A DNA stretch of 64,000 bases from an uncultured Bacillales bacterium (GTDB taxonomy: Bacteria > Bacillota_I > Bacilli_A > RFN20 > CAG-288), in assembly GCA_949287425.1 (NCBI GenBank), contig CASEGJ010000005.1, forward strand, positions 82,955 through 146,954. The letters are read 5' to 3'. Position numbers and translations under genes: made by a program. The notes under the pieces are model-generated. The model was not told where the DNA came from. It saw only the letters and a program-made list of their open reading frames with translations, and searched no databases. Within the stretch, counting starts at the first letter, position 1. Every line of letters begins with the position of its first letter. This document shows, one piece after another, positions 1 to 64,000 of the stretch.

Positions 1-1638
1 TCAGCTGGAACTATCGTCGGTTTAGTTTCACTTGGTAAATATTTTGAATCTCTTTCATTAAATTCCACTATGGCTTCTATTTATAAATTGATGGAACTAG
101 CGCCTGAAGAATGCTTAGTTGTTAAAGATGACAAAGAAATTCTAACTAAAGTTAAAGATGTTAAAGTAAACGATTTAATCGCTATTAAACCAGGAATGAA
201 AATTCCTTTTGATGGAAAAATAATTTCTGGATATGGTAATTTAGATGAATCTTCTTTAACTGGAGAAGCTTTACCTATCTATAAAAAAGAAAATGATGAA
301 GTAATTTCTGGAACTTTAAATAAACAAGGTAGCTTCATTTTTAGATGTGAAAAAATCGGTGAAGATACTACCTTAAATAAGATTATTAGCCTAGTTCAAC
401 AAGCTAGCAATTCTAAAGCAAAAATTTCACAATTAGTCGATAAAATCGCCTATTATTTCGTTCCTATCGTAATTTTGATTGCAATTGTTACTTTTATCAG
501 CTGGATATTTATTTCTAAATACAACTTCGATACTGCTTTTAACTATGCAATATCGGTTCTAGTAATTTCATGCCCATGCGCTCTTGGATTAGCCACTCCA
601 GTTGCTATTATGGTTGGAACTGGTAAAGGAGCACAAAACGGCATTTTAATTAAATCCGCTCAAGGTTTTGAAAATCTCTCTTCTATTACTAGCGTCGTTT
701 TAGATAAAACAGGCACTATTACTAAAGGCCAAATGTCATTAATTGATATAAAAGTTAACAAGGATGAACTTAGCAATATCTACTCTTTAGAATCTCAATC
801 TGATCATCCTTTATCCATCGCTATTAAAAACTATGGAGAAACTAACAACTTAACAAAAAAAGAGGTGAAAAATTACAAATATTTACCTGGACTAGGCCTA
901 GAAGGTGAAATTGATAATTTTAAATATGTAATTGGTAATTTCGAACTTACCCAAAAATATTTATCTAAAGAAACTATTTCTAATTTTGAAAATTACTCCA
1001 AACAAGGTAAAACTGTTTTATTTATCGTAAAAGATCAAAAATATATAGGCCTATTAACTTTATCAGACACTTTAAAAGATTCTTCTAAACAAGCTATTGA
1101 ATATTTTTACAGACTAGGCAAAAAAGTTGTTTTACTTACTGGCGATAATAAAAATGCCGCCACTTATATTGCCAATAAAGTTGGAATTAAGCAAGTTATA
1201 AGCGAAATTAAACCAGATGGAAAACTCGATGTTATTAAAAATTTACAAAAAGAAGGTGAAAAAGTTTTAATGGTCGGCGATGGAATTAACGATTCCCCAG
1301 CTTTAATTCAAGCTGATGTAGGTATGGCGATTGGAGCTGGTTCAGATATCGCTATCGATTCAGCTGATATCATTTTAATTAGATCAGATTTACTAGATGT
1401 CATTTCAGCATTCTTACTATCTAAAAAAGTAGTTAAAACTATCAAAATGAACTTGTTCTGGGCATTTTTTTATAACACTATAACTATTCCTCTAGCTGCT
1501 GGCATCTTATCGAGTTTTAATATTATTTTAAACCCTATGATTGCTTCAGCTTGTATGGCGCTTTCTAGTATTACTGTCGTTTTAAACGCCTTAAGAATCA
1601 ATTTCTTCAAACGTGAAAAATATAACGTCAACAAATAA
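1..1638 (+). CDS. copA: heavy-metal (Cu+/Ag+-type) translocating P1B-type ATPase, 5'-truncated by window edge
   Basis: Frame 1 is open from nt 1 (SAGTIVGLVSLGKYFE...). Motifs CPC (SCPCALG), DKTGTIT phosphorylation site, GDGINDSPAL hinge. TAA stop at 1636-1638. Confidence 0.85.
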   Translation, partial: SAGTIVGLVSLGKYFESLSLNSTMASIYKLMELAPEECLVVKDDKEILTKVKDVKVNDLIAIKPGMKIPFDGKIISGYGNLDESSLTGEALPIYKKENDEVISGTLNKQGSFIFRCEKIGEDTTLNKIISLVQQASNSKAKISQLVDKIAYYFVPIVILIAIVTFISWIFISKYNFDTAFNYAISVLVISCPCALGLATPVAIMVGTGKGAQNGILIKSAQGFENLSSITSVVLDKTGTITKGQMSLIDIKVNKDELSNIYSLESQSDHPLSIAIKNYGETNNLTKKEVKNYKYLPGLGLEGEIDNFKYVIGNFELTQKYLSKETISNFENYSKQGKTVLFIVKDQKYIGLLTLSDTLKDSSKQAIEYFYRLGKKVVLLTGDNKNAATYIANKVGIKQVISEIKPDGKLDVIKNLQKEGEKVLMVGDGINDSPALIQADVGMAIGAGSDIAIDSADIILIRSDLLDVISAFLLSKKVVKTIKMNLFWAFFYNTITIPLAAGILSSFNIILNPMIASACMALSSITVVLNALRINFFKREKYNVNK

Positions 1639-1687
1639 GTTGTATATGATAAAATAAATAAGTAGCAATTTAAAATTAAGGAGTCTT

Positions 1688-2131
1688 ATGAGAAAATTTT
1701 ACGTTTGCAAAGGTTATGAAAATTCTCAAGTAAATCTTCCAACTAGAAGCACTAAATTCTCAGCTGGATATGATATTTCATCTATTCAAGATGTTACTAT
1801 TCCACCTCATGAAATGAGAATAGTACCAACTGGATTAAAAGCTCAAATGAATGAAGATGAAGCTTTATTTATCTATCCACGTTCTTCTTTAGGAAGAAAA
1901 AAATCACTGATGTTATCTAATAATATCGCAGTTATCGACGCTGATTATTTTGAAAATATCGATAATGATGGTCATATTATGATAAATCTATATAATTTTT
2001 CTAACAAAGAACAAAAAATTGAAAAAGGTGAAAGATTTGCTCAAGGTATTTTCATGAAATATTTAAAAACTGATGACGATATCGAATCAAAAAATTCTCG
2101 TCAAGGTGGATTTGGCTCAACAAATAAATAG
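1688..2131 (+). CDS. dut: dUTP diphosphatase
   Basis: 147 aa; dUTPase motifs AGYDI, RSSLG, IDADY, GERFAQ. RBS AAGGAG upstream. Confidence 0.8.
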   Translation: MRKFYVCKGYENSQVNLPTRSTKFSAGYDISSIQDVTIPPHEMRIVPTGLKAQMNEDEALFIYPRSSLGRKKSLMLSNNIAVIDADYFENIDNDGHIMINLYNFSNKEQKIEKGERFAQGIFMKYLKTDDDIESKNSRQGGFGSTNK

Positions 2132-2133
2132 AA

Positions 2134-3591
2134 ATGAAATATTCTAACCCTATCTTAAATGCTGATTATTCTGATCCTGATGTAATCTATCATAATGGAG
2201 GATATTATTTAGTATCTTCCTCTTTTAATTATGTCCCCGGGATTCCTGTAATGTATTCTACTGATTTGGTTAACTATAAAATTATTTCATACGTTATAAA
2301 AAAATTGCCAAGTTACTATAATAAAGTTCGTCCATCTAATGGGGCTTGGGCTCCCTCTATTCAATTTTATAAAGATAGATTTTACGTTTTTATTCCCTTT
2401 CCTGATAAAGGAATTTACTATTCGACATGTAAAAATCCTTTTAAAAGAGATTGGAGCAAATTAAAACCATTATATCTACTTAAAGGTATTGAAGATCCAA
2501 CTGTTCTATTTGAAAATAACAAAGCTTATCTTATCTTTGCTTTTGTTAAATCTAGAATTGGTTTCAATTCTAAATTAGCTTTAATGGAATTTTCGTTAGA
2601 TTTAAAAAAGAAATTGCTTCCTAATTATAAAATCATTTATGAAGCTGATGAAAATAGCCAAACAATAGAAGGGCCTAAAATATATAAAATTAATGATATT
2701 TACTATATATTTGCCCCGGCATTAGGAGTAGAACACGGCAGTCAAGTTGTCCTATCTTCTAAATCGATATATGGTCCATATAAACTAAAAACTGTTTTAA
2801 AAGAATGCGGAAATAAAATTAATGGACCTCATCAAGGTAGCTTAATCCATTTTAACGATAATCAATACGCTTTCTTGCATTTTTCACATGATGAAACATT
2901 AGGAAGAATAGTCTATCTTCAACCTGCTAAATTACTAGATAATGGCGAGTTTGAAATTGGAGATAATGGAAAGCCAATCTATAACGGAGAAATTCCAACA
3001 ATTGAAAATAAAACTAACTATATCGATTATTCAGATAAATTTAATTCAAATAAACTTAGTCTAATTTGGCAAACCCCCGCTAATGTTACTGATGATTTTA
3101 TCTTGCCAACTACAAGTGGATTATTTTTAACTACCAAGCAATTAAAAAAGCAAAATCTCGCTGATTTTCCATATGTTTTAACTCAAAAATTCTCTTCTAA
3201 AAAATTTGTTTGCTCAGTTGAATTTGAACTTTCAAATTTAAAAATAGGTGCTAATTTTGGATTAGCTATCATTGGAGAACAATTTTCCTATATAGAAATT
3301 TTAAAACGCCAAAATTCATTTTTAATTAGTTATTACACTCACAATTTAAATTCTAAAATAGATAAATTAATTAAACAAAAAGAATTTAATAAATTACCTA
3401 GCAATCAAATAATTTTGGAATTTGGTAACAACTTAGCAAACATATATTTAGATAAATCAAATTTCAATTACTCGTTTAACTGCATTAAACAGCATTATAT
3501 CGGTTTAAGAATCGGTCTATTTACTTATTCAAAAGATGAAATTGAAGATTCAAAAATTAAATTTACTAATTTTAATATTAAATATTTATAA
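2134..3591 (+). CDS. glycoside hydrolase family 43 (beta-xylosidase/alpha-L-arabinofuranosidase-like) with C-terminal beta-sandwich
   Basis: N-terminus NPILNADYSDPDVIY typical of GH43; internal IEGPKIYK catalytic-acid-like motif; 485 aa. Confidence 0.7.
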   Translation: MKYSNPILNADYSDPDVIYHNGGYYLVSSSFNYVPGIPVMYSTDLVNYKIISYVIKKLPSYYNKVRPSNGAWAPSIQFYKDRFYVFIPFPDKGIYYSTCKNPFKRDWSKLKPLYLLKGIEDPTVLFENNKAYLIFAFVKSRIGFNSKLALMEFSLDLKKKLLPNYKIIYEADENSQTIEGPKIYKINDIYYIFAPALGVEHGSQVVLSSKSIYGPYKLKTVLKECGNKINGPHQGSLIHFNDNQYAFLHFSHDETLGRIVYLQPAKLLDNGEFEIGDNGKPIYNGEIPTIENKTNYIDYSDKFNSNKLSLIWQTPANVTDDFILPTTSGLFLTTKQLKKQNLADFPYVLTQKFSSKKFVCSVEFELSNLKIGANFGLAIIGEQFSYIEILKRQNSFLISYYTHNLNSKIDKLIKQKEFNKLPSNQIILEFGNNLANIYLDKSNFNYSFNCIKQHYIGLRIGLFTYSKDEIEDSKIKFTNFNIKYL

Positions 3592-3602
3592 AAAGGAGCC
3601 TC

Positions 3603-4325
3603 ATGGAAAAGAATAAACAAACAATATACCCTGGCAGTGTATTTACTGCTAGACATTACGACCAATTTACTAAAAAATTCACTTCTCATCCTTTTGTCTG
3701 TGTCTATAATCAAGCGTTAGATGATTTAATGGATAAAGAGACAAACATCATAGGTTTATTAATTACTTCAAATAACAAGCAAGCGATTAGACAAGTGGAA
3801 ATTTCTAAATCTAAAAATCCATTTTTAGATAATGATTCTTACTGCTATTGTAATAACATTTACACTTTTGATAGAAAAGATATAAAGCTCATCGGCCAAA
3901 TTGATTCAGATACTTTCTTTCAAATAGTTAAAAAAAGACAAGCGATTATTAGAGGTGAAAACGATCAGTGTGTTCAAGCTTTAATGAACATGCGCGGATA
4001 TGAATCTAAAAAAGAAGTTCAAAAAAGAAACGAAATAAAAAAGAAAAAAACTATATCTATCAAACCTAAAAAGAAGAAAGAAAAAACAAAACTCACTATT
4101 AAGCCTAAAAAAGAAAACAAACTTCAAGTTCAAGCTTCATATTTTCCAAATTTTGAAAATACACAGACAAAATCCCTCCCCAATCGAAGAAATAACATTT
4201 CGCTAATTTCTAATCACAAAGAAACTTTACAGGAAAAAATCGAAAGAGAAAATTTCTCTTTTGAAGTAAATCCTGATGTTAGTAATATCAAATCTATAAA
4301 AAAGAAAGCCAAAAGGAAAAAATAA
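3603..4325 (+). CDS. hypothetical protein; N-terminal ~115 aa resembles MazF/PemK/CcdB-type fold; C-terminal Lys-rich low-complexity tail
   Basis: Pattern GSVFTA...HPFVCVYNQ...IIGLLITS...QVEIS...NNIYTFDRKDI...IDSDTFFQIV parallels MazF/EndoA block order (my own alignment by eye); KKKKTISIKPKKKKEKTKLTIKPKKENK tail; RBS GGAGCC... upstream; stop overlaps next start (TAATG). Confidence 0.35.
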   Translation: MEKNKQTIYPGSVFTARHYDQFTKKFTSHPFVCVYNQALDDLMDKETNIIGLLITSNNKQAIRQVEISKSKNPFLDNDSYCYCNNIYTFDRKDIKLIGQIDSDTFFQIVKKRQAIIRGENDQCVQALMNMRGYESKKEVQKRNEIKKKKTISIKPKKKKEKTKLTIKPKKENKLQVQASYFPNFENTQTKSLPNRRNNISLISNHKETLQEKIERENFSFEVNPDVSNIKSIKKKAKRKK

Positions 4326-4747
4326 TGAAAAAAATATATTTTTCAGCCTCTATTTCAGGAGGAAGAGACGATAGTCAAATCTATTCGTTAATAGTTGAAA
4401 AACTAAAAAAAGATTTTATTATTTTAACTGAACATATCGGAAACGAAAATCTAGTTAAAAAAGATAAAAACTTATCAGCTAAAGAGATTTATACCCGCGA
4501 TATTAATTTTTTAAATCAAGCCGATTTTGTTGTAGCGGAAGTTTCTACCCCATCTTTAGGAGTGGGATATGAACTTTCCTATGCGTTTAGTATAAATAAG
4601 CCAACTTATGTTTTATATAATTTAAATAAATCTAAACCTCTTTCTAAAATGATCTCAGGAAATCCATTTTTTAAAATATTTTATTATTCTAATTTAGATA
4701 TGTTAAATCAACAATTAGATCAAATTATCAAACTGCAAAAAAACTAA
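4325..4747 (+). CDS. 2'-deoxynucleoside 5'-phosphate N-hydrolase (DNPH1/Rcl)-like, nucleoside 2-deoxyribosyltransferase family
   Basis: YFSASISGGRDD...LTEHIGNE...ADFVVAEVSTPSLGVGYELSYA closely parallels the DNPH1 signature (YFCGSIRGGRED...VLTEHV...ADVVVAEVTQPSLGVGYELG). 1-nt overlap TAATG with upstream gene. Confidence 0.7.
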   Translation: MKKIYFSASISGGRDDSQIYSLIVEKLKKDFIILTEHIGNENLVKKDKNLSAKEIYTRDINFLNQADFVVAEVSTPSLGVGYELSYAFSINKPTYVLYNLNKSKPLSKMISGNPFFKIFYYSNLDMLNQQLDQIIKLQKN

Positions 4748-4789
4748 TATAATATCAATTGGAAAGTAGAAATATTATATGCCTTTGGA

Positions 4790-5067
4790 TGTAATCCTCT
4801 ACTTTGCTATTGTGGAACAACAATGAAGAAGAATTCGCCAAAAGAGATATTTACGATGAATATATAGACTTCAAATGTCTAAAATGCGGCGTCGAACACG
4901 AATTAGAAGCTGATATAGTTTTTAAATTGTTTGAACCTGAATATGAAGAATATCCAGAGTGAATTTGTAATGATTATAAGGGTGGAACTATGGTTCCAAT
5001 CGATATTTATAACAAGTTGAAGAAAAAAGAGTTCTTATTTTCAAAATACACTCTTCTTTTTTGTTAA
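4790..5067 (+). pseudogene. degenerate remnant of a small Cys-rich (zinc-ribbon-like) gene; needs a frameshift plus read-through of an in-frame TGA
   Basis: One frame reads CNPLLCYCGTTMKKNSPKEIFTMNI* (TAG stop); the overlapping next frame reads ...DFKCLKCGVEHELEADIVFKLFEPEYEEYPE-TGA-ICNDYKGGTMVPIDIYNKLKKKEFLFSKYTLLFC*. The second frame has no ATG start; no intact ORF appears in the six-frame track. Confidence 0.25.
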
Positions 5068-5070
5068 AAA
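5037..5070. terminator. possible bidirectional intrinsic terminator (AAGAGT...ACTCTT stem, 17-nt loop, T-runs on both sides)
   Basis: Hairpin 5037-5065 followed by TTTTTTG on + strand; its complement is followed by a T-run on the - strand, downstream of dnaJ. Confidence 0.3.
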
Positions 5071-5180
5071 ATGAGACTATATTATTAAAAATCCGAAAAT
5101 ACAAATTCCTAATCAAAAGAAAAAAGGACTATAACTTGCCTCAGCAATTTATCTAAGGTTTTGTTACAGCCCCTTAATTT

Positions 5181-6332
5181 TTATTTGTGAAACATCGATT
5201 TAATTCTATCGAATATATTCTTATTTTCAGGCTTTTTTACTTCGATTTCTTGAAATTTAGAAAGCAAATCTTTCTGTTCTGAAGTTAACTTTGAAGGAAC
5301 CTTAACATCTAAGTGAACGTATTGATCGCCATCAGGATTATAGTTAGTTCTTGACTTAACACCTTTTCCTTTTAGTTTTAATATTGCGTTGACACTAGTT
5401 CCAGGTTTAACTTCAACATCGCATTTACCATAAACAGTATCAACAGTAATTGTACAGCCTAATATCAAGTCAATAACACTGATGGATGAATGGACGTGAA
5501 TATCATTACCATCACGTTCAAAATTCTTATCAGCAAGAACATTTACTTGGATATATAAATCACCTGAAGGTCCACCATTTAATCCATGATATCCTTTACC
5601 AGCAACTTTTAAAACTTCACCATCACTAATTCCAGCAGGAATATTTATTTCAAGTTTAGATTTAATATGGTTATAACCTTTTCCAGAACAATTTGGGCAA
5701 GCTTCTTTTATCGATTTACCTGTACCATGGCAATGTGGACAAACAGATTGTTGACTTACAACTCCTAAAATGGTTCTCTGTTGAGTCCTAATTACACCAG
5801 TACCATGGCAGTAACTACACGTTTCATATGAAGTCCCGTTTTTAGCACCAGTACCTGAACATGATTTACATGTTTCATCATATTCAACAGGTATTTCAAC
5901 ACTAGTTCCTAAAATAGAATCCATAAAGGAAATTCTAATTCTAATTTGCTGATTTTCACCTTTCATTGGACCAGCTTGACGCGAAGATGTTCTTCTTCCA
6001 CCACCACCGAAAAATTGTGAGAAAATATCACCTAAATCAACATCATCTCCAAAACCAAATCCACCTTGGAAGCCATTAAAACCTCCTTGATTAGCAGCAG
6101 CATTTGGATCGACACCGGCAAAACCATATTGATCGTATCTCGCTCTTTTATCTTTATCTTTTAAAACTTCATAAGCTTCAGTTACTTCTTTAAACTTAGC
6201 TGGAGCATCAGGAGATTTATTTAAATCCGGGTGATATTGTTTGGCAAGTTTTAGATATGCTCTTTTAATTTCTTGATCAGTAGCAGTTTTCGATACACCT
6301 AACACTTCATAATAGTCTCTTTTTTCTGCCAT
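5181..6332 (-). CDS. dnaJ: molecular chaperone DnaJ
   Basis: J-domain (YYEVLGV...HPD), Gly/Phe-rich region, four CxxCxGxG zinc-finger repeats. True start [12 protein letters not shown] at 6332, with AGGAGGG RBS 6 nt upstream; the longer ORF-track start is a spurious extension. Confidence 0.9.
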
Positions 6333-6400
6333 AACTACCCTCCTTTTTAAAAACAATTAGGCCTAGAAATTATCTAGGTCTAATCGTTTAGATTTTAATG

Positions 6401-8242
6401 TTACTTCTTTTCTGTGTAATTAGCATCGTAGACGTTTTTATCGTCATTAGAAGCATCGTTACTTGTATTAGTAGAAGTATCTTGTTGAGAATTAGTTTGA
6501 GCTTGACTACTAGCAGCTTGTTGAGCAGCGGCAGCTTGTCTTTCCAATTCATCAAGTTTACTCTTTAATCCTTCAATATCATTTTTATCCAAAGCGGATT
6601 TAACTTCATCTCTCAATTTAGTAACTTGTTCTTTTTGATTTGGATCAATCTTATCACCAGCATTAGATAAAGATTCATCGATATTTGAAATTAATTGTTC
6701 AGCTCTATTTCTAACTTCAACTTCTTCTTTACGTTTTTCATCAGCAGCTTTATTAGCTTCAGCTTCTTTAACCATTCTATCGATTTCTTCTTTAGAAAGG
6801 CCATTGGAATTAGAGATAGTAATTTGTTGTTCTTTATTAGTATCTAAATCTTTAGCTTTAACATTGACAATACCATTGACATCAATTGAGAAAGTAACTT
6901 CAATTCTAGGTTGACCTCTTCTAGCAGGTCTAATTCCATCAAGTTTGAAATGACCTAGCATTTTATTATCTCTAGCCATTGGACGTTCACCTTGGTAAAC
7001 GACAACATCAACAGCAGGTTGATTATCTTCAGCAGTTGAGAAAACCTGTGATTTAGTGGTAGGAATAGTGGTGTTTCTTTGAATTAATGGGGTCATAACA
7101 CCACCTAAAGTTTCAATACCTAAAGTTAAAGGAGTAACATCGAGTAAAACAATATCTTTTAAATCACCAGCAATGACAGCACCTTGAATAGAAGCACCTA
7201 TAGAAACAGCTTCATCAGGGTTAACAGACATGTTAGGTTGTTTACCAGTCATTCTTTTAACAAGTTCTTGAACAGCAGGCATTCTAGTTGAACCACCAAT
7301 TAACAAAACAGTATTTAAATCATTGAAAGTTAATTTAGCATCAGACATAGCCTTTCTAACAGGTTCTTCACATCTAGCTAATAAAGATCTAGTTAAGTCT
7401 TCAAATTTAGCTCTAGTTAGTTTAGTTTCAAAGTTAACAGGACCATTAGCATTAAAAGCGATATAAGGTAAGGTAATAGTAGCTTCTAATGAGCTAGATA
7501 AAGTAATCTTAGCTTTTTCAGATTCATCTTTTAATCTTTGTAAAGCCATCTTATTAGTTGAAAGGTCAACACCAGATTGTTTCTTGATTTCTTCTAAAAG
7601 GAAATCAGAAATAGCTTTATCCCAGTCATCACCACCTAAGTTAGTATCACCTGAAGTAGCGACAACTTCATAAACACCATCAGCAATATCCAAGATAGAA
7701 ACATCTAAAGTACCACCGCCTAAATCAAAGACCATAATGTTTTGATTTTTATCAGTTTTAATACCATATGCTAAAGCAGCAGCAGTAGGTTCATTAATAA
7801 CTCTAACAACATCTAAGCCTGCAATAGTACCTGCATCTTTAGTAGCTTGTCTTTGAGCATCGTTAAAATACGCAGGACAAGTAATAACAGCTTTTTTAAC
7901 TTCATGACCGATATTATCTTCAGCGTATTTTTTCATATATGCTAAGACTTTAGCGGAAATTTCTTGAGGAGTGTAATCTTTGTTAGTGCAGCTAATATGA
8001 ACTTTATAATCGCTACCCATCTTTCTTTTAATAGAATAAACAGTATCTGGATTAGTGACCATTTGTCTTTTAGCAGCATCACCAACTATTTCTTCCCCAT
8101 CAGATTTAAATGAGACGACAGATGGAGTTGTGTTACGTCCTTCTGGATTAGGAATAACTTTAACATTTCCATCAGCCTGCATATAGGAAACTACTGAGTT
8201 AGTAGTACCTAAGTCAATACCAATAATTACTTCTTTTGCCAT
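6401..8242 (-). CDS. dnaK: molecular chaperone DnaK (Hsp70)
   Basis: [18 protein letters not shown], full-length 613-aa Hsp70; GGAGG RBS. Confidence 0.95.
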
Positions 8243-8263
8243 AAATATTTTCCTCCAATCATT

Positions 8264-8902
8264 TTATTTTGAAGAGGTTTTATCCTCTTTATCATCTTTT
8301 TTATCAGCTGATTTTTCTTCAGCATTTTCAACTTTTTCTTCTTTTTTATAGACAGAAACCATCGCTGGTCTAATCATTCTATCATGGAGAAGATAACCAC
8401 GAGCTAAACAAGCACAAACGCTGTTATTTTCTACTTCATCAGAAGCGATTTCTGTTTGAATAGCATGCATGTTTTTTTCATCGAATTTATCACCTTTTTT
8501 AGGAGAAATGAAGCTTACTCCTTGTTCTTGTAAAGCTTGTTCAATTTGATTAAATATCATCTTAAATCCCATAGCGAAGTTATTGACAACAGGATCTTTA
8601 ATTTCAGCCTTAAATGCCATTTCGAAGGCATCTAATGATGGGATAAGCTTTTCGATAAAACCAGCAGAACAATACTTTATAAATTGTTGATGATCTTTTT
8701 CAAGAGATTTTCTAGTGTTAGCTAAATTAGCATATGCTTCATAGTATTTGTTTTGCCATGATTTTGTCTCTTCTTTTAACTTAGCGTTTTCACTTTGTAA
8801 GAAAGAAAGCTGCTGATTTAACTTTTCTAGATTAACATCTTCTTTTTTAACATCTTCACTAGTTTCTTTTTTATTATCTATATCTTTTTTATTTTCTTCC
8901 AT
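8264..8902 (-). CDS. grpE: nucleotide exchange factor GrpE
   Basis: Coiled-coil N-terminus and C-terminal GrpE domain (RYLLHDRMIRPAMV). Start taken at MEENKKD (8902), just after the hrcA stop, with GGAAAG RBS. Confidence 0.8.
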   Translation of the reverse strand: MEENKKDIDNKKETSEDVKKEDVNLEKLNQQLSFLQSENAKLKEETKSWQNKYYEAYANLANTRKSLEKDHQQFIKYCSAGFIEKLIPSLDAFEMAFKAEIKDPVVNNFAMGFKMIFNQIEQALQEQGVSFISPKKGDKFDEKNMHAIQTEIASDEVENNSVCACLARGYLLHDRMIRPAMVSVYKKEEKVENAEEKSADKKDDKEDKTSSK

Positions 8903-9974
8903 CTTTCTTTCCTTTCTTCTTAGTTTCATTTAAATCCCCCTCAGTATTTAATTCAGCAGACCTTTCAAAATATTCATCTATCTTCTTAACCATATATTGC
9001 AACATAGTAATAATCTTTTTATAGTCCATTCTCTGCGGACCAACTATTGCTAATTTTGCATCGATATTGGGGATCTTACAATCTTTTGAAACAATTGCAA
9101 CATTTGAATCATCTTCTGAAATTGACAATGTATATTCACTATCATCACCATCTTCAACAAGTTCAGCAATTTTAGTTGGATTGTTTAACAAATCAATAAT
9201 AGATTGTAACTTTTTAGTATCAGATTCATATTCAGGAAGTTCAATTAACTTTTCTGAACCATAAGCTCTCATTCTCTGCTTAGCGAAATTTAAGAAAGCT
9301 TCCGCTAATGCATCAATAACAACTTCTGATGATTGACCGATAGTTTCAGAAAGAATTGGTCTCATCGCATTGATTCTACTATTAATCTCAGAAATCGGAC
9401 TACCTGTTAACCTATTGTTAATTATCTCGATACACTTTGAAATACTAGCTGCTTCCACATTAGAATGAACAATGAATGTTTTTGAATCAGTGTATCCTTT
9501 ATCAGTCATTAAATAGACAGAAATTTTAGTCTTATCTGGTAATAAAGTAGAATTAATAAACATTAAGTGTTCATTATCAGCATCTGGTCCTAATACAACA
9601 GCAGCCATTGAAGTTACTTCAGATAATATCTGACAAGACTTAGATAAGACATCTTCAACAGATTGTGATTTTTTTGAAAGTACCAATTGAAATTCTTTTT
9701 TAAACTTATCATCTAAAGTTTCGCTGTCAACATGTTTTTGAATATGTTCAGCATAATAAGTATATCCTTTAGTAGAAGGCACTCTTCCAGAAGAAGTATG
9801 AGTTTTTTCGATTAGGCCTTTTGCTTCTAAATCAGCCATTACATTTCTAATAGTAGCTGACGAATAAGGTAAATTGTACTTTTGCAAAAGAGTGTTTGAT
9901 CCAACTGGTTGAGCGGTTTTTACATATTCTTCGACGATATATTTCAAAATCGCATCATGTCTAGATATTTCCAT
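8889..9974 (-). CDS. hrcA: heat-inducible transcription repressor HrcA
   Basis: 361 aa, N-terminal winged-helix (PVGSNTLLQKYNLPYSSATIRNVMADLEAKGLIEKTHTSSGRVPS); first gene of the hrcA-grpE-dnaK-dnaJ operon; CIRCE immediately upstream. Confidence 0.85.
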   Translation of the reverse strand: MEISRHDAILKYIVEEYVKTAQPVGSNTLLQKYNLPYSSATIRNVMADLEAKGLIEKTHTSSGRVPSTKGYTYYAEHIQKHVDSETLDDKFKKEFQLVLSKKSQSVEDVLSKSCQILSEVTSMAAVVLGPDADNEHLMFINSTLLPDKTKISVYLMTDKGYTDSKTFIVHSNVEAASISKCIEIINNRLTGSPISEINSRINAMRPILSETIGQSSEVVIDALAEAFLNFAKQRMRAYGSEKLIELPEYESDTKKLQSIIDLLNNPTKIAELVEDGDDSEYTLSISEDDSNVAIVSKDCKIPNIDAKLAIVGPQRMDYKKIITMLQYMVKKIDEYFERSAELNTEGDLNETKKKGKKDGRK

Positions 9975-9986
9975 AATCCCTTCCTT

Positions 9987-10013
9987 TTAGCACTCATTAT
10001 CATCCAGTGCTAG
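9987..10013 (-). promoter_or_regulatory. CIRCE operator (HrcA binding site)
   Basis: TTAGCACTC-N9-CAGTGCTAG, 7/9 + 7/9 match to the consensus TTAGCACTC-N9-GAGTGCTAA, 13 nt upstream of the hrcA ATG. Confidence 0.8.
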
Positions 10014-10017
10014 TATA

Positions 10018-10045
10018 ATTATACCTTCTATATTAGCAATGTCAA
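10018..10045 (-). promoter_or_regulatory. sigma-A type promoter of the dnaK operon (TTGACA-N16-TATAAT on the minus strand)
   Basis: Minus-strand reading: cTTGACAttgctaatatagaaggTATAATtatactagcactg. -35 at 10040-10045, -10 at 10018-10023, directly abutting CIRCE. Confidence 0.6.
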
Positions 10046-10230
10046 GGTATGATTGCTAAAAAACTACATTTTGTTAACTTTCCTTTTAAAACAAATGTTT
10101 TTGATTAAAAGACTTATATATAAAATAGGAATAAAAGATAACCTTTCAACTAAAAGTCAAAACTTTTTTTAAAATTTATAAAAAATAACTTGCTTTAATT
10201 TAAAGCATATGGTTAAATAATACTTGCGAC

Positions 10231-10307
10231 GGATCAGTGGTGTAGCGGTCTAACATGCCTCCCTGTCACGGAGGAGATCGCGGGTTCGATTCCCGTCTGA
10301 TCCGCCA
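10231..10307 (+). tRNA. tRNA-Asp (anticodon GTC)
   Basis: Acceptor GGATCAG/CTGATCC + G + CCA; anticodon arm CCTCC-CTGTCAC-GGAGG; GTTCGATTC T-loop. Confidence 0.85.
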
Positions 10308-10324
10308 TTTTATTTTAATCATTT

Positions 10325-10400
10325 GGCCCGATAGCTCAGCTGGTAGAGCAAGGGACTGAAAATCCCTGTGTCGAGGGTTCGACTCCCCCTTGGGCCACCA
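10325..10400 (+). tRNA. tRNA-Phe (anticodon GAA)
   Basis: Acceptor GGCCCGA/TTGGGCC + A + CCA; D-arm GCTCAGCTGGTAGAGC; anticodon arm AGGGA-CTGAAAA-TCCCT; GGTTCGACT T-loop. Confidence 0.85.
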
Positions 10401-10412
10401 TGAACTAAAATT

Positions 10413-10446
10413 GTCTGAATTATTGTTCAGACCTTTTTTATTTTTG
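10413..10446 (+). terminator. intrinsic terminator after the tRNA pair
   Basis: GTCTGAA-ttattg-TTCAGAC hairpin followed by CTTTTTTATTTTT. Confidence 0.6.
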
Positions 10447-10610
10447 TAATTAAAATAGATACTTAATCTTAATATATGCAAATAATCCTTAGTAAAATAA
10501 GTTAATGATGAACATTATATATAGTAAATAATTTATAAAAATTTCATATTTGTTCGTAATTTAATAGAGTTCAATCCAATTAATTTATTACAATTATCAA
10601 TATATATTTC

Positions 10611-11036
10611 TTGATGTATTTCTTGTCATTATATATTATTAACTTAATAGAAACTTTAATTAAAAATATGAAGGATAAAAGTGAAATAGGAAATGCAATC
10701 AATAAAGACGAAACGACTAAACCTATAGGAAAAACTAGAGCTATATTATCTATTATTTTTAATTGTTTAGGTATTCTTGCTTTTTTATTAGTTTTCGCAA
10801 TGATTTTTATAGCTAAATTTAACTGGGCTTATTTATTAGCTTACTTAGCTTTTTATCCTATTATTGCTATCCCATGCCATATTATTGGAATTACTTTAAA
10901 TTTTGCTATTAATTTCAGAAACAAAAGTAATTTTTACTTAAAAGTCGTTGCAAATATTATTTCTTATTTATCTACTTTGCTTACAATCTTAGATATTATT
11001 GTTCTAATTAGCTTTTCAATAATTTTATATATTTAA
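10611..11036 (+). CDS. hypothetical small membrane protein (3-4 predicted TM helices)
   Basis: ORF only; strongly hydrophobic; no recognisable family; start uncertain. Confidence 0.3.
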   Translation: MMYFLSLYIINLIETLIKNMKDKSEIGNAINKDETTKPIGKTRAILSIIFNCLGILAFLLVFAMIFIAKFNWAYLLAYLAFYPIIAIPCHIIGITLNFAINFRNKSNFYLKVVANIISYLSTLLTILDIIVLISFSIILYI

Positions 11037-11142
11037 ATTTGCTACATAATTGAATAATTTTTATATTTTATATAAAAAATTGGATAACATTTTTAGTTGT
11101 TAACCAATTTAATAAAAATTGCAAAATATATAAATTGTTTAG

Positions 11143-13011
11143 TTATTCAGCTGCTGAAATTACTGCTGAAAAGCTTCCATAAAAACTAGTGGTTCCGATA
11201 ATACTTATACTTGATTCAGAAACTACCTCTAATGTAAGTTTAGAAATATATGTCATAAAATCAGAGCTTGGGAATGTTAATAAATTAGCGATAAATTCAA
11301 TAGTAGCACTATCAGTCACAATATATTCATCTTGCAAAGTTGCATCCGCTTTAAATGATGATGTATCTAGATTATTTAAACTTGTAAAGACATCGTTTTC
11401 TAACATATCTCCATCATAAGTATCACCTAATACTTCTTCACCCTCTACTAAAGTATATCTAGTTAATTTACCTTCGTTCATCTTATAACCATATGATTTA
11501 GTTTCATCAGATAAATTTTTAACTAAGTAATTAGTTTCACTAACATTAATTTCAATATTACCGATTTCATTCAAATTTGGAGCAAAAGTACTAAATTTAT
11601 TTTCAAGAACAATCTTGTAATTCTTGCTATCTTTAATACTAGTAAAAGTCTCTATCAATTTAGAGATATCACTTGAATCAAAATCTTTATTTTCTTCGAT
11701 ATAAGATTCAATAACATCATTTTTAGTAGTATTGATATTAGTAATTACAACATGGAAAGTAGCTTCAGATTCAATATGTAGATCAAATTCCAATTTAGTA
11801 TCAGAAATAGAAGTAAATAAAGCATAATCAGTTTCAGCATTTACTACTGGAAAATAATTAACAGTATGAACTAAATCATATAAAGAAGTTAGAACTGAAA
11901 CATTGTTAGATAGTTTTAACCCACCTTCTACTTCTTCTAAAGATAAGTTACTTAAATTGATATTCTTAAAATTATGAATACTACTTACATTGTCCCAAAA
12001 AGAATGAGAAGTAGACGAACTATATGTAATTTCACTTCCTATAACTACTTGATTACCTTCTAAAGTGAAATTATAAGCAGAGTTAGCAAGATTCAAATAC
12101 CCTTTACTTAAACTTGGAGTTAACTTGTTATCTGAATAGTAATAATCGCTAGTTACAGTATCGATATAGTGATTAGAATTGCTAGAATTAGTAACTTCTA
12201 AAGTATAGTTATTATCATTTTTTAAAGTCTGCAAAACAGAAATTAGATTTTCAGATAAATCTACTTTAGCTGAACCACCATTTTCAATATATTCATCAAT
12301 ATAAGGAATTTCAGTTTCACCAATTGAATGCAATTCACCCACACAACTACCAGTATAATTAGGATTATCTGGAGTAAAAGTAACTGTTGAAATAAAACTG
12401 GTCTCACTAGTAACTTCTACACTAACTTCAATATAAGGTAAAACATAAACATCACCATACCCAGCAAGAACAGCAAATAATAATTTATTAGCATCATCAG
12501 TTATCTTATAAGTATTATCTTCACTTACTTGATTAGAAAAAGCGTCAATATTAAAATCTGCAAAACTAATAATTGCATTATCCCATAATCCTGAAATAAC
12601 ACTCCCCTGCTGATTTCTATAAAAATCGCCTGGAACTACTTGGTTATCTTCAATAATAAATTCAAAAACTTGATTTGAATTATCTTCAGCATAACCAAAT
12701 GGAACTGCTGAATCATTTGATGGATTAATATAATCAACATAATAAGCTTTCTCAGTATAATAGATGTTAGTTGTCATATCGAAAATTTCATCATTCATCG
12801 TATATGTATAATTTTTTAATTCAGCGATATTTCTCATTACTTGTTGTAATGAAGGTAATTCCTTGTTTGTTGAGCTGCTAGTAATAGGAGTTTGACTAGA
12901 AACTGAATTTTCACTTGAAGATGAACTGCTCCCTACTCCTGTTTGATTATTACAAGCTACTAGCATCAATATAGGTAAAGCTAATATAACTGTTAAAAAC
13001 TTTTTCTTCAT
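11143..13011 (-). CDS. lipoprotein with Ser-rich linker (Mollicutes/Firmicutes-type surface lipoprotein), function unknown
   Basis: MKKKFLTVILALPILMLVAC lipobox followed by GSSSSSSENSVSS; AGGAGG RBS 8 nt upstream of the ATG at 13011. The upstream 13 codons in the ORF track are a spurious extension. Confidence 0.6.
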   Translation of the reverse strand: MKKKFLTVILALPILMLVACNNQTGVGSSSSSSENSVSSQTPITSSSTNKELPSLQQVMRNIAELKNYTYTMNDEIFDMTTNIYYTEKAYYVDYINPSNDSAVPFGYAEDNSNQVFEFIIEDNQVVPGDFYRNQQGSVISGLWDNAIISFADFNIDAFSNQVSEDNTYKITDDANKLLFAVLAGYGDVYVLPYIEVSVEVTSETSFISTVTFTPDNPNYTGSCVGELHSIGETEIPYIDEYIENGGSAKVDLSENLISVLQTLKNDNNYTLEVTNSSNSNHYIDTVTSDYYYSDNKLTPSLSKGYLNLANSAYNFTLEGNQVVIGSEITYSSSTSHSFWDNVSSIHNFKNINLSNLSLEEVEGGLKLSNNVSVLTSLYDLVHTVNYFPVVNAETDYALFTSISDTKLEFDLHIESEATFHVVITNINTTKNDVIESYIEENKDFDSSDISKLIETFTSIKDSKNYKIVLENKFSTFAPNLNEIGNIEINVSETNYLVKNLSDETKSYGYKMNEGKLTRYTLVEGEEVLGDTYDGDMLENDVFTSLNNLDTSSFKADATLQDEYIVTDSATIEFIANLLTFPSSDFMTYISKLTLEVVSESSISIIGTTSFYGSFSAVISAAE

Positions 13012-13065
13012 AATTTTCCTCCTTGCATAATAGTAAATAAATATTATCAAAGCGCTTTTATTTAT

Positions 13066-13101
13066 GCAACAAAAATACCCCTATAAATACATATAGAGGT
13101 A
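13066..13101 (-). terminator. intrinsic terminator ending the pur operon
   Basis: Minus-strand hairpin TACCTCTATA-tgtattt-ATAGGGGTA (one mismatch) followed by TTTTTGTTG, 16 nt after the purL stop. Confidence 0.55.
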
Positions 13102-13116
13102 TTAAGATTTAATTAA

Positions 13117-16100
13117 TTAGTTTTTGTCAAAATATTCTTTGGCGGATTTAAACATCTTTAATTCATAATTACCAGGAACGTTTTTATAAAGCCCATAACC
13201 AGATCTTTCAGCATGTCCCATCTTACCAAATATTCTTCCATCTTTAGAACAAATTCCTTCAATAGCCAAAGTTGAACCATTAGGATTAAAATGAATATTC
13301 ATAGTAGGATTATTATTTAAATCGACATATTGAGTGGCAATTTGTCCATTTTTAACTAATTCTGATAGCAAATTATCTTCGATAACAAATCTACCTTCTC
13401 CATGTGAAATGGCGACATTATATATTTCATCGACTTTAGTATTTTTTAACCATATAGATTTATTAGAAGCGATTCTTGTTCTTACTATCATCGATTGATG
13501 GCGAGAAATAGTATTAAATGTCAAAGTAGGTGAATGCTCATCACAATCTAAAATCTTTCCATATGGAAGTAAACCCAATTTAACTAAAGCTTGGAAACCA
13601 TTACAAATTCCTGCAATTAATCCGCCGTTTTTATCTAAAAGATTCTCTACTTCATCTTTAATCAACTTATTTCTAAAAAATGAAGTGATAAATTTAGCAG
13701 AACCATCAGGTTCATCACCTCCAGAAAAGCCTCCTGGAATAAAAATAATTTGAGATTCTCTAATTAATTTGGCAAATTCATAAGTAGATTTAACAATATC
13801 CTGACTCGTCAAATTATTAATAACGTAAATTGTTGGATCTAAACCTTCATCGATGGCCTTTTTAGCTGTATCATACTCACAATTAGTTCCTGGAAATACT
13901 GGAATTAATATTTTAGGTTTATAAATAATTGTTGGTGAATGAGGATATTTATCTATCTTATAAGAAACTTTTTCAACTTTTTGCTTTTTCCAAACCTCAT
14001 TTTGCTTTTTAAAGTTAACTGGATAAACATTTTCAAGTTTATCTTCGTATCGTTTTAAAAGATCTTCAAGTAAAATTTCTTGATTTTGATAGGTAAATTT
14101 AGCTTCGGAAATTATTTTACCTAGTTCGATAACTTCAAAATTTAATTCAGAAACATCATCAATATCTTCCACTTCAACTACTATACTTCCATATGAGTAA
14201 TTAAATAGTAAATTTAATGATAAATTAGAATCGTATTCAAAACCTAACTTATTGCCAATCGCTTGTTTAAATATGGCTTCACTAACCCCACCATAACTAA
14301 CTGCGTACATAGAATATACCTTCTTACTAGAAACTAATTCTTCACAAGCTTTAAATACATCTAATAAAGATGAGATTTCAGGCAATTCATCTTCATATTT
14401 TGGCTTAAGTAAAATTACTTTATGACCTACTTGCTTAAATTCATTTGAAACGATATTATTAACATCACTTGTTGTAACAGCAAATGAAACTAAACTAGGT
14501 GGAACATCTATATTTTCAAAACTACCTGACATAGAATCTTTTCCACCAATAGAAGCAATTTGTAAATCAAGTTGAGCTTTTAAAGCACCTAATAAACTAG
14601 AAAGCGGCTTTCCCCATCTAGAAGCATCTTTATTTAATCTTTCAAAATATTCTTGGAATGTTAAATAAATATCTTTATATTTACATCCAGCAGCAATCAA
14701 TTTACTTACCGATTCAATAACTGCTAAATATGCTCCTTTATATTGATTTATTTCAGAAATAAACGGATTAAAACCATAGCTCATTATAGAAGCTAAGTTT
14801 GTGTGTCCTTTTTCAACAGAAACTTTAAAAGCTAAAACCTGTTCAGGAGTCAATTGATATTTTCCACCATATGGCATCAAAATAGTATTAGCACCAATAG
14901 TAGAATCGAATCTATTTACTAATCCTTGCTGAGAACATACATTTAAATCAGAAACTAAATCAAAATAATTAGATTTAAAATCACCAGTTATATTCTTAGA
15001 ATAATTTCCCTGTTTATTAACTTTAACATCAACGTGCTTTTTAGCTCCGTTAGACGAAAGAAATTCTCTAGAAATATTGACGATTACTTCATCGTTCCAT
15101 CTCATTGATAAATATGGCTTACTAGTAACTTTAGCAACAATATTGGCTTCTAAATTTTCACGATTAGCTAACTCTAAAAATTCCTTAGCATCATTGTAAT
15201 TAACAACAACAGCCATTCTTTCTTGAGATTCAGAAATAGCTAGTTCTGTTCCATCTAAACCTTCGTATTTTTTAGTTACAGCATTTAAATCGATATCTAA
15301 TCCATCAGCTAATTCACCAATAGCGACACTTACTCCACCTGCACCAAAATCATTGCATCTTTTTATTAATTTTGTTGCCTTAGGATTTCTAAATAACCTC
15401 TGTAATTTTCTTTCTTCAAGAGGGTTGCCTTTTTGAACTTCTGCACCACAGTGAGATAAACTTGTGACATCGTGAGCTTTAGATGAACCAGTAGCTCCAC
15501 CACAGCCATCTCTACCAGTTCTTCCACCAAGCAAAATTACAACATCCCCTTCTTGAGGAGTTAATCTTATAACATTTTCACTTGGAGTAGCAGCTATAAC
15601 AGCACCTATTTCCATTCTTTTAGCAACATAATTAGGATGATATATTTCATTAACATAACCAGTAGCTAATCCAATTTGGTTACCATAAGAAGAATATCCA
15701 TCACTAGCAGTTTGACAGATCTTCTTTTGAGGTAATTTACCTTTTAATGTTTTAGATATTTCACTAGTAGGATCACCAGCTCCAGTTATTCTCATTGCCC
15801 CATAAACATAGCTTCTCCCTGAAAGAGGGTCTCTAATAGCACCACCTATACAAGTAGCAGCTCCACCAAACGGCTCAATTTCTGTTGGGTGATTGTGAGT
15901 TTCATTTTTAAATAACAACAACCAATCTTCTAATTTATTATCAACGTCGACTTTTATTTTTACAGTACAAGCGTTAACTTCTTCTGATTCATCTAGCTTA
16001 TCTAATTTGCCTAGTTTTTTTAATACTTTAATACCGATTGTAGCAATATCCATTAAACAAATTGGTTTTTTATCATTTACTTGTTTTCTATATTCAAGAT

Positions 16101-16842
16101 ATTCTTCATAAGCTTTTTGAATAGTGCTATCTTCAAAAATGACATTATCCAATTGAGTTAAAAATGTAGTGTGACGACAATGATCTGACCAATATGTATC
16201 GATAACTTTAATTTCAGTAATACTTGGATCTCTTTTTTCAGATTTAAAATATTCTTGGCAAAATTCTAAATCCGCTAAATCCATAGCTAAACCATTACTA
16301 GTTAAAAATTGCTCAAGTTGATTTTTAGTATATGAAATAAAGCCATCGATAATTTTTACTTTGTTAGGTTTAGGATAAGTTTCAATTAAACTATCATAAG
16401 AAGATAAACTTGCAAGTCGAGCTTCAACAGGGTTAATTAAATAATCTTGTATCTTTTTAACATCATCATTTGATAAATTACCATAAAGTTTATAGATAGT
16501 AGCTGTTTTAACTAACGGTCTTTGTTTTTGAGTTAACAATTGAATACATTGACTAGCCGAATTAGCTCTAACATCAAATTGACCCGGAAGATATTCAACG
16601 CCAAATACTATAGAAGCATCATCATTTAAACTAGTATATGTTTCATCAACTTGCTTTTCAGAAAGAATCAAATCGACAGCTTTTTTAAAATCTTCTTCAG
16701 AAATTTCATCTAGATCATAGCGATTAAATATTTTGACATTTTCCAAATTAGAAATGCCTAAAAACGTTTTTAAATCACTAAGTAAACCTTTTTCTTTAGC
16801 ATTAAAACCTTCTTTTTTTCTAACGTATATTCTATAGACCAT
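13117..16842 (-). CDS. purL: phosphoribosylformylglycinamidine (FGAM) synthase, single-chain large type
   Basis: 1241 aa with N-terminal PurS-like region, AIRS-like synthetase domains and C-terminal glutaminase domain (ICNGFQALVKLG, Cys nucleophile); no separate purQ/purS. Confidence 0.9.
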   Translation of the reverse strand: MVYRIYVRKKEGFNAKEKGLLSDLKTFLGISNLENVKIFNRYDLDEISEEDFKKAVDLILSEKQVDETYTSLNDDASIVFGVEYLPGQFDVRANSASQCIQLLTQKQRPLVKTATIYKLYGNLSNDDVKKIQDYLINPVEARLASLSSYDSLIETYPKPNKVKIIDGFISYTKNQLEQFLTSNGLAMDLADLEFCQEYFKSEKRDPSITEIKVIDTYWSDHCRHTTFLTQLDNVIFEDSTIQKAYEEYLEYRKQVNDKKPICLMDIATIGIKVLKKLGKLDKLDESEEVNACTVKIKVDVDNKLEDWLLLFKNETHNHPTEIEPFGGAATCIGGAIRDPLSGRSYVYGAMRITGAGDPTSEISKTLKGKLPQKKICQTASDGYSSYGNQIGLATGYVNEIYHPNYVAKRMEIGAVIAATPSENVIRLTPQEGDVVILLGGRTGRDGCGGATGSSKAHDVTSLSHCGAEVQKGNPLEERKLQRLFRNPKATKLIKRCNDFGAGGVSVAIGELADGLDIDLNAVTKKYEGLDGTELAISESQERMAVVVNYNDAKEFLELANRENLEANIVAKVTSKPYLSMRWNDEVIVNISREFLSSNGAKKHVDVKVNKQGNYSKNITGDFKSNYFDLVSDLNVCSQQGLVNRFDSTIGANTILMPYGGKYQLTPEQVLAFKVSVEKGHTNLASIMSYGFNPFISEINQYKGAYLAVIESVSKLIAAGCKYKDIYLTFQEYFERLNKDASRWGKPLSSLLGALKAQLDLQIASIGGKDSMSGSFENIDVPPSLVSFAVTTSDVNNIVSNEFKQVGHKVILLKPKYEDELPEISSLLDVFKACEELVSSKKVYSMYAVSYGGVSEAIFKQAIGNKLGFEYDSNLSLNLLFNYSYGSIVVEVEDIDDVSELNFEVIELGKIISEAKFTYQNQEILLEDLLKRYEDKLENVYPVNFKKQNEVWKKQKVEKVSYKIDKYPHSPTIIYKPKILIPVFPGTNCEYDTAKKAIDEGLDPTIYVINNLTSQDIVKSTYEFAKLIRESQIIFIPGGFSGGDEPDGSAKFITSFFRNKLIKDEVENLLDKNGGLIAGICNGFQALVKLGLLPYGKILDCDEHSPTLTFNTISRHQSMIVRTRIASNKSIWLKNTKVDEIYNVAISHGEGRFVIEDNLLSELVKNGQIATQYVDLNNNPTMNIHFNPNGSTLAIEGICSKDGRIFGKMGHAERSGYGLYKNVPGNYELKMFKSAKEYFDKN

Positions 16843-16843
16843 A

Positions 16844-18115
16844 CTAATTCTCTCCTTTAATAAAATCTATACCTGATTTGCCAATATCTTTTCTATAAAA
16901 TAAATTTTCACATGAAATCTTTCTAACATCTTTATAAGTGTTAGAAATAGCTTCTTGTAGAGATTTTCCAAAATTAACAATCCCTAATACTCTTCCGCCA
17001 TTAGTAACTAACTTACCATCTTTTTTACTTACACCAGAAAAATATACATTTTTAAGGCCGTTTAAATCTATTAGATAACCTTTTTGATAAGAATCTGGAT
17101 AACCTTTACTAGCTAAAATTACGCAGCAAGCATATTCGTTTTTAAATTTAAGATTCACTTGATTTAAAGTTTCATTACTTACATGTTGCATAACGTCTAG
17201 CAAATCGTTTTTTAGTAAAGGTAAAACAACTTGAGCTTCAGGATCACCAAAACGAGAATTATATTCAATAACTTTAGGACCTAATGGAGTTAACATCAAT
17301 GAAAAATAAAGACAACCTTTAAATTTAATACCTTCTTGATTTAAAGCATATAAGGTTTTATCAATTATATTTTTCTTGCAATATTCTTCTATTTCTTTTG
17401 TATAGCATGGATTAGGAGAAATAGTACCCATTCCACCAGTATTTGGACCTTTGTTATTATCGTAAGCGCGTTTATGATCCATTGAAGATATCATTGGTAA
17501 AATAGTTTTACCATCGCAAAAAGTCAAAACAGAAACTTCAGGTCCAGTTAAAAATTCTTCAATAACAATTTTGTTACCAGCTTGGCCAAATTTAGCATCT
17601 AACATCATAGATTTAATCGCTTGAAGACCTTCTTGCAAGTTATTAGCGATTATTACCCCTTTACCTAAAGCTAATCCATCAGCTTTAATAACTTGAGGAA
17701 AGCTAGCACTTTCTAGATATTTTTTAGCATCTTCATATTTTTCAAAAACTTCAAATTTAGCAGTAGGAATATCGTATTTTTCCATGAGTCTTTGTGCAAA
17801 AATTTTGCTAGCTTCAATCTGTGCGGCCTTTTTATTTGGACCAAAGCAAGGAATAGAATGTTCTTCTAATAAATCAACTAAACCATTTGCTAACGGATCA
17901 TCTTGACCAACAACGACATAATCTATTTTTTCATCTAAACAAAATTTTAAAATACTTGGAAAATCTAACGCGGAGATATTAACAGGAATTGCAACATCTT
18001 CCATACCTATATTTCCTGGTAAAACATAAATCTTTTCAACTTGTGGATTTTTTCTAATACAACTAGCAATAACATGCTCTCTTCCACCAGAACCAACAAC
18101 AGCAATCTTCATCAT
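16844..18115 (-). CDS. purD: phosphoribosylamine--glycine ligase
   Basis: ATP-grasp; MKIAVVGSGGREH N-terminus; start ATG overlaps purN stop (ATGA). Confidence 0.9.
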   Translation of the reverse strand: MMKIAVVGSGGREHVIASCIRKNPQVEKIYVLPGNIGMEDVAIPVNISALDFPSILKFCLDEKIDYVVVGQDDPLANGLVDLLEEHSIPCFGPNKKAAQIEASKIFAQRLMEKYDIPTAKFEVFEKYEDAKKYLESASFPQVIKADGLALGKGVIIANNLQEGLQAIKSMMLDAKFGQAGNKIVIEEFLTGPEVSVLTFCDGKTILPMISSMDHKRAYDNNKGPNTGGMGTISPNPCYTKEIEEYCKKNIIDKTLYALNQEGIKFKGCLYFSLMLTPLGPKVIEYNSRFGDPEAQVVLPLLKNDLLDVMQHVSNETLNQVNLKFKNEYACCVILASKGYPDSYQKGYLIDLNGLKNVYFSGVSKKDGKLVTNGGRVLGIVNFGKSLQEAISNTYKDVRKISCENLFYRKDIGKSGIDFIKGEN

Positions 18116-18705
18116 TTTTCTCCTAACAACATCTTAGCGACTTTTTCACTCGCTAATGGCAATATCTTCCATTCAGCTAATCTCATTATCCGTTTTTGAA
18201 GGCTTTCGGGAGTATCATCATCTTTTACTTTTACAGCTTTTTGCATAATAATTTTTCCACCATCGGGAATTTCATTGACAAAATGAACACTAGCACCGGA
18301 AACTTTTACTCCATATTCTAATGCCTTTTGATGTACTTTTATTCCATAATAACCTTTTCCACAAAAAGAAGGGATTAATGAAGGGTGAATATTTATTATC
18401 TTGCCATTTAATTCTCTTTCGAAATTAGAAATAAATTCACTTGATAAAATAGCTAAATAACCAGCTAAAACAATCAAACGTATGTTGTTTTCTTTAAGTA
18501 AATTTAAAATATAACTATCATCTTTACTAACATAACTAGGGATATTGTGATTTTTAGCCCTAGTTAAAGCGTAAGCATCCTTTTTGTTAGAAAGGACAAA
18601 TTTTATATCAACATGAGGCATAATTCCCTTTTTAGAAGAAAGAATTAAATGTTCTAAATTAGTTCCGCCTCCAGAAACAAAAACTGCAGTATTTATCTTT
18701 TCCAT
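18112..18705 (-). CDS. purN: phosphoribosylglycinamide formyltransferase
   Basis: 197 aa; formyltransferase motifs (IINIHPSLIP); ends with TGA stop, showing TGA is not Trp here. Confidence 0.85.
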   Translation of the reverse strand: MEKINTAVFVSGGGTNLEHLILSSKKGIMPHVDIKFVLSNKKDAYALTRAKNHNIPSYVSKDDSYILNLLKENNIRLIVLAGYLAILSSEFISNFERELNGKIINIHPSLIPSFCGKGYYGIKVHQKALEYGVKVSGASVHFVNEIPDGGKIIMQKAVKVKDDDTPESLQKRIMRLAEWKILPLASEKVAKMLLGEK

Positions 18706-18707
18706 AA

Positions 18708-19892
18708 TTAGTGATGAAACAATCTCGAATGTGTAAAGACCATAACCATGTTATATAAGTTAGCTTTAGCAATAACATCATCATCGCGAATTGAGCCACC
18801 AGGTTCAGCAACATAACTTACTCCTGATTGACTAGCCCTATCGATATTATCTCCAAATGGGAAGAAAGCATCAGAAGTTAAACTGACACCTTTAATATTA
18901 GATAAATATTCTTTTTGCATAGTTCTAGTAAATGGTTCAGGTTTAATTTCAAAATAATTTTCCCATTTACCTTCTTCTAGAATATCCATATAGTCATTTG
19001 AAAGGTAAATATCTATCAAATTATCTCTATCAGCTCTTTTTAAATTAGATTTAAACTTCAAATCTAAAACTCTATCAGATTGTCTTAAAAACCATAAATC
19101 TGCTTTATTTCCTGCTAATCTTGTGCAATGAACCCTAGATTGTTGACCAGCACCAACACCGATAGCTTGACCTTGATAAGAAAAGCAAACAGAATTAGAT
19201 TGAGTATATTTTAAAGTAATTAAACCTACAGTTAAATCTAAAATAGCCTCTTTGGTTAAATTTTTATTTGTAGTTACTATATCTTTAAAAGTGTTTTCAT
19301 CCACTCTATAATCATTTCTTTCCTGTTGAAAACAAACGCCAAAAACATCTCTAATTTCTAATTTTTTAGGAACGTAATTAGGATTAACTTTCAATATACA
19401 GTAATTTCCCTTTTTCTTTTCCTTTAAAAGTTCTAAAGCTTGCTTAGAATATGAAGGGGCGATAATACCATCAGATACTTCTCTATGAATCAATTTAGCA
19501 GTAGTTAAATCACATTCATCAGATAACGCGATAAAATCACCAAATGAAGAAAGTCTATCTGTACCTCTTGCTCTAGCATAAGCACAGGCTAATAAAGAAT
19601 CATCAAGTCCATTAACATCATTAACAAAACACGCTTTTTTTAAGCTTGTTGGCAAAATAGAACCTACGCTAGCTGAAGTAGGAGAAACATGCTTAAAAGA
19701 ACTAGCAGATGGTAAATTGGTAGCCTGTTTAAGTTGACTTACTAATTGATAAGAATTAAAAGCATCTAATAAATTGATATACCCTGGTTTACCATTTAAA
19801 ACCTCAAAAGGCAAATCAGAACCATCTTCCATAAATACTTTAGCTTGCTTTTGATTAGGATTACATCCGTATTTTAACAATAATTCTTTCAT
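18708..19892 (-). CDS. purH: AICAR transformylase-domain-only PurH (lacks the N-terminal MGS-like IMP cyclohydrolase domain)
   Basis: 394 aa beginning LKYGCNPNQ (compare the AICARFT motif LRYGENPHQ that normally sits ~270 aa into bifunctional PurH); GGAGG RBS. Confidence 0.7.
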   Translation of the reverse strand: MKELLLKYGCNPNQKQAKVFMEDGSDLPFEVLNGKPGYINLLDAFNSYQLVSQLKQATNLPSASSFKHVSPTSASVGSILPTSLKKACFVNDVNGLDDSLLACAYARARGTDRLSSFGDFIALSDECDLTTAKLIHREVSDGIIAPSYSKQALELLKEKKKGNYCILKVNPNYVPKKLEIRDVFGVCFQQERNDYRVDENTFKDIVTTNKNLTKEAILDLTVGLITLKYTQSNSVCFSYQGQAIGVGAGQQSRVHCTRLAGNKADLWFLRQSDRVLDLKFKSNLKRADRDNLIDIYLSNDYMDILEEGKWENYFEIKPEPFTRTMQKEYLSNIKGVSLTSDAFFPFGDNIDRASQSGVSYVAEPGGSIRDDDVIAKANLYNMVMVFTHSRLFHH

Positions 19893-19893
19893 G

Positions 19894-20619
19894 TTATTCC
19901 TCCGATAAGCTATATTTATTAATTATCTTAGTAGTGATCTGTTTAGTTTTAACATCTATATATTTTACAACTAAAGAAATCTTGTTCTTTTCGTTTAATG
20001 AATTCCAAATTTTACTCGCTAATTCTTCAATATTTAAACTTGGTAAATCGATTAACTTAGGTTCACCATTAAAACTTAATAAGACGTTAGATTCACTAGG
20101 AATATTTGTAGCATAAGTATGGATAAAATAGCCGCAATTTGGATTAAATGTATAATTAAAAAAGAACCTTTGACAATTTAAACCGAGATTTTCTTCGGAT
20201 TTTAAAATAGACAATTTAAAATTCATTTTTTCAAAATCTATAATAGCAGAGATTCGCGGAGTAAAATTTGGAGAATCAGGTTCAAATTCTCTAGTTAATA
20301 AGCTTTCTTCAAAGCTTTTATTTTCTTGAAGAAAATTATAGATAGTGTCTGTTTGATCTCCATTAGTAACAATCAATTTATTGTCGTATTTTCTAACTGG
20401 ATAATAAATTATTAAACTAGGATCTTCTACTAATTTGGGATTTGCTGGTAAAATCTTGACATTTTCCCCATCTTCAACAAAAACTCTATTTTGAGAATTT
20501 TTGCTTCTTCCCATTATAAAATAGATTGAGCATATTGTATGTGAGTCAATTTGACCGACAATTATTCCTCTACCTGGATACAAACTGCCCTTTAATTCGT
20601 CAAATAAATCTAATTTCAT
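19894..20619 (-). CDS. purO: archaeal-type IMP cyclohydrolase (PurO-like)
   Basis: LYPGRGIIVGQ...YFIMGRSKNSQNR...PANPKL...IIYYPVRKYDNKLIVTNGDQTDTIY follows the M. jannaschii PurO pattern YLGRILAVGR...RVSSRSFPNR...VVSNGSHTDTIA (from memory); sits exactly where IMP cyclohydrolase activity is missing from the truncated purH. Confidence 0.55.
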   Translation of the reverse strand: MKLDLFDELKGSLYPGRGIIVGQIDSHTICSIYFIMGRSKNSQNRVFVEDGENVKILPANPKLVEDPSLIIYYPVRKYDNKLIVTNGDQTDTIYNFLQENKSFEESLLTREFEPDSPNFTPRISAIIDFEKMNFKLSILKSEENLGLNCQRFFFNYTFNPNCGYFIHTYATNIPSESNVLLSFNGEPKLIDLPSLNIEELASKIWNSLNEKNKISLVVKYIDVKTKQITTKIINKYSLSEE

Positions 20620-21665
20620 TATCTAACCTCAACTTTTTCTTTGTCAGATTTTTCAATTTGACCAATGCAATATGCTTTTTGATTGTTATTTTTCAAAATT
20701 TCTATGGTCTTTTCAACATCTTTTTTATCAACAGCTAAGACCATACCAACGCCCATATTGAAAGTGTTAAACATATCGTGAATAGAAATATTCCCGACTT
20801 TTTGAATGTATTTAAATATATCTAAAACCTCAATTTCATCTTTATATATTACGCCTTTTAAACCCTTTGGAATCGATCTAGCTAACTTTTCATAATAACC
20901 ACCACCAGTAATGTGAGAAATAGTGTGAACTTCAACTTCTTTTAACAATTCCAAAACAGGTTTAACGTAAATTTTAGTTGGTTCTAACAAAACTTCACCT
21001 AAAGATTTTCCACCTAATTCAGCAACTGGCTTTAAAAGTTCATCTTTAGATTTATTATCAATATCAAAGACTTTTCTAACTAATGAAAAACCGTTAGAAT
21101 GAACCCCTGAAGAAGCTAAGCCAATTAAGACATCGCCTTCTTTTAATTTGGAACCATCAATTATTTTATCTTTTTCAACAATACCGACACTAAAGCCAGC
21201 TAAATCATATTCGCCTTCTTTATAAAATCCTGGCATTTCGGCAGTTTCTCCACCAACTAAAGAAGCATAAGAATCGATGCAACCTTTTGAAACGCCCTTA
21301 ACTAAATTAGCGACAACTTCCGGTTGATTTTTACCACAAGCAATATAATCTAAAAATATGATTGGTCTAGCACCTAAACGCAAAATATCATTAACACACA
21401 TTGCTACACAATCAATTCCAACTGTGTCGTACTTTTCCAAAATAAACGCTAATTTGAGCTTAGTTCCTACTCCATCAGTACCGCTAACTAAGACAGGATG
21501 AGTATAATTTGATGGAAGTTCAAATAGTCCATAGCCACCTTTATCAATCTTAGCGCCATCAAGTAAAGTAGCTTGAACATACTTTTGCATTAATTCTACT
21601 GCTTTATAGCCTGAAGTTATATCAACTCCAGATTGTTCATATGCTTTTGAAGAGGAATTTTCCAT
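20619..21665 (-). CDS. purM: phosphoribosylformylglycinamidine cyclo-ligase (AIR synthetase)
   Basis: Start at MENSSSKAYEQSGVDITSGY with AAGGAG RBS (the ORF-track N-terminal 38 aa are an extension into purF); PurM/AIRS domains. Confidence 0.9.
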   Translation of the reverse strand: MENSSSKAYEQSGVDITSGYKAVELMQKYVQATLLDGAKIDKGGYGLFELPSNYTHPVLVSGTDGVGTKLKLAFILEKYDTVGIDCVAMCVNDILRLGARPIIFLDYIACGKNQPEVVANLVKGVSKGCIDSYASLVGGETAEMPGFYKEGEYDLAGFSVGIVEKDKIIDGSKLKEGDVLIGLASSGVHSNGFSLVRKVFDIDNKSKDELLKPVAELGGKSLGEVLLEPTKIYVKPVLELLKEVEVHTISHITGGGYYEKLARSIPKGLKGVIYKDEIEVLDIFKYIQKVGNISIHDMFNTFNMGVGMVLAVDKKDVEKTIEILKNNNQKAYCIGQIEKSDKEKVEVR

Positions 21666-21666
21666 A

Positions 21667-23139
21667 TTAATCTCCTTTATTGTTTCTTTGTGAATGTTTT
21701 TGTTTCCATTCATCAGATATTTTGTTTTCAAAGCGGTTTTTTGAAGCGTTTGATGGTATTTTAGTTGGATAAACTCCATCGAAACACGCCTTACAATATC
21801 CTTGATTGCATTTTCTAGGACAAACTATTTTTTCCAAAGCTTCTAAAGAAAGATAACCGAGTGAATCAACTCCAATTATCTTAGCTATTTCAGGAATTGT
21901 ATGGTGAAAAGCAATCAAATTTTCTTGAGAATCAACATCAGTTCCATAATAACATGGATAAATAAATGGCGGACAAGTTAAACGCATGTGAACTTCTTTA
22001 GCTCCAGCATCTCTAACTAACTTAACTAATCTAGCAGAAGTTGTTCCTCTTACTATAGAATCATCAACTAAAACAACTCTTTTTCCTTGAATAACTTCTT
22101 TAATAGGATTTAATTTAAGTTTGACCATTTGTTCTCTAAGTTTTTGATTACTTGCAATAAAAGTTCTACCTATATATTTATTTTTTAACAGTCCTATTTC
22201 ATAAGGTATTTTAGATTCTTTTGAATATCCTATAGCCGCATCTAATCCTGAATCAGGAACTCCAATTACAACATCAGCATCAACTTTATGCTCTTTAGCT
22301 AATAATTCACCAGCTTTAACGCGAGCTTGATGCACGCTTGCTCCTTCAATAATAGAATCAGAACGCGCAAAATAGATATATTCAAAAATACATAAAGAAG
22401 ACTTCTTGCTATTGCAATGTCTAGTATATGAATTAATAGTTCCATCGAAATTAAAGACTAAAATTTCGCCTGGTTCTACATCTCTAATTAACTTAGCACC
22501 TACGCAATCTAAAGAACAAGATTCAGAAGCTACAACATAACTTCCATCTTCCATTTGACCATAGCAAAGAGGTCTAAAACCATATGGATCACGGCAACAA
22601 ATCAATTTAGAAGGTGTCATCATTACTAAAGAATAAGCTCCGTCAATAACATCCATTGTTTTATCTAAAGCTTCTTCCATAGATTTAGAATTTATTCTTT
22701 CCCTAGTTAAAATGTATGATATAACTTCAGTATCAGTTGTAGTTTGGAAAATACATCCTTCCAATTCTAATTTGTTTCTCAATTCATATGAATTAACTAA
22801 ATTGCCATTATGACATAAAGCTAAATGACCTTTAGAATGATTTACAACCATAGGCTGAGCATTCATTCTATTAGTAACTCCAGAAGTCGAATATCTAACA
22901 TGGCCAATACAAATTGAGCCTTTACCTAGACTTGCTAATCTTTCACTAGTAAAAACATCGTTTAACAAACCTAAATCTTTATAATAGTGAAAAATACCTT
23001 CGTTATTTATTGCAATACCACAAGCTTCTTGACCGCGATGTTGTAAAGCAAATAAACCGCCGTAAGTTAGATTTGCTAAATCTTCTTCTTTTTGACTAAT
23101 AATTCCAAAAACACCACACTCTTCATTTATTTTAGCCAT
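21667..23139 (-). CDS. purF: amidophosphoribosyltransferase
   Basis: MAKINEECGVFGI (propeptide + Ntn Cys); PRTase motif VVLVDDSIVRGTT; C-terminal 4Fe-4S cysteines. Confidence 0.9.
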   Translation of the reverse strand: MAKINEECGVFGIISQKEEDLANLTYGGLFALQHRGQEACGIAINNEGIFHYYKDLGLLNDVFTSERLASLGKGSICIGHVRYSTSGVTNRMNAQPMVVNHSKGHLALCHNGNLVNSYELRNKLELEGCIFQTTTDTEVISYILTRERINSKSMEEALDKTMDVIDGAYSLVMMTPSKLICCRDPYGFRPLCYGQMEDGSYVVASESCSLDCVGAKLIRDVEPGEILVFNFDGTINSYTRHCNSKKSSLCIFEYIYFARSDSIIEGASVHQARVKAGELLAKEHKVDADVVIGVPDSGLDAAIGYSKESKIPYEIGLLKNKYIGRTFIASNQKLREQMVKLKLNPIKEVIQGKRVVLVDDSIVRGTTSARLVKLVRDAGAKEVHMRLTCPPFIYPCYYGTDVDSQENLIAFHHTIPEIAKIIGVDSLGYLSLEALEKIVCPRKCNQGYCKACFDGVYPTKIPSNASKNRFENKISDEWKQKHSQRNNKGD

Positions 23140-23143
23140 GAAG

Positions 23144-23863
23144 TTAGTTTTCTCCCATTAATCTTTTAATAACTTCATGATAAGCTTCTTCAACATTTCC
23201 TAAATCTCTTCTAAATCTATCTTTATCGAGCTTTTCATGAGTTGTCGAATCCCAAAAACGGCAAGTATCAGGAGAAATTTCATCAGCTAAGATGATTGTT
23301 CCATCATTTAACTTACCAAATTCTAATTTAAAATCGACTAAATCGATATTATCTTGTTTTAAGTACTCTCTTAAAATATCGTTAATTTTTAAAGCGTAAT
23401 TAGTAATAGTAGCTAAATCTTCTTTTGAACATAATCCTAAAGCGGCAATATGATAAGAATTAACTAAAGGATCACCTAATTCATCATCTTTATAGCAAAA
23501 TTCTAAAACTGTTGATTTTAAAATTTCACCTTCTTTTAAACCTAATCTTTTAGCTAAAGATCCAGCAGCAATATTTCTAACAATAACTTCAAGAGGAACA
23601 ATTTTACACGCTTTAACTATTGTTTCAGTGTGATTTAATTCTTCTACATAATCAGTAGGAATCCCTTTAGTTTCTAACATTTTCATTAAAAAGTTAGTAA
23701 CTCTATTGTTAATAGCCCCTTTACCGATAATAGTTCCTTTTTTAAGGCCGTTAAAAGCAGTAGCGTCATCTTTATACGAAACGATATAGTAGTTAGGATC
23801 TTCAGTTAAAAAGACCTTCTTAGCTTTACCTTCGTATTTTTGTTCTTTTTTAGTTAAATTCAT
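23144..23863 (-). CDS. purC: phosphoribosylaminoimidazole-succinocarboxamide (SAICAR) synthase
   Basis: Start [18 protein letters not shown] with GGAGG RBS 6 nt upstream; SAICAR synthetase family. Confidence 0.9.
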
Positions 23864-23891
23864 AATATCCTCCATATTTTAACTTTTATTT

Positions 23892-24383
23892 TTAATTGTA
23901 TTTTTTAGAAACTAATTCATTTTTTTCCAAAACTTTATTTCTGTTATCAATTCTAAATTGTTGTAACTTTTCTAATAGTTTTGGTTCATTTAAAGCGAGA
24001 ATTTCAATTGCTAACAAACAAGCGTTACTCGCATTATCAATACCGACACAAGCAACTGGTACACCTTTTGGCATCATAACTGTCGATAATAAAGCGTCCA
24101 TACCTTCTAGGTGTTTACTTGAACAAGGGATACCGATAACTGGTAAAACAGTTGAACTAGCTATAACACCACCAAGATGGGCAGCCATTCCTGCCCCACA
24201 AACAATAACCCCAAAATCGTTTTCAATAGCTTTGTTAGCAAATTCTAAAGCTTCGTTAATGCATCTATGAGCTGAATAGACATGTACCTCAAAAGGAACT
24301 TCAAAATCTTTTAAGACTTGTATTCCTTTTTCCATAATAGGTAAATCAGAATCAGATCCCATAATAAGCGCTACTTTTTTCAT
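23892..24383 (-). CDS. purE: 5-(carboxyamino)imidazole ribonucleotide mutase / AIR carboxylase
   Basis: Start MKKVALIMGSDSDLPIM with GGAGGG RBS; PurE fold; no adjacent purK. Confidence 0.9.
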   Translation of the reverse strand: MKKVALIMGSDSDLPIMEKGIQVLKDFEVPFEVHVYSAHRCINEALEFANKAIENDFGVIVCGAGMAAHLGGVIASSTVLPVIGIPCSSKHLEGMDALLSTVMMPKGVPVACVGIDNASNACLLAIEILALNEPKLLEKLQQFRIDNRNKVLEKNELVSKKYN

Positions 24384-24656
24384 TCTTCCCTCCAAATCGT
24401 AAAAAATAAAAACAATAAAATGAAGTATTAATCCAACTTCACAAAGAACTAGTCAGCAATAAGGCTAATATCAATTTTTCTTGCAATAAATAATAACTTA
24501 GATCACTGATAGCTCTAACGATTACTATCTTACTTAAAATATAAAACACCATAAAAATTTATTCAATAGTTTGAAAATAAAAAAATTATTAAAGCGCTAT
24601 CAATTTGTTTTTTAAGTCAAAATATCTTTTTTACACAAATCTACTATTAAAAATTA

Positions 24657-24685
24657 TTGCTTAGTCTTTTGCTAGTTGTTAATAT
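24657..24685 (+). promoter_or_regulatory. candidate sigma-A promoter for purB (TTGCTT-N17-TAATAT)
   Basis: -35 at 24657-24662, -10 at 24680-24685, GAGGA RBS at ~24702, ATG at 24714. Confidence 0.35.
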
Positions 24686-24713
24686 TAAAAAGTAGAGAAA
24701 AAGAGGATATAAA

Positions 24714-26009
24714 ATGATTGAACGTTACGCTAGCAAACAACTTATCGACTTATTTAATGATGAATCGAGATTCAAAGCCTATTTAAAAACCGAAATTGAA
24801 TGCACTAAAGCTTGGGCTAAAATTGGTGTAGTTCCAATTAAAGATGCTGAACTAATTGAAAAAAACGCTAAAATTGATGTCGCTAAAATTATCGAATTAG
24901 AAAATATCACCCATCATGATATAGTAGCTTTTACTAGAGTCGTAGATACTTATTTAGGTGAAGAAAAAAAGTGGTTGCATTTTGGTTTAACTTCCACTGA
25001 CATCGTCGATACTTCTATGTCATATCTATATAAACAAGCCAATCAAATTATTGAGGATGAATTAGTTTTACTTATTCAAGCTGTTAAACAAAAAGCCATC
25101 CAATATAAAAACACCCCTTGTATAGCTAGAACTCATGGTATGCATGCTGAAGTAACTTCTTTTGGATTAAAATGGGCTTTATATTACGATGAACTTAATA
25201 GAGATTTCAAACGCTTTAAGCAAGCTAGAAAAGATTTAGAAGCCTGTAAAATATCTGGCTCAGTCGGTAATTTTGCTAACGTCCCACCTGAAGTTCAAGA
25301 TTATGTCGCTTCTAGTTTGGGCTTAACAAACACCAATATTTCAACTCAAGTTCTTCAACGCGACAGACATTCTTACTATGCTAGTGTAGTTGCAATAATC
25401 GGCTCAACTATAGAAAAAATATGCTGCGAAATTAGAAATCTATCTAGAACTGAAATCCACGAATTAGAAGAAGGTTTTTCTAAAGGTCAAAAAGGCTCTT
25501 CATCTATGCCTCAAAAAAGAAATCCTATCTCTAGTGAAAATTTAACAGGAGCTGCTAGAATGCTGCGCGGTTATCAAACAACCATTTTAGAAAATAACGC
25601 TTTATATCACGAAAGAGATATTTCCCATTCTTCAGTAGAAAGAGTTGTCTTAGTTGATTTAATTGAATTATTTGAATATATGGTTAGAAGAATGACAAGA
25701 GTCATCAATAATTTAACTATCTTCCCTGATAAGATGCTTGAAAACATTCAAATCACTAAGCAAGCCTTCTTTTCTCAAAGAATCATGTCCAATATCATTT
25801 TGAAAGGATATTCAAGAGAAGAAGCTTATGATTTTGTTCAACCATTAGCTATGAAAGCTGTTCTAGGTGGTCAAAACTTAGAATCTCAACTTAGACAAGA
25901 TCCAACAATTCAAAAAATATTTAATAGTGAAGAATTAGATAACTTATTTGATATTTCTTACTATTTAAAACATGTAGATGATATTTATAAGCGTGTAGGT
26001 TTAGAATAA
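24714..26009 (+). CDS. purB: adenylosuccinate lyase
   Basis: 431 aa; fumarate-lyase family signature GSSSMPQKRNP; N-terminus MIERYASKQL. Confidence 0.9.
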   Translation: MIERYASKQLIDLFNDESRFKAYLKTEIECTKAWAKIGVVPIKDAELIEKNAKIDVAKIIELENITHHDIVAFTRVVDTYLGEEKKWLHFGLTSTDIVDTSMSYLYKQANQIIEDELVLLIQAVKQKAIQYKNTPCIARTHGMHAEVTSFGLKWALYYDELNRDFKRFKQARKDLEACKISGSVGNFANVPPEVQDYVASSLGLTNTNISTQVLQRDRHSYYASVVAIIGSTIEKICCEIRNLSRTEIHELEEGFSKGQKGSSSMPQKRNPISSENLTGAARMLRGYQTTILENNALYHERDISHSSVERVVLVDLIELFEYMVRRMTRVINNLTIFPDKMLENIQITKQAFFSQRIMSNIILKGYSREEAYDFVQPLAMKAVLGGQNLESQLRQDPTIQKIFNSEELDNLFDISYYLKHVDDIYKRVGLE

Positions 26010-26034
26010 AATCAACTTACATCTAATTTAATAG

Positions 26035-26061
26035 ACTTGTTGTTAATAGCAACAAGTTTTT
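26035..26061 (+). terminator. intrinsic terminator after purB
   Basis: ACTTGTTG-ttaatag-CAACAAGT followed by TTTTTAC. Confidence 0.6.
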
Positions 26062-26080
26062 ACATGTTTTAAAACTAGTT

Positions 26081-26117
26081 AAAAAAATACCTCAATCCTA
26101 TACTTAGAATTGAGGTA
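26081..26117 (-). terminator. intrinsic terminator after degV (convergent with the purB terminator)
   Basis: Minus-strand hairpin TACCTCAAT-12 nt-ATTGAGGTA followed by TTTTTTT. Confidence 0.55.
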
Positions 26118-26134
26118 AATATCATAGTTATTCT

Positions 26135-27004
26135 TTATTCTTCTTTTGGTTTTCTTATATATAAAATTCCAATTGTCTTAGGCCCACAATGAGATGAAAT
26201 AACACAACCTGCAACAGTGTGAACGATATTTTCTTTTGGAACATATTTTAACAATTGTTCAATAGCATAATCGTTTTCACCATCCATATGTCCTGAATCA
26301 GTAACAAAAACTACAGATGTATCGATATTAGGATAATCTTCTTCAAACATTTTTAACTGATAATCGACCGATTTTCTATATTTACCACGAATTATTTTAT
26401 ATAAAGATAATTTATTGTTAGTAACCATAGCTACAGGGTGAATAGAAAAGATATTAGCCATAGCTTTAGTAAATCCTGAGCAACGTCCACCTTTATTTAA
26501 ATAATCAAGTTCATTGATACAAAACTTAGCAGAAACTAAAGGAACTAATTTTCTAACTTTACTAGCTATTGTATGAACATCATCTCCTTCATCGCGAAAC
26601 TTGCACATTTTTAAAACTAATAAACCTATTCCAGTAGATAGAGATTGAGAATCGACAACTTCAATTCTATCTTTACCTAATTCTTCACTAGCTAATAAAG
26701 CGTTTTGATAAGTAGAAGAAAGACCAGAACCTATACCGGTATAGATAATGTCGTATCCTTCATCGATATATGGTTTAAAAAAATTAATAAATTCACCGAC
26801 ATTAATCGCACTAGTTTTTGGAGTACAGCCTAATTGACTAACTTTTTTATACAATTCCTCACTTGTTAAATCAACACCATCTAAATAATCGATATTTTCA
26901 GCAGGAAAAATAACGTGAAGAGGAATGATTTTAATAGAATTATCTTCAATTTGTTTACTGGTTAAATCGCAGGTAGAATCAGATATTACAATGACTTTAT
27001 TCAT
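26135..27004 (-). CDS. DegV family fatty-acid-binding protein
   Basis: 289 aa, KVIVISDSTCDL N-terminus typical of the DegV/EDD fold family. Confidence 0.8.
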   Translation of the reverse strand: MNKVIVISDSTCDLTSKQIEDNSIKIIPLHVIFPAENIDYLDGVDLTSEELYKKVSQLGCTPKTSAINVGEFINFFKPYIDEGYDIIYTGIGSGLSSTYQNALLASEELGKDRIEVVDSQSLSTGIGLLVLKMCKFRDEGDDVHTIASKVRKLVPLVSAKFCINELDYLNKGGRCSGFTKAMANIFSIHPVAMVTNNKLSLYKIIRGKYRKSVDYQLKMFEEDYPNIDTSVVFVTDSGHMDGENDYAIEQLLKYVPKENIVHTVAGCVISSHCGPKTIGILYIRKPKEE

Positions 27005-27041
27005 AATTTGGCTCCTTAATAATATAATACAAATTATGTAC

Positions 27042-28277
27042 TTATTTTTCTATTTCATTTTCAAGATTTGACAACATTAATTTAATTCTATTTTCCTGAT
27101 TGACTTTACTTGCGCCTGGATCATAATCAATCGGAGCAATATTAATATCAGGATAGAGTTTTTTAATAGGTCTAACCATTCCTTTTCCAACTATGTGATT
27201 AGGTAAACAACCAAAAGGCTGAGCACAAACAATGTTTTTTATTCCTCTTTCAGCCATATTTACCATTTCAGAAGGAATTAACCACCCTTCTCCCATTTTG
27301 ACACCTTGATCGATAATTTTATGACAGGCGTTTTTTATTTCATCAAAATCTTCATATGAATCAAAATTGTTTTCTTGTAACATCCTGTTCATTTTCTTAT
27401 TTTGATAATTTAAATATTTATAACCTATTTTAGAAAAATGATGGATTAATTTATAGTGGCCGTAATATTTATAATCTATTTGATTATTCACTAGACAATA
27501 TAACAAAAACTCTAATAAAGATGGTACTACTGGTTCAGTATTTTCTTCAATCAAAAAATCGAGAAGATGATTGTTAGCTAACGAGGAATATTTGACAAAA
27601 ATTTCTCCGACAATTCCAACTTTAGGTTTTCTAACACTAGGTAATTTTACTTGTTTAAACTGATTGATAATATATTCATAATTAGATTTATGCCTATTAA
27701 ATTTACGATGATTTAACTGATCAATTAAATAATTTACACATTTATCCTGAATTTGATCAACTTGATTCAAATAAGCTTCATATGGTTTAGTTTGATTATA
27801 TAAAACCATAAGTAAATCGCCATAATACACACTAGATGCAAACTTTAACAAAAGAGGTAAACTCATTGGAAATGAGCGTTCTTTTTCTAAACCTGAAATA
27901 TTTAAAGAAATAACTGGAACTTGTGGAAAAGTCTTTTCCATTGCCTTTTTAATTAAAGGTAAATAGTTAGAAGCACGGCATCCTCCACCAGTTTGAGTAA
28001 TAATAACCGCCACTTTATTCAAATCATATTTTCCTGATTTTAATGCTGAAATAAATGAACCAGTAACTACTAAAGCAGGATAACATGCATCGTTATGAAT
28101 GTTTTTTAAACCTTCATCTTTTATTTCTCTACCTTCATCTAAAATGAGTTCAGCTTTATAACCAGCTTTAAGTAAAACTTCCCTAATCAATTTAAAGTGA
28201 GTAGGTAACATGTTAGGAAGTAAAATCGTATATCCTTCCTTTTTCAACTTCTTAAAAAACTTTTTTCTTTCGCTCAT
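27042..28277 (-). CDS. acyl-CoA dehydratase / CoA-enzyme-activase-associated protein (HgdB/DUF2229-like component)
   Basis: Sits immediately downstream of and overlapping the large activase ORF; start uncertain (MSERKKFF at 28277 or upstream); family assignment by context and gross similarity only. Confidence 0.45.
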   Translation of the reverse strand: MSERKKFFKKLKKEGYTILLPNMLPTHFKLIREVLLKAGYKAELILDEGREIKDEGLKNIHNDACYPALVVTGSFISALKSGKYDLNKVAVIITQTGGGCRASNYLPLIKKAMEKTFPQVPVISLNISGLEKERSFPMSLPLLLKFASSVYYGDLLMVLYNQTKPYEAYLNQVDQIQDKCVNYLIDQLNHRKFNRHKSNYEYIINQFKQVKLPSVRKPKVGIVGEIFVKYSSLANNHLLDFLIEENTEPVVPSLLEFLLYCLVNNQIDYKYYGHYKLIHHFSKIGYKYLNYQNKKMNRMLQENNFDSYEDFDEIKNACHKIIDQGVKMGEGWLIPSEMVNMAERGIKNIVCAQPFGCLPNHIVGKGMVRPIKKLYPDINIAPIDYDPGASKVNQENRIKLMLSNLENEIEK

Positions 28278-31209
28278 AATCTTTTTTCTCTTCAATTGCC
28301 GCTTTTAACGATCTTAAACGTATTCTAACAGCACCTAAATTTGATATTTCATCAATTTTTAGTTGCGTATAAAACTTGCCGTTTGATTCTAAAATAGATC
28401 TAACTTCATCGCTAGTAATAGCATCTAATCCACATCCAAAAGAAACTAACTGAACTAATTCCATATCTTTTTGATTGATAATATAATTACTAGCTAAATA
28501 TAACCTAGCGTGATATGTCCACTGATTTAAAATTTTAGTTGGAACTTTATAAAGCTGTTTGCTAGCTATATAATCTTCGCTAACTACTGCCATATCCAAA
28601 GAATTTATCAAAGTATCTATTCCGTGATTGATTTCTTTGTCGATATGATATGGTCTACCTGCTAAAACGATAATTGTTTTATTTTGTTTCCTGGCAAGAT
28701 TAACAATTTCATCTCCTTTAGCAATTACATCCTCTTTATATTTTAAATAATTCGCTCTTCCACATTTAAATGCCCTATGAATTTTATTATAAGAAAAATT
28801 GTATTTTCCTAGTGCTTTTTTAAGAGTTAAACAAGTCTTTCTAACATCGTTTAAATCAATAAATGGATTTAAAAAATTGTCAGAATTTAATTCTAAATTG
28901 TTCTTTTTTAAAAGCTCACCATAATAAGCGACAACTGGACAATTAAAATGATTATCAGAACGATGCTCATCGATATTATAAGTTGAAGAAGGATAAAATA
29001 TAAAATCGACATTTTTATTCAATAAAGATTCAATATGTCCATGCATTAACTTAGCTGGATAACATATAGTATCAGAAGGAATAGTATGTTGACCTTCAAA
29101 ATAAAGTTGACGAGTTGATTTGTTAGATAAAATTACTTCAAAACCTAAATCAGTAAAAAATCCATCCCAAAAAGGTAAAAATTCATACATCGCTAAACTT
29201 AATGGCAATCCGACTTTTCCAATAGTTTCTTTCTTTTTATCAAGAAGCTTAGTTATTCTAGAATATTTGTAATCATAGAGGTTGAGATTTAAATTAGAAA
29301 CTTCTTTACCTTCGCCTTTTTCGCACTTATTTCCTGAAACAAAACTTCTACCATCGTTAAATTTAATTATTGTCAAATTACAATGAGCTGTACAAGCTCG
29401 ACATATCGTTCCAATTGAAGTGTAACTAAAATTCTCTAATTCTTCTTTAGTAATAATTTTAGAATCAGATGATTTAGCTTTTTCTTTAGCATATAAACAA
29501 GCTCCAAATGCCCCCATTAATCCTGCTATAGATGGTCTAATAGCTTTCTTGTTAGTTTCCATTTCAAATGCTCTTAAAATAGCATCGTTTAAAAAAGTAC
29601 CGCCTTGAACGACAATTTTATCACCTAATTCAGCTGGAGATTTAAATCTAATCACTTTATATATAGCGTTTTTTACTACTGATGAAGATAAACCAGCTGA
29701 AATATCTTCTAAACTCGCTCCTTCTTTTTGAGCTTGTTTAACTGAAGAATTCATAAAAACAGTACATCTTGAGCCTAATTCTACTGGATGTTTAGAATAT
29801 AGACCTAATTTAGCGAAATCGCTAACTCCTATTGACATAGCATTAGCAAAAGATTGTAAAAATGAACCGCATCCTGAAGAACAGGCTTCATTTAACATTA
29901 TTGAATCAATCGCGTGATTTTTAATTTTAAAACATTTAATATCTTGACCACCGATATCGATAATAAAATCGACATCAGGTTCAAAATAGCTAGCAGCTTT
30001 ATAATGAGCAACAGTTTCAACTAAACCATATGGGATTTTTAAAGCTGATTTAATAAGGTTTTCACCATAACCAGTAACTGCACCTGAAACTGTTTTTAAA
30101 TCGTCACTAGCATTTTGATAGATAAGTTTCAATTGTTTAATAATAGTATCGATTGGTTGTCCATTATTAGCTGAATAATGTGAAAATAGTATCTTATTAT
30201 CTTTAGAAAGTAAAACTAACTTTGTCGTAGTTGAGCCAGCATCTATTCCTAAATATGCTTCCCCTTTATATGTAGATAAATCAGAATATTTAACTTTAAC
30301 ATCTTCGTGATCTTTTAAAAATTGAAGGTATTCTTTTTCACTTGAAAATAGCGGTTGAGAATAAATAATTTTCCCTGATAAATCCGCTTTAGAAATAATT
30401 TCTTCAAGCTGATTTAAAGAATATGTTTCCTTTTGACTTTTAGAATAAATTGCCGCACCTAAAGAAACAAAGTTTTTAGCATTTGATGGAAAATTAGCTT
30501 GCTCATCACTTAATTTCAATCTCGATTTAAAAGCGTATTGCAGACCTTTTAAAAAAGATAATGGCCCACCTAAAAACAAAATGTTTCCAGATATTTTTCT
30601 ACCTTGAGCTAATCCAGAAATAGTTTGATCGACTACAGCGAAAAATATCGACATAGCCACATCTTCTCTACTAGCACCTTGATTTAATAATGGTTGAATA
30701 TCTGATTTAGCAAAGACCCCGCATCTAGAAGCGATAGGATAAATCTTTTTATATTTCAAAGACAATTCATCTAATTTAGAAATATCGATATTTAATAATG
30801 CAGCCATCTGATCGATAAATGCCCCTGTACCTCCAGCACAAGTTCCATTCATTCTCTGTTCTAATCCACCGCTAATAAAAATAATCTTGGCATCTTCACC
30901 ACCTAATTCGATAACAGCATCAGTTTGAGGATAATATTTTTTAACAGCCAAATAAGAAGCTTGAACTTCTTGAACAAAACCAATATTAGTTTTACTTGCT
31001 AACCCCATACCAGCTGAACCAGTTATCGAAACGTGAAACAAAATATTTTCATATTGATTTTTAATCTTTTGAATTTGTTCTAAAACGGCTTTTTTAACTT
31101 GAGAATAATGTCTTTCGTACGAGTTATAAACTATATTATTAGCATTATCAATTATAGTAAATTTAACTGTAGTTGAACCGATATCTATACCTAATAAATA
31201 TTCTTCCAT
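28252..31209 (-). CDS. CoA-substrate-specific enzyme activase: two BadF/BadG/BcrA/BcrD-type ATPase modules fused to a C-terminal Cys-containing domain
   Basis: Two actin-fold ATPase N-termini (LLGIDIGSTTVKFTI and AYLGIDAGSTTTKLVL); C-terminal region with CRACTAHC...C cluster; 985 aa. Confidence 0.7.
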   Translation of the reverse strand: MEEYLLGIDIGSTTVKFTIIDNANNIVYNSYERHYSQVKKAVLEQIQKIKNQYENILFHVSITGSAGMGLASKTNIGFVQEVQASYLAVKKYYPQTDAVIELGGEDAKIIFISGGLEQRMNGTCAGGTGAFIDQMAALLNIDISKLDELSLKYKKIYPIASRCGVFAKSDIQPLLNQGASREDVAMSIFFAVVDQTISGLAQGRKISGNILFLGGPLSFLKGLQYAFKSRLKLSDEQANFPSNAKNFVSLGAAIYSKSQKETYSLNQLEEIISKADLSGKIIYSQPLFSSEKEYLQFLKDHEDVKVKYSDLSTYKGEAYLGIDAGSTTTKLVLLSKDNKILFSHYSANNGQPIDTIIKQLKLIYQNASDDLKTVSGAVTGYGENLIKSALKIPYGLVETVAHYKAASYFEPDVDFIIDIGGQDIKCFKIKNHAIDSIMLNEACSSGCGSFLQSFANAMSIGVSDFAKLGLYSKHPVELGSRCTVFMNSSVKQAQKEGASLEDISAGLSSSVVKNAIYKVIRFKSPAELGDKIVVQGGTFLNDAILRAFEMETNKKAIRPSIAGLMGAFGACLYAKEKAKSSDSKIITKEELENFSYTSIGTICRACTAHCNLTIIKFNDGRSFVSGNKCEKGEGKEVSNLNLNLYDYKYSRITKLLDKKKETIGKVGLPLSLAMYEFLPFWDGFFTDLGFEVILSNKSTRQLYFEGQHTIPSDTICYPAKLMHGHIESLLNKNVDFIFYPSSTYNIDEHRSDNHFNCPVVAYYGELLKKNNLELNSDNFLNPFIDLNDVRKTCLTLKKALGKYNFSYNKIHRAFKCGRANYLKYKEDVIAKGDEIVNLARKQNKTIIVLAGRPYHIDKEINHGIDTLINSLDMAVVSEDYIASKQLYKVPTKILNQWTYHARLYLASNYIINQKDMELVQLVSFGCGLDAITSDEVRSILESNGKFYTQLKIDEISNLGAVRIRLRSLKAAIEEKKDYERKKKVF

Positions 31210-31211
31210 AT

Positions 31212-32156
31212 TTAAACTAAACTTCTTGCAAAATTATTATAATCAATAAAATTTAAAATAGACATAAAATTACTTGCTATTGTAGAATTATCTTTCAAAA
31301 CTGTCACAAATAAAACTATCAATAATATTCCTAATGCTATTCTATAATATCCAAAAACTGTAAAACTGTGATTTTTAACAAAATTAGTTAAGAACTTGAT
31401 GCTTACTAAAGAGATAACAAAAGCCACTACTATTCCAATTACAAGTAAAATTATTTCAAAACTAGTGATAGTTTCTCCGCTAACGGCAAATTTAACTCCC
31501 TTTAATAAAGAAGCACCTAACATAACTGGAATCGATAAAAAGAAAGAATATTTTGTCGATACTTCTCTTGAACATCCAATTAACATTCCCGCTAAAATAG
31601 TAACTCCACTTCTTGAAGTTCCTGGAATCAAAGCTAAAACTTGAGCTAAACCAATAATTAAAGCCGATTTCATAGAAAGAGAATAAATATCATTGACCTT
31701 AAAACCTACTTGTTTTCTTTTAAAAATATATTCTAATAAAACAAAGAAAACACCATAGACAATTAAAGTTATAGCAACAGTAATATAGTTATATAGGTAT
31801 TTATCTAAAATATCATCTAAAAACAAGCCTAAAATAGCAGCAGGTAAACAGCCTATTACAATATTTAGCCAAGTTTTATATATCGATTTTTTTTCTTCAT
31901 CAGTTTTAGATTTAGAAAATGGCCAAAGTTGCTTAAAAAAAGTAACAACTACAGCTAAAATTGCCCCTAATTGAATTACTACCAAAAAGAATGACCAATA
32001 TTCTTGACCAAATTTTGTAGAAATATTAAACCACTTGTCTAAAATAATCATATGCCCTGTTGAAGAAATAGGTAACCATTCACTTATTCCTTCGACAATT
32101 CCAATAACGATAACTTTAACTATGTCAATAAATTTATCCATATCTAATAAGTACAA
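31212..32156 (-). CDS. uppP: undecaprenyl-diphosphate phosphatase
   Basis: EGISEWLPISSTGHMII and PGTSRSGVTILAGM motifs; polytopic membrane protein. Start could be MDKFIDIV (32141). Confidence 0.85.
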   Translation of the reverse strand: MYLLDMDKFIDIVKVIVIGIVEGISEWLPISSTGHMIILDKWFNISTKFGQEYWSFFLVVIQLGAILAVVVTFFKQLWPFSKSKTDEEKKSIYKTWLNIVIGCLPAAILGLFLDDILDKYLYNYITVAITLIVYGVFFVLLEYIFKRKQVGFKVNDIYSLSMKSALIIGLAQVLALIPGTSRSGVTILAGMLIGCSREVSTKYSFFLSIPVMLGASLLKGVKFAVSGETITSFEIILLVIGIVVAFVISLVSIKFLTNFVKNHSFTVFGYYRIALGILLIVLFVTVLKDNSTIASNFMSILNFIDYNNFARSLV

Positions 32157-32286
32157 TCTTTATTATTTTAAGCCATGTGATTTTAGATGTAAATATTTGA
32201 AATAGAGATGAAGTTTTGATAATATATCAAAGTAATAGGACTTATTTTTAAAACTATTATCATTTTTTAGAAAAGAGGTTTTTAAA

Positions 32287-33567
32287 ATGTCACAATTAGT
32301 AATCCAAGGTTCACAATGGGGCGATGAAGGTAAAGGCAAAATCACTGACTATTTTGCCCAACAAGCCGATATGGTAGTAAGATCCCAAGGCGGAAATAAC
32401 GCCGGTCATTCTATCGTATATAACAATCATCGCTACGCTTTAAAATTAGTTCCTTCTGGAATTTTTAATCCAAATACTATCAATGTTATCGCTAATGGAA
32501 CTGTTGTCAATCTAGAAGCTTTAAAAGGAGAACTAGATTTATTAGAAAGCCAAGGCATAACAAAATATCAACTTGTTATTTCTGATCGAGCTAATATCTT
32601 AATGCCTTATCATATTGATCTTGATGGAGCGAAAGAAGCAAACCTAGGTCAAGCTAAAATAGGTACAACCAAAAAAGGCATTGGACCTTGCTATACTTCC
32701 AAAGCTGAAAGGATTGGCTTAAGAATGGGAGATTTACTTGAAGACGAATATCTTAAAGATCACCTTAAAAGCATTCTACCTATAATTAATATCGAACTGA
32801 AATCTTACAATTTAAAAGAATATAGCTTCGATGAAGTCTACTCGTATTTAAAAAAATACGCTGAAATATTCAAAGACAAAATTACTAACACCTCAATTCT
32901 CATTAACAAATATATAAAAGAAAATAAAAAAGTCCTTTTTGAAGGAGCTCAAGGAGCCATGTTATGTTTAGATCATGGCACTTATCCTTATGTTACTTCT
33001 TCTTCACCTTTAGCAAATGGCGTAAGTTTAAATAGCGGAGTTGCTTGCTATCTTTTAGATAAAGTTTTGGGTGTAGCTAAAGCTTATACTACTAGAGTTG
33101 GCGAAGGCCCTTTCCCTTCTGAACTCTTTGATAAAAATGCCGATTTATTGCGTGAAAAAGGACATGAGTATGGAACAGTTACCAAACGACCAAGAAGAAT
33201 AGGTTATTTAGATTGCGTAGTGCTAAATTACGTTAAAAACATCACTGGCATGCAACATTTAGCTTTAATGTTAGTAGATGTTTTATCAGTTTTAGATGAA
33301 CTTAAAATCTGCGTTTCTTATTCATTAGATGGAAAAACTATCGACTATGTTCCTTCTAATTTATACGCTTATAATAGATGCAAACCAAACTATATTACTC
33401 TACCTACTTTTAAAGAAGATATCTCTAATTGTAAAAGTTATGATGAACTTCCTACTAATTGTAAGAAATATATTGAAGCCATCGAAGAAATTACCGGATT
33501 AAAAGTTTCTATTATTTCAGTCGGTCCAGATAGAAATCAAACTATCGTTAGAGAAAAATTATTCTAA
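32287..33567 (+). CDS. purA: adenylosuccinate synthetase
   Basis: QWGDEGKGKITD P-loop, GNNAGHS, full-length 426 aa. Confidence 0.9.
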   Translation: MSQLVIQGSQWGDEGKGKITDYFAQQADMVVRSQGGNNAGHSIVYNNHRYALKLVPSGIFNPNTINVIANGTVVNLEALKGELDLLESQGITKYQLVISDRANILMPYHIDLDGAKEANLGQAKIGTTKKGIGPCYTSKAERIGLRMGDLLEDEYLKDHLKSILPIINIELKSYNLKEYSFDEVYSYLKKYAEIFKDKITNTSILINKYIKENKKVLFEGAQGAMLCLDHGTYPYVTSSSPLANGVSLNSGVACYLLDKVLGVAKAYTTRVGEGPFPSELFDKNADLLREKGHEYGTVTKRPRRIGYLDCVVLNYVKNITGMQHLALMLVDVLSVLDELKICVSYSLDGKTIDYVPSNLYAYNRCKPNYITLPTFKEDISNCKSYDELPTNCKKYIEAIEEITGLKVSIISVGPDRNQTIVREKLF

Positions 33568-34157
33568 TCTAAATTTTCTTTTAAATAATCTAACATCAAT
33601 TTTAAGGCTTTGCCTCTATGAGAGACAGAGTCTTTTTCTTTTGGACTAGCAACTCCGAACGATTTTTTCAATTCATATGAATAAAAAATTGGATCATAGC
33701 CAAAACCATTTTCGCCAGTGATTTGATATAAAATTTCCCCTTGAGTCTTTCCAACAAAAACCTTATCTTCATTTTTAAAATTAACTAAGGCGATAGCGGA
33801 AGTAAAATTAGCTCCTCTATCTTTTTTATCTTCTAGCATTTTAATAATTGCATTTTGTTTATCTTCATAAGAACTATTTTCCATAAATCTTTGAGAATAT
33901 ATACCAGGAAAATTATTTAAAGCGTGAACTTCTAAACCTGAATCATCGCTAAAAATTATTTTATTAGGAAGCTTATTAGAAATATATCTAGCTTTAATTA
34001 ATGCATTTTCTTCAAAAGTAGAGCCAGTTTCTTCAACATTTAAATCAATATTAAAATCTTTTAAAGAATACACTTTAAAACCTAACGGTTCTAACATTCT
34101 TTTAAATTCTTCTATCTTGTGAATATTACTAGTTGCCACTACTGCTTCTTTTTCCAT
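33564..34157 (-). CDS. rdgB: non-canonical purine NTP pyrophosphatase (RdgB/HAM1 family)
   Basis: 197 aa; ATSNIHKIEEF, FSDDSGLEV and GYDPIF motifs of the Ham1 family. Confidence 0.85.
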   Translation of the reverse strand: MEKEAVVATSNIHKIEEFKRMLEPLGFKVYSLKDFNIDLNVEETGSTFEENALIKARYISNKLPNKIIFSDDSGLEVHALNNFPGIYSQRFMENSSYEDKQNAIIKMLEDKKDRGANFTSAIALVNFKNEDKVFVGKTQGEILYQITGENGFGYDPIFYSYELKKSFGVASPKEKDSVSHRGKALKLMLDYLKENLD

Positions 34158-34351
34158 AAATTTTACCCTCTCTTTTAATTAAATATATCTTTTTTGTTTT
34201 TTAATAAACGCTTTCTTAAATATTTTAATAGAAATTATGTTTAATTTAGTATATTATATAAACGAATTAGATAACTAAAGCGTTTTTAAATTTATAAAAC
34301 TTGTTTATAGTGCCAAACTTTAGTTGTGAATTATATAGTAAGGAGTTAACA

Positions 34352-36058
34352 ATGGCTGGACAAAAATACAACAATGTCGGTTTACCTTGTGTCAAAGTAT
34401 ACGCCCTAGGCGGGTTAGATGAAAATGGAAAAAACTGTTATTGTATCGAAACTTTAGATGCGATATTTGTAATTGAGTGCGGTTCAAAATACCCTGATTT
34501 ATCAACCCCAGGTGTCGATATAATCATCCCGGATTTTTCATATTTAGAACAAAATAAAGAAAAAGTGAAAGCTGTTATTATTTCTCATGGTCACGATGAT
34601 GAATATAACGCTTTGCCTTATTTATTAAAAAAGATAGGTTTTCACATACCTATTTATACGACTTTCACTACTAAAACTATCATTGAAGAAGACTATGGTA
34701 ACAGATATAAAAACTTCAACTGGAAAATAATTAAACCTTCTGATGATATGTTAATTTCAGGTTATCCATTCCACTTTTTTGCAACTACGCATTCTGTTAT
34801 GGAATCGTTTGGTTTTTCTATTGAAACTCAAGCTGGTAACATAGTTTTTACTGGAAATTTCATCACTGATTTTGGAGCTCAAGGTAACTTTACTATCGAT
34901 GTTCCTAAAATGGCAAAAATCGCTGAAGAGAAAAAGACTTTATTAATGTTATGTGAATCTTCAAGCGCTGATGCTAAAGGTATAGCTTCTCCTACACATA
35001 AATTAACTCCTCATATTAAAAATCTCATTGAAGAAGGTGAAAAAAGAGTCTTTATTGCCACTTACAACCAAAATTTATACAACATCTCTGAAATTGTTAA
35101 ATTAGTTATTGACAATAAGAAAAGACTAGTTATCACTAATCCAAAACTACTAGATGTTTTACCTTATTTTATTTCTAATGGCGATTTAATTATTCCTAGA
35201 GCTAATCAATGTGGAATTCAAGAAATTAACAATTACCCTAGCAAAGATATTGTCGTCTTAATTACTGGAAGAGGAGAAGAATTATTTAACACAATAATTA
35301 GCTTAGCTAAACAAGAAAGCGAACTTTCTAAATATATTACTATCAATAGTAACGATGCGTTTGTTATGGCTGCACCTCCTGCTGCTAGTATTGAAACTCT
35401 AGCTACGGAAGCTGAAGATGAGTTATATAAAACAGATTGCGAAGTAATTTTCTTAAAAAGACAAGATCTTTCTGCAATGCACGCTCAACAAGAAGATATC
35501 AAAATGATGATTTCTATGTTCAATCCTAAATATTATATGCCGGTTCAAGGTGAATTTAGATCTTTGATGGCTAATGCTAAAATCGCAGAAGCTATGGGCT
35601 TTGCTTCAGATAAAATATTCTTGTTAGATAATGGTATGGCTCTTTGTTTTGATAGAGCTGGTAATATAATTCAACCAGTCCCTCAAATATTTACACCTGG
35701 ATCAACTTTTATCGATGGTTTGGGAGTTGGAGATGTAAAAAACAACATCGTCGATGAAAGAAATCTCATGGCTAATTACGGTGTAGCTATTTTATCAGCT
35801 ACCTTCTCATTTAAAAACAAATGTATAATTGGCGAACCTCAAATAACTTTTAAAGGCTTTGTCAATAAAACCGATTCAATCAAAGCGTATAACGGAGCTA
35901 AAAATCTATTGGCATCATATTTAAATAAAATGTTAAATGACGATAAAGCAAATATTGATACATATAAAAACAAAATAATTGAAGCTGTAACTTCTGAAAT
36001 GAGAAGAACAACTGAAAAAGCTCCTCTAATTAGCGTCAATTTAATTAATTTAGATTAA
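34352..36058 (+). CDS. rnj: ribonuclease J (J2-like; metallo-beta-lactamase/beta-CASP) with degenerate motif II
   Basis: Start MAGQKYNNV with AAGGAG RBS; strong RNase J block similarity (VKVYALGGLDENGKNCY...IIPDFSYL), but motif II reads HGHDDE instead of HxHxDH. Confidence 0.8.
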   Translation: MAGQKYNNVGLPCVKVYALGGLDENGKNCYCIETLDAIFVIECGSKYPDLSTPGVDIIIPDFSYLEQNKEKVKAVIISHGHDDEYNALPYLLKKIGFHIPIYTTFTTKTIIEEDYGNRYKNFNWKIIKPSDDMLISGYPFHFFATTHSVMESFGFSIETQAGNIVFTGNFITDFGAQGNFTIDVPKMAKIAEEKKTLLMLCESSSADAKGIASPTHKLTPHIKNLIEEGEKRVFIATYNQNLYNISEIVKLVIDNKKRLVITNPKLLDVLPYFISNGDLIIPRANQCGIQEINNYPSKDIVVLITGRGEELFNTIISLAKQESELSKYITINSNDAFVMAAPPAASIETLATEAEDELYKTDCEVIFLKRQDLSAMHAQQEDIKMMISMFNPKYYMPVQGEFRSLMANAKIAEAMGFASDKIFLLDNGMALCFDRAGNIIQPVPQIFTPGSTFIDGLGVGDVKNNIVDERNLMANYGVAILSATFSFKNKCIIGEPQITFKGFVNKTDSIKAYNGAKNLLASYLNKMLNDDKANIDTYKNKIIEAVTSEMRRTTEKAPLISVNLINLD

Positions 36059-36129
36059 AAAATGGCTAGTTTGTATATACCCTTAATCTAGATAGTTATG
36101 TGGTGATATATCATTTACTAGCCATTTTC

Positions 36130-36780
36130 TTATTCAACTAATTTAGGTCCGTTAGAAGTTCCAATTCTACTAGCTCCAGCTTGAATTAATTCTTCCATAA
36201 ATTCTTTGGTTTTAATTCCACCAGAAGCCTTAATCTTTGGGAAATCTCCGCATACTTCATGGAGCAATTTAACATCTTCAACAGTAGCCCCATACTTAGA
36301 AAAACCAGTAGAAGTCTTAACAAAATCAACACCGGCTTCTTTGCATAGTTCACAAGCTTTAATCTTCTCTTCTTTAGTTAATAGACAACATTCAATAATT
36401 ACTTTTAAAATTATAGGATGCTGCTCAGTATAACAAGTTCTTCTCATTCTTTTTAATTCGTAGAGAATATCATCGTATTTTTTATCTTTTAACCAAGAGA
36501 TATTTATGACCATATCAATTTCATCGGCACCTTCAAAAATAGATTCTTTAGCTTCCTCAATTTTTGCAATTGTTGACATAGCGCCTAATGGAAAACCGAC
36601 AACCGTACAAGTTTTAACATCGCTTCCTTCTAATTGACGATGAACTAATCCAACATAGTCACCATTTACACAACAAGAAGCAAAATTGTACTTTTTAGCT
36701 TCTTGACATAAATCGATAATTTCTTGTTGAGTAGCATCTGCTCTAAGTAAGGTTGAATCAATTAATTTATTATATTCCAT
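36130..36780 (-). CDS. deoC: deoxyribose-phosphate aldolase
   Basis: 216 aa; KASGGIKT Schiff-base lysine motif; class I aldolase TIM barrel. Confidence 0.85.
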   Translation of the reverse strand: MEYNKLIDSTLLRADATQQEIIDLCQEAKKYNFASCCVNGDYVGLVHRQLEGSDVKTCTVVGFPLGAMSTIAKIEEAKESIFEGADEIDMVINISWLKDKKYDDILYELKRMRRTCYTEQHPIILKVIIECCLLTKEEKIKACELCKEAGVDFVKTSTGFSKYGATVEDVKLLHEVCGDFPKIKASGGIKTKEFMEELIQAGASRIGTSNGPKLVE

Positions 36781-36827
36781 AATAAGACCTCTCTTTTAAA
36801 TATCTTACCATATTTAAAGAAAACTCG

Positions 36828-37826
36828 CTAAAAATTAACACCATTAACTTCGACATATGGTGTCGGATTATAATCGGTAGTAGAATTTAATTTCCCACCA
36901 CCGGTGATATTACCAAAAATTTCGCCCCAACCATTTTCATAATTTAAATATTCTTGAAAATCATTATAGTGGTTATATGTGTAAAATACATGCCTATTTG
37001 AAGAGTCTAAAACTTCCATTGGAGTTGAAGTATTATAATATCTAGTATAGACAATTCTACAAGTACCTCTATTTATTCTTTTTCCGTTATTATATGAATA
37101 ATCTCCTATATCTAATTCATAATAAGTAATAAATCCACCAGCGCCATCGATATCAGGTAAAACAGGTTCATATGGATATTTTTCAACATCACCTAAAAAG
37201 ATAGAATGATTTAATCTTAAATACTTGCCCCAAATACTATTTGAAGGATTTCCACTTTTTTTAGATGTGTAATTACTAGGAATATCGTTAAAAGCCCAAA
37301 TATATGCTGCTACTTCTTCTAAACTAACATAAGCACCAGATTTAAAAATTTCATTAACAACATTGTTGTTAGAATCGACAATCTTATATGAAATAGGTTC
37401 GTTTTCAGCATTATATGTATAATATTTCGTAAGGTTTTTATCATATAAACCATCTGTTTTAGGTTGATTGGTAGCTATAGTAGGTTCTTTTTTATTAGGA
37501 ACATCTAAATCACCTGAAAGAAAACCATGCTGACTTCTATAATAAGCATCTAAATTAGATGTAGCTTTTTTATATGAAGAATAAAATTCTTCTTGACTTA
37601 CGCCTATATATGGATCAGGAAAATATTGACTTGAAGAACTAATTAAACTAGAAATAGAACTTGAAGATAATTGACTATTAATACTTTCAGTTGATGAAAC
37701 CGATGAAACTAAATTAGTTGAACTGCCAATTGATTCAGTTGAAGATGAAGATGTTTCAAAATGGAAAGTACAACTAGTAAGTAAAAAAGATATACTGATT
37801 AAAAAGATAGTCTTATTTTTTCTCAT
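36828..37826 (-). CDS. surface lipoprotein with C-terminal barnase/binase-family (guanyl-specific) ribonuclease domain
   Basis: Lipobox ISFLLTSC plus Ser-rich linker. C-terminal VAAYIWAFNDIPSNYTSKKSG...YELDIGDY...GKRINRGTCRIVYT...YNHYNDFQEY follows barnase VADYLQTYHKLPDNYITKSEA...WREADINY...GFRNSDRILYS...TDHYQTFTKI (from memory), including E73, R83/R87 and H102 equivalents. Confidence 0.6.
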   Translation of the reverse strand: MRKNKTIFLISISFLLTSCTFHFETSSSSTESIGSSTNLVSSVSSTESINSQLSSSSISSLISSSSQYFPDPYIGVSQEEFYSSYKKATSNLDAYYRSQHGFLSGDLDVPNKKEPTIATNQPKTDGLYDKNLTKYYTYNAENEPISYKIVDSNNNVVNEIFKSGAYVSLEEVAAYIWAFNDIPSNYTSKKSGNPSNSIWGKYLRLNHSIFLGDVEKYPYEPVLPDIDGAGGFITYYELDIGDYSYNNGKRINRGTCRIVYTRYYNTSTPMEVLDSSNRHVFYTYNHYNDFQEYLNYENGWGEIFGNITGGGKLNSTTDYNPTPYVEVNGVNF

Positions 37827-37857
37827 ATTTAATATCGCCTATAAAATAATACCACAA

Positions 37858-39078
37858 TTAAATTTGGTTATCTTCTTTTTTAATATCTTCAATATATCTA
37901 GTCATATCGAATTTTTCAGTCTTTAAATTTTCTTTCCATTTTAAATTATTATTGGAAATCTTAGATATCTTTTTTAAAGAAGCTCTATTTTTAAAAAGAT
38001 TTAGAAAACTAAAAACAATTGCTAAAAACAACAAACACGCAAATAATATTGTTAAAAAATAGTGAAACTTTAACTTGCTAATTAAAGCCAAAGTTAAAAA
38101 CACGACACTTAAAATAAAACACAAGCTAGCTAACAAAGTAGATGTCACAAACTTAGAATTAGCTTTTTTAGCCTTATTAATTAATATATTAATTGAAATA
38201 GTTGGGCTTTTTGAATGATGTAGTGCTTGATTTAAAGCGATAAAATCTATTTTAGACAATTTTAAATTAGTATTGTTATTAGTTTTAATTTTTGATTTAT
38301 CTAAATTAAGATAAATAGATTTTCCATTTTGATCTTCTAATAAAGCTAAGTTAGATTCTCTATCAAAAACTACATATTTAAAATTGTCTATAGGATAATA
38401 TATATCATCGACTAAAAAATATTCATCGACTAAAGCTAAATTAAAAAAGCCTTGATTTTCAATATAACCTTTATCGTAACTTGGTAAATCGAATTCTAAA
38501 TCAATTTTCTTATTTCCACATTTTAAATTTGATAAATAACTAGTTATGTTATTTAAATTAGAAAAAGTATATTCGATATTTAATTTATCTTCTTGATATG
38601 TCAATTCCTCATTTGTAAACAATATTACTGAATATATTTGAGTGGATCTAATTTTTATATTCAAATTAGAAAAATATCTAATTAACTGTTTTTTAAATTT
38701 TTTCATTTTCAAATATGGATTTTCTCTAGTAACAGTTAATTTTTCGTCATTTTTAGAATATGTTAAACTAACTTCTTTTTTAGATTTATATTTTAACTCG
38801 CCTAAATAGTTACATTTTTGGACTAAAACTAAATTATCTTTAACAATTAAAACATAGTCCATTTTTACTATATTATTCCCTTTAGAATTAAATAAAATTA
38901 CATCCTTAAAACACTTGTCGGAATTTTTATCTAACAAATCAAAAATAGTACTATTTCTATTGTATTCCTCTTCAGAAATATTAAATGAGGTATAAGAATT
39001 AAATGTCAGATAATTATCTGCTTTATTCAATTTATCTAACTGAATTACACAATCTTCTTTTTTTAAACTCAAATCCAT
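37858..39078 (-). CDS. NERD (nuclease-related domain) protein with C-terminal transmembrane segments
   Basis: KMDYVLIVKDNLVLVQKCNYLGEL resembles the NERD core (hhDhlhh..ghhhhE.KN..G); two hydrophobic helices near the C-terminus; 31 nt upstream of the RNase lipoprotein gene on the same strand. Confidence 0.4.
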   Translation of the reverse strand: MDLSLKKEDCVIQLDKLNKADNYLTFNSYTSFNISEEEYNRNSTIFDLLDKNSDKCFKDVILFNSKGNNIVKMDYVLIVKDNLVLVQKCNYLGELKYKSKKEVSLTYSKNDEKLTVTRENPYLKMKKFKKQLIRYFSNLNIKIRSTQIYSVILFTNEELTYQEDKLNIEYTFSNLNNITSYLSNLKCGNKKIDLEFDLPSYDKGYIENQGFFNLALVDEYFLVDDIYYPIDNFKYVVFDRESNLALLEDQNGKSIYLNLDKSKIKTNNNTNLKLSKIDFIALNQALHHSKSPTISINILINKAKKANSKFVTSTLLASLCFILSVVFLTLALISKLKFHYFLTILFACLLFLAIVFSFLNLFKNRASLKKISKISNNNLKWKENLKTEKFDMTRYIEDIKKEDNQI

Positions 39079-39190
39079 AACTACATAGTATTATAAGGCA
39101 TTGTTAAGCAAAAAAAGAATAATTTCCTTGTAAATTCTTCCTTAGTTATGTTAATATAAATCGGTATGTGAAAGGAGTGAATTATTTTAT

Positions 39191-39457
39191 ATGGCACAAA
39201 TTAAGTCACAAATGAAAAGAATCCTCACAAATGAAAAAGCTCACGTTGCTAATTCTCAACAAAAATCTGCAGTTAGAACTTCTATTAAGAAAGTCAAACT
39301 CGCTGTTGAAGCTAAAGATTTAGCTAAGGCTGAAGAATTGTTAGCTAAAGCTACCTCTTTAATCGATAAAAGCGTCAGTGATGGTATTCAAAAGCAAAAT
39401 ACTGCTAATCGTCAAAAAGCCAGCTTAAACAAATTAGTTAACACTTTACGCGCTTAA
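39191..39457 (+). CDS. rpsT: 30S ribosomal protein S20
   Basis: 88 aa, MAQIKSQMKRILTNEK..., GAAAGGAG RBS. Confidence 0.9.
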   Translation: MAQIKSQMKRILTNEKAHVANSQQKSAVRTSIKKVKLAVEAKDLAKAEELLAKATSLIDKSVSDGIQKQNTANRQKASLNKLVNTLRA

Positions 39458-39484
39458 TTAATTTAATTTTACTTTATAAACTAA

Positions 39485-39516
39485 CTACTAAGCTTTTTGT
39501 CTTAGTAGTTTTTTTA
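39485..39516 (+). terminator. intrinsic terminator after rpsT (overlaps the holA stop on the opposite strand)
   Basis: ACTACTAAG-ctttttgt-CTTAGTAGT followed by TTTTTTTATTT. Confidence 0.65.
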
Positions 39517-40500
39517 TTTGTGAAAATAATTCTTTCTAAAGTTCAAAATAAAAATTTCTAATCTGTCGTTAGGGTTATCTAAATCAAACTTAATATTAAC
39601 TTCTATTTCGTGAAGATCAACCATCATATTTAAAATATCGTTTGATGTAAAATTACCTAATGATTTTTTAGCATAATACACTTTACCTGACTTGCATTTT
39701 AACTGATTAGCTATTTGATCGTTAGAAAGATGCTCTTCAGTTAACTTGCTAACTTCATATAAAAATTCAAATTGACTGGCAAATACAGGTATTAAACTAA
39801 CTGGATAGTTTCCTTTTGAAATCAAATCTCTATATGAGTGAATAGCGTCTTTTATCAAAAACTTAAACAGATCGTTAACAATAACAAAAATATCATCCTC
39901 CAATTTAGGGGCGACTAACACATTTACATCTTCAATTCTAATTTTATTGGTATAACACATCAATTTATCTAAAGTGTTAATCATCAATGTATAATCGTTA
40001 TTAGTTCTTTTAACGACTTCCAAGATAGCATCTTTAGATATTTCTGCTAAATTATTTCCAACATATGAAATACCTATATTAACTAAATCATCGCTTGTTT
40101 TAGTTTGAATATTTTCAATTTTAGCATTTTGTTTTAACAGTTTAATTAATTTGTTAGAAGATTCTGAATTTAACTTACCTAAGCTAGTTAAATAAAGATC
40201 ACATTCTGGATTTTGATTAGCGACATATTTTTCCAAACTAGTAAAATCCATCTTAGAGCGCCAACTAGCAATTGCTGGAGCTTGATCAGATAAGAAATAA
40301 CAATTATAACAAATAACTACTTTCATACTATCAAAAAAAGAAGTTTGGGTTGCAGAATCAATAGCATCTTGAATAAGTTGATTATACATATCAAAACTTT
40401 GGACATTAAACTCGTTAACTTCAATGCCTTTATCTTTGATGTTTTTATAAATAGCTTGTTTCAATAAATTTGAATCGCTAGAAGAAATTACATAAATCAT
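39514..40500 (-). CDS. holA: DNA polymerase III subunit delta
   Basis: 328 aa, size and N-terminal pattern (MIYVISSSDSNLLKQAIYK) typical of low-GC Gram-positive HolA. Confidence 0.7.
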   Translation of the reverse strand: MIYVISSSDSNLLKQAIYKNIKDKGIEVNEFNVQSFDMYNQLIQDAIDSATQTSFFDSMKVVICYNCYFLSDQAPAIASWRSKMDFTSLEKYVANQNPECDLYLTSLGKLNSESSNKLIKLLKQNAKIENIQTKTSDDLVNIGISYVGNNLAEISKDAILEVVKRTNNDYTLMINTLDKLMCYTNKIRIEDVNVLVAPKLEDDIFVIVNDLFKFLIKDAIHSYRDLISKGNYPVSLIPVFASQFEFLYEVSKLTEEHLSNDQIANQLKCKSGKVYYAKKSLGNFTSNDILNMMVDLHEIEVNIKFDLDNPNDRLEIFILNFRKNYFHK

Positions 40501-40502
40501 AA

Positions 40503-42167
40503 CTATATATCCATTTCAAATAAAAATTTAACTTTATTAAATGACATTTTATAAAATAGAATTCCAATTCCTATGTATATAAAACTCGATATTATATATC
40601 CTATATAAAATAAACTTGGATTAATAAAATAAAATAACAAAGTTAATCCCCAGCTGACAATTGGGAAAATTAAGCTCAAAAATGTTATTGCTAATGCCCC
40701 CATACCTTTTTGAATATCAGCGCTTGATTGCATATTAAAATTAACAAACTTGCAACCACAATAAAAAGAAAACACATTGCTAGCTTGAGAAATAATTACA
40801 GTTAAAATCGTCAAAAATATCAAATTTAAAATCGGAAATCTAAAGATAGAAGAAAATACGATACTAACCACAATAGAAGCTATTAAATTAATTAATCCAC
40901 CAGGAATCATTTTAGAGATTATATATTTTTGCCTATTGATAGGCAATGTTTTTAAATAAGCAAAACTACTTCCTTCTAAAGATAAATTTATATACGATGA
41001 AAATGGATTAAATATACATATAATCCATAACATTGAACATACCATTTCAATTATAGGTGATATATTATTATCTTTAGTAGAAACAAAATAAGTTAAACAG
41101 ATAGAAACAGATATCGTAGCAAGTGTTGAAATCAACGTAATTAAACAGCTAATTAAACTAGAAGGATTAGCTTTTAATAAATTAAACTCACGTTTAAGAT
41201 AGATGGTTAATTCTTTTCTTTGTTTAAAACTAATATCGATTTTTCTTTCAAAATCACGCCCTTTTAACTGCTTTTTATTCTTTTTAGCGCTGTTATTTAA
41301 ATTCTTAATATATAACTTGTTTGAAAGAATAATTCCACATATTATTACAACAACATCAATAATAAACCCATATAGCCAATTCCAATAATAACTTGAATTG
41401 TATAATAGCATCGATTTACTTGGAATAATTCCCGACCAGTTGATTATTAAAGAGAATTTATAATACGTATTTAATTCAGACATGACATTAGCTAAATTTT
41501 CAGTGTTTGTTAGTTCATAATCGACACTTGGGGTAGTTATTGAAACCATCGCTAAACTAAATGCGCCTATTAAAAAACAAACCATGGAAAACATAGAAGC
41601 ATAAGTCTTATTGGCTGAAAATGATTTAATTAATGAAAATAAATTAGCTATTATAAATGCCAAAAAAGAAATCGTCAATATTAAAGATAAAAAGATAGCG
41701 ATAGCCATTATATAGCTATACCAAGGCAATTTTAAAACAAAACAACAAGCTAATAACTGAGCTAAAATTAAATTGCCACCATATAAAAAACTAAAAATGA
41801 CATTTAAACATCCTCTTGCTAAAAATAACCGCGTTCCTGAAATTGGTAAAGCCAATAAAAAATCAGATTTTGGATCAAAATAAATCTGAGGAATATATCC
41901 TAAAGCAAAAAAGAAACAATATATTATTGAAAAGCTAAGTGAAGTTTGCAAAAACTTTTCAATTATTAAATTATCGGCTTCTAAACTTCTATATGTAGTT
42001 AAAGCGTTAATAAATAAAGAACCGAAAACAACAAAAATCAATAAAGAGGCAATAAATTGAGGAATTGCTAAAGAACCTTTGATTGGTTTATTGGATTTTT
42101 TGGTTCTATTAGATGTAGCTAATGAACATGAATATATAGCTTTTACTAAAAAGATAAAATTTTTCAT
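40503..42167 (-). CDS. ABC transporter permease (large polytopic, ABC-2-like)
   Basis: 554 aa, >10 hydrophobic segments; ATG overlaps the stop of the upstream ATPase gene. Confidence 0.6.
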   Translation of the reverse strand: MKNFIFLVKAIYSCSLATSNRTKKSNKPIKGSLAIPQFIASLLIFVVFGSLFINALTTYRSLEADNLIIEKFLQTSLSFSIIYCFFFALGYIPQIYFDPKSDFLLALPISGTRLFLARGCLNVIFSFLYGGNLILAQLLACCFVLKLPWYSYIMAIAIFLSLILTISFLAFIIANLFSLIKSFSANKTYASMFSMVCFLIGAFSLAMVSITTPSVDYELTNTENLANVMSELNTYYKFSLIINWSGIIPSKSMLLYNSSYYWNWLYGFIIDVVVIICGIILSNKLYIKNLNNSAKKNKKQLKGRDFERKIDISFKQRKELTIYLKREFNLLKANPSSLISCLITLISTLATISVSICLTYFVSTKDNNISPIIEMVCSMLWIICIFNPFSSYINLSLEGSSFAYLKTLPINRQKYIISKMIPGGLINLIASIVVSIVFSSIFRFPILNLIFLTILTVIISQASNVFSFYCGCKFVNFNMQSSADIQKGMGALAITFLSLIFPIVSWGLTLLFYFINPSLFYIGYIISSFIYIGIGILFYKMSFNKVKFLFEMDI

Positions 42168-42889
42168 TACTCTTTTGTCAACTCCAAAAACAAAGCCTCC
42201 AATGACTTATCTTGTTCGTGTTGAAGGTTTCTCAACTCATCCAAAGTCCCAACAAAAGCCAATTTGCCTTTTGAAATAATTCCTATTCGATCACAGACTT
42301 TTTCTGCGACATCTAAGACGTGAGTTGAAAATAAAACCGCTTTATTAGAATGAGCGATATCTTTCATTTTTTCTTTGATATTAAAAGCAGCTTCAGGATC
42401 TAGACCAGTTAAAGGTTCATCTAAAATCCAGTTTTTAGGATTATGTAACAAGGACCCAATTAAAAATATCTTTTGTCGCATTCCATGAGAATAATTAACA
42501 ATATAGTTATTTAAATCATCGTAAAGATTAAACTCTTTCGCTAATTCAATTCCTTCTTCTTTGGCAATATTTAAATTCAAATTGTATACTGAAGCGATAA
42601 AGGAAAGATAATCAGCTCCAGTCATTCCTAAAAACATATCTGGACTATCAGGAACAAATCCATTTAGCATCTTAGCTTTAGTTGGTTCTTTTTGCATAGA
42701 AAAACCATCGATAAAAATTTCACCTTCACTAGGAGATAATATCCCGGTAATCATTTTTAAACTCGTTGATTTTCCCGCCCCATTTGGGCCTAATAAGCCG
42801 AAAATTTCACCATCGTTAATAGTTAAATTCAACTTGTTAACAGCAATGAGATTTCCAAATGACTTACTGATATTTTTTAATTCAATCAT
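42167..42889 (-). CDS. ABC transporter ATP-binding protein
   Basis: GPNGAGKST Walker A, LSGGMRQK-like signature, ILDEPLTGLD Walker B. Confidence 0.85.
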   Translation of the reverse strand: MIELKNISKSFGNLIAVNKLNLTINDGEIFGLLGPNGAGKSTSLKMITGILSPSEGEIFIDGFSMQKEPTKAKMLNGFVPDSPDMFLGMTGADYLSFIASVYNLNLNIAKEEGIELAKEFNLYDDLNNYIVNYSHGMRQKIFLIGSLLHNPKNWILDEPLTGLDPEAAFNIKEKMKDIAHSNKAVLFSTHVLDVAEKVCDRIGIISKGKLAFVGTLDELRNLQHEQDKSLEALFLELTKE

Positions 42890-42892
42890 TTT

Positions 42893-43405
42893 TTAAAATA
42901 ACATATCCTTAATTTTTTCAACTGGATATAATGGCTCATCAATAACTTCCATTTTTTCAATGATGACATTTTCAATAGGAGCGTCGTTTCTATCGACTTT
43001 AACACTTGCTATCTTATCTAAAACATCAAAGCCATTAACTAATTTGCCAAAAGCAGCATATTGGCCATCTAAATGAGGCGAATCTTTATGGCAAATGAAA
43101 AATTGAGAAGTACCAGAATCAGGAATATAAGTTCTAGCCATAGAAATTACACCTCTAGTATGTTTTAAATTATTATCAACACCATTAGATTTAAATTCAC
43201 CTTTAATAACGTAATCTAAAAATTTTTGATGTGGTTCACCATCTCCACCTTGAATCATAAAATCTTTAATAATTCTGTGGAATTCTAAACCGTCGTAAAA
43301 ACCAGAATGAGCTAACATAACAAAATTGCTAGCGGTATTTTTAGCGTTATTATAATCCATTTCTACTTCCATAACACCGTAATTTTTGACGTAAATTTTA
43401 ACCAT
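42893..43405 (-). CDS. ppiB: peptidyl-prolyl cis-trans isomerase, cyclophilin type
   Basis: Start MVKIYVKNYGVMEVEM with AAGGAG RBS; cyclophilin motifs FHRIIKDFMIQGGD and GTSQFFI. Confidence 0.85.
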   Translation of the reverse strand: MVKIYVKNYGVMEVEMDYNNAKNTASNFVMLAHSGFYDGLEFHRIIKDFMIQGGDGEPHQKFLDYVIKGEFKSNGVDNNLKHTRGVISMARTYIPDSGTSQFFICHKDSPHLDGQYAAFGKLVNGFDVLDKIASVKVDRNDAPIENVIIEKMEVIDEPLYPVEKIKDMLF

Positions 43406-43443
43406 ATTTCTTCTCCTTAAACCAATATTTATTTTACTACATC

Positions 43444-46242
43444 TTAAGTTTCTATAAAACACTTTACAGGGTCTTGCTTACTAGCTTTTAACGAAGGAAT
43501 TAAAGCTGAAATAAACGTTATCAAAATAGAAATAGCTAAAATAATTAAACAATGCGTAAATTGTAAATCTGCAATATTACCGGTGTTATAACTTGGATAA
43601 TAATAAGAAATTAAATAGTTGATTGGAAAAGTCAAAACATATGTAAATAAACACGCTACTATTCCTGAAACAAAACCTAACAGTATCGTTTCAGTTTCAA
43701 ATATCATCACAATATCTTTCTTTCTAGCACCTATAGATCTAAATAAACCTATTTCTTTTTTTCTTTCTAAAACATTATTCATAGTTAATAAACTAGTCAT
43801 TGAGCAAGATACTATTAAAGAAACACAGGCGAAAATAATTAAAATGACAGAAACTAAAGATATCATTGAACCGACATCTTCAATAATGTAACTATTTGTC
43901 AGTTCAGAATAAAATATTCTCTCTTGTTGATTGCTAGCATGGTCAAAGCTACATGATTCATCTATCTGGTTATATTCTTTTAACTTATCTAAAAGTAAAC
44001 TTCTCGTTTCTAAATCATATGGAAAAATAACTACTGATTGTATATTAGAATACGCATTAATATAACAGTAAATTGAAAACAAGTATCTATACGCTAAATT
44101 AATTTCAGATACATTGTTACTAGAAAATAAATTCACTATCTTAGTTATATAGTTTTTTAAGCTTGAAATATCAGTTAAATCCAAAGATTTAATTTCATCG
44201 ATAATTAAATCTACTCCCAATTTATTAGCTTGAGAAGCTAAATATGAAAAGCCATAATAAGCCTGAGAAGAATCTAAAGAAAAGCAAACGAAATATTTAG
44301 ATATCAACTTGTTAAAATCATCGATAGGTAAACTTGAATCACTAGAAGAAAATTGTAAATATAAATCGTATAATTCTTCTCCAAATTTTATTAGTCCTTC
44401 CTGAGGAGAAAGTTTATTGTCATTTTCATCAACTAAACTATCTAATATTGAAATGTTGTTAGTAGCATTTAAATTAATATCGCTAGTTTTATTAATTGAG
44501 AGATGTTTTTCTAATAAACTTGGTAAAAAGCATAAACTAGGTGACATACTTGAATAATTTGAATCTTTTTTCGGACGTAAAATACCGACAATTTTTAAAG
44601 TTTCACCTTTATTAGATAAATAATTAGTTTCAGCATCAGCTTTTTTATAGCGTTTAATTTCTCTTTTGTATACTTCATCATCAGCAAGATATGTTAAAGA
44701 ATTTAGACTATCATATGTATAAACTTCGCTATTTGAAAATATCTTATATTCTTTAGAAAGTACATCTTCAAAACTGATTGGAGTTACTTTTGTTTCTAAA
44801 TTTAAATTTTGTACATCATCTTGAGTATCGTTTTGATTATAAAAGCCGAGGTTTTGTAATATTTCAAAATCGATAGAATTATATTTGTCAGTAACTAAAA
44901 CAAGCTCATTTTCGTTTTTGGGAAATTCCCCTGCTATTAAATCATATTGCTGTAAATCCCCGTAAAGTTCATGAAAGATATTTGTCGGTAAATTTGAAAG
45001 ATTAGCAATGGAATTATAACTAGCTGAAATAGAGGTATTAACATAGTTATACCCACCTAAATTTTTATTATCGATAGAATTTGGAAAATTTGTAACTAGA
45101 TTAAAAGAATAGCTATTTCCATAGTTAACAGTATAGCTTTTTATCAAATTTTCACTTTGTAAATAATCCAAGTAATTAAAATACTTTGAAGAAAACTGAT
45201 TTAAAGTATAAGAATAATTATTAGAAGCATCGACTTTAGGATAGATTTCTTGATTAGAAGGATATTCTACTCCTGAATTATAATCTCCATAACTAGTATC
45301 ATCATAATTTCTTGAATAAGCATTAGCGACAATAGGTAAACTTGATGCTGAAGATTGCGATAATTTTGCTGAATAATTGCTAAAACCAAAATTTAACGCT
45401 AAGAAAAAACCTATTCCTATCATTCCAAATGAATTAGCGATACTAGTAAGAATAGTTTTCCATTTTTTATTAAAAAGATTTCTAAAAGCTAGTTTTAACA
45501 TCAATATAAAAGAAAGAGCTTTGTTAGTATAATTATCATCTTGATTTAAATTGTCTTCCCTTAAATTTTCTTTTCTATCTATATTAGAAATTTTTCCATC
45601 TTCTAAATATATAATGCTATCTGCGTATTTATTAGCTAGTTCATAATTATGCGTAACTAAAATAACTAGCTTATCTTTTGATAATCTTTTTAAAATTTCT
45701 AAAACGAGTTTTGAATTTTTAGAATCTAAAGCCCCTGTTGGTTCATCAGCTAAAATCACTTTAGGTGAAGTAACAATCGCCCTAGCGATAGCGACTCTTT
45801 GTGCTTGTCCACCTGATAATTCGTTAACTTTCTTGTCTTTTTGATCTAATAAACCAACTTCTTTTAATGCTGAATCAATTAATTTATCAGTTTCTAATTT
45901 AGAATATCCCCTTAAATTTAAACCTAATTCGACATTTTCTTTAACGTTTAATTGAGGGATTAGATAATAATTTTGAAAAATAAAACCTACTATATTATTT
46001 CTATAGGCATCTTTTTCTTTACTAGAAATATTTTTTAACGATAGACCATTATAAAAAATATCACCTGAAGTAATACTATCTAAACCACCTATTAAATTCA
46101 ATAACGTGGTTTTTCCACATCCAGAAGGGCCTAAAATACAAAATAATCCTCTACTAGGAAAATTAATAGAAATATCGTTTAATGCTCTAAAATTAGTTTT
46201 ATCGCTTTTATAATCTTTAACTAAATTTTTAATCTCAATCAT
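43444..46242 (-). CDS. fused ABC transporter ATPase + FtsX/MacB-type permease with large extracytoplasmic domain
   Basis: N-terminal GPSGCGKTT, LSGGQAQRVAIARA, ILADEPTGALD; C-terminal four-TM FtsX-like region; 932 aa. Confidence 0.8.
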   Translation of the reverse strand: MIEIKNLVKDYKSDKTNFRALNDISINFPSRGLFCILGPSGCGKTTLLNLIGGLDSITSGDIFYNGLSLKNISSKEKDAYRNNIVGFIFQNYYLIPQLNVKENVELGLNLRGYSKLETDKLIDSALKEVGLLDQKDKKVNELSGGQAQRVAIARAIVTSPKVILADEPTGALDSKNSKLVLEILKRLSKDKLVILVTHNYELANKYADSIIYLEDGKISNIDRKENLREDNLNQDDNYTNKALSFILMLKLAFRNLFNKKWKTILTSIANSFGMIGIGFFLALNFGFSNYSAKLSQSSASSLPIVANAYSRNYDDTSYGDYNSGVEYPSNQEIYPKVDASNNYSYTLNQFSSKYFNYLDYLQSENLIKSYTVNYGNSYSFNLVTNFPNSIDNKNLGGYNYVNTSISASYNSIANLSNLPTNIFHELYGDLQQYDLIAGEFPKNENELVLVTDKYNSIDFEILQNLGFYNQNDTQDDVQNLNLETKVTPISFEDVLSKEYKIFSNSEVYTYDSLNSLTYLADDEVYKREIKRYKKADAETNYLSNKGETLKIVGILRPKKDSNYSSMSPSLCFLPSLLEKHLSINKTSDINLNATNNISILDSLVDENDNKLSPQEGLIKFGEELYDLYLQFSSSDSSLPIDDFNKLISKYFVCFSLDSSQAYYGFSYLASQANKLGVDLIIDEIKSLDLTDISSLKNYITKIVNLFSSNNVSEINLAYRYLFSIYCYINAYSNIQSVVIFPYDLETRSLLLDKLKEYNQIDESCSFDHASNQQERIFYSELTNSYIIEDVGSMISLVSVILIIFACVSLIVSCSMTSLLTMNNVLERKKEIGLFRSIGARKKDIVMIFETETILLGFVSGIVACLFTYVLTFPINYLISYYYPSYNTGNIADLQFTHCLIILAISILITFISALIPSLKASKQDPVKCFIET

Positions 46243-46259
46243 AATATGATTTTAACATA

Positions 46260-46829
46260 TTAAACAGTTAATTTTTTATATATCGGATACAAATACATCA
46301 ATAAAATACCCGCTATTACACCATTGATAGTGCCTTGAATTAAATTAAAAGCAAAATCTAAAAATAAAACATAGACTATATTGCTAGGAATTTCCATATT
46401 AGGAAGATAAACATACTGTAAATAATCAGGTAACATATATAAACCTGCCATAATAATTCCACCGATAATAAAACAAATTACACTTATTAAACAATCTTTT
46501 AACTTAATTTCTTCTTTTCTAACTAACAATTTAAATAGATAACCCGCTATTAAACCTTCTATAAATTTAATAAAGAAAGTAAAAGGTGCATAAAAAGCAT
46601 AACCTAAATATAAATCTGAAAGTGAAGAAGAAATCCCACCTACTAATCCACCGACAATAGGATTAACTAAACTAGCCATTAAAAAGACAAATAAATCAGA
46701 AAAGTTTAAATATCCACCAAAACCGATAGGTATAGCGATAAAAGAAGTAAAAATAAATTCTAAAGCTGCAAAAACAGCGATAATAGTAATATTGTAAATA
46801 AATTTCTTTTTAGTTAAAGATTTCATCAT
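46260..46829 (-). CDS. ECF-transporter S-component-like membrane protein (FolT/ThiW/QueT-like size and topology)
   Basis: 189 aa, ~6 TM helices, Gly-rich helix (GGLVGGISS). ATGA overlap with upstream fmt. Confidence 0.4.
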   Translation of the reverse strand: MMKSLTKKKFIYNITIIAVFAALEFIFTSFIAIPIGFGGYLNFSDLFVFLMASLVNPIVGGLVGGISSSLSDLYLGYAFYAPFTFFIKFIEGLIAGYLFKLLVRKEEIKLKDCLISVICFIIGGIIMAGLYMLPDYLQYVYLPNMEIPSNIVYVLFLDFAFNLIQGTINGVIAGILLMYLYPIYKKLTV

Positions 46830-47761
46830 TTTAGCACCTCATTTTGAAAGTTGTTATTTCCGTTAAAAAATTCTTTGTTAGTCAGTTTATTTTTACCGGG
46901 TTTTTGTAAAATTTCTAATCTAACTGTACCTTTTTCTAACTGAAGAACAATTTCACTTTTGTTAGCTATAATAATTTCTCCTATTTTTCCATTAGTAGAA
47001 TAATCTTTAACACTAGCTTTATAAATTTTTAGTTTACTAAAATCATTTAACAATAAATATCCACCTGGAATCTCAGCTAAACTTCTCACTTGATTGACAA
47101 AACTAACTGGATCTTGATTGAGATTTAAATGTTCATCTTCTTTTGAAATCATATAAGCGTAAATTAATCCTTCCTCACTTTGAGGTTGAGGAACTAATTT
47201 ATTTTCAAAATATAACGGCAAATATTCATTTACCATATCGCATGCTAAATTAGCTAACCTTAAAGATAAACTAGTATAGTTATCATCTTCATTAATATCT
47301 ATTTCTTTAGAAGCGTATATATCACCAGCATCGAGTTTTTTTACCATTTCCATCATACAGATACCAGTCTTTTTATCTCCGTATCTTAAAGCGTATTGAA
47401 TTGGCGAAGCTCCTCTAAATCTAGGCAATAAAGAAGCGTGGAGATTTAATGGTTTATATTTAGATAAAGAAAGAACCTCGTCTGAAATAATTTGACCATA
47501 AGCAAAAGTTAGTAGTAAATCAGGTTTAATCTCTTTAAGAAAATCAAATTCCCTATTTAATTTTGCTGGCTTATAACAAGGGATATTATATTTGCTAGCT
47601 ATATTGCTAACTTCTGAAGGAGTAAGAATATTTTTTCTACCTCTTCTTTTATCTTCTTGAGTAATTACTGCGACGATATTAAAACCACTTTTTATCATGC
47701 TTTCTAATAAATAAGCTGATATATATGGTGTTCCTAAAAATACGATTTTTTTATCTAACAT
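46826..47761 (-). CDS. fmt: methionyl-tRNA formyltransferase
   Basis: KIVFLGTPYISAYLLESMIKSGFNIVAVITQEDKRRGRK..., HASLLPRFRGASPIQ formyltransferase motif. Confidence 0.85.
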   Translation of the reverse strand: MLDKKIVFLGTPYISAYLLESMIKSGFNIVAVITQEDKRRGRKNILTPSEVSNIASKYNIPCYKPAKLNREFDFLKEIKPDLLLTFAYGQIISDEVLSLSKYKPLNLHASLLPRFRGASPIQYALRYGDKKTGICMMEMVKKLDAGDIYASKEIDINEDDNYTSLSLRLANLACDMVNEYLPLYFENKLVPQPQSEEGLIYAYMISKEDEHLNLNQDPVSFVNQVRSLAEIPGGYLLLNDFSKLKIYKASVKDYSTNGKIGEIIIANKSEIVLQLEKGTVRLEILQKPGKNKLTNKEFFNGNNNFQNEVLK

Positions 47762-47833
47762 TATTTTCTCCTATAACACTTTATTATTATAAACTATTAA
47801 AATATATTTGCTATATTAAAAGAAAGGTCACAT

Positions 47834-48442
47834 ATGATTTGGAAATTAAAAAATATCATTCAGGAAACAAATCACCCATTTTTAAACTATTTTACCTTAA
47901 CATACGAGGTTGAAGATTCTAATAATCAAATAAAACAATATTCGTATTTTATGGCCTCAAGAAGAAAAAAAGAAGAATTAGTCTGTTTGCATAAAGATAA
48001 AAACTACGCCGATGGAGTTTTAATTCCTTGCTATTTTATCGACCCTAAAACTAACCTTTTATCTTTAATAGTCACTAAACAATTTAGACCAGCTTTAAAT
48101 AGATACGTTCATTCTTTTCCTGCTGGCTTAGTTGATAAAGATGAAGATTTAATTACCGCTAGTAAACGCGAAGCTTTAGAAGAGGTGGGAGCAGTTATCG
48201 ATAAAGCGGAAATATTATGTAGACCTGGTCCAACTTCAAGTGGACTTTCTGACGAATTAAACGCTATTGTTTTAGCTCATGTCAGTCACTTTGACAAAAA
48301 ACACCTTGAAGAATTTGAAGATATCAATTTTAGAATAGTGCCATTTAAAGATTTAGAAAAAGAATTAAGTGAACATTTCTTCGCTTTGCAAATTCAAATT
48401 ATTTGTCGATATTTATTGTTGTATTTTAAAGGTCAATATTAA
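47834..48442 (+). CDS. NUDIX hydrolase (ADP-ribose pyrophosphatase-like)
   Basis: Nudix box GLVDKDEDLITASKREALEEVGA. Confidence 0.8.
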   Translation: MIWKLKNIIQETNHPFLNYFTLTYEVEDSNNQIKQYSYFMASRRKKEELVCLHKDKNYADGVLIPCYFIDPKTNLLSLIVTKQFRPALNRYVHSFPAGLVDKDEDLITASKREALEEVGAVIDKAEILCRPGPTSSGLSDELNAIVLAHVSHFDKKHLEEFEDINFRIVPFKDLEKELSEHFFALQIQIICRYLLLYFKGQY

Positions 48443-48498
48443 TCAATAAGAAAAGCTGTTAGAAGTTGTGTTAAAACAATTTACTAACAGCTATTTTA

Positions 48499-49920
48499 TT
48501 AATATTTTTCAACTATCTTTCTAGCTATATAGACCCCATTTGCCCCAGCTTGAGATAATCCGCGGGTAATTCCAGCTCCATCTCCACCGACATAGAGGTT
48601 TTTAATTTTTGTTTCGAAATTAGAATCGACTGGTATTCTATCTGAATAAAACTTAGCTTCAACACCATAAAATAAAGTGTGATCATTAGCAATACCTGGA
48701 GTAATATGGTCCAAAGCTTTAATCATAGTAATTAGTGACTGCAATGTCTTATATGGTAAAACTAAGGAAAGATCTCCTGGAACGGCTTCTTTTAAAGTTG
48801 GAACAACAAAGCCTTCATCTATTCTTTTAGCTGTAGATCTTCTTCCTCTAATTAAATCTCCGAATTTTTGAACGAGAACAGAACCGCCGGAAAGCTTATT
48901 GGCTAAACCGGCAATTACTCTTGCATATTCATTTGAATCTTTAAATGGTTCAGAAAAATGATGAGATACTAATAAAGCAAAATTGGTATTATCTGAACCT
49001 AGTTTACTACTGCCATATGAATGGCCGTTACAAACTATAACTCCGTTGTTATTCTCAACGACAACATGACCAGAAGGATTAGAACAGAAAGTTCTAACTT
49101 GTGTTCCTTCTTCAGTATTTAATATAAATTTACCTTCGTAAAGATATTTATTTATGTCGTCCATAACTATGTTGTTAGTTTCTACTCTAACACCGATATC
49201 AACTCTATTGTTAGTAGCGTTAATTCCATGTTTTCTTAACATAGCTGATAACCAATCAGCCCCAGGTCGACCTACACCTATTACAATATTTTTCCCATAA
49301 TAAGTTGTATTGTCGTTTCCACCAACAACACCTATACATTTTCCATCTTCAACAATGATATCTTTTACTTCGAAAGAGAATCTCATATCAATCTTGGTTT
49401 GAAGGTAATCGAAAATATGTTCGAGGATTTGTAAATTTATTTCTGTTCCAAGATGTCTAACTCGGCTTCTAAGTAATTTTAATCCAACTGCAATAGCTTT
49501 CTTTTCTATTTCTTTAACTTCATTAGTATATGGATCAGTAATATTATCAGGAGCTCCAAATTCTAAATTTATCTTATCGACATATTCAATAAGCTCAATA
49601 ACTTTATCGTTAGGAAGATATTCATTCATCCAGCCGCCAAATTCAGTTGTAATATTAAATTTACCATCTGAAAATGCTCCGCATCCACCAAAACCAGCTG
49701 TCATTGAGCAAGCGGGTTTACACCCAGAATTACCATAAATATCCTTTGGACAAGCTTTGATTTTCTTATCTAAAATCGGACAACGACGATGATAGATATC
49801 TAGTCCTTTTTCTAGCAATAAAACTTTTAAATGCGGCTTGTTTTTTATTAGTTCCAAGCAGCTAAAATATCCCATTGGTCCAGCACCAACTACTATTACA
49901 TCATATTTTTTATCTTCCAT
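48499..49920 (-). CDS. FAD-dependent oxidoreductase (uncharacterised FAD-dependent dehydrogenase family)
   Basis: YDVIVVGAGPMGYFSCLEL dinucleotide-binding motif; 473 aa. Confidence 0.7.
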   Translation of the reverse strand: MEDKKYDVIVVGAGPMGYFSCLELIKNKPHLKVLLLEKGLDIYHRRCPILDKKIKACPKDIYGNSGCKPACSMTAGFGGCGAFSDGKFNITTEFGGWMNEYLPNDKVIELIEYVDKINLEFGAPDNITDPYTNEVKEIEKKAIAVGLKLLRSRVRHLGTEINLQILEHIFDYLQTKIDMRFSFEVKDIIVEDGKCIGVVGGNDNTTYYGKNIVIGVGRPGADWLSAMLRKHGINATNNRVDIGVRVETNNIVMDDINKYLYEGKFILNTEEGTQVRTFCSNPSGHVVVENNNGVIVCNGHSYGSSKLGSDNTNFALLVSHHFSEPFKDSNEYARVIAGLANKLSGGSVLVQKFGDLIRGRRSTAKRIDEGFVVPTLKEAVPGDLSLVLPYKTLQSLITMIKALDHITPGIANDHTLFYGVEAKFYSDRIPVDSNFETKIKNLYVGGDGAGITRGLSQAGANGVYIARKIVEKY

Positions 49921-49968
49921 ATTTTCTTAAACCCTCAAATAGTTTAACACATTTATTTTAATTTGAAA

Positions 49969-51711
49969 TTAACTATTAGCAAATTGAGTTTGATAAAGTT
50001 TGTAATATTCACCTTTTTTAGCTAAAAGCTCTTTGTGATTTCCCTTTTCAATAAGTTTTCCATCATCTAAAACTAAAATCATATCGGAATTGATAATAGT
50101 AGAAAGACGATGAGCGATAACTATAGAAGTTTTCCCTTCCATTATCTGATCGAAATCTTTTTGAATGAGCTTTTCATTAACAGTATCGATATTGCTAGTA
50201 GCCTCATCTAAAATCAACATTTCTTTTGGATTTAATATTAATCTTGTAATACATAAAAGTTGCTTTTGACCAGCTGAAAGTCCACTGGAATTTGAAACGA
50301 TACTCGAATATGATTTTTCCATCTGTTCAATAAAGTAATTAGCACCTGAAACTTTACTAGCATAGTAAATTTCATCTAGACTCGCTTCACTTTTAGAATA
50401 CTTAATATTATCTAGAATTGTTCCATGGAAAATCCACGTATCTTGTAAAACCATACCGATTCTTTCGCGTAATGAATCAGAAGAAATATCATTGATATCA
50501 ATATTATTAATAGTTATTTTTCCACTATCGATAGGATAAAACTTCATAATTAAATTAATTAATGTGGTTTTACCACAACCAGTTTTTCCAACAATAGCAA
50601 CATGGCTTCCTTTTTTAATAGTAAATGACATATCTTTAATAATTGGTTTACCTTTAACATAGGAAAAAGTAACATGGTCAAAAACCAAATCTCCAACTTC
50701 ATTCAAAATTATCTTGCCATCTTTTACTTCATCAAACGATGTTAATTTTTGAACTCTAATAATAGAAGCATAAGCAGTTTGAAGTTGACTGATAACTTCT
50801 GAAATATCGTTAAATGGATTGGTGTAATTATTAGTAAACATTAAATATGTCATTAAATTACCGGTTGTCATATTGATAGAATTATTGACGATTAATATTG
50901 CTCCTACTACGACAACAACTCCGTAAATTAAAGAATTAATCAATCTAGTTGATGGATTGATAATTGAAGAATAAAACGAAGCCTTCATATCGTGCTTTTT
51001 TAATTCCTTAGCAATAGAATCAAAATCTTTTTGAGCTTGGCTTTGATGAGAATTTGCAATAATCACCTTTTGGTTTTCAATATTTTCGTTAGCTAAAGAA
51101 GATAATTTACCTCTATAGTTAGATTGCAAGGCAAAAGTTTTAGATGTGCCTTTAGCAATTAAAGAAGCAACTATTATTGATAAAGGAGTTAAAACTACAA
51201 CGATAATAGCTAGTTGCCAAGAAAATACAAACATCATAACTAAAGTAGCTATAATAGTAAATAACCCGGTAAATAGCTGAATAAATGTCTGAATAATACC
51301 ATCTGAAATTATACTGATATCGTTAATTAATGTAGAAATAATATCCCCGTGACATGTTTGATCTATTATGCTAATTTCGCTATTTACTATCTTTTCAAAG
51401 GAATTATCGCGCATATCTTTAGCAATCTTATAAGAAACTGAAGAAGCTAAATAAGCTAAAATCCAATAAAAAATTGAAGAAATAAACATCATTAAAACAA
51501 TAGAGCAAATAATTAAATTTATCTTTGCAAAATCGACGCCATCTTTCATATAATCTAAACCAATTCCGCTGGCGATAGGAATATAAATATTACCTGCTAC
51601 ATAAAATAAAGAACAAATAAAAGCCACTGATAATTTCAAAGTATAAGGCTTAATATATGAAAGCATAAACTTAAATGGAGATACTTTTTTCATTTTAATT
51701 AACCTCCACAT
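49969..51711 (-). CDS. ABC transporter ATP-binding/permease protein (exporter half-transporter)
   Basis: Six-TM domain + NBD (GKTGCGKTT, LSAGQKQLLCITR, ILDEATSNID). Confidence 0.85.
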   Translation of the reverse strand: MWRLIKMKKVSPFKFMLSYIKPYTLKLSVAFICSLFYVAGNIYIPIASGIGLDYMKDGVDFAKINLIICSIVLMMFISSIFYWILAYLASSVSYKIAKDMRDNSFEKIVNSEISIIDQTCHGDIISTLINDISIISDGIIQTFIQLFTGLFTIIATLVMMFVFSWQLAIIVVVLTPLSIIVASLIAKGTSKTFALQSNYRGKLSSLANENIENQKVIIANSHQSQAQKDFDSIAKELKKHDMKASFYSSIINPSTRLINSLIYGVVVVVGAILIVNNSINMTTGNLMTYLMFTNNYTNPFNDISEVISQLQTAYASIIRVQKLTSFDEVKDGKIILNEVGDLVFDHVTFSYVKGKPIIKDMSFTIKKGSHVAIVGKTGCGKTTLINLIMKFYPIDSGKITINNIDINDISSDSLRERIGMVLQDTWIFHGTILDNIKYSKSEASLDEIYYASKVSGANYFIEQMEKSYSSIVSNSSGLSAGQKQLLCITRLILNPKEMLILDEATSNIDTVNEKLIQKDFDQIMEGKTSIVIAHRLSTIINSDMILVLDDGKLIEKGNHKELLAKKGEYYKLYQTQFANS

Positions 51712-53416
51712 TTTGAGAAAGACAAATATCTTGATAAGCTAGACAATCTTTTACTAAAGTTTGATGATTACCAATTCCAGCTATTTTACCTTTCTCTAAA
51801 ACAATAATCTCATCGCAATCTTTAATTGAAGAAACTCTTTGAGAAACATATATAATTAACCTATCAGACAAATTATCTTTTATAGCCTTTCTTAGATTAA
51901 AATCAGTTTTAAAATCTAATGCAGAAGAAGCATCATCTAAAATAACAACCCTAGCATCTTTACATAAAGCGCGAGCGATAGTTAATCTTTGTCTTTGTCC
52001 ACCAGAAAGATTTTTACCTTCTTGATTAATTAAACCTTCTAATCCCCCTTTAGAATCAACAACATCCTCACACTGAGCGATTTTAATAGATTTTTCAATT
52101 AAATCTAAATTGGCATTTTGATTTCCAAATTTTAAATTTGACATGATAGTCCCTGTAAATAAAACTGGATTTTGACTAACTAAAGATATGTTTTTATTCA
52201 AATTTTCAAAGGAATATTCCTGGATGTTTTTTCCTTGGAAATATATTTGACCACTATCGACATCATAAAAATGATTTATCAAATTAATCAGAGTAGTTTT
52301 ACCAGCGCCAGTTCCTCCAATTATTCCATAAGTTTTCCCTTCCTGAAGAATTAAATTGATATTTTCTAAAGACAATTTACTATTTTTATTGTAAGCGAAA
52401 TTAACATTTTTAAATTCGATACTTATTTTTTTATCTAGTTCTACTTCCTTGTTACCGACAACTAAACTCGATGAACTTGACAAAACTTTATTTATTCTTT
52501 TGGCACATGAAGAACCCTTAGAAAAAATAACTATGAGGTTAGCAACAACAACTATAGCAGCAGAAATTTGAGACATATAATTAACTAAAGAAACTATATC
52601 TCCTTGAGTTAGACTACCTGAATCGACATTTATAGAGCCTAAATATAAAATTAAGACAATACATGTGTTAATTACTAATAAATTTAACGGGTTAGATAAG
52701 CTAGAAATCTTCGCTAATCTTTCAGAAATTTTTTGAATAGTATCAGATGTTACAAAATATCTTTCTTTTTCATAATTAGATTTATTAAAAGCTCTAACAA
52801 TTCTGGCGCCAGTTAAATTATCATCGCTAATTTTAGTTAATTCATCTACGTTTGATTGAACCTTTAAATTGTATGGTATTGATACAAAACCGATAATAAA
52901 AATAATTAAGCCTAATAAAACACCACCTACAAGAAAAATCCACGCCATACTAGGAGCGATAAAAATAGATAAAATCAAAGCACCAATAACAATAAAAGGG
53001 GCTCTAATAGCTAGTCTAAGCATCATCATTAACGCGTTTTGCGTAGCGATTAAATCATTTGATAGATTAGTTTCTAATTTCGAAGGAGTAAACTTATCTA
53101 TTTCTCTATATGAAAATGAATTTATTTTTTTATAAAGTTCATTTCTTAAAATATAAGCGTAATTAGTGGCTACTTTAATTGAAAAATATTGACAGACCAT
53201 TGTCATTAAAAAACCGACAATCGCTAGAATTAACAAAATTAAACCTTGAATTAAAACGTAATTAACTCCACCATCTCCATTAATTCCCTTATCGATAATA
53301 TTTTTAACAATCAAAGGAGTAATTAATCCAAACACAGCTTCAAATATTTTAAATATCGGAGCAAGAACAATTTCTAACTTATAATCTTTAGCGTATTTAG
53401 CAAATAATTTAAACAT
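51695..53416 (-). CDS. ABC transporter ATP-binding/permease protein (partner half-transporter; heterodimeric exporter)
   Basis: Six-TM domain + NBD (GGTGAGKTT, LSGGQRQRLTIARA, ILDDASSALD); 17-nt overlap with the downstream partner. Confidence 0.85.
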   Translation of the reverse strand: MFKLFAKYAKDYKLEIVLAPIFKIFEAVFGLITPLIVKNIIDKGINGDGGVNYVLIQGLILLILAIVGFLMTMVCQYFSIKVATNYAYILRNELYKKINSFSYREIDKFTPSKLETNLSNDLIATQNALMMMLRLAIRAPFIVIGALILSIFIAPSMAWIFLVGGVLLGLIIFIIGFVSIPYNLKVQSNVDELTKISDDNLTGARIVRAFNKSNYEKERYFVTSDTIQKISERLAKISSLSNPLNLLVINTCIVLILYLGSINVDSGSLTQGDIVSLVNYMSQISAAIVVVANLIVIFSKGSSCAKRINKVLSSSSSLVVGNKEVELDKKISIEFKNVNFAYNKNSKLSLENINLILQEGKTYGIIGGTGAGKTTLINLINHFYDVDSGQIYFQGKNIQEYSFENLNKNISLVSQNPVLFTGTIMSNLKFGNQNANLDLIEKSIKIAQCEDVVDSKGGLEGLINQEGKNLSGGQRQRLTIARALCKDARVVILDDASSALDFKTDFNLRKAIKDNLSDRLIIYVSQRVSSIKDCDEIIVLEKGKIAGIGNHQTLVKDCLAYQDICLSQNVEVN

Positions 53417-53489
53417 ATTAATTTCCTTGTTAATTATACTAAATAATTTAAAATTTTGTATTTTGATTTATTAACTAGCAAATTAAAAA

Positions 53490-53514
53490 GCTGCTAAGAT
53501 TTTCTCCTAGCAGC
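53490..53514. terminator. bidirectional intrinsic terminator between nrdI and the ABC exporter operon
   Basis: GCTGCTAAG-loop-CTAGCAGC hairpin with T-run on the minus strand (after nrdI) and AAATTTTT on the plus strand. Confidence 0.5.
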
Positions 53515-53538
53515 AAATTTTTAAAACGATAAATTAAA

Positions 53539-53895
53539 TTAGTTTAATTTAGCTAATTCAGCCTTGATGTTTTCTAAATCTTCATCAGTGCCGCCGTTTT
53601 CAACTCTATATAAAACAGGAACGTTGTATTGTTCAGCAATCTTATCACCAGCGCCACAGAAAGCAGGATCATAAGCGTGATCACCACTGACGACAACACC
53701 TTTTAAATTAGCGGAATTGTTAGCTAAAAAAGCGTCAACTTCAGCAGGAACATCACCAAAACCATCGGTGTAAGTGAATAAGACATAATCACCATCGACA
53801 GTTTCATCACCAGATTGGATGTAAGTGGCGGTTAAACCTAAATTGTCAATGATAGATTGAACATTACCAGTTCTAGATGCATAAGCGTAATTCAT
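53539..53895 (-). CDS. nrdI: flavodoxin-like ribonucleotide reductase stimulatory protein NrdI (orphan, no nrdEF adjacent)
   Basis: MNYAYASRTGNVQSIIDNLGL...DGDYVLFTYTDGFGDVP...LKGVVVSGDHAYDPAFCGAGDKIAEQYNVPVLYRVENGGTDEDLENI follows E. coli NrdI block order ([20 protein letters not shown]...VDEPYILIVPSYG...[40 protein letters not shown]). GC visibly higher than neighbours. Confidence 0.75.
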   Translation of the reverse strand: MNYAYASRTGNVQSIIDNLGLTATYIQSGDETVDGDYVLFTYTDGFGDVPAEVDAFLANNSANLKGVVVSGDHAYDPAFCGAGDKIAEQYNVPVLYRVENGGTDEDLENIKAELAKLN

Positions 53896-54107
53896 GTTTT
53901 ATAAAACCTCCTTGTTAAAACATCTAACAAAAATAATATACAACTTATTTGAGTTTTTAACAATTAAATTGCATAACATTGCTAATTATTTAATTAACTT
54001 TTGCGTTTAACTATTTAATCACGATTATCTTTAGTTAACTTTTGGGCAACTTTTTTCAATTTCCTCTTTTATTTTTATTGAATATAACATATAATAATAA
54101 AGCGTTT

Positions 54108-54198
54108 GGAGGAATACCCAAGTGGCTGAAGGGGCGGGCTTGGAAAGCTCGTAGACATGTAACAGTGTGCAAGGGTTCAAATCCCTTTTCCTCCGCCA
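54108..54198 (+). tRNA. tRNA-Ser (anticodon GGA), long variable arm
   Basis: Acceptor GGAGGAA/TTCCTCC + G + CCA; anticodon arm CGGGC-TTGGAAA-GCTCG; long extra arm; GGTTCAAATCC T-loop. Confidence 0.85.
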
Positions 54199-54214
54199 GG
54201 TTAATTAAAATTTT

Positions 54215-54242
54215 CTCGATTTACTAAATCGAGTTTTTTTAT
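54215..54242 (+). terminator. intrinsic terminator after tRNA-Ser
   Basis: CTCGAT-ttactaa-ATCGAG followed by TTTTTTTTATTT. Confidence 0.65.
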
Positions 54243-54261
54243 TTGACTTTTAAAATTTTTA

Positions 54262-54300
54262 AATCAAAAACAGCTACTAGATGCTCTCTAATAGCTGTTA
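54262..54300 (-). terminator. intrinsic terminator after the 139-aa membrane protein gene
   Basis: Minus-strand hairpin ACAGCTATTAG-agagcat-CTAGTAGCTGT followed by TTTTGATTT. Confidence 0.55.
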
Positions 54301-54303
54301 TTT

Positions 54304-54723
54304 TTATTGATTATTTGAATTTGGAACACTAGTTGAACTAACTTGAGTTGTTTCAACTTTTTGTTCGTTAGCTTTCTTATCTTCTTCTTCAAGAAGCTTT
54401 TTCAATTTTTCAAGCTGTTTAGATTTTCTAGAAGTTCCTTTATCGACCTTATTAGCGAAATGATATAAAAATCCAATTAGGAAACACATCGCAATTAAGC
54501 AAATAATTGAACCTAAAATCCTAAAATCTACTGTTGAAGATAAATTTAGATAACTAGATAGAGTTTTTTGAGCTTGATAGATAGGATTATATGCTAATTT
54601 ACCCGGTCCATTATAAGCATAGATTCCTAAGCAACAAACAACTAATCCACCAATCCAAATTAATCCAAATATTGAATAAGCTACTATTTCAGAAGTTCTT
54701 ATCTTCTTTTTATTCATAGCCAT
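54304..54723 (-). CDS. hypothetical two-TM membrane protein with charged coiled-coil-like C-terminus
   Basis: 139 aa, two hydrophobic helices then KQLEKLKKLLEEEDKKANEQK; 5 nt downstream of the 336-aa ORF. Confidence 0.4.
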   Translation of the reverse strand: MAMNKKKIRTSEIVAYSIFGLIWIGGLVVCCLGIYAYNGPGKLAYNPIYQAQKTLSSYLNLSSTVDFRILGSIICLIAMCFLIGFLYHFANKVDKGTSRKSKQLEKLKKLLEEEDKKANEQKVETTQVSSTSVPNSNNQ

Positions 54724-54728
54724 TTATC

Positions 54729-55739
54729 TTATTTGCTTTCTTTTTTATCTTCAGCAATTTTTTCGTTAGTTAAATTTGTAGCTTCATTAGCGGCATTTTG
54801 AACTTTAGATTTATTAATTAAATCTCTTTCAAAATTAACTAATTCGGCATAAATTTTATTGAAGACTCTAACCCAAGCATCTCTATATCCAGGAATTAAT
54901 GGGACAAAGATAGATTCAAATGCACCCATAACTTGGCCGAGATTTTGACCTTCAGCTAATTTTTTAGAACCATCGAAATAATGGAAATTATCTTCCATTC
55001 TAGTAATAGAATCTAAGAAGATAACATCGTTAGATTTATTATGAGCTCTTAAGAAATTAAAGAAACCGACAACTCTAGCCATTTCATTGTTGATAAATGC
55101 ACAAGAAGGATCAACTTTAGGATCGAAACCAGGTTGAGTAGAAGGATCGACACCATTTTTCTCTTTTTCTTGAGCGATATAAGTTCTTACAGCGTTATTG
55201 TATTCAGCAAACTTAACATTGAAAGTATGAGCGACGGCTCTAAAAGCTACAGCTCTATAGAAAGGATCATCTTTTACTAATAAATCAGCAAGATCAGCTT
55301 CTAAACTACCTTCTTTTTCAAAAGTAGTCTTAAATCCTAAACAAACATCAGCGATAGTTTCATGTAAGCCGATGATATAGTCTAATAACTGAATGACTAA
55401 AGAAGATTCAACGACAATCTTGTTATCTTTATCAAGTTTAACAATTCTACCTTCGTCAGCATAGACATCTTCAATAAACTCATTAACTTGAGCTTTAATT
55501 TTATTTCCAATAGTTAAATTAGGATCTTCTTTAGAAACAATTTGTGAATTTTGTTGACAAAATAAGCTAAATGGTGAGTTTTCTTCAACTAAATGAAGAA
55601 TCATAGCTTTTCTTTGTTTATAAATATCAACATTGTAACCAACTTTAGGATCGCTTGGTGGCAAAACATATTCTAAAGTGTCACGAATAATAACACCTAA
55701 TTCATATATTGCCATTACATATCTAGTTTGTTGATTCAT
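54729..55739 (-). CDS. hypothetical cytoplasmic protein, no recognised family
   Basis: 336 aa, AGGGGG RBS 8 nt upstream; acidic/Lys-rich C-terminal tail; no motif I can place. Confidence 0.45.
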   Translation of the reverse strand: MNQQTRYVMAIYELGVIIRDTLEYVLPPSDPKVGYNVDIYKQRKAMILHLVEENSPFSLFCQQNSQIVSKEDPNLTIGNKIKAQVNEFIEDVYADEGRIVKLDKDNKIVVESSLVIQLLDYIIGLHETIADVCLGFKTTFEKEGSLEADLADLLVKDDPFYRAVAFRAVAHTFNVKFAEYNNAVRTYIAQEKEKNGVDPSTQPGFDPKVDPSCAFINNEMARVVGFFNFLRAHNKSNDVIFLDSITRMEDNFHYFDGSKKLAEGQNLGQVMGAFESIFVPLIPGYRDAWVRVFNKIYAELVNFERDLINKSKVQNAANEATNLTNEKIAEDKKESK

Positions 55740-55821
55740 TAATTAATACCCCCTATTATCAAAAACGATGTATATGAATACTTATTTATTATATAGCTTA
55801 TAGAAAGCTATGACAAATATT

Positions 55822-56670
55822 TTATTTTTTCAATTTACCATTTTCTAAAACAAATTCTCTTATATCAGAAACTTTGTTAATAATATGGCTAGCTTTATCT
55901 AAAATAACTTTTTCTCCATTAAACATGGCAAAAGAATTTTCAAACTTTTCAAACATCGCTAAATCGTTATATGAATCACCTATAACAGCGACTTCTTCTT
56001 TTTTTATTCCTATTTGTTCAATATATTCAAGTAAAGTATTAGCCTTATTAACACCGGCATTTGTTATTTCTAAGGCTATAGATGCCGCATTTATTGTAAG
56101 CTTATTTTTATATTTTTCCTTTAAAGCTAAACTAGCGTGCAAAGCGCGGATTTTAGCAGCTTTAGATAAACCAAATATCGGCATCAATTTAAAAACTGTC
56201 CCGTTAGCGATATCTTTAACAACTTCTTTTTCAGATACGATGTATTTTTCCATATAAACCCCTGAAAAAATATTGATAAATATCCCTAAATAAGGAATGA
56301 TGCTTTTTTTAACGACAGATACTTTAATTTGATCTGTTTCATCAAAAACTAAAAAACCTAAAACATTATAGTTAACTTTTAACTGCATATAGACATCAAA
56401 GAGAATGCTTTTAGGAATATAATTTGATTTAATAAATTTTCCATCTTGATAGATAAAAGCTCCATTACAGCCAAGAACTGCTAAATCTATTCCTGTCTTT
56501 TTTTGAACTTTCATTGAAATTCGTCTATCTCGACCAGTAACTAGAACTATTTTCCCTCCTGCATTATAAAAATCAATCAAGAACTTTTTGTTTGATTTTT
56601 CTAATAGAGTCAATCTTCTTTTTGGATAAAATAAAGTGCCATCCAAATCGGTGGCGATAAGTTTAATCAT
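55822..56670 (-). CDS. Cof-type HAD-IIB family hydrolase (sugar-phosphatase-like)
   Basis: Start MIKLIATDLDGTLF (HAD motif I) at ATG 56668-56670; GDSYNDLAMF motif IV. The ORF-track TTG-initiated extension is unlikely. Confidence 0.8.
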   Translation of the reverse strand: MIKLIATDLDGTLFYPKRRLTLLEKSNKKFLIDFYNAGGKIVLVTGRDRRISMKVQKKTGIDLAVLGCNGAFIYQDGKFIKSNYIPKSILFDVYMQLKVNYNVLGFLVFDETDQIKVSVVKKSIIPYLGIFINIFSGVYMEKYIVSEKEVVKDIANGTVFKLMPIFGLSKAAKIRALHASLALKEKYKNKLTINAASIALEITNAGVNKANTLLEYIEQIGIKKEEVAVIGDSYNDLAMFEKFENSFAMFNGEKVILDKASHIINKVSDIREFVLENGKLKK

Positions 56671-56703
56671 CTGCAAAGTTATTATAATAAAAAGCAAACA
56701 AAA

Positions 56704-56733
56704 AAACCATCTAGGCTTTTTTCTAGATGGTTT
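56704..56733 (-). terminator. intrinsic terminator after hpf (perfect 11-bp stem)
   Basis: AAACCATCTAG-gctttttt-CTAGATGGTTT; on the minus strand followed by TTTTGTTTGCTTTTT. Confidence 0.65.
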
Positions 56734-56747
56734 AAACAATTTTTTAT

Positions 56748-57302
56748 CTAATTATCAATTTCAATTAAACCTAAAGTATTATCTTGTCTTCTATAAAGAA
56801 TAGAAGGTTTTTGAGTTGTCGAATCTAAATAGATAAAGAAAGAGTGATCCAAAGCTTCCATTCTAGCTAACGCTTCATCAGCATCCATAGGAGTTAATGT
56901 TAAATTCTTTCTTTTAACAATTTTAGAGATAGGAACAATTTCTTGATTAGCGATATCGTCTTTGATGTTTTCAATTAAAATATCTCTACCAAAGCTATTT
57001 CTTTTTTGAAGTTTGAGAATTTGAGTTTTAACTTTTCTCATTTGACCTTCTAATTTATCAACGCATAAATCAATAGCGCCATAAAGATCTTTTTCATTAG
57101 AAACTTTAGCGCGAAGATACATATCGGTTGCTTTAATTGAAATTTCAGCAATTTGATAATGCTTTATAAGTGAAATTGTAATGGTGCATTTAACATCGTC
57201 GTTATCGGAAAAATATTTTTCCATTTTAGAAACTCTCTTTAAAGCGTAATCCTTTAAAGCAGGAGTAAATTCTACTCCATGACCTACATACTGATACCTC
57301 AT
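56748..57302 (-). CDS. hpf: ribosome hibernation promoting factor (long HPF)
   Basis: 184 aa; N-terminal RaiA/YfiA domain (MRYQYVGHGVEFTPALKDYALKRV) + C-terminal dimerisation domain. Confidence 0.85.
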   Translation of the reverse strand: MRYQYVGHGVEFTPALKDYALKRVSKMEKYFSDNDDVKCTITISLIKHYQIAEISIKATDMYLRAKVSNEKDLYGAIDLCVDKLEGQMRKVKTQILKLQKRNSFGRDILIENIKDDIANQEIVPISKIVKRKNLTLTPMDADEALARMEALDHSFFIYLDSTTQKPSILYRRQDNTLGLIEIDN

Positions 57303-57407
57303 AGTAATAGTATTTTCCTTTCTAAGAGGATTAACTCATCCTCACTTGTACTTATATTATAGCAAATTAAAGAAAGAATGTAAGCTCTTTAAATTTAAAT
57401 ATATCCA

Positions 57408-58913
57408 CTAATCGTAATTGATATCGCTAGATTTATACCAGTTAGTTTGATCGATAACTTTAATATAACCTTCTAAAGAATCTGAAAGTAAAGTTCCGCC
57501 ATTTTTTAAATAAAATTCTATTTGATCTATAACGTCTTTAGAGATAATTTCACCTGGAATAACAATAGGAATCCCAGGAGGATAAATCATAACAGCTTCA
57601 CAGGAAATTTCACCGACAGAATCTTCAATAGGAACTATTTTACTAGGTGCATTAAACGCTTCTCTAGGACGAACAACTAACTGAGGATAGATATATTTAA
57701 AATGCGGAATATTAATAGTGTTATTCTCTTTAAAATATTTCTTAGAAAGATATTTAAATCCATTTATTAAAATATCGATATCTTCTTTAGTTGTTCCAAT
57801 TCCAACGATAGCTAATACTTCACAAACTTCCGCTAATTCTAGTTGAATGTTAAATTCTTTTCTAAGCTGTTTTAAAACATCTAAACCAGAAATACCTAGC
57901 TTATATGTATTGATTACTAATTTTGTTTTATCTATAGAATATCTACTTGAAGAAGTGCAATAATTATCATCTAAAATAGATAAACCTGGGATTTTTGAAA
58001 TTTCTTCTCTAGCGTAATTGGCAAGTTGCAAAGCTCTATCGATAAGTTTTTCACCTTCAAAATACAAAGTTTTTCTCGCTGCATCTAAACTCGCTAATAA
58101 AACGTGATTAGGAGAGGTTGAAGATAACATAGCAAAGACTTTTTCAATTCTAGAAACATCGATATTTTCTGAATTAATTAGTATCAAAGAAGACTGAGTT
58201 AAACTACCGGCTGTTTTATGAATAGATAAAGTGGAAATATCTGCTTTAGCATCCATAGCAGATATTGGCATTTTTTTATTAAAGACAAAATGCGCTCCAT
58301 GAGCCTCATCACAAATTACTAAAATATTTCTTTGATGCGCTTGTTTAACAATGTTTACTAAATCGCTAGCAATTCCAAAATATGTAGGATTTATCACAAA
58401 AATCGCTTTAGCATCTGGATTTTCATCCATGGCTTTTACATAGTTATCTAAGCTTACCCCATTAGCGATACCGGTTAATTTATCGACATCTGGTTCAACA
58501 AAAATAGGATATGCTCCAGATAATATCAAAGCATTTATTACAGATTTATGAACGTTTCTAGGAAGAATAATTTTATCTTTAGCGCGCAATAAACCGATAA
58601 TAACAGTTAAAATTCCCCCGGTTGTTCCATTAACTGAAAATATAGCTCTATCAGCGTGAAAAGCTTTTGCAGCTAATTCTTCAGCTTTTTTTATTACACC
58701 TTTCGGTTTATATAAATTATCTAAACCTAGAGGAGCGTTAAAATCTGATTCAAAAACTTTATCACCAGCATATTTAACTAAATCATTAGTAAATCTTCCT
58801 AATTTATGCCCAGGAACATCAAAAGGAACTGGCTTAGAATCCATATAATCAATACAAGCCTGTAAAAAAGGTTCTTCTAATTGCAAGACATCATCTTTTG
58901 TTAATTTAGCCAT
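57408..58913 (-). CDS. Orn/Lys/Arg decarboxylase family PLP enzyme (SpeA-like arginine/lysine decarboxylase)
   Basis: 501 aa; PLP-lysine motif SIHKTAGSLTQSS; fold-I major domain. Confidence 0.8.
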   Translation of the reverse strand: MAKLTKDDVLQLEEPFLQACIDYMDSKPVPFDVPGHKLGRFTNDLVKYAGDKVFESDFNAPLGLDNLYKPKGVIKKAEELAAKAFHADRAIFSVNGTTGGILTVIIGLLRAKDKIILPRNVHKSVINALILSGAYPIFVEPDVDKLTGIANGVSLDNYVKAMDENPDAKAIFVINPTYFGIASDLVNIVKQAHQRNILVICDEAHGAHFVFNKKMPISAMDAKADISTLSIHKTAGSLTQSSLILINSENIDVSRIEKVFAMLSSTSPNHVLLASLDAARKTLYFEGEKLIDRALQLANYAREEISKIPGLSILDDNYCTSSSRYSIDKTKLVINTYKLGISGLDVLKQLRKEFNIQLELAEVCEVLAIVGIGTTKEDIDILINGFKYLSKKYFKENNTINIPHFKYIYPQLVVRPREAFNAPSKIVPIEDSVGEISCEAVMIYPPGIPIVIPGEIISKDVIDQIEFYLKNGGTLLSDSLEGYIKVIDQTNWYKSSDINYD

Positions 58914-58918
58914 AATAT

Positions 58919-60097
58919 TTATTTGTTTTCTTCAATATATTGTTTAATTTTATCGACATAATCCAACTTTTCAAATGGCAAATCTAAATCTGGACGACCA
59001 AAATGACCATAGTTAGATAATTCAGCATATTTAAATGATGGGTTAGTCAATTTAAATCTTTTAATAATTCCAGCAGGTGAGAAATCGAAAAGATCTTCAA
59101 TTGCGGATAAAATTAGTTTTTTATCGACATGTTCAGTATTAAATGTCTCTACTGAAATAGAAATAGGTTTACTTACTCCAATAGCGTAAGAAAGTTGAAC
59201 TTGGCAGCGATCAGCTAATGAACTAGCGACGATGTTTTTAGCACAATGTCTAGCAGCATAAGCGGCAGATCTATCGACTTTAGAAGGATCTTTTCCTGAA
59301 AAAGCGCCACCCCCATGTGGACATGAACCACCATAAGTATCAACGATAATTTTTCTTCCAGTTACACCAGTATCACCTAATGGACCACCAATGACAAATC
59401 TGCCTGTAGGATTGATGTATTTTTTGAAATCAGTATTCATATTGAAAGATTCACTTACTGGGATTAAAACTTGTTCTAAAATCATTTGTCTAAGTTCTTC
59501 AGTGGAGATATTTTCATCGTGTTGACAAGAAAAAACGACAGTGTCGACTTTAGAATGATTAGGATCAGTATAATCGATAGTTACTTGAGCCTTCATATCA
59601 GGTCTAGTGTGAACTAATTTACCTTCTTTTCTTAGTTTAGTAGCATATCTAACTAGCTTATGAGCCATAACGATAGGTAATGGCATATAGTTTTCTGTTT
59701 CATTACTAGCATAACCAAACATTATTCCTTGATCACCAGCTCCCATAGAAGAAGAATCATCAAAAGAAGAATCGACACCGATAGAAATATCGTGTGATTG
59801 AGTTTTTACTAAAATTTCCACATCGCAAGAATCAGCACCAATACCGATTTCAGAAGAGGTATAACCGACGTTTCTTAATACATCTCTAGCAATCTTTTCA
59901 TAATTGACTTTTCCTAAAGAAGTAACTTCACCAGCAATGATAACTTTTTCAGTTGTCATCATAACTTCAATAGCTACTCTTGAAGTAGGGTCTTGTTTTA
60001 ACAATTCATCTAAAATAGCATCGGCTACTTGATCGCACAATTTATCTGGGTGACCTTCAGAAACTGATTCTGAAGTAAATAATTTCTTTCTTTCCAT
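58919..60097 (-). CDS. metK: S-adenosylmethionine synthetase
   Basis: FTSESVSEGHPDKLCDQ, GAGDQGIMFGYA, DTYGG... signatures. Confidence 0.95.
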   Translation of the reverse strand: MERKKLFTSESVSEGHPDKLCDQVADAILDELLKQDPTSRVAIEVMMTTEKVIIAGEVTSLGKVNYEKIARDVLRNVGYTSSEIGIGADSCDVEILVKTQSHDISIGVDSSFDDSSSMGAGDQGIMFGYASNETENYMPLPIVMAHKLVRYATKLRKEGKLVHTRPDMKAQVTIDYTDPNHSKVDTVVFSCQHDENISTEELRQMILEQVLIPVSESFNMNTDFKKYINPTGRFVIGGPLGDTGVTGRKIIVDTYGGSCPHGGGAFSGKDPSKVDRSAAYAARHCAKNIVASSLADRCQVQLSYAIGVSKPISISVETFNTEHVDKKLILSAIEDLFDFSPAGIIKRFKLTNPSFKYAELSNYGHFGRPDLDLPFEKLDYVDKIKQYIEENK

Positions 60098-60150
60098 CTT
60101 ATCTCCTAACTAGCTAAATAATTGTATCAAAATTACATTCAATAATTAAT

Positions 60151-61116
60151 TTAATTAGCTCTTTTTATTTTAAAATCTAAAAGCACACCTTCTTCATCTT
60201 GATATTTCATCTTGCAATTAATAGGTATTCCTGAATAATTTACACCAGTAAAATATTTTAAAATATCCTGAAAATTTAATTTGTTTAAATTTAAATCATT
60301 GTAAGCGGATGAAAATCTAGCTAATGCTTTTAAGTAAAGCTGATTAAAAGAATCTTTAGAAGAAACACCTGAATAAGGATTTTTCCAAATGTGATGTTCT
60401 TCATTTAAAACTTTTTGATCTTGATTGCGAGGAATATATAATTGACCTAAAACATTTTTGCCTAATTTAGAGCCAAATTTACCGCTGCCTTTATTGACAA
60501 ATTTGTAAATTTTAATCATGTTTTCTACTCCGCTAAGATAGTAATTAGATTTAACTTTAGTGGAAAAAACATTCTCTATGAGTTTATTGAAACTATCGTT
60601 AATAATTATCAATTCTTCCTTGTCGATATATAAAACTTTTTCTGGATGATATATAAGTTCTTTCTTGTTTCTATAATTAGCCAAAGAGGAATCTATCCTT
60701 CCTTCAAAATGAGCGTGAGAATAATGATATATGCCTTTTAAAGAGCTTGTTTGTGAATTGAATCCTGAAAAATAATAAACGTATGGATGAGAAATACTAT
60801 CTAAAAAATAATGGGATAATTGACCGATAATAAAAGACAAAAAAACATCTTTAGAATGTAGATCTTCTAAATTATCAATAATTTTAAAAGCTTCTTTAAA
60901 CAGCAATTTTCCATCTAATCTATGTAACTTTGAACCGTATTTTGCTTTAAGCATCTTTAAAGAAAAATTCGAAGGTAAATAGTTAGAAAAAAACAAGGGG
61001 TCAGGTCCTTGAGCACCTAACTTAAAAGCGTTAGAATAGCTTACTAGACATGACCCATCATTTAAATTTGAAAGAAAATCCTCTGCAAAGAAATTATGTG
61101 TTAATAATGAAGGCAT
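60151..61116 (-). CDS. putative zinc-dependent phospholipase C / P1-nuclease-fold hydrolase (cytoplasmic, no signal peptide)
   Basis: LSHYFLDSISHPYVYYF and SHAHFEGRIDS resemble the B. cereus PLC metal-ligand blocks LSLHYLGDVNQPMHAANF and HSKYENFVD (from memory); weak, motif-level only. Confidence 0.3.
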   Translation of the reverse strand: MPSLLTHNFFAEDFLSNLNDGSCLVSYSNAFKLGAQGPDPLFFSNYLPSNFSLKMLKAKYGSKLHRLDGKLLFKEAFKIIDNLEDLHSKDVFLSFIIGQLSHYFLDSISHPYVYYFSGFNSQTSSLKGIYHYSHAHFEGRIDSSLANYRNKKELIYHPEKVLYIDKEELIIINDSFNKLIENVFSTKVKSNYYLSGVENMIKIYKFVNKGSGKFGSKLGKNVLGQLYIPRNQDQKVLNEEHHIWKNPYSGVSSKDSFNQLYLKALARFSSAYNDLNLNKLNFQDILKYFTGVNYSGIPINCKMKYQDEEGVLLDFKIKRAN

Positions 61117-61140
61117 AATTTCCAGTCAATTTTCATTTAT

Positions 61141-61746
61141 TTATTTAACAATAGTACCGTAAACAACTCCACTAGCACAGCTTGCGTTACATTCATCAGT
61201 ATCGATATGCATAGCTAAAGCGTATTTTTCAGAAACACGGATAACAGTATCAGCGAAGATAGTCTTTCTACCTTTACCAGTATCAACTAAGACAGAGACT
61301 AATTCTCCATTTTTAACTCCGAAATGTTCAGCATCTTTTGGAGTCATATGAATGTGTCTTTTAGCGATGATAACACCTTCTTGTAAATCAACTTCACCAG
61401 CAGGTCCTTTTAAAGTGCATTTACCAGAATTAGCAATATCGCCAGATTCTCTAACAGGAGCAGTTAAACCTAAGCTTCTAGCATCAGTAAATGAAACTTC
61501 AACTTGGTTAGCATTTCTAACAGGTCCTAAAATAGAAAGCATAGCAGATGGTCTAGTTCCATTAGGATCTTTTTTGTTATATCCGATAACTTCAACTTTA
61601 TCAGTAGAAGCGAATTGTCCAGGTTGAGATAATTCCTTTTTAACCTCTAATTTGTGTCCTTTTCCAAAAAGAACTTCTAAAGTTTCTTGTGTAACATGAA
61701 CGTGTCTAGCACTAGTTTCGACTAAAATTTTGTCATTATTTTCCAT
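61141..61746 (-). CDS. pduL: phosphate propanoyl/acetyl-transferase PduL family (orphan)
   Basis: Start MENNDKILVE with GGAGG RBS; twin PduL repeats (SARHVHVTQETLEVLFGKG / AKRHIHMTPKDAEHFGVKNG). Confidence 0.75.
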   Translation of the reverse strand: MENNDKILVETSARHVHVTQETLEVLFGKGHKLEVKKELSQPGQFASTDKVEVIGYNKKDPNGTRPSAMLSILGPVRNANQVEVSFTDARSLGLTAPVRESGDIANSGKCTLKGPAGEVDLQEGVIIAKRHIHMTPKDAEHFGVKNGELVSVLVDTGKGRKTIFADTVIRVSEKYALAMHIDTDECNASCASGVVYGTIVK

Positions 61747-61831
61747 ATTGGTTTTCCTCCATAAATAGATTACCACAATTAATTAATCATGGTATATTAT
61801 TTACTAAATATTTTTATATAATTACATTGAT

Positions 61832-62704
61832 ATGAAAAGTAACAAAATTGATATGAAAAGTAACAAATTTAAACTAGCCAAATCAGTTGAAGAATTTTTA
61901 AAAAGCAACTTAATAAGTTATAAAAAAATCATTCCTATCGGAGATGGGATATCAAATTTAAATTTTTTATTAGATGATAAGCTAGTGCTAAAAATTGGTA
62001 ACATCAACTTTTTTGATAAAAACAATTTGGAAAGAATAAATTTTCAAAATGAACTTGCCAAAAATCACTTATCCAGTCAAATTGTCTGTTTTGATATTCA
62101 AAATAATCTTTCTATCTCTAAATACATCCCTAACTTATCAAAAATAGATGTTAACAATATCAATTTACTTCAAATTGAAAAGATAGTCGAAGTTATTAAG
62201 ACTTATCAAAAATTCAACTTATCTCTTCCAAAGCTCAATTATCAAAAACTTTTAAATCAATATAGAATCAATATTCCAGTTGATAAAAGAATATATCTAG
62301 AAAAAGTAGAAAATTCCAGTTTGTTAAATCTAGAATATGAGCCATCTCATTTTGATTTAGTCGATAACAATATCCTTTTTGACAAAATGCAAAACTGCTA
62401 TATCATCGATTTTGAAATGGCTTATCTTGCCCCTATCAATTTTGATTTAACCAGTTTAATTTCTGAAAATGAATTTTCTAGTGAAATTAAAGAGAGCATA
62501 ATTGAAAGTTATTTTAGCGATAATAACAAACTTAACTTTTTTAAAGCCAATTTAGATATGTATATAGCTATATTAGATTTACTTTGGTACCATTGGGGAA
62601 TATATAAATCAATCTGTGATTGTAACGATAAAAAAGAGATCTTTTTAGATATAGCTAAAAACAAAAAAGAAGATCTTTTAAAGCGCATTTCCATGTTTAA
62701 ATAA
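61832..62704 (+). CDS. choline/ethanolamine kinase-like (APH/ChoK phosphotransferase family, LicA-like size)
   Basis: PSHFDLVDNNILFD (Brenner motif HxDxxxxN) and IIDFEMA (DFE metal motif); 290 aa; start may be the second ATG (61853). Confidence 0.6.
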   Translation: MKSNKIDMKSNKFKLAKSVEEFLKSNLISYKKIIPIGDGISNLNFLLDDKLVLKIGNINFFDKNNLERINFQNELAKNHLSSQIVCFDIQNNLSISKYIPNLSKIDVNNINLLQIEKIVEVIKTYQKFNLSLPKLNYQKLLNQYRINIPVDKRIYLEKVENSSLLNLEYEPSHFDLVDNNILFDKMQNCYIIDFEMAYLAPINFDLTSLISENEFSSEIKESIIESYFSDNNKLNFFKANLDMYIAILDLLWYHWGIYKSICDCNDKKEIFLDIAKNKKEDLLKRISMFK

Positions 62705-62841
62705 CATCTTACACCTTGTATTTTTATAAATCATATTAAGTTCAATACTAACATTTAATTTGAAATTTATAACTAACTAAATTTATCTAAATAAAATTAA
62801 CAATAATAATATGTTATTATTTAATTAGGAGATGAAATAAC

Positions 62842-63198
62842 ATGGATAAAGCCACTAATAAAAATATCAAAATAAGATTTCTACATATTATTCCTATTGT
62901 TGCTAGTTTAATTTTACCAGTTTTATATTTTTGCCCTATTCACTATGTTTATTCTCCTTATCATGGTGGAAAATATTATAGTGTCGTTAACGGAATAACT
63001 GGCACAGGTGGTGTTGCTATTGCCTTACTTTCTATTCTCTTATTTATTTGTGCAATAGTGTTTGGCTTTTTAAATATCTTTTTATACAATAACAAAAAAA
63101 TAAAAATTATCGGATATTTTATCTATGCTTTTGCAGCGATATTTTGTATTTTAACTTTCGTTTTGGCTTTTTATTCAAATAGCTTCTTACCAAAATAA
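62842..63198 (+). CDS. hypothetical small membrane protein (three predicted TM helices)
   Basis: ORF only; GGAG RBS; hydrophobic. Confidence 0.35.
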   Translation: MDKATNKNIKIRFLHIIPIVASLILPVLYFCPIHYVYSPYHGGKYYSVVNGITGTGGVAIALLSILLFICAIVFGFLNIFLYNNKKIKIIGYFIYAFAAIFCILTFVLAFYSNSFLPK

Positions 63199-63226
63199 TT
63201 GAACTTTCTAAAAAAGGAAATGTATT

Positions 63227-63790
63227 TTAATACACTTCCTCATTGTCTTCTTTTTCTTTTTGCCAAGATTCAAATCTATCAATACAAGATTTAATAATAG
63301 TTTTAGCTGCTTGTTTATTTTGAACTTGTTTAACAAAGTTATTGGATAAATCTAAACCCTCCAAAGCTTTGTATGTTTCAAAGAAATACCTAATTTCTTG
63401 GAAAATATGGTTAGGTAATTCATTGATATCATCAAATTCTTTATACATTGGATCTTCTAAACAAACTGCGATAATTTTTTCATCAGCTTTACCTTGATCA
63501 TACATTGTAAAAACCCCTATAGGTTTACAGTGAACTTCAACTAAAGGCAAGATTGATTCTGACATTAAAATTAAAACATCTAACGGATCGTTATCTTCAG
63601 CTAAAGTGCATGGGATAAATCCGTAATTAGCAGGATAGTGAGAAGAAGTAGATAAAATTCTATCTAGTCTTAAAGCTCCTGTTTTTTTATCTAGTTCATA
63701 CTTTGTTTTAGAACCGCGCGAAATTTCTACAACTGCAATAAATTCATCAGGAGTGATTAATTTAGAGTCAAATTCGGTAAATAAATTCAT
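63227..63790 (-). CDS. ppa: inorganic pyrophosphatase (family I)
   Basis: 187 aa; AVVEISRGSKTKYELDKKTGAL, DNDPLDVLILM; GGAGGAAGAAAG RBS. Confidence 0.9.
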   Translation of the reverse strand: MNLFTEFDSKLITPDEFIAVVEISRGSKTKYELDKKTGALRLDRILSTSSHYPANYGFIPCTLAEDNDPLDVLILMSESILPLVEVHCKPIGVFTMYDQGKADEKIIAVCLEDPMYKEFDDINELPNHIFQEIRYFFETYKALEGLDLSNNFVKQVQNKQAAKTIIKSCIDRFESWQKEKEDNEEVY

Positions 63791-64000
63791 CTTTCTTCCT
63801 CCAATAAACTATTTCCTTCCATATAGCTAGGTTTTGATATACCTAATATATCAAGTATACTAGGTGCTATATCTATAATAGTTTTCCTATTTTTTATCAT
63901 ACTACTTTTTCCAACTAAACAAAATGGGACTTTTGACAAAGTGTGATTTATGTATAGATTAGAATTAGCATCTAATTCTCTATCGATTTTGCTATGATCT
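63787..64000 (-). CDS. gpmI: C-terminal fragment of a 2,3-bisphosphoglycerate-independent phosphoglycerate mutase-like (alkaline-phosphatase superfamily) gene; 5' end beyond window
   Basis: Translation ...NHTLSKVPFCLVGKSSMIKNRKTIIDIAPSILDILGISKPSYMEGNSLLEEER* follows the B. subtilis GpmI C-terminus ...HTTNPVPVIV...[24 protein letters not shown] (from memory); TGA stop overlaps the ppa ATG (ATGA). A sulfatase/LtaS-type protein is not excluded. Confidence 0.5.
   Translation of the reverse strand, partial: DHSKIDRELDANSNLYINHTLSKVPFCLVGKSSMIKNRKTIIDIAPSILDILGISKPSYMEGNSLLEEER

What the first reader, a model, noticed from the sequence alone, without database searches (positions are those of the whole stretch)
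3603..4747. Translationally coupled MazF/PemK-like Lys-tailed protein and DNPH1/Rcl-like dNMP N-hydrolase
The 140-aa downstream protein carries an almost textbook DNPH1 signature (SISGGRDD...LTEHIGNE...VVAEVSTPSLGVGYELSYA), from a family characterised mainly in animals. Its start overlaps the stop of a 240-aa protein (TAATG). The N-terminal ~115 aa of that protein have the block order of MazF/PemK endoribonucleases (GSVF...HPFVCVYNQ...IIGLLITS...NNIYTFDRKDI...IDSDTFFQIV). It is followed by a KKKK/KPKK-rich tail and has no MazE-like antitoxin upstream; GH43 ends 12 nt before it. A PemK-fold protein coupled to a nucleoside-2-deoxyribosyltransferase-fold protein is not a described toxin-antitoxin or defence architecture. 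Nucleoside deoxyribosyltransferase-like (SLOG/NDT) folds recur as nucleotide-sensing or nucleotide-processing modules in conflict systems, so the pair may be a small nucleotide-targeting module. Alternatively the Rcl-like enzyme may simply belong to deoxynucleotide salvage, producing deoxyribose-5-phosphate for the deoC product elsewhere in the window.
Basis: partly seen in the sequence, partly recalled or inferred. Interest (0 to 1): 0.65.

Follow-up and report, generated by a model that had tools for sequence, protein, structure and literature searches.

The report
Orphan MazF-like protein beside DNPH1-like hydrolase
Two overlapping genes in an uncultured gut Bacilli genome encode a divergent MazF-fold protein with a lysine-rich disordered tail and a bacterial DNPH1-type deoxynucleotide hydrolase; they end a conserved housekeeping gene block that starts with dUTPase, and they do not look like a toxin-antitoxin or phage-defence pair.

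Summary
Both ORFs are real: X at 3603-4325 and NDT at 4325-4747, sharing a TAATG junction.

**NDT.** It is a clear DNPH1/Rcl-type enzyme.
- It matches PF05014 at 3e-13 and is 42% identical to rat DNPH1.
- The Tyr/Asp/Glu triad and the phosphate-binding serines are kept.
- The family is common in bacteria, with at least 438 clusters, and usually occurs without X.

- The window protein misses the Pfam model.
- An invariant His sits where MazF has its catalytic Arg. The catalytic Thr is kept.
- There is no antitoxin gene.
- The 105-residue basic tail is variable and disordered.

**Context.** X belongs to a small family (32 clusters) of uncultured Bacilli.
- It was not found in the phage, viral or plasmid collections searched.
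- It sits in a syntenic block, dut-GH43-X-NDT.
- Its MazF domain is the most conserved protein of that block.

NDT follows X directly in 8 of 14 evaluable lineages, so the pairing is frequent but not obligatory.

**Best reading.** X is a vertically inherited, domesticated MazF-like nucleic-acid-binding protein that possibly still cleaves RNA. It is co-transcribed with a dNMP N-hydrolase that more plausibly works with dUTPase and DeoC. Interest is moderate.

The parts
1688..2131 (+). dUTPase gene (dut), first gene of the conserved block
   Evidence: Pfam PF00692 at 6e-24. It lies upstream of X in 10 of 15 evaluable lineages.
2134..3591 (+). Cytoplasmic GH43 glycoside hydrolase with a C-terminal ConA-like domain, 2 nt after dut
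   Evidence: Pfam PF04616 at 2.6e-44 and PF17851 at 4e-11. It lies between dut and X in most lineages that have the block.
3593..3598 (+). Shine-Dalgarno-like AAGGAG, 4 nt before the X start codon
   Evidence: Read directly from the sequence.
3603..4325 (+). Gene X: 240-aa orphan MazF/PemK-fold protein with a basic tail
   Evidence: ORF. It has 32 homologous 90%-identity clusters. See the sub-parts below.
3624..3935 (+). MazF-fold core of X (residues 8-111), with His29 at or next to the catalytic-Arg position and Thr55 at the catalytic-Thr position
3936..4007 (+). Conserved helical extension (residues 112-135, R-x4-RGENDQCVQALMNM-x4-E) that MazF lacks
   Evidence: Invariant R112, R117, E119, D121, Q122, C123, L127 and E134. 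It is predicted as part of a long helix spanning residues 102-151.
4008..4322 (+). Disordered K/N/Q-rich basic tail (residues 136-240)
   Evidence: pI 10.4. Tails are basic in all 32 relatives (pI 9.4-10.8), while their length and sequence vary. pLDDT is below 50.
4218..4265 (+). Tail motif KETLQEKIERENFSFE (residues 206-221), a short acidic/aromatic island conserved in the sub-clade
   Evidence: Conserved in P0002-P0007 and L026. It is the only tail segment with raised pLDDT, 64-74.
4313..4317 (+). Shine-Dalgarno-like AAGGA for NDT, inside the 3' end of X
   Evidence: An SD-like purine run precedes the NDT start in all six lineages examined.
4325..4747 (+). DNPH1/Rcl-type 2'-deoxynucleoside 5'-phosphate N-hydrolase gene (NDT)
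   Evidence: PF05014 at 3e-13. PDB DNPH1 at 4e-22. Y5, D59 and E83, plus S9, S77 and S107, match rat Y13, D69 and E93, plus S17, S87 and S117 (residue roles).
36130..36780 (-). deoC (deoxyribose-phosphate aldolase), the possible consumer of the NDT product; distant context only
   Evidence: Pfam PF01791 at 5.7e-17.

Best explanation
X and NDT are the last two genes of a vertically inherited chromosomal block, dut-GH43-X-NDT. The block is found in a small clade of uncultured, AT-rich gut Bacilli.

**NDT.** It is a bacterial DNPH1-type enzyme that hydrolyses the N-glycosidic bond of deoxynucleoside 5'-monophosphates, giving a free base and deoxyribose 5-phosphate. It most plausibly acts downstream of dUTPase in clearing or recycling unwanted dNMPs, and DeoC can use the sugar phosphate. 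The enzyme class is shown by sequence. The substrate and the pathway role are inferred.

**X.** It is a domesticated member of the MazF/PemK superfamily. It has a MazF-fold core, an extra conserved helix and a long basic disordered tail. It needs no antitoxin gene.

I infer that X binds single-stranded nucleic acid, most likely RNA, in the MazF groove. The tail would add non-specific affinity. X may still cut RNA, with invariant His29 in place of the usual catalytic Arg and with the retained Thr55.

**The junction.** The tight X-NDT junction reflects co-transcription and translational coupling within the operon. It does not reflect an obligatory toxin-partner relationship.
For: **NDT identity**
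- PF05014 scores above its cut-off.
- The best PDB matches are all DNPH1.
- Identity to rat DNPH1 is 42%, with the catalytic and phosphate-binding residues conserved.

**NDT is independent of X**
- At least 438 clusters exist, in Anaerofustis, Bacteroidota, Sphaerochaetaceae and Patescibacteria.
- The Anaerofustis copy stands alone.

**Precedent for a Dut plus DNPH1-like partnership**
- DutZ and DmtZ are adjacent or fused in Z-genome phages (PMC12884076).

**X fold**
- AF2 pLDDT is 79.7.
- Foldseek top-50 hits are all MazF-family toxins (MazF/EndoA/MoxT).
- A profile search of PDB returns 14 hits, all MazF-family toxins (MazF, EndoA/YdcE, PemK).
- hhalign gives E 2.7e-5.
- 2 of 32 relatives and several short relatives hit PemK_toxin or phrog_1936.

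**Housekeeping character of X**
- Synteny is conserved.
- The X core is 56-76% identical across lineages in which dut is 51-72%, GH43 34-56% and NDT 42-51% identical.
- 41 positions are invariant.
- The X clade is absent from IMG/VR, from the phage and plasmid collections, and from PADLOC.
- No antitoxin ORF is present.
- X occurs alone or with other downstream genes in 6 lineages.

**Operon structure**
- Gaps are 2, 11 and -1 nt, and no terminator-like site lies between GH43 and NDT.
- SD-like sites sit inside the X 3' end in six lineages.
Against: - The canonical catalytic Arg of MazF is missing, so RNase activity is uncertain. X could be a pure binder.
- The window protein itself does not reach any Pfam or PDB sequence threshold.
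- The X-NDT junction is the most resilient link of the block. It survives in two lineages that have lost dut and GH43 nearby (L017, L033). Nothing is ever inserted between the two genes, whereas insertions do occur between GH43 and X. This hints at some functional tie that this explanation treats as mere operon inheritance.
- Short relatives of X sit in phage DNA-replication modules, so a DNA-directed role is possible.
- No experimental data exist for any member.
Confidence: 0.55

Rival explanations
1. X is a catalytically dead MazF-fold 'pseudo-toxin'. It serves only as a nucleic-acid-binding or protein-binding factor, for example an RNA chaperone or a ribosome- or nucleoid-associated protein. 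Its basic tail does much of the binding.
For: - There is no Arg at the catalytic position.
- The tail is always basic and disordered.
- There is no antitoxin, yet the gene is stably inherited.
Against: - The invariant polar residues His29, Thr55, Lys59, Gln60, Asp78, Ser79 and Asn85 look like a maintained active or recognition site.
- His is a competent general acid/base in many RNases (general knowledge).
Confidence: 0.25
2. X is a single-chain, self-inhibited MazF-type toxin. An acidic/aromatic motif in its own tail (ERENFSFE here, VFSFEPE or VIIGEP in other sub-clades) folds back into the RNA groove like the C-terminus of MazE. A stress or proteolytic signal would release it.
For: - The motif is conserved within otherwise variable tails.
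- It is the only tail segment with raised model confidence, pLDDT 64-74 against below 50 elsewhere.
- A MazF fold with no antitoxin gene needs some explanation.
Against: - Model coordinates could not be inspected, so docking is not shown.
- The motif is absent or unrecognisable in several members (P0012-P0017).
- The tail is basic overall, unlike acidic MazE tails.
- The resemblance to MazE is recalled from memory and was not tested.
Confidence: 0.12
3. X and NDT form a two-gene conflict module, toxin-antitoxin-like or anti-phage. The MazF-like protein would be the effector. The NDT-fold protein would be its nucleotide-sensing or nucleotide-processing partner.
For: - NDT is immediately downstream of X in 8 of 14 evaluable lineages. 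In the six junctions measured the spacing is -8 to +11 nt.
- The pair persists without dut and GH43 in L017 and L033.
- DNPH1 is now known to act on 5-hydroxymethyl-dUMP (PDB names), and hmU is used by some phages (general knowledge).
Against: - X occurs without NDT in 6 lineages, and NDT occurs without X in hundreds of clusters.
- Inheritance is syntenic and vertical, among housekeeping genes.
- The X core is more conserved than dUTPase.
- There are no PADLOC hits, and no mobile-element or defence-island context in the window.
- NDT keeps a complete DNPH1 active site, so it looks like an enzyme rather than a sensor.
- Short relatives of X never have NDT.
Confidence: 0.08

Closest known systems
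MazF / EndoA / PemK-Kid endoribonuclease toxins (Pfam PF02452; e.g. B. subtilis EndoA 4MDX, S. aureus MazF 4MZM, M. tuberculosis MazF-mt3 5HK0)
   Same: - The sequence blocks come in the same order.
- Thr55 aligns with catalytic Thr48, and the DS-x5-N/Q strand is conserved.
   Different: - There is no Arg at the catalytic R25/R29 position. An invariant His29-Pro30 sits there instead.
- X has an extra conserved helix (residues 112-135) and a 75-213-residue basic disordered tail.
- It has no MazE/PemI antitoxin gene.
- It is inherited vertically and syntenically, not patchily or on mobile elements.
- The window protein is below Pfam threshold.
Phage 'MazF-like growth inhibitor' / PemK-like proteins (PHROG 1936; BFVD entries such as Brochothrix phage A9 Gp171, 206 aa)
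   Same: - Short tail-less relatives of X (P0036, P0042, P0062 and others) match phrog_1936 at up to 8e-11 and lie in phage-like gene strings.
- Some phage PemK-like proteins also carry extensions of about 100 residues.
   Different: - The long-tailed X clade itself has no PHROG hit.
- It was not found in IMG/VR or in deposited phage genomes.
- It sits in a conserved chromosomal block.
DNPH1 / Rcl (2'-deoxynucleoside 5'-phosphate N-hydrolase; rat 4FYH/2KHZ, human 4P5E)
   Same: - NDT is 42% identical to rat DNPH1 over 111 residues.
- The Tyr-Asp-Glu catalytic residues are kept.
- The phosphate-binding serines and the glycine-rich loop are kept.
- The size is the same, about 140 aa.
   Different: - It is bacterial, and its substrate preference is unknown.
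- Rat Arg19 is Ser11 here; only its backbone is used in the rat structure.
- It is encoded in an operon with dut.
DutZ-DmtZ of Z-genome bacteriophages (dUTPase-like triphosphatase plus DNPH1-like dAMP N-glycosidase, adjacent or fused; PMC12884076)
   Same: A dUTPase-family enzyme and a DNPH1-like dNMP N-glycosidase are encoded together and act in sequence on one nucleotide pool.
   Different: - Here the two genes are separated by GH43 and X.
- The locus is cellular, not phage.
- The dut looks like an ordinary dUTPase.
- No evidence of modified DNA was looked for or seen in the window.

Membership tests
MazF/PemK superfamily (CcdB/MazF fold) | SH3-like beta-barrel core with a C-terminal helix, superposable on solved MazF or Kid structures | tested here: met
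   [not shown]
MazF/PemK superfamily (CcdB/MazF fold) | Sequence match to Pfam PF02452 PemK_toxin above the gathering score | tested here: not met
   The window protein has no Pfam hit, even at E<=1. Only 2 of 32 relatives match, best 2e-07. Precomputed hits are 'faint'.
MazF/PemK superfamily (CcdB/MazF fold) | Profile-level homology to MazF sequences | tested here: inconclusive
   The broad family profile against PDB returns 14 hits, all MazF-family toxins (MazF, EndoA/YdcE, PemK), but the best E is only 0.004. hhalign against three MazFs gives probability 74% and E 2.7e-5. The narrow profile gives only 2%.
MazF endoribonuclease (active toxin) | Catalytic Arg (B. subtilis R25 / E. coli R29) at the start of strand 2 | tested here: not met
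   hhalign places X H29/P30 opposite G23-R25. No Arg is present. His29 is invariant in the long-tailed clade, and the position is Gly in distant short relatives. The catalytic role of R25 is recalled from the literature.
MazF endoribonuclease (active toxin) | Catalytic or transition-state Thr (B. subtilis T48 / E. coli T52) in the I-T-x motif | tested here: met
   Invariant T55 in LLITS aligns with T48 of AAITAQ.
MazF endoribonuclease (active toxin) | Sequence-specific RNA cleavage and growth inhibition | not testable with these tools
   This needs in vitro cleavage and toxicity assays.
Type II toxin-antitoxin module (MazEF/PemIK type) | Adjacent small antitoxin gene, usually upstream, with a DNA-binding domain and an acidic toxin-binding tail | tested here: not met
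   Upstream is a 485-aa GH43 gene ending 11 nt before X. In other lineages the upstream gene is dut, GH43 or an unrelated gene. Downstream NDT is an intact enzyme.
Type II toxin-antitoxin module (MazEF/PemIK type) | The two genes co-occur obligatorily, with a patchy or mobile distribution | tested here: not met
   NDT is adjacent in 8 of 14 evaluable lineages only. The block is syntenic. The X clade is absent from the plasmid, phage and viral collections.
DNPH1/Rcl dNMP N-hydrolase (within PF05014 Nuc_deoxyrib_tr) | PF05014 match above the gathering score, closest to DNPH1 among solved structures | tested here: met
   The score is 50.4 bits against a cut-off of 28.8. The top 12 PDB sequences are all DNPH1/Rcl, at E 4e-22 to 2e-19.
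DNPH1/Rcl dNMP N-hydrolase (within PF05014 Nuc_deoxyrib_tr) | Catalytic Tyr13, Asp69 and Glu93 (rat numbering) | tested here: met
   Y5, D59 and E83 align with them. The role of Glu93 is confirmed in PMC3834327. The roles of Tyr13 and Asp69 are recalled from the literature.
DNPH1/Rcl dNMP N-hydrolase (within PF05014 Nuc_deoxyrib_tr) | 5'-phosphate pocket (Ser87, Ser17/Ser117', Gly-rich loop 16-20, Gly89), which separates dNMP hydrolases from nucleoside transferases | tested here: met
   S77, S9, S107, the loop S9-I-S-G-G13 and G79 align with these residues.
DNPH1/Rcl dNMP N-hydrolase (within PF05014 Nuc_deoxyrib_tr) | dNMP N-glycosidase activity and substrate preference | not testable with these tools
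   This needs an enzyme assay.
Known anti-phage defence systems (PADLOC-DB v2) | Match of either protein to a defence-system model | tested here: not met
   Neither protein matches any family at E<=1.
Dut + DNPH1-like nucleotide-clearing pair (DutZ-DmtZ type) | dUTPase-family and DNPH1-like genes consistently encoded together | tested here: inconclusive
   The two genes share the operon-like block in 6 lineages, always separated by X and usually also by GH43. NDT occurs without dut nearby in L017, L033 and Anaerofustis.

The most novel reading that the evidence does not exclude
X and NDT are a true functional unit, in which a MazF-fold nucleic-acid-binding or -cleaving protein works with a dNMP N-hydrolase. 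One possibility is a chromosomal system that detects or destroys aberrant deoxynucleotides (dU- or hmU-type) or nucleic acids containing them. Another is that X is a single-chain, self-inhibited MazF toxin whose tail acts as a built-in antitoxin. Either would be a new architecture for the MazF superfamily.
Probability: 0.12. Interest if true: 0.7.

Novelty: new variant of a known kind. Interest (0 to 1): 0.38.

Why it matters
MazF-fold proteins are known almost only as toxins held in check by an antitoxin. Here a clade is vertically inherited and more conserved than dUTPase, lacks an antitoxin gene, has swapped the catalytic Arg for His, and has gained a basic disordered tail.

That combination would be an example of a toxin fold recruited to a core cellular role in small-genome gut Bacilli. 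It offers a handle on how such recruitment happens.

The DNPH1-like gene shows that the animal 'DNPH1' enzyme type is widespread in bacteria and can sit in one operon with dUTPase. This supports a general two-step route for clearing unwanted deoxynucleotides.

Neither point is dramatic. All function here is inferred from sequence and predicted structure.

Tried and rejected
**Searches that found nothing**
- PDB sequence searches with X alone found nothing.
- The full-length family profile found only a low-complexity hit to the huntingtin polyQ tract.
- The narrow N-domain profile found one chance hit. MazF appeared only after distant short relatives were added.
- NCBIfam, PADLOC and PHROGs gave nothing for X.
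- IMG/VR, INPHARED phages and PLSDB plasmids held no relative of the X core.

- The viral locus search with the broad alignment failed because the alignment has no conserved stretch.
- The afdb50 fold library was unavailable.
- The promoter scan is uninformative in this AT-rich DNA: 43 sites found against 34.9 +/- 6.5 expected. It cannot show whether NDT has its own promoter.
I therefore could not test whether the tail motif docks on the core.

**Ideas considered and set aside**
- I considered a His/Cys metal site formed by H29, C33, C81 and C123, but could not test it without coordinates. H29 and C33 lie four residues apart on one strand, which argues against a shared site.
- I considered genetic code 4 because of an in-frame TGA in the small ORF after NDT. 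I rejected it because all long ORFs are intact under code 11 and the same TGA ends the gene in L001.

**Literature**
- Searches found no paper that pairs MazF with a deoxyribosyltransferase-fold protein.
Full report
**1. What is in the sequence**

On the + strand, four ORFs are tightly packed:

| Gene | Coordinates | Size |
|---|---|---|
| dut | 1688-2131 | 147 aa |
| GH43 | 2134-3591 | 485 aa |
| X | 3603-4325 | 240 aa |
| NDT | 4325-4747 | 140 aa |

- The X stop codon and the NDT start codon share one base (TAATG).
- X is preceded by AAGGAG (3593-3598). NDT is preceded by AAGGA (4313-4317), inside the end of X.
- Upstream lies a P-type ATPase gene cut by the window edge. Downstream, on the other strand, lie dnaJ, dnaK, grpE and hrcA.
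- No terminator-like hairpin lies between GH43 and NDT. Promoter-like matches are at chance level in this AT-rich DNA.

**2. The downstream protein (NDT)**

NDT matches Pfam PF05014 at 50.4 bits against a cut-off of 28.8. Its twelve best solved-structure matches are all rat or human DNPH1/Rcl, at E 4e-22 to 2e-19.

Over the aligned 111 residues it is 42% identical to rat DNPH1. The functional residues line up as follows.

| Rat DNPH1 | NDT here | Role |
|---|---|---|
| Tyr13 | Tyr5 | catalytic |
| Asp69 | Asp59 | catalytic |
| Glu93 | Glu83 | catalytic |
| Ser17 | Ser9 | phosphate pocket |
| Ser87 | Ser77 | phosphate pocket |
| Ser117 | Ser107 | phosphate pocket |
| Gly89 | Gly79 | phosphate pocket |

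A rat DNPH1 crystal-structure paper (PMC3834327) assigns phosphate binding to Ser87, Ser17' and the 18-20 backbone, and sugar binding to Glu93.

The family is not unusual in bacteria. A word-indexed search returned 438 clusters at E<1e-5. Source names include Anaerofustis, Bacteroidota, Sphaerochaetaceae and Patescibacteria, and most are annotated 'nucleoside 2-deoxyribosyltransferase'. The Anaerofustis copy stands alone, with neither X nor dut nearby.

**3. The upstream protein (X)**

By sequence alone, X matches nothing in Pfam, NCBIfam, PADLOC, PHROGs or PDB.

*Family and conservation.*
- It has 32 relatives among 90%-identity clusters, all from metagenomes or MAGs labelled Bacilli.
- The first ~135 residues are strikingly conserved, with 41 invariant positions.
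- The rest is a variable K/N/Q-rich tail of 75-213 residues. The tail is always basic, pI 9.4-10.8.

*Fold.*
- An AlphaFold model of the N-domain has pLDDT 79.7.
- Foldseek against PDB returns MazF-family toxins (MazF, EndoA/YdcE, MoxT) in all top 50 places, best E 3.8e-6 and TM 0.63/0.74.

*More distant relatives.*
- An exhaustive profile search found 62 proteins. Among them are short tail-less relatives of 111-169 aa.
- Some of these match PemK_toxin (P0062 at 8e-9) and PHROG 1936, 'MazF-like growth inhibitor' (P0062 at 8e-11).
- A profile that includes them hits 14 PDB sequences, all MazF-family toxins (MazF, EndoA/YdcE, PemK), best E 0.004.
- That profile aligns to three MazF sequences by hhalign with E 2.7e-5 and 74% probability. 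X residues 8-111 align with B. subtilis MazF residues 3-106. I checked the B. subtilis sequence against 4ME7.

The MazF/PemK fold assignment is therefore supported.

**4. How X differs from a working MazF toxin**

- Invariant Thr55 (LLITS) sits on the catalytic Thr48 of B. subtilis MazF.
- The catalytic Arg25-Pro26 position is occupied by invariant His29-Pro30. There is no Arg. Distant short relatives have Gly there.
- X adds a conserved helix that MazF lacks (residues 112-135, RGENDQCVQALMNM). It also adds the basic tail.
- In the full-length model the core is confident (pLDDT about 90), and a long helix runs from residue 102 to 151.
- The tail is disordered (pLDDT below 50) except for residues 201-220, at 64-74. 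This segment covers the motif LQEKIERENFSFE.
- That motif is conserved in the nearest sub-clade. Other sub-clades carry VFSFEPE or VIIGEP at the equivalent place.
- I could not inspect coordinates, so whether this motif docks on the core is unknown.

**5. Genomic context across lineages**

I collected contexts through exact-protein look-ups, a scan of GTDB species genomes and a metagenome scan. I scored them by tblastn with the window's proteins.

After merging near-identical loci, the long-tailed clade gives 15 lineages.

| Feature | Present | Absent |
|---|---|---|
| NDT immediately after X (14 evaluable lineages) | 8 | 6 |
| dut within 4 kb upstream of X (15 evaluable lineages) | 10 | 5 |

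- In the six junctions measured, X-NDT spacing ranged from -8 to +11 nt, each with an SD-like purine run inside the end of X.
- Where NDT is absent, X is followed by an aldo-keto reductase (UBA6879 lineage), convergent genes (L010) or a HAD phosphatase (Ca. Scatoplasma). In L013 it stands alone beside a divergent gene.
- GH43 usually lies between dut and X. Glycerol kinase often precedes dut.
- Insertions occur between GH43 and X (L005, L012) but never between X and NDT.
- In two lineages (L017, L033) the X-NDT pair persists without dut nearby.

Identity to the window's proteins, across those lineages:

| Protein | Identity to the window's copy |
|---|---|
| X core | 56-76% |
| dut | 51-72% |
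| NDT | 42-51% |
| GH43 | 34-56% |

In every pairwise comparison the X core is the best-conserved protein of the block.

The X clade has no relative in IMG/VR, in deposited phage genomes or in PLSDB plasmids.

Short tail-less relatives have different contexts:
- P0034 follows Maf and Dus on a chromosome.
- P0036 and P0042 lie in strings of small unannotated ORFs.
- P0035 lies in a phage-type replication module: SbcD-like, SbcC-like, X', thymidylate synthase, DNA polymerase A.
- None has an NDT neighbour.

**6. Interpretation**

The proposed conflict module does not fit well, for these reasons:
- The pairing is not obligatory in either direction.
- The locus is vertically inherited among housekeeping genes.
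- X is under stronger constraint than dUTPase.
- No antitoxin, mobile element or defence gene is nearby.
- NDT keeps a full enzymatic site.

The simplest account has two parts.

*NDT.* It is a nucleotide-metabolism enzyme co-transcribed with dut. It would turn dNMPs, perhaps dUMP made by dUTPase, into base plus deoxyribose 5-phosphate. DeoC at 36130-36780 can use that product. There is a precedent in Z-genome phages: a dUTPase-like enzyme and a DNPH1-like dAMP N-glycosidase are adjacent or fused and act in sequence (PMC12884076).

*X.* It is best seen as a domesticated MazF-fold protein. The fold and the basic tail point to binding of single-stranded nucleic acid. The invariant His29, Thr55 and neighbouring polar residues leave room for retained RNase chemistry, with His replacing Arg. 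This last step is inference, and I rate it about even.

The resilience of the X-NDT junction is the one observation that hints at more than operon inheritance. I carry it forward as the basis of the novel reading.

**7. Novelty and score**

NDT is a new member of a known enzyme family. X is a new variant of the MazF/PemK kind, because it:
- has no antitoxin gene;
- belongs to a conserved core block;
- has Arg replaced by His;
- carries a basic disordered tail.

A specialist would find the domestication angle mildly surprising. Nothing here is yet mechanistically compelling or experimentally anchored.

Interest is 0.38. The most novel reading not excluded is a true X-NDT functional unit, or a self-inhibited single-chain toxin. 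I give it about 0.12.

**Limits**
- All lineages are uncultured.
- The collection scans relied on exact peptide patterns, so the lineage census is incomplete.
- The 'uncultured Treponema' label of L010 looks like a binning error, because its genes are 56-76% identical to the window's.
- No activity has been measured for any member.

Noticed in passing
window 1688-3591; also L003, L005, L007, L010, L012, L026: A cytoplasmic-looking GH43 glycoside hydrolase is conserved directly after dUTPase, 2 nt apart here and overlapping by gene calls in L003, L005 and L007. This holds across lineages where it is only 34-56% identical. A glycoside hydrolase locked to dut is an odd and unexplained partnership.
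   Followed up: partly
L030 2053-5724 (also L031, L032): A short tail-less relative of X (P0035, 145 aa, E 1e-33) overlaps the end of an SbcC-like gene. It sits in a phage-type replication module: SbcD-like, SbcC-like, X', thymidylate synthase, cold-shock protein, DNA polymerase A. This suggests the wider family is tied to DNA or nucleotide metabolism in phages.
   Followed up: partly
L019 2466-4444 (also L020): Another tail-less relative (P0034, 147 aa) sits 13 nt after tRNA-dihydrouridine synthase (Dus), with Maf nucleotide pyrophosphatase just upstream. This is a chromosomal housekeeping context with, again, no antitoxin.
   Followed up: no
window 3687-3701, 3843-3851, 3969-3971 (X residues H29, C33, C81, C83, C123): His29, Cys33 and Cys123 are invariant, and Cys81 nearly so, in the long-tailed clade and its closest short relatives. 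This could be a metal or redox site, but it could not be tested without model coordinates.
   Followed up: no
window 4748-5070 versus L001 7146-7505: The small gene after NDT encodes 76 aa with a CxxC motif in the near-identical contig L001. In the window it has lost its 5' part: the homologous frame starts only at a TTG (4804) and ends at the same TGA (4962). This is a local deletion between otherwise ~99% identical sequences.
   Followed up: partly
L003 10605-10738 (UBA6879 lineage): A PvuRts1I-like/SRA gene, of the family of restriction enzymes that depend on 5-hydroxymethylcytosine, lies about 5 kb downstream of X. This is in the lineage where NDT is missing. It is probably coincidental.
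   Followed up: no
window 33564-34157 (-) and 47834-48442 (+): Further nucleotide house-cleaning genes lie in the window: a Ham1/ITPase family protein (1.4e-58) and a NUDIX hydrolase. Together with dut, NDT and deoC, they make a well-stocked nucleotide-sanitation set for what looks like a small genome.
   Followed up: no
L010 (CAVGYR010000137.1): A contig labelled 'uncultured Treponema sp.' carries dut-GH43-X that is 56-76% identical to the window's Bacilli-type genes. This is probably a mis-binned contig.
   Followed up: no

Follow-up and report, generated by a model that had tools for sequence, protein, structure and literature searches.

The uncultured bacterium studied here very probably completes de novo purine synthesis, in its final two steps, with two separate, co-translated proteins, a transformylase-only PurH (PurV) and a PurO-like protein, which would replace the fused PurH. 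The arrangement of PurO with a transformylase-only PurH is real, was already published in 2019, is routinely annotated and is common in gut Clostridia. New in the present analysis are riboswitches that precede the pair in relatives, a naturally occurring fusion of PurO with the transformylase, and the finding that the transformylase resembles eukaryotic ATIC more than E. coli PurH. We infer that the PurO-like protein is catalytically active and that the genome encodes no other IMP cyclohydrolase.

In the proposed pathway, PurV would convert AICAR to FAICAR with 10-formyl-tetrahydrofolate, using Lys67-His68, and the PurO-like protein would close the FAICAR ring by dehydration to yield IMP, using conserved Arg, Glu and Tyr residues. 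The unfavourable equilibrium of the transformylase would be pulled forward by the cyclohydrolase made alongside, an argument of Xu et al. (2007) as summarised in PMC6486802. Because the cyclohydrolase would have to be co-made, this scheme may account for the tight pairing of the two genes, for the location of the purV ribosome-binding site inside the end of purO, and for the occasional fusion of both proteins.

Organization of the purine operon

The window analysed here, a stretch of 64,000 nucleotides (64 kb), carries on its minus strand a nine-gene operon in the order purE-purC-purF-purM, a gene for a 241-aa protein, a gene for a 394-aa protein, and purN-purD-purL. The initial annotation had described the pair as embedded in a purine operon of this very order. 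The following features were delimited:

24714-26009, plus strand: purB, adenylosuccinate lyase, divergent (PF00206 and PF10397 on the identical gene of a public contig)
24396-24713, minus strand: AT-rich leader/intergenic region of 318 nt, from purE to the divergent purB (without Rfam riboswitch match)
23892-24395, minus strand: purE, first gene of the operon (TIGR01162, 186 bits)
23144-23875, minus strand: purC (TIGR00081, 246 bits)
21667-23139, minus strand: purF (TIGR01134, 521 bits)
20619-21665, minus strand: purM, 348 aa as called on identical public contigs (TIGR00878, 425 bits)
19894-20619, minus strand: purO-like gene, 241 aa, predicted bacterial-clade IMP cyclohydrolase (PF07826 and fold match)
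18708-19892, minus strand: purV, AICAR transformylase-only PurH, 394 aa (NF005492)
18112-18705, minus strand: purN (TIGR00639, 155 bits; cutoff 150)
16844-18115, minus strand: purD (TIGR00877, 495 bits)
13117-16842, minus strand: purL, large single-chain FGAM synthase (TIGR01857, 1819 bits)
13074-13103, minus strand: terminator-like hairpin plus T-run, 14 nt 3' of the purL stop (pattern scan; consensus match only)

The genes of the operon are tightly packed, with overlaps or spacers of 1 to 4 nt. The purM stop and the purO start overlap (TAATG), the purO-purV junction reads TAA-C-ATG with the ribosome-binding site of purV (GGAGGAA) placed within the last purO codons, and 2 nt lie between the purV stop codon and the purN start. 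By transcription the 241-aa gene is thus upstream of its partner (purM-purO-purV-purN); the initial annotation had placed it downstream of purH, which holds for a plus-strand reading only. The hairpin behind purL, judged by its pattern, probably marks where transcription of the operon stops. Rfam detected no riboswitch in the window, whether of the purine, ZTP or another class; three tRNAs alone exceeded the gathering score, and the purE-purB region (24250-24800) gave no Rfam match even at E ≤ 1. A promoter scan returned 66 matches versus 59 ± 6.5 in shuffled sequences, i.e. no enrichment.

Family, fold and conserved residues of the PurO-like protein

The 241-aa protein matched the Pfam family PF07826 (IMP_cyclohyd) with 193.2 bits (cutoff 28.1; E = 4.7e-57), its residues 14-222 covering positions 1-189 of the 192 profile positions, and the motifs YPGRGIIVG, RSKNSQNR and IVTNGDQTDTIY were all found in it. 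It scored below the cutoffs of both archaeal models, TIGR01922 purO_arch (46.9 versus 158.35 bits) and the equivalog NF003167 (58.4 versus 150 bits). In an alignment of 50 bacterial, fusion and archaeal sequences, the protein shared approximately 53% identity with bacterial homologues, 34% with the PurO domain of the fusion protein described below, and approximately 23% with archaeal PurO. The protein had initially been called an archaeal-type PurO: the family, the motifs and the PF07826 match were confirmed, while the archaeal type was contradicted by the missed equivalog cutoffs and the low identity. On the strength of these sequence comparisons, we assign the protein to the PurO family (PF07826) as a member of a distinct bacterial subfamily.

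Among solved structures, comparison by sequence alone yielded PurO of M. thermautotrophicus as the sole match, limited to the N-terminal ~120 residues (E = 0.004 for a single-sequence query and 4e-8 for a profile). An AlphaFold2 model of the protein, built with 27 homologues, reached a pLDDT of 89.7 and a pTM of 0.90. The three best PDB matches of this model in Foldseek were 1kuu, 2ntm and 2ntk, all of them M. thermautotrophicus PurO, with E values around 1e-11; for 1kuu, the match had an E value of 9.8e-12 and a TM score of 0.66 (query) or 0.77 (target) over 230 aligned columns. Proteasome subunits came next in the list (E > 1e-4), which is what membership in the Ntn-hydrolase fold class would predict. 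The model displays the four-layer alpha-beta-beta-alpha fold of Ntn-hydrolase type known from 1KUU and 2NTK. Archaeal PurO belongs to this fold class and lacks the N-terminal nucleophile.

Conservation was evaluated at positions shared across archaea and bacteria, as a proxy for the 14 published active-site residues. Invariant in all 50 aligned sequences were Y14, G16, R17, G22, Y33, R38 and Y72, and likewise N86, G87, E113, D115, T120, P121 and R122; in addition, hhalign paired N44/R45 with archaeal N29/R30. Taken together, the invariant positions and the hhalign pairing indicate that each Arg that is invariant in the N-terminal half of archaeal PurO, plus E104 and Y59, has its match in the bacterial protein. 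The catalytic side chains proposed for archaeal PurO are an Arg, a Glu and a Tyr (PMC6797443). A published comparison reported identity between archaea and bacteria at 10 of 14 active-site positions, with the archaeal active-site Tyr56 substituted in bacteria (PMC6486802).

Characterised PurO enzymes are archaeal, namely MJ0626 of M. jannaschii, MTH1020 of M. thermautotrophicus (PDB 1KUU, 2NTK-2NTM) and TK0430 of T. kodakarensis (PMC6486802, PMC6797443, PMC3261824). The window protein shares with them the PF07826 domain, the Ntn-hydrolase-type fold (TM 0.77), the conserved Arg, Glu and Tyr, and the TNG..TD and TPRI motifs. Unlike them, it has about 40 additional residues, with a helix of 13 residues at the N-terminus and an extension at the C-terminus, and it is set apart by its low identity, its scores below the TIGR01922 and NF003167 cutoffs and its position in a separate clade. 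Its partner is the folate-dependent PurV and not PurP, as is also the case in Halobacteria.

A transformylase resembling eukaryotic ATIC

The 394-aa protein matched the NCBIfam equivalog model NF005492 (PRK07106), which describes transformylase-only PurH, with 624.2 bits (cutoff 415; E = 7.5e-188) from end to end, residues 1-394 lying on profile positions 1-390 of 390. As first described, it starts near the LKYGCNPNQ motif (residues 6-14) and lacks an MGS domain: it covers the C-terminal part only of PF01808 (AICARFT_IMPCHas), and no match to PF02142 was found in it. It remained under the cutoffs of both models for bifunctional PurH (TIGR00355, 292.7 versus 528 bits; NF002049, 189.9 versus 402 bits), which it matched at profile positions 206-511 only. 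The FKHVSP segment containing K67 and H68 aligned with FKHVSP of the ATIC structure 7mgq and of Helicoverpa ATIC, and K67/H68 also aligned with the KH of E. coli PurH (VKHANP). This segment holds the catalytic Lys-His pair of ATIC, Lys266/His267 in the human enzyme.

The protein resembles eukaryotic ATIC. Its match to the ATIC structure 7mgq scored 455 bits over chain residues 216-605; scores ranged from 423 to 455 bits for eukaryotic ATIC structures versus 76 to 96 bits for bacterial PurH. The protein was 51% identical to the transformylase domain of insect ATIC with 7 gaps, compared with 28% identity and 97 gaps for the corresponding domain of E. coli PurH, and across eukaryotic ATIC domains the identity was 51-57%. 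Two insertions of ~21 and ~60 residues are common to the 394-aa protein and ATIC and are absent from E. coli PurH. A long ATIC-type representative, the one whose gene context was checked, was located among eukaryotic genes such as those for N-myristoyltransferase and Rad17. The end-to-end match to NF005492, together with the ATIC-type insertions, rules out a recent truncation of a canonical PurH; what had been interpreted as a truncated PurH with domain loss is a full-length member of a curated family of 390 residues.

From the identity to ATIC and the shared insertions it follows that the purO-purV module carries an ATIC-like transformylase lineage. A further reading, possible if rather doubtful from the sequence comparisons at hand, is that PurV and the transformylase domain found in eukaryotic ATIC descend from one ancestor not shared with canonical bacterial PurH. 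If true, the AICARFT module would have passed long ago between eukaryotes and a Clostridia-like lineage, and it would have been joined independently to non-homologous cyclohydrolases, to an MGS-type domain in ATIC and to PurO in bacteria, there through an adjacent gene or, in rare cases, by fusion. No published work on the relationship between PurV and the ATIC transformylase was found in the literature searched, and the history of purH and purV was left by Cruz et al. to later work (PMC6486802).

In comparison with PurH/ATIC as a whole, the window pair is assigned the same two reactions, has the cyclohydrolase first in gene order and contains a homologous AICARFT module with both ATIC-type insertions. 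It differs in that its cyclohydrolase is of PurO type, non-homologous to the methylglyoxal-synthase-like fold, and in that the two functions reside on separate polypeptides.

Distribution, origin and function of the pair

Searches of a protein collection returned at least 8000 homologue clusters for each of the 241-aa and 394-aa proteins, and 3216 clusters when archaeal PurO was the query. Homologues with names were called 'IMP cyclohydrolase' or 'phosphoribosylaminoimidazolecarboxamide formyltransferase' and came from Lachnospiraceae, Ruminococcus, Anaerovoracaceae and other Clostridia. A scan with one genome per GTDB species detected the pair in at least 600 bacterial species genomes, the best matches listed having 49-54% identity. 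Of 80 related loci that were kept, 73 were uncut by a contig end, and purO was followed by purV in 72 of these, the exception being a locus of a Treponema MAG (L055). The pair stood alone in 45 loci and was part of a pur operon in approximately 30, in the order purE(C)FMN-purO-purV-D(L). Unlike these operon-type relatives (purM-purN-purO-purV-purD), the window has purN after purV, which is a minor local variant.

Pairs of this kind were described by Cruz et al. (2019, Genome Biol Evol 11:1235), who reported 22 bacterial purO genes, 19 of them with purV and often within a pur gene context in Clostridia, with conserved active sites (PMC6486802). The window pair agrees with theirs in the two families involved, the adjacency of the genes, the pur-operon context of Firmicutes/Clostridia, the proposed replacement of purH, the conservation of the active site and the separate bacterial clade (PMC6486802). 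It differs in its source, an uncultured bacterium of 29-30% GC that is represented by metagenome assemblies only.

In the relatives, two further features connect purO to the transformylase. Of 21 stand-alone pairs, 9 have a ZMP/ZTP riboswitch (RF01750) on the same strand as purO, 70-320 nt ahead of it; of 11 operon-type loci, 6 have one ahead of purE. ZMP is another name for AICAR, the compound on which the transformylase acts, and a riboswitch placed before the pair indicates that in those relatives the pair is switched on as AICAR accumulates. In addition, an exhaustive search of representative proteins with PurV revealed a natural PurO-AICARFT fusion of 613 aa (cluster P0362 with P0511-P0515; 6 members). 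Its N-terminal part (residues 7-225) resembles PurO, matching the window protein with E = 1e-35, and its residues 227-613 are an AICARFT domain 56% identical to the window PurV. The fusion is a single ORF with both Pfam domains on a 143-kb MAG contig with bacterial-type neighbour genes, and like PurH/ATIC it has the cyclohydrolase N-terminal and the transformylase C-terminal. The ZTP riboswitches, the fusion and the ATIC-like transformylase provide independent support for the assigned function. Given the fold match, the conserved residues, the gene pairing, and the riboswitches and natural fusion in relatives, the PurO-like protein most likely supplies the IMP cyclohydrolase step that is missing from the transformylase-only PurH, as the initial annotation had proposed. 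Counting against this assignment are the scores far under both archaeal equivalog cutoffs, the restriction of the sequence alignment with archaeal PurO to the N-terminal ~120 residues, the substitution of Tyr56, and the lack of a ZTP riboswitch match in the window's own operon.

It is unlikely that the pair is instead redundant, with the step performed by an intact bifunctional purH or a free-standing purJ of MGS type at another site in the genome and the PurO-like protein serving another or an auxiliary role. Such a gene could lie outside the 64 kb of the genome that the window covers, and 3 of the 22 bacterial genomes reported to have purO also carry purH (PMC6486802). However, a tblastn search with six ATIC IMPCH domains gave nothing significant for an MGS-type IMP cyclohydrolase in the 64-kb window, and in published surveys purV and purO are generally anticorrelated with purH (PMC6486802). 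The position of purO inside the pur operon, in translational coupling, likewise argues against redundancy, as do the control by ZTP riboswitches and the fusion to AICARFT in relatives. We consider it very unlikely that the protein is an enzyme of Ntn-hydrolase fold acting on another substrate, e.g. an amide or formyl purine intermediate, with FAICAR being cyclised otherwise. The fold match extends over the full length and is specific to PurO, being far weaker to other proteins of this fold; the 10 of 14 identical active-site positions, and a pairing and fusion with AICARFT that mirror the architecture of PurH, point in the same direction. What speaks for a different substrate is that the C-terminal half has no sequence alignment to archaeal PurO, that the substrate-contacting Tyr56 of archaea differs in bacteria (PMC6486802), and that no published enzyme assay or complementation was found in the literature for any member of the bacterial clade. 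Cyclisation of FAICAR by the PurO-like protein is the reading we retain.

As to the origin of the pair, a neighbour-joining (NJ) tree of the 50 sequences separated archaeal and bacterial PurO as reciprocally monophyletic groups, the archaeal sample being Methanobacteriales-like only (best 120 of 3216 clusters). For the wider split we rely on the published maximum likelihood (ML) tree, in which 59 archaeal and 22 bacterial PurO sequences divide in the same manner, and whose authors argued against transfer from archaea (PMC6486802). The designation of the protein as archaeal-type is not supported by either tree. A recent transfer of purO, alone or with purV, from archaea into a bacterial operon is extremely unlikely, even though the first PurO proteins to be described were archaeal and combinations of purV and purO are typical of Halobacteria and Methanosaetaceae (PMC6486802, PMC3261824). 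Besides the reciprocal monophyly, the failed archaeal equivalog cutoffs and the identity of 23% to archaeal PurO versus 53% to bacterial homologues, the base composition of the two genes (GC 0.27 and 0.31, GC3 0.20 and 0.16) falls inside the range of the neighbouring genes, and close relatives are present in the at least 600 bacterial species genomes and 8000 protein clusters mentioned above. Lateral acquisition as a recent event is therefore not supported. Non-orthologous displacement, the other origin that had been proposed, is a fair description in a broad and ancient sense.

For annotation, these findings have little impact, as names for both proteins are already provided by NCBI models. 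Dependence on a bacterial-clade PurO, a type of enzyme for which we found no published assay, is predicted for many abundant gut Clostridia (Lachnospiraceae, Oscillospiraceae, Butyrivibrio, Roseburia). With at least 8000 bacterial-clade clusters versus 3216 obtained with an archaeal query, PurO is not an archaeal signature.

Gene order of the pur operon and its 3' end

The window carries the order purM-purO-purV-purN-purD (18112-20619). Every operon-type relative examined displays the order purM-purN-purO-purV-purD, indicating that purN was relocated to the opposite side of the purO-purV pair in the window. The pairing of purO and purV is otherwise tight, with an exception in two relatives (genomic loci L008, positions 6746-7891, and L015, positions 6751-7956), where a gene that is weakly purB-like (25% identity) is inserted between them. 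The 3' end of the operon and its downstream neighbor comprise the following features:

11143-13050, minus strand: 635-aa ORF, just 3' of the putative pur operon terminator
13117-16842, minus strand: purL, whose product belongs to a 90%-identity cluster that includes protein P0540

The 635-aa ORF encodes a signal peptide and a lipobox-like LVAC motif followed by a Ser-rich linker, features that point to a probable surface lipoprotein. Public contigs carry an identical gene, which has no recorded Pfam match. P0540 is a partial PurL of 688 aa (WP_286035114.1) deposited as 'Megamonas hypermegale', a name that may reflect either the true source or assembly contamination. All remaining members of this PurL cluster originate from metagenome contigs.

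ZMP/ZTP riboswitches upstream of purO-purV

The ZMP/ZTP riboswitch (RF01750) was found directly 5' of stand-alone purO-purV pairs in 9 of 21 loci, as well as 5' of whole pur operons containing purO-purV in 6 of 11 loci, where it precedes purE (L007, L015, L030, L061, L071 and L080).

RF01750 directly 5' of stand-alone purO-purV pairs (locus, positions within the locus)
L020, 5683-5768
L024, 5774-5871
L029, 5755-5852
L040, 5834-5917
L046, 5825-5906
L047, 5670-5763
L068, 5842-5925
L069, 5850-5933
L075, 5782-5882

For the pur operon of the window itself, Rfam revealed no ZMP/ZTP riboswitch. Its purE is separated from the divergent purB by a 318-nt AT-rich region (24396-24713), for which Rfam gave no match, whether to purine, ZTP, T-box or other families.

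Similarity of PurV to eukaryotic ATIC and a natural PurO-AICARFT fusion

As judged by sequence comparison, the transformylase-only PurV of the window (18708-19892, minus strand) is much nearer to the transformylase domain of eukaryotic ATIC (51-57% identity) than to E. coli PurH (28%). PurV and ATIC moreover have two insertions of approximately 21 and 60 residues in common, and in the PDB, PurV matched eukaryotic ATIC with E-values of 1e-126 to 1e-135 and PurH structures from bacteria with E-values of 1e-20 to 1e-26.

A natural 613-aa fusion protein (P0362, P0511-P0515) is composed of a PurO-like domain (residues 7-225) and an AICARFT domain (residues 227-613). At one locus the whole fusion is encoded by a single ORF located apart from other pur genes, flanked by an MFS transporter gene on one side and an aldolase gene on the other:

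L085, 8001-9842: PurO-AICARFT fusion gene (MAG GCA_944389295.1, contig CALXLV010000028.1)

As in PurH/ATIC, the cyclohydrolase is N-terminal and the transformylase C-terminal, yet the cyclohydrolases of the two proteins are non-homologous. The layout of the fusion converges on that of PurH/ATIC with a non-homologous cyclohydrolase.

Follow-up and report, generated by a model that had tools for sequence, protein, structure and literature searches.

Background

The closest described enzymes to the protein analyzed here are barnase, binase, and balifase. In Bacillus, binase and balifase serve in nutrient scavenging and are induced by phosphate starvation (PMC5021464). The genes of barnase and binase lie outside an operon with an inhibitor, and only that of balifase is found in one (PMC5021464). 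A second point of reference is provided by the nucleases of mollicutes. Genes of the MAG_5040 type are located beside an SBP and an ABC importer, and their products have been proposed to feed nucleotide salvage (PMC3585158, PMC11729948); in Mycoplasma, SNase lipoproteins encoded next to ABC importers represent an accepted salvage paradigm (PMC3585158). In the literature searched, no barnase-type RNase that is itself a lipoprotein has been described.

Here, we report on such a protein, which is encoded in a 64-kb stretch of DNA (the window) and belongs to a large family. We regard it as a Sec-exported, lipid-anchored, digestive barnase-like RNase of the cell surface that feeds nucleotide salvage, a reading to which we give a probability of about 0.6.

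Gene, lipoprotein signal, and conserved module

The features of the locus are summarized in Table 1. The original prediction gave a 332-aa ORF, short gaps on both sides, and a neighbor on the same strand, and the ORF list agrees: the RNase gene is separated from the NERD-like gene by 31 nt upstream and from deoC by 47 nt downstream. The latter gene is also on the same strand and is preceded by a strong SD. Terminator-like sites were absent from the neighborhood scanned (35900-39500). The NERD-like gene and the RNase gene may share a transcript, which possibly extends to deoC. Promoter-like sites occur at chance level and do not inform operon structure.

Table 1. Coordinates of the lipoprotein RNase gene, its regions, and its neighbors in the window
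Feature	Position	Strand	Basis or remark
Lipoprotein RNase gene, complete, 332 aa	36828..37826	-	ORF list, homologues; stop codon 36828-36830
Signal peptide and lipobox (aa 1-19, MRKNKTIFLISISFLLTS/C)	37770..37826	-	Sequence, conserved Cys column
Ser-rich disordered linker/stalk (aa 20-65)	37632..37769	-	pLDDT <50 for aa 23-65
Conserved N-terminal domain, function unassigned (aa 66-164)	37335..37631	-	Two helices and a four-strand beta meander
Barnase/N1-T1-like RNase domain (aa 165-295)	36942..37334	-	Predicted catalytic E237 at 37116-37118, H286 at 36969-36971
Conserved C-terminal extension (aa 296-332: YENGWGEIFGNITGGG...DYNPTPYVEV)	36831..36941	-	Near-invariant motifs; barnase is without it
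NERD-like protein, 406 aa, two C-terminal TM helices, upstream neighbor	37858..39078	-	ORF list, NERD 20.2 bits
deoC (deoxyribose-phosphate aldolase), downstream neighbor	36130..36780	-	TIGR00126, 262 bits

The N-terminus (MRKNKTIFLISISFLLTSC) begins with a charged n-region and continues through a hydrophobic core to the lipobox L-T-S-C. Divided as MRKNK-TIFLISISFLL-TSC, it matches the pattern [LVI][ASTVI][GAS]C with the Cys at position 19. Among 38 homologues, this Cys column is conserved to at least 90%, a lipobox-like motif is present in 93 of 120 relatives, and Cys19 is the predicted lipid-anchor residue. The Ser-rich stretch that follows is predicted to be disordered; its length and composition vary among homologues, many of which have Big_2 Ig-like domains that replace or extend it. 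The placement of the RNase domain behind a lipobox and a Ser-rich linker, as first proposed, is thus borne out by the motif, the Cys column, and the disorder, and the protein is probably tethered to the cell surface by a lipid anchor.

The conserved unit comprises ~265 aa and is larger than the C-terminal ~130 aa that had been described as barnase-like; the similarity itself holds for aa ~165-295. This region is preceded by a ~100-aa N-terminal domain with the motif YRSxHGF(M/L)SG..D...Q.PT and followed by a 37-aa C-terminal extension with the near-invariant motifs GWG..FGN.TGGG and YNPTPY, for which model confidence is mixed (pLDDT 52-94). When the C-terminal 173 aa were modeled alone with AF2, confidence fell to pLDDT 44, which appears to be a sign of dependence between the domains.

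The first search returned at least 2,751 homologous clusters at 90% identity, and relatives are encoded in no fewer than 496 species-level genomes. All of the 80 loci that were kept originate from gut MAGs. Module identity to the 120 best matches is 45-63%. The listed family members are called “hypothetical protein” only, without any functional name, and no Pfam or NCBIfam assignment was found for the family. As judged from its sequences, the family forms a branch that has diverged deeply within the microbial barnase/N1-T1 superfamily, to which it adds a multi-domain, probably membrane-tethered form of much larger size.

Barnase-like fold and predicted catalytic residues

Alignment of the protein with barnase, binase, and RNase Sa by MAFFT L-INS-i, carried out unsupervised, recovered every motif pairing that had been proposed from the sequence. 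Helix 1 is paired as VAAYIWAFNDIPSNY versus VADYLQTYHKLPDNY, and barnase E73/D75, R83/R87, and H102/Y103 correspond to E237/D239, R253/R257, and H286/Y287, respectively. In the guanine-recognition loop, barnase E60-G-K-L63-P64 is aligned with E220-x-x-L223-P224. The preceding loop has been remodeled to GD..KYPY, which precludes a prediction of base specificity. No variation is seen at E237, H286, R253, R257, K190, Y287, D239, or E220 in any of the 121 family sequences; K190 lies one position away from barnase K27 in an ungapped alignment. With 2,751 homologous clusters for the ORF, the motif match is far beyond chance. The conservation of catalytic-equivalent residues across the alignment is a signature of purifying selection on the predicted active site, and the Glu, Arg, and His equivalents named in the original prediction hold.

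PF00545 scored 15.3 bits against the query (E 0.03), which is below the 24-bit Pfam gathering cut-off, but it is the top family for the query and for 37 of 38 homologues (best E 7.4e-5), which indicates remote homology rather than none. The expected match to this family was therefore obtained as the top rank and not as a score above the cut-off. Barnase was the top PDB sequence match of the family profile. When that profile was compared by hhalign with the single barnase sequence, only helix 1 was aligned, with a probability of 8.8%, and phmmer with the query against PDB sequences returned nothing relevant. The predicted structure has N-terminal helices on a five-strand antiparallel sheet, the alpha+beta fold of barnase type, with helix 1 and the five strands in barnase order. 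The structural part of the proposal is upheld by this model and not by Foldseek, which found no match in the PDB. Together, these results support the view that aa 165-295 are an RNase domain of the barnase/N1-T1 type whose catalytic residues are intact.

The query is unique in lacking an 11-aa loop that in most members follows beta2, beside E237/D239. A disulfide between Cys229 and a Cys of this loop, both of which are lost in the query, was considered and rejected, as covariation of the two is loose (97 sequences with both, 19 with the first only, 2 with the second only, and 3 with neither).

Gene neighborhoods and a probable nutritional role

Within 8 kb, 29 of 74 family loci contain a gene of nucleic-acid or nucleotide catabolism; the other 45 are without recognizable nucleic-acid context. 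A recurrent operon has the order ABC permeases, SBP lipoprotein, SNase lipoprotein, OB-fold lipoprotein, and RNase lipoprotein, and is convergent with SurE, DHH, DHH, HD, and TK genes. A nuclease lipoprotein, an SBP/ABC importer, and nucleotide-processing enzymes occur together at loci L003, L020, L025, L039, and L053, among others. At L001, Endonuclease_1 and a phosphoribosyltransferase are neighbors. In the window, deoC is the sole catabolic neighbor, and its substrate is a deoxyribose rather than a ribose compound; neither an importer nor a nucleotidase gene is found next to the RNase gene. All of the de novo purine pathway is encoded by the organism, for which purine salvage is therefore not obligatory. 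The gene neighborhoods of the relatives favor nutritional scavenging of nucleic acids, and of the three functions suggested at the outset, the nutritional one is best supported by them.

A mechanism can be outlined for this role. After export via Sec, a lipid anchor at Cys19 would hold the protein at the cell surface, where the disordered Ser-rich stalk (aa 20-65) would keep the ~265-aa module off the membrane. If the enzyme works as barnase does, E237 would serve as the general base and H286 as the general acid, with R253, R257, and K190 binding the scissile phosphate. Cleavage of RNA outside the cell would proceed via 2',3'-cyclic phosphate intermediates and leave oligo- and mononucleotides with a 3'-phosphate. 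The N-terminal domain, the C-terminal extension, and the catalytic core would form one folding unit, with the added parts possibly serving in substrate binding or stabilization. Products would then be trimmed, dephosphorylated, and imported for nucleoside catabolism and salvage; deoC adjoins the gene here, and in many relatives equivalent functions may be provided by the SNase and OB-fold lipoproteins, the ABC importer, SurE 5'/3'-nucleotidase, two NrnA-like DHH phosphoesterases, an HD hydrolase, and thymidine kinase. Export of the unfolded precursor would protect the producer, with no need for a linked inhibitor.

A broader proposal, which we put forward tentatively and consider rather doubtful as a whole, is that the N-terminal domain is an obligatory in-cis partner for folding and possibly a gate or inhibitor of the active site until export, taking the place of barstar. 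The family, together with the SNase/OB-fold lipoproteins, the ABC importer, and the SurE/NrnA/HD/TK genes, would then constitute a “nucleic-acid utilization locus” of uncultured gut Bacillota, like polysaccharide utilization loci.

A surface RNase might also act on RNA of the host or community for purposes other than nutrition, with host extracellular RNA or miRNA, immune-stimulatory RNA, the biofilm matrix, or phage RNA as targets. Surface nucleases of Mycoplasma are also virulence and NET-evasion factors (PMC9740415, PMC11729948), the family members come from gut metagenomes, and purine salvage is not strictly needed by the organism. We consider this unlikely, as the genes to which the family is recurrently linked encode importers, nucleotidases, NrnA, and TK, which process products for uptake, and are not genes of adhesion or immune evasion. 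The nutritional reading suggests that extracellular RNA is a nutrient source in the gut, and cultivation may gain from a supply of RNA or nucleosides. It also provides a testable function for a common gene of uncultured gut bacteria, including reduced-genome RF39-like lineages.

Immunity, toxicity, and catalytic competence

The original prediction stated that no barstar is encoded near the gene and treated this as an anomaly. The first part is confirmed. No barstar was found in the window or next to any of 74 loci, and a dedicated barstar HMM, built from 81 homologues and run on the six-frame translation of the 64-kb window plus 90 loci (1.16 Mb in total), had a best match of E 0.57, compared to 7e-31 for the positive control. 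The absence of barstar was judged by this HMM instead of by the Pfam scan of 74 small ORFs, for which 25 of 92 families are listed. The second part does not stand: because barnase and binase are themselves unlinked to barstar, a missing linked inhibitor is no puzzle, and PMC5021464 shows that linkage is not a rule of the family.

The same data bear on whether the protein is an antibacterial toxin, contact-dependent or secreted, with an immunity protein that is unrecognized or encoded elsewhere. Barnase-fold domains do serve as modules of polymorphic toxins (PMC3482391), surface display would fit contact killing, and the search for inhibitors reached the window and 90 loci rather than the whole genome. 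On the other hand, no small neighboring ORF, downstream or otherwise, is conserved across the 74 loci, and the C-terminus is not polymorphic, with the module identity to the 120 best matches given above. The N-terminus is a plain lipoprotein signal, without an LXG, WXG, RHS, or filamentous trafficking domain. The neighbors are catabolic enzymes and importers, and it is not apparent how an enzyme held by a lipid tether would reach the inside of a target cell. The contact-dependent toxin initially suggested is not supported, given the missing small ORF, the missing barstar, and the lack of a polymorphic C-terminus, and we regard a toxic function as quite improbable.

Less probable still is a catalytically inactive lipoprotein that retains the barnase fold and binds RNA or nucleotides, for example to capture substrate for an importer. 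Such a role would suit the many loci where the gene is surrounded by those for SBP and OB-fold binding lipoproteins, as well as the large extra domains and the insertions in the base-recognition loop compared to barnase. It is opposed by the invariance of E237, H286, R253, R257, K190, Y287, and D239 in all 121 sequences.

The NERD-like neighbor

The upstream neighbor had been named a NERD protein. Its own score against NERD (PF08378) is 20.2 bits and falls below the cut-off of 22.1; six remote homologues (P0126-P0130 and P0133) pass at 25-37 bits, and a NERD assignment by transitivity through them is plausible. The initial homologue search with this ORF retrieved only itself, and an exhaustive search detected 12 relatives among 1.84 billion representatives. 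The three closest homologues share the same backbone (holA-S20, the NERD-like gene, and deoC) without an RNase gene, and in two of the three, on three contigs, the NERD-like gene directly abuts deoC. At L086, a 351-aa ORF upstream of the NERD-like gene was checked as a candidate relative of the RNase and is not one. The NERD-like gene is a lineage-specific backbone gene with no conserved RNase partner, and the RNase gene is best read as inserted into a pre-existing NERD-like/deoC junction. A two-gene nuclease system, in which the NERD-like membrane protein serves as partner, immunity factor, or sensor, would fit two genes on one strand that are 31 nt apart with no terminator-like site between them, but is scarcely credible given only 12 relatives, the lack of a NERD-like neighbor at all 74 other RNase loci, and the contradicting synteny, which together refute the RNase/NERD pairing once proposed and remove the false lead of an RNase/NERD “system” with mysterious immunity.

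Comparison with known systems

Compared to barnase, binase, and balifase, the family keeps the order of helix 1 and five strands and the positions of the catalytic Glu/His, Arg/Arg/Lys, and Tyr. Export by a signal peptide, predicted for the family, is also shared, as is the lack of linkage to barstar seen for the barnase and binase genes. These enzymes are free secreted proteins of ~110 aa, whereas the query is a 332-aa lipoprotein. Relative to barnase, the family has a beta3-beta4 hairpin that is 14 aa longer, an insertion in the guanine-recognition loop, the extra ~100-aa N-terminal domain, and the 37-aa C-terminal extension; most members, unlike the query, also have the 11-aa loop after beta2. 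The barnase-barstar pair differs in its inhibitor, of which no homologue was seen in the 64-kb window and 90 loci. RNase Sa of Streptomyces aureofaciens is a soluble secreted enzyme of 96 aa without the barnase-type N-terminal helices that the family keeps.

Barnase-like modules of polymorphic toxin and CDI systems share with the query the RNase fold and its probable presentation at the surface. In those systems, long trafficking N-termini are joined to hypervariable C-terminal toxins, with an immunity gene immediately downstream; none of these features is present at the query locus. Instead, the family has only a lipoprotein signal with a linker or Big_2 domains, and the genes downstream, which vary from locus to locus, have housekeeping or catabolic functions.

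The nutritional nucleases of mollicutes (M. agalactiae MAG_5040, and M. bovis MnuA with a 5'-nucleotidase) are lipoprotein-anchored and come from reduced-genome relatives within the Bacillota. These enzymes are of the SNase/thermonuclease or MnuA type, metal-dependent, and nonspecific for the sugar, whereas the query is a barnase-fold RNase of the metal-independent type. In many family loci, though with only deoC adjacent in the window, SBP, SNase, OB-fold, RNase, and ABC genes are combined in operons, an arrangement like that of the MAG_5040-type genes.

RNase fold and active site

The 332-aa RNase lipoprotein is a real feature of the window. Remote homology to barnase and the N1/T1 fold, with an intact active site, is accepted with a probability of about 90%, because independent lines of evidence converge despite weak single-sequence statistics. 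PF00545 matched the protein at E 0.03 and 15.3 bits (cut-off 24 bits), hhalign against the barnase sequence aligned helix 1 alone, phmmer against PDB sequences gave no relevant match, and Foldseek with the predicted model against the PDB gave no match at all. PF00545 was the commonest Pfam match across the family (37 of 38 members, best E 7.4e-5). The family profile, searched against 177,635 PDB sequences, ranked barnase first, weakly (E 0.23-0.35).

Unsupervised alignment by L-INS-i to the sequences of barnase, binase, and RNase Sa paired barnase P21, N23, and Y24 with P183, N185, and Y186; E60-x-x-L63-P64 with E220-x-x-L223-P224; E73 and D75 with E237 and D239; R83 and R87 with R253 and R257; and H102 and Y103 with H286 and Y287. 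K190 lies one position away from barnase K27 in an ungapped alignment. K190, E220, E237, D239, R253, R257, H286, and Y287 are invariant in 121 of 121 family sequences, which bears out the Glu, Arg, and His equivalents first read from the sequence, and RNase activity would be expected. The protein falls below the formal PF00545 threshold and belongs with barnase by fold and active site. The most fitting description is a lipid-anchored, multi-domain branch of the barnase superfamily that has diverged strongly.

Architecture of the module

At its N-terminus, MRKNKTIFLISISFLLTSC, the protein has a charged n-region followed by a hydrophobic core and then the lipobox L-T-S-C; among 38 aligned homologues, at least 90% keep this Cys. 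A Ser-rich stretch, residues 23-65, is predicted to be disordered. About one third of homologues carry Big_2 Ig-like domains between lipobox and module; enzymes displayed on the surface typically have spacers of this sort.

The RNase domain had been placed in the C-terminal ~130 aa; homologues align across aa 66-332, and the conserved module is larger. A conserved ~100-aa domain (motif YRSxHGFMSGxIDxQDQxPT) precedes the RNase core and is modelled as two helices and a four-strand meander (pLDDT 82-97), with no PDB fold match for aa 66-164. The core reached pLDDT 44 when modelled without this domain and 80-95 with it. One HMMER alignment set the meander on barnase strands beta3-beta5 of a circular permutant (E 0.23); this weak alignment, which is not relied upon, hints that the domain may be a degenerate partial duplication.

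The beta3-beta4 hairpin of the core is 14 residues longer than that of barnase, and the base-recognition loop has an insertion relative to barnase. An 11-aa loop (TGTDCDPSYxA) following beta2, the strand of the catalytic Glu/Asp, is carried by the other 119 relatives. Only two proteins have no such loop, the window protein (gap between aa 243 and 245) and P0001, its 99% twin; both also lack the usually conserved Cys229. A 37-aa extension (GWGE.FGNITGGG...YNPTPYV) follows the core. Unlike the window protein, many relatives (e.g., P0006, P0020, P0040) run 20-40 aa past YNPTPYV; this tail is poorly conserved and contains many aromatic and hydrophobic residues.

Table. Coordinates of the RNase locus, other window features, and loci of relatives
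Feature	Coordinates	Strand	Remark
406-aa NERD-like ORF	37858..39078	-	ORF list
332-aa RNase lipoprotein ORF	36828..37826	-	ORF list; 31 nt downstream of 406-aa ORF
N-terminal domain, aa 66-164	37335-37631	-	
deoC	36130..36780	-	TIGR00126, 262 bits; 47 nt downstream of 332-aa ORF
dut	1688-2131		just upstream of the 240-aa and 140-aa ORFs
240-aa ORF	3603-4325	+	Lys-rich C-terminal half, no Pfam match; stop overlaps start of 140-aa ORF
140-aa ORF	4325-4747	+	no NCBIfam match
tRNA-Asp(GTC), tRNA-Phe(GAA)	10231-10400	+	tandem
De novo purine pathway	13117-26009, 32287-33567		
AICARFT-only PurH	18708-19892		
PurO-like IMP cyclohydrolase	19894-20619		58 bits, below 150-bit NCBIfam cut-off
417-aa ORF	27042-28295	-	no Pfam or NCBIfam match
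985-aa BcrAD_BadFG/DUF2229 "CoA enzyme activase" fusion	28252-31209	-	overlaps 417-aa ORF
tRNA-Ser(GGA)	54108-54198	+	
Recurrent locus	L020:600-13824, L025:30-13517, L039:26-13434, L053:347-13393		
Tandem family paralogues, 605 + 402 aa	L029:8001-~11000		Ca. Limihabitans stercoravium

The ORFs at 10266-10481 and 54042-54227 were rejected as genes, being mere translations across tRNA genes.

Family size and distribution

The family comprises at least 2,751 clusters at 90% identity (E 1e-3 or better), and 496 genomes among GTDB species representatives hold a relative. The best matches share 45-63% identity across about 77-100% of the query; the closest species representative reaches 57%, and therefore the window's own species is apparently absent from that set. 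Members listed are nearly all nameless, the few names being "hypothetical protein"; no NCBIfam model covers the family, and the literature searched gave no description of a barnase-like lipoprotein family of this kind. All 80 loci retained come from gut or faecal MAGs, with submitter labels including Bacilli bacterium, Coprobacillus sp. CAG:698, Ca. Enterosoma, Ca. Limihabitans, Acholeplasmatales, Anaeroplasmataceae, Erysipelotrichaceae, Clostridia, and Eubacteriales. Their G+C content ranges from 25% to 57%; that of the window is ~29%.

Neighbourhoods and possible functions

Three functions had been offered for the lipoprotein, and family neighbourhoods favour the nutritional one. Genes of nucleic-acid or nucleotide catabolism lie within 8 kb in 29 of the 74 independent family loci, and contexts are otherwise varied. 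The most striking arrangement (L003/L033, L014, L020, L025, L039, L053, and others; partial in further loci) can be labelled a "nucleic-acid utilisation" locus. One strand encodes, in order, an ABC ATPase and two permeases, an SBP lipoprotein, an SNase-domain lipoprotein, a 700-1,070-aa lipoprotein (a ~1,000-aa form with a tRNA_anti-codon-type OB-fold and aBig_2, or a shorter form with aBig_2 only), and the RNase lipoprotein; the last four of these products, all exported and encoded one after another, carry a lipobox each. Convergent to this operon are genes for SurE (5'/3'-nucleotidase), two DHH/DHHA1 NrnA-like phosphoesterases, an HD hydrolase, and thymidine kinase. The SurE family has 3'-nucleotidase activity, which would match the 3'-phosphate products expected from barnase-type cleavage. 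Thymidine kinase with an ExoIII-type nuclease is another recurrent context, and L001 has Endonuclease_1 and a phosphoribosyltransferase. The window locus is without the importer and nucleotidase genes present in relatives, and the 140-aa ORF once read as DNPH1-like gave no NCBIfam match.

The missing adjacent barstar had been considered anomalous. Neither flanking gap (31 nt and 47 nt) fits a barstar-sized ORF, as originally stated. The barstar search covered the window and 90 fetched loci (1.16 Mb in six-frame translation; among them the 74 independent loci, whose flanks extended as far as 8 kb on either side): an HMM from 81 barstar homologues gave no match better than E 0.57 (positive control 7e-31), and clustering of all neighbouring ORFs revealed no small gene conserved beside the RNase. 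An operon of RNase and inhibitor is reported as a unique feature of balifase (PMC5021464), and the immunity puzzle was rejected on this ground. An unlinked or unrelated inhibitor elsewhere in the genome is possible.

The proposed RNase/NERD pair is refuted from both sides, as deoC abuts the NERD-like gene in L087, L088, and L089 and a NERD-like neighbour occurs in 0 of 74 RNase loci. The NERD name itself is plausible by way of homologues: the 406-aa membrane protein scores 20.2 bits (threshold 22.1), and six remote relatives pass. A word-indexed homologue search found the protein itself alone, and an exhaustive HMMER search yielded 12 relatives among 1.84 billion representatives: three full-length (33-39% identity), one of 226 aa matched in its C-terminal half only (35%), and eight of ~290 aa (21-25%), six of these eight being above the Pfam threshold. 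The ~290-aa relatives have no C-terminal TM region.

The window and the contigs of the three close homologues share the backbone PPIase, ABC, ABC-2, holA, S20, NERD-like ... deoC, RNase J; in L086 a two-component system lies between the NERD-like gene and deoC. Because this NERD-like/deoC backbone is kept, with a direct junction in three contigs, the window RNase gene appears to be an insertion specific to its lineage, at a junction that already existed. In the few low-GC relatives with the NERD-like family (L086-L090), it always occupies the same S20/holA ... deoC position. A 351-aa upstream ORF in L086 proved unrelated to the RNase. The NERD-like, RNase, and deoC genes of the window run head-to-tail, and co-transcription is possible since 35900-39500 holds no terminator-like hairpin and promoter-like hexamers around the locus occur only at chance level.

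Proposed mechanism and comparison with known systems

The nutritional reading suggests the following course. The precursor would be exported unfolded and lipidated at Cys19, and the module would be displayed on a flexible stalk, where the E237/H286 acid-base pair would cut extracellular RNA endonucleolytically. Products would be processed further, imported, and then salvaged or catabolised; deoC adjoins in the window. Numerous auxotrophies have been noted in reduced-genome gut Bacilli of the RF39 type (PMC6784871). A full set of genes for de novo purine synthesis lies in the window (purF, purD, purN, a fused 1,241-aa FGAM synthase, purM, purE, purC, purB, purH, purA, and a PurO-like cyclohydrolase), with the final step split between PurH and the cyclohydrolase. 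Therefore, the RNase does not compensate for purine auxotrophy, and its benefit may be ribose, phosphate, pyrimidines, or simple economy.

In mycoplasma, an SBP (P80), the SNase lipoprotein MAG_5040, and an ABC importer have been read as a system for scavenging nucleotide precursors (PMC3585158), an arrangement mirrored by the recurrent operon of this family. By analogy, the window protein would resemble barnase and binase in chemistry and the surface nucleases of mollicutes in physiology.
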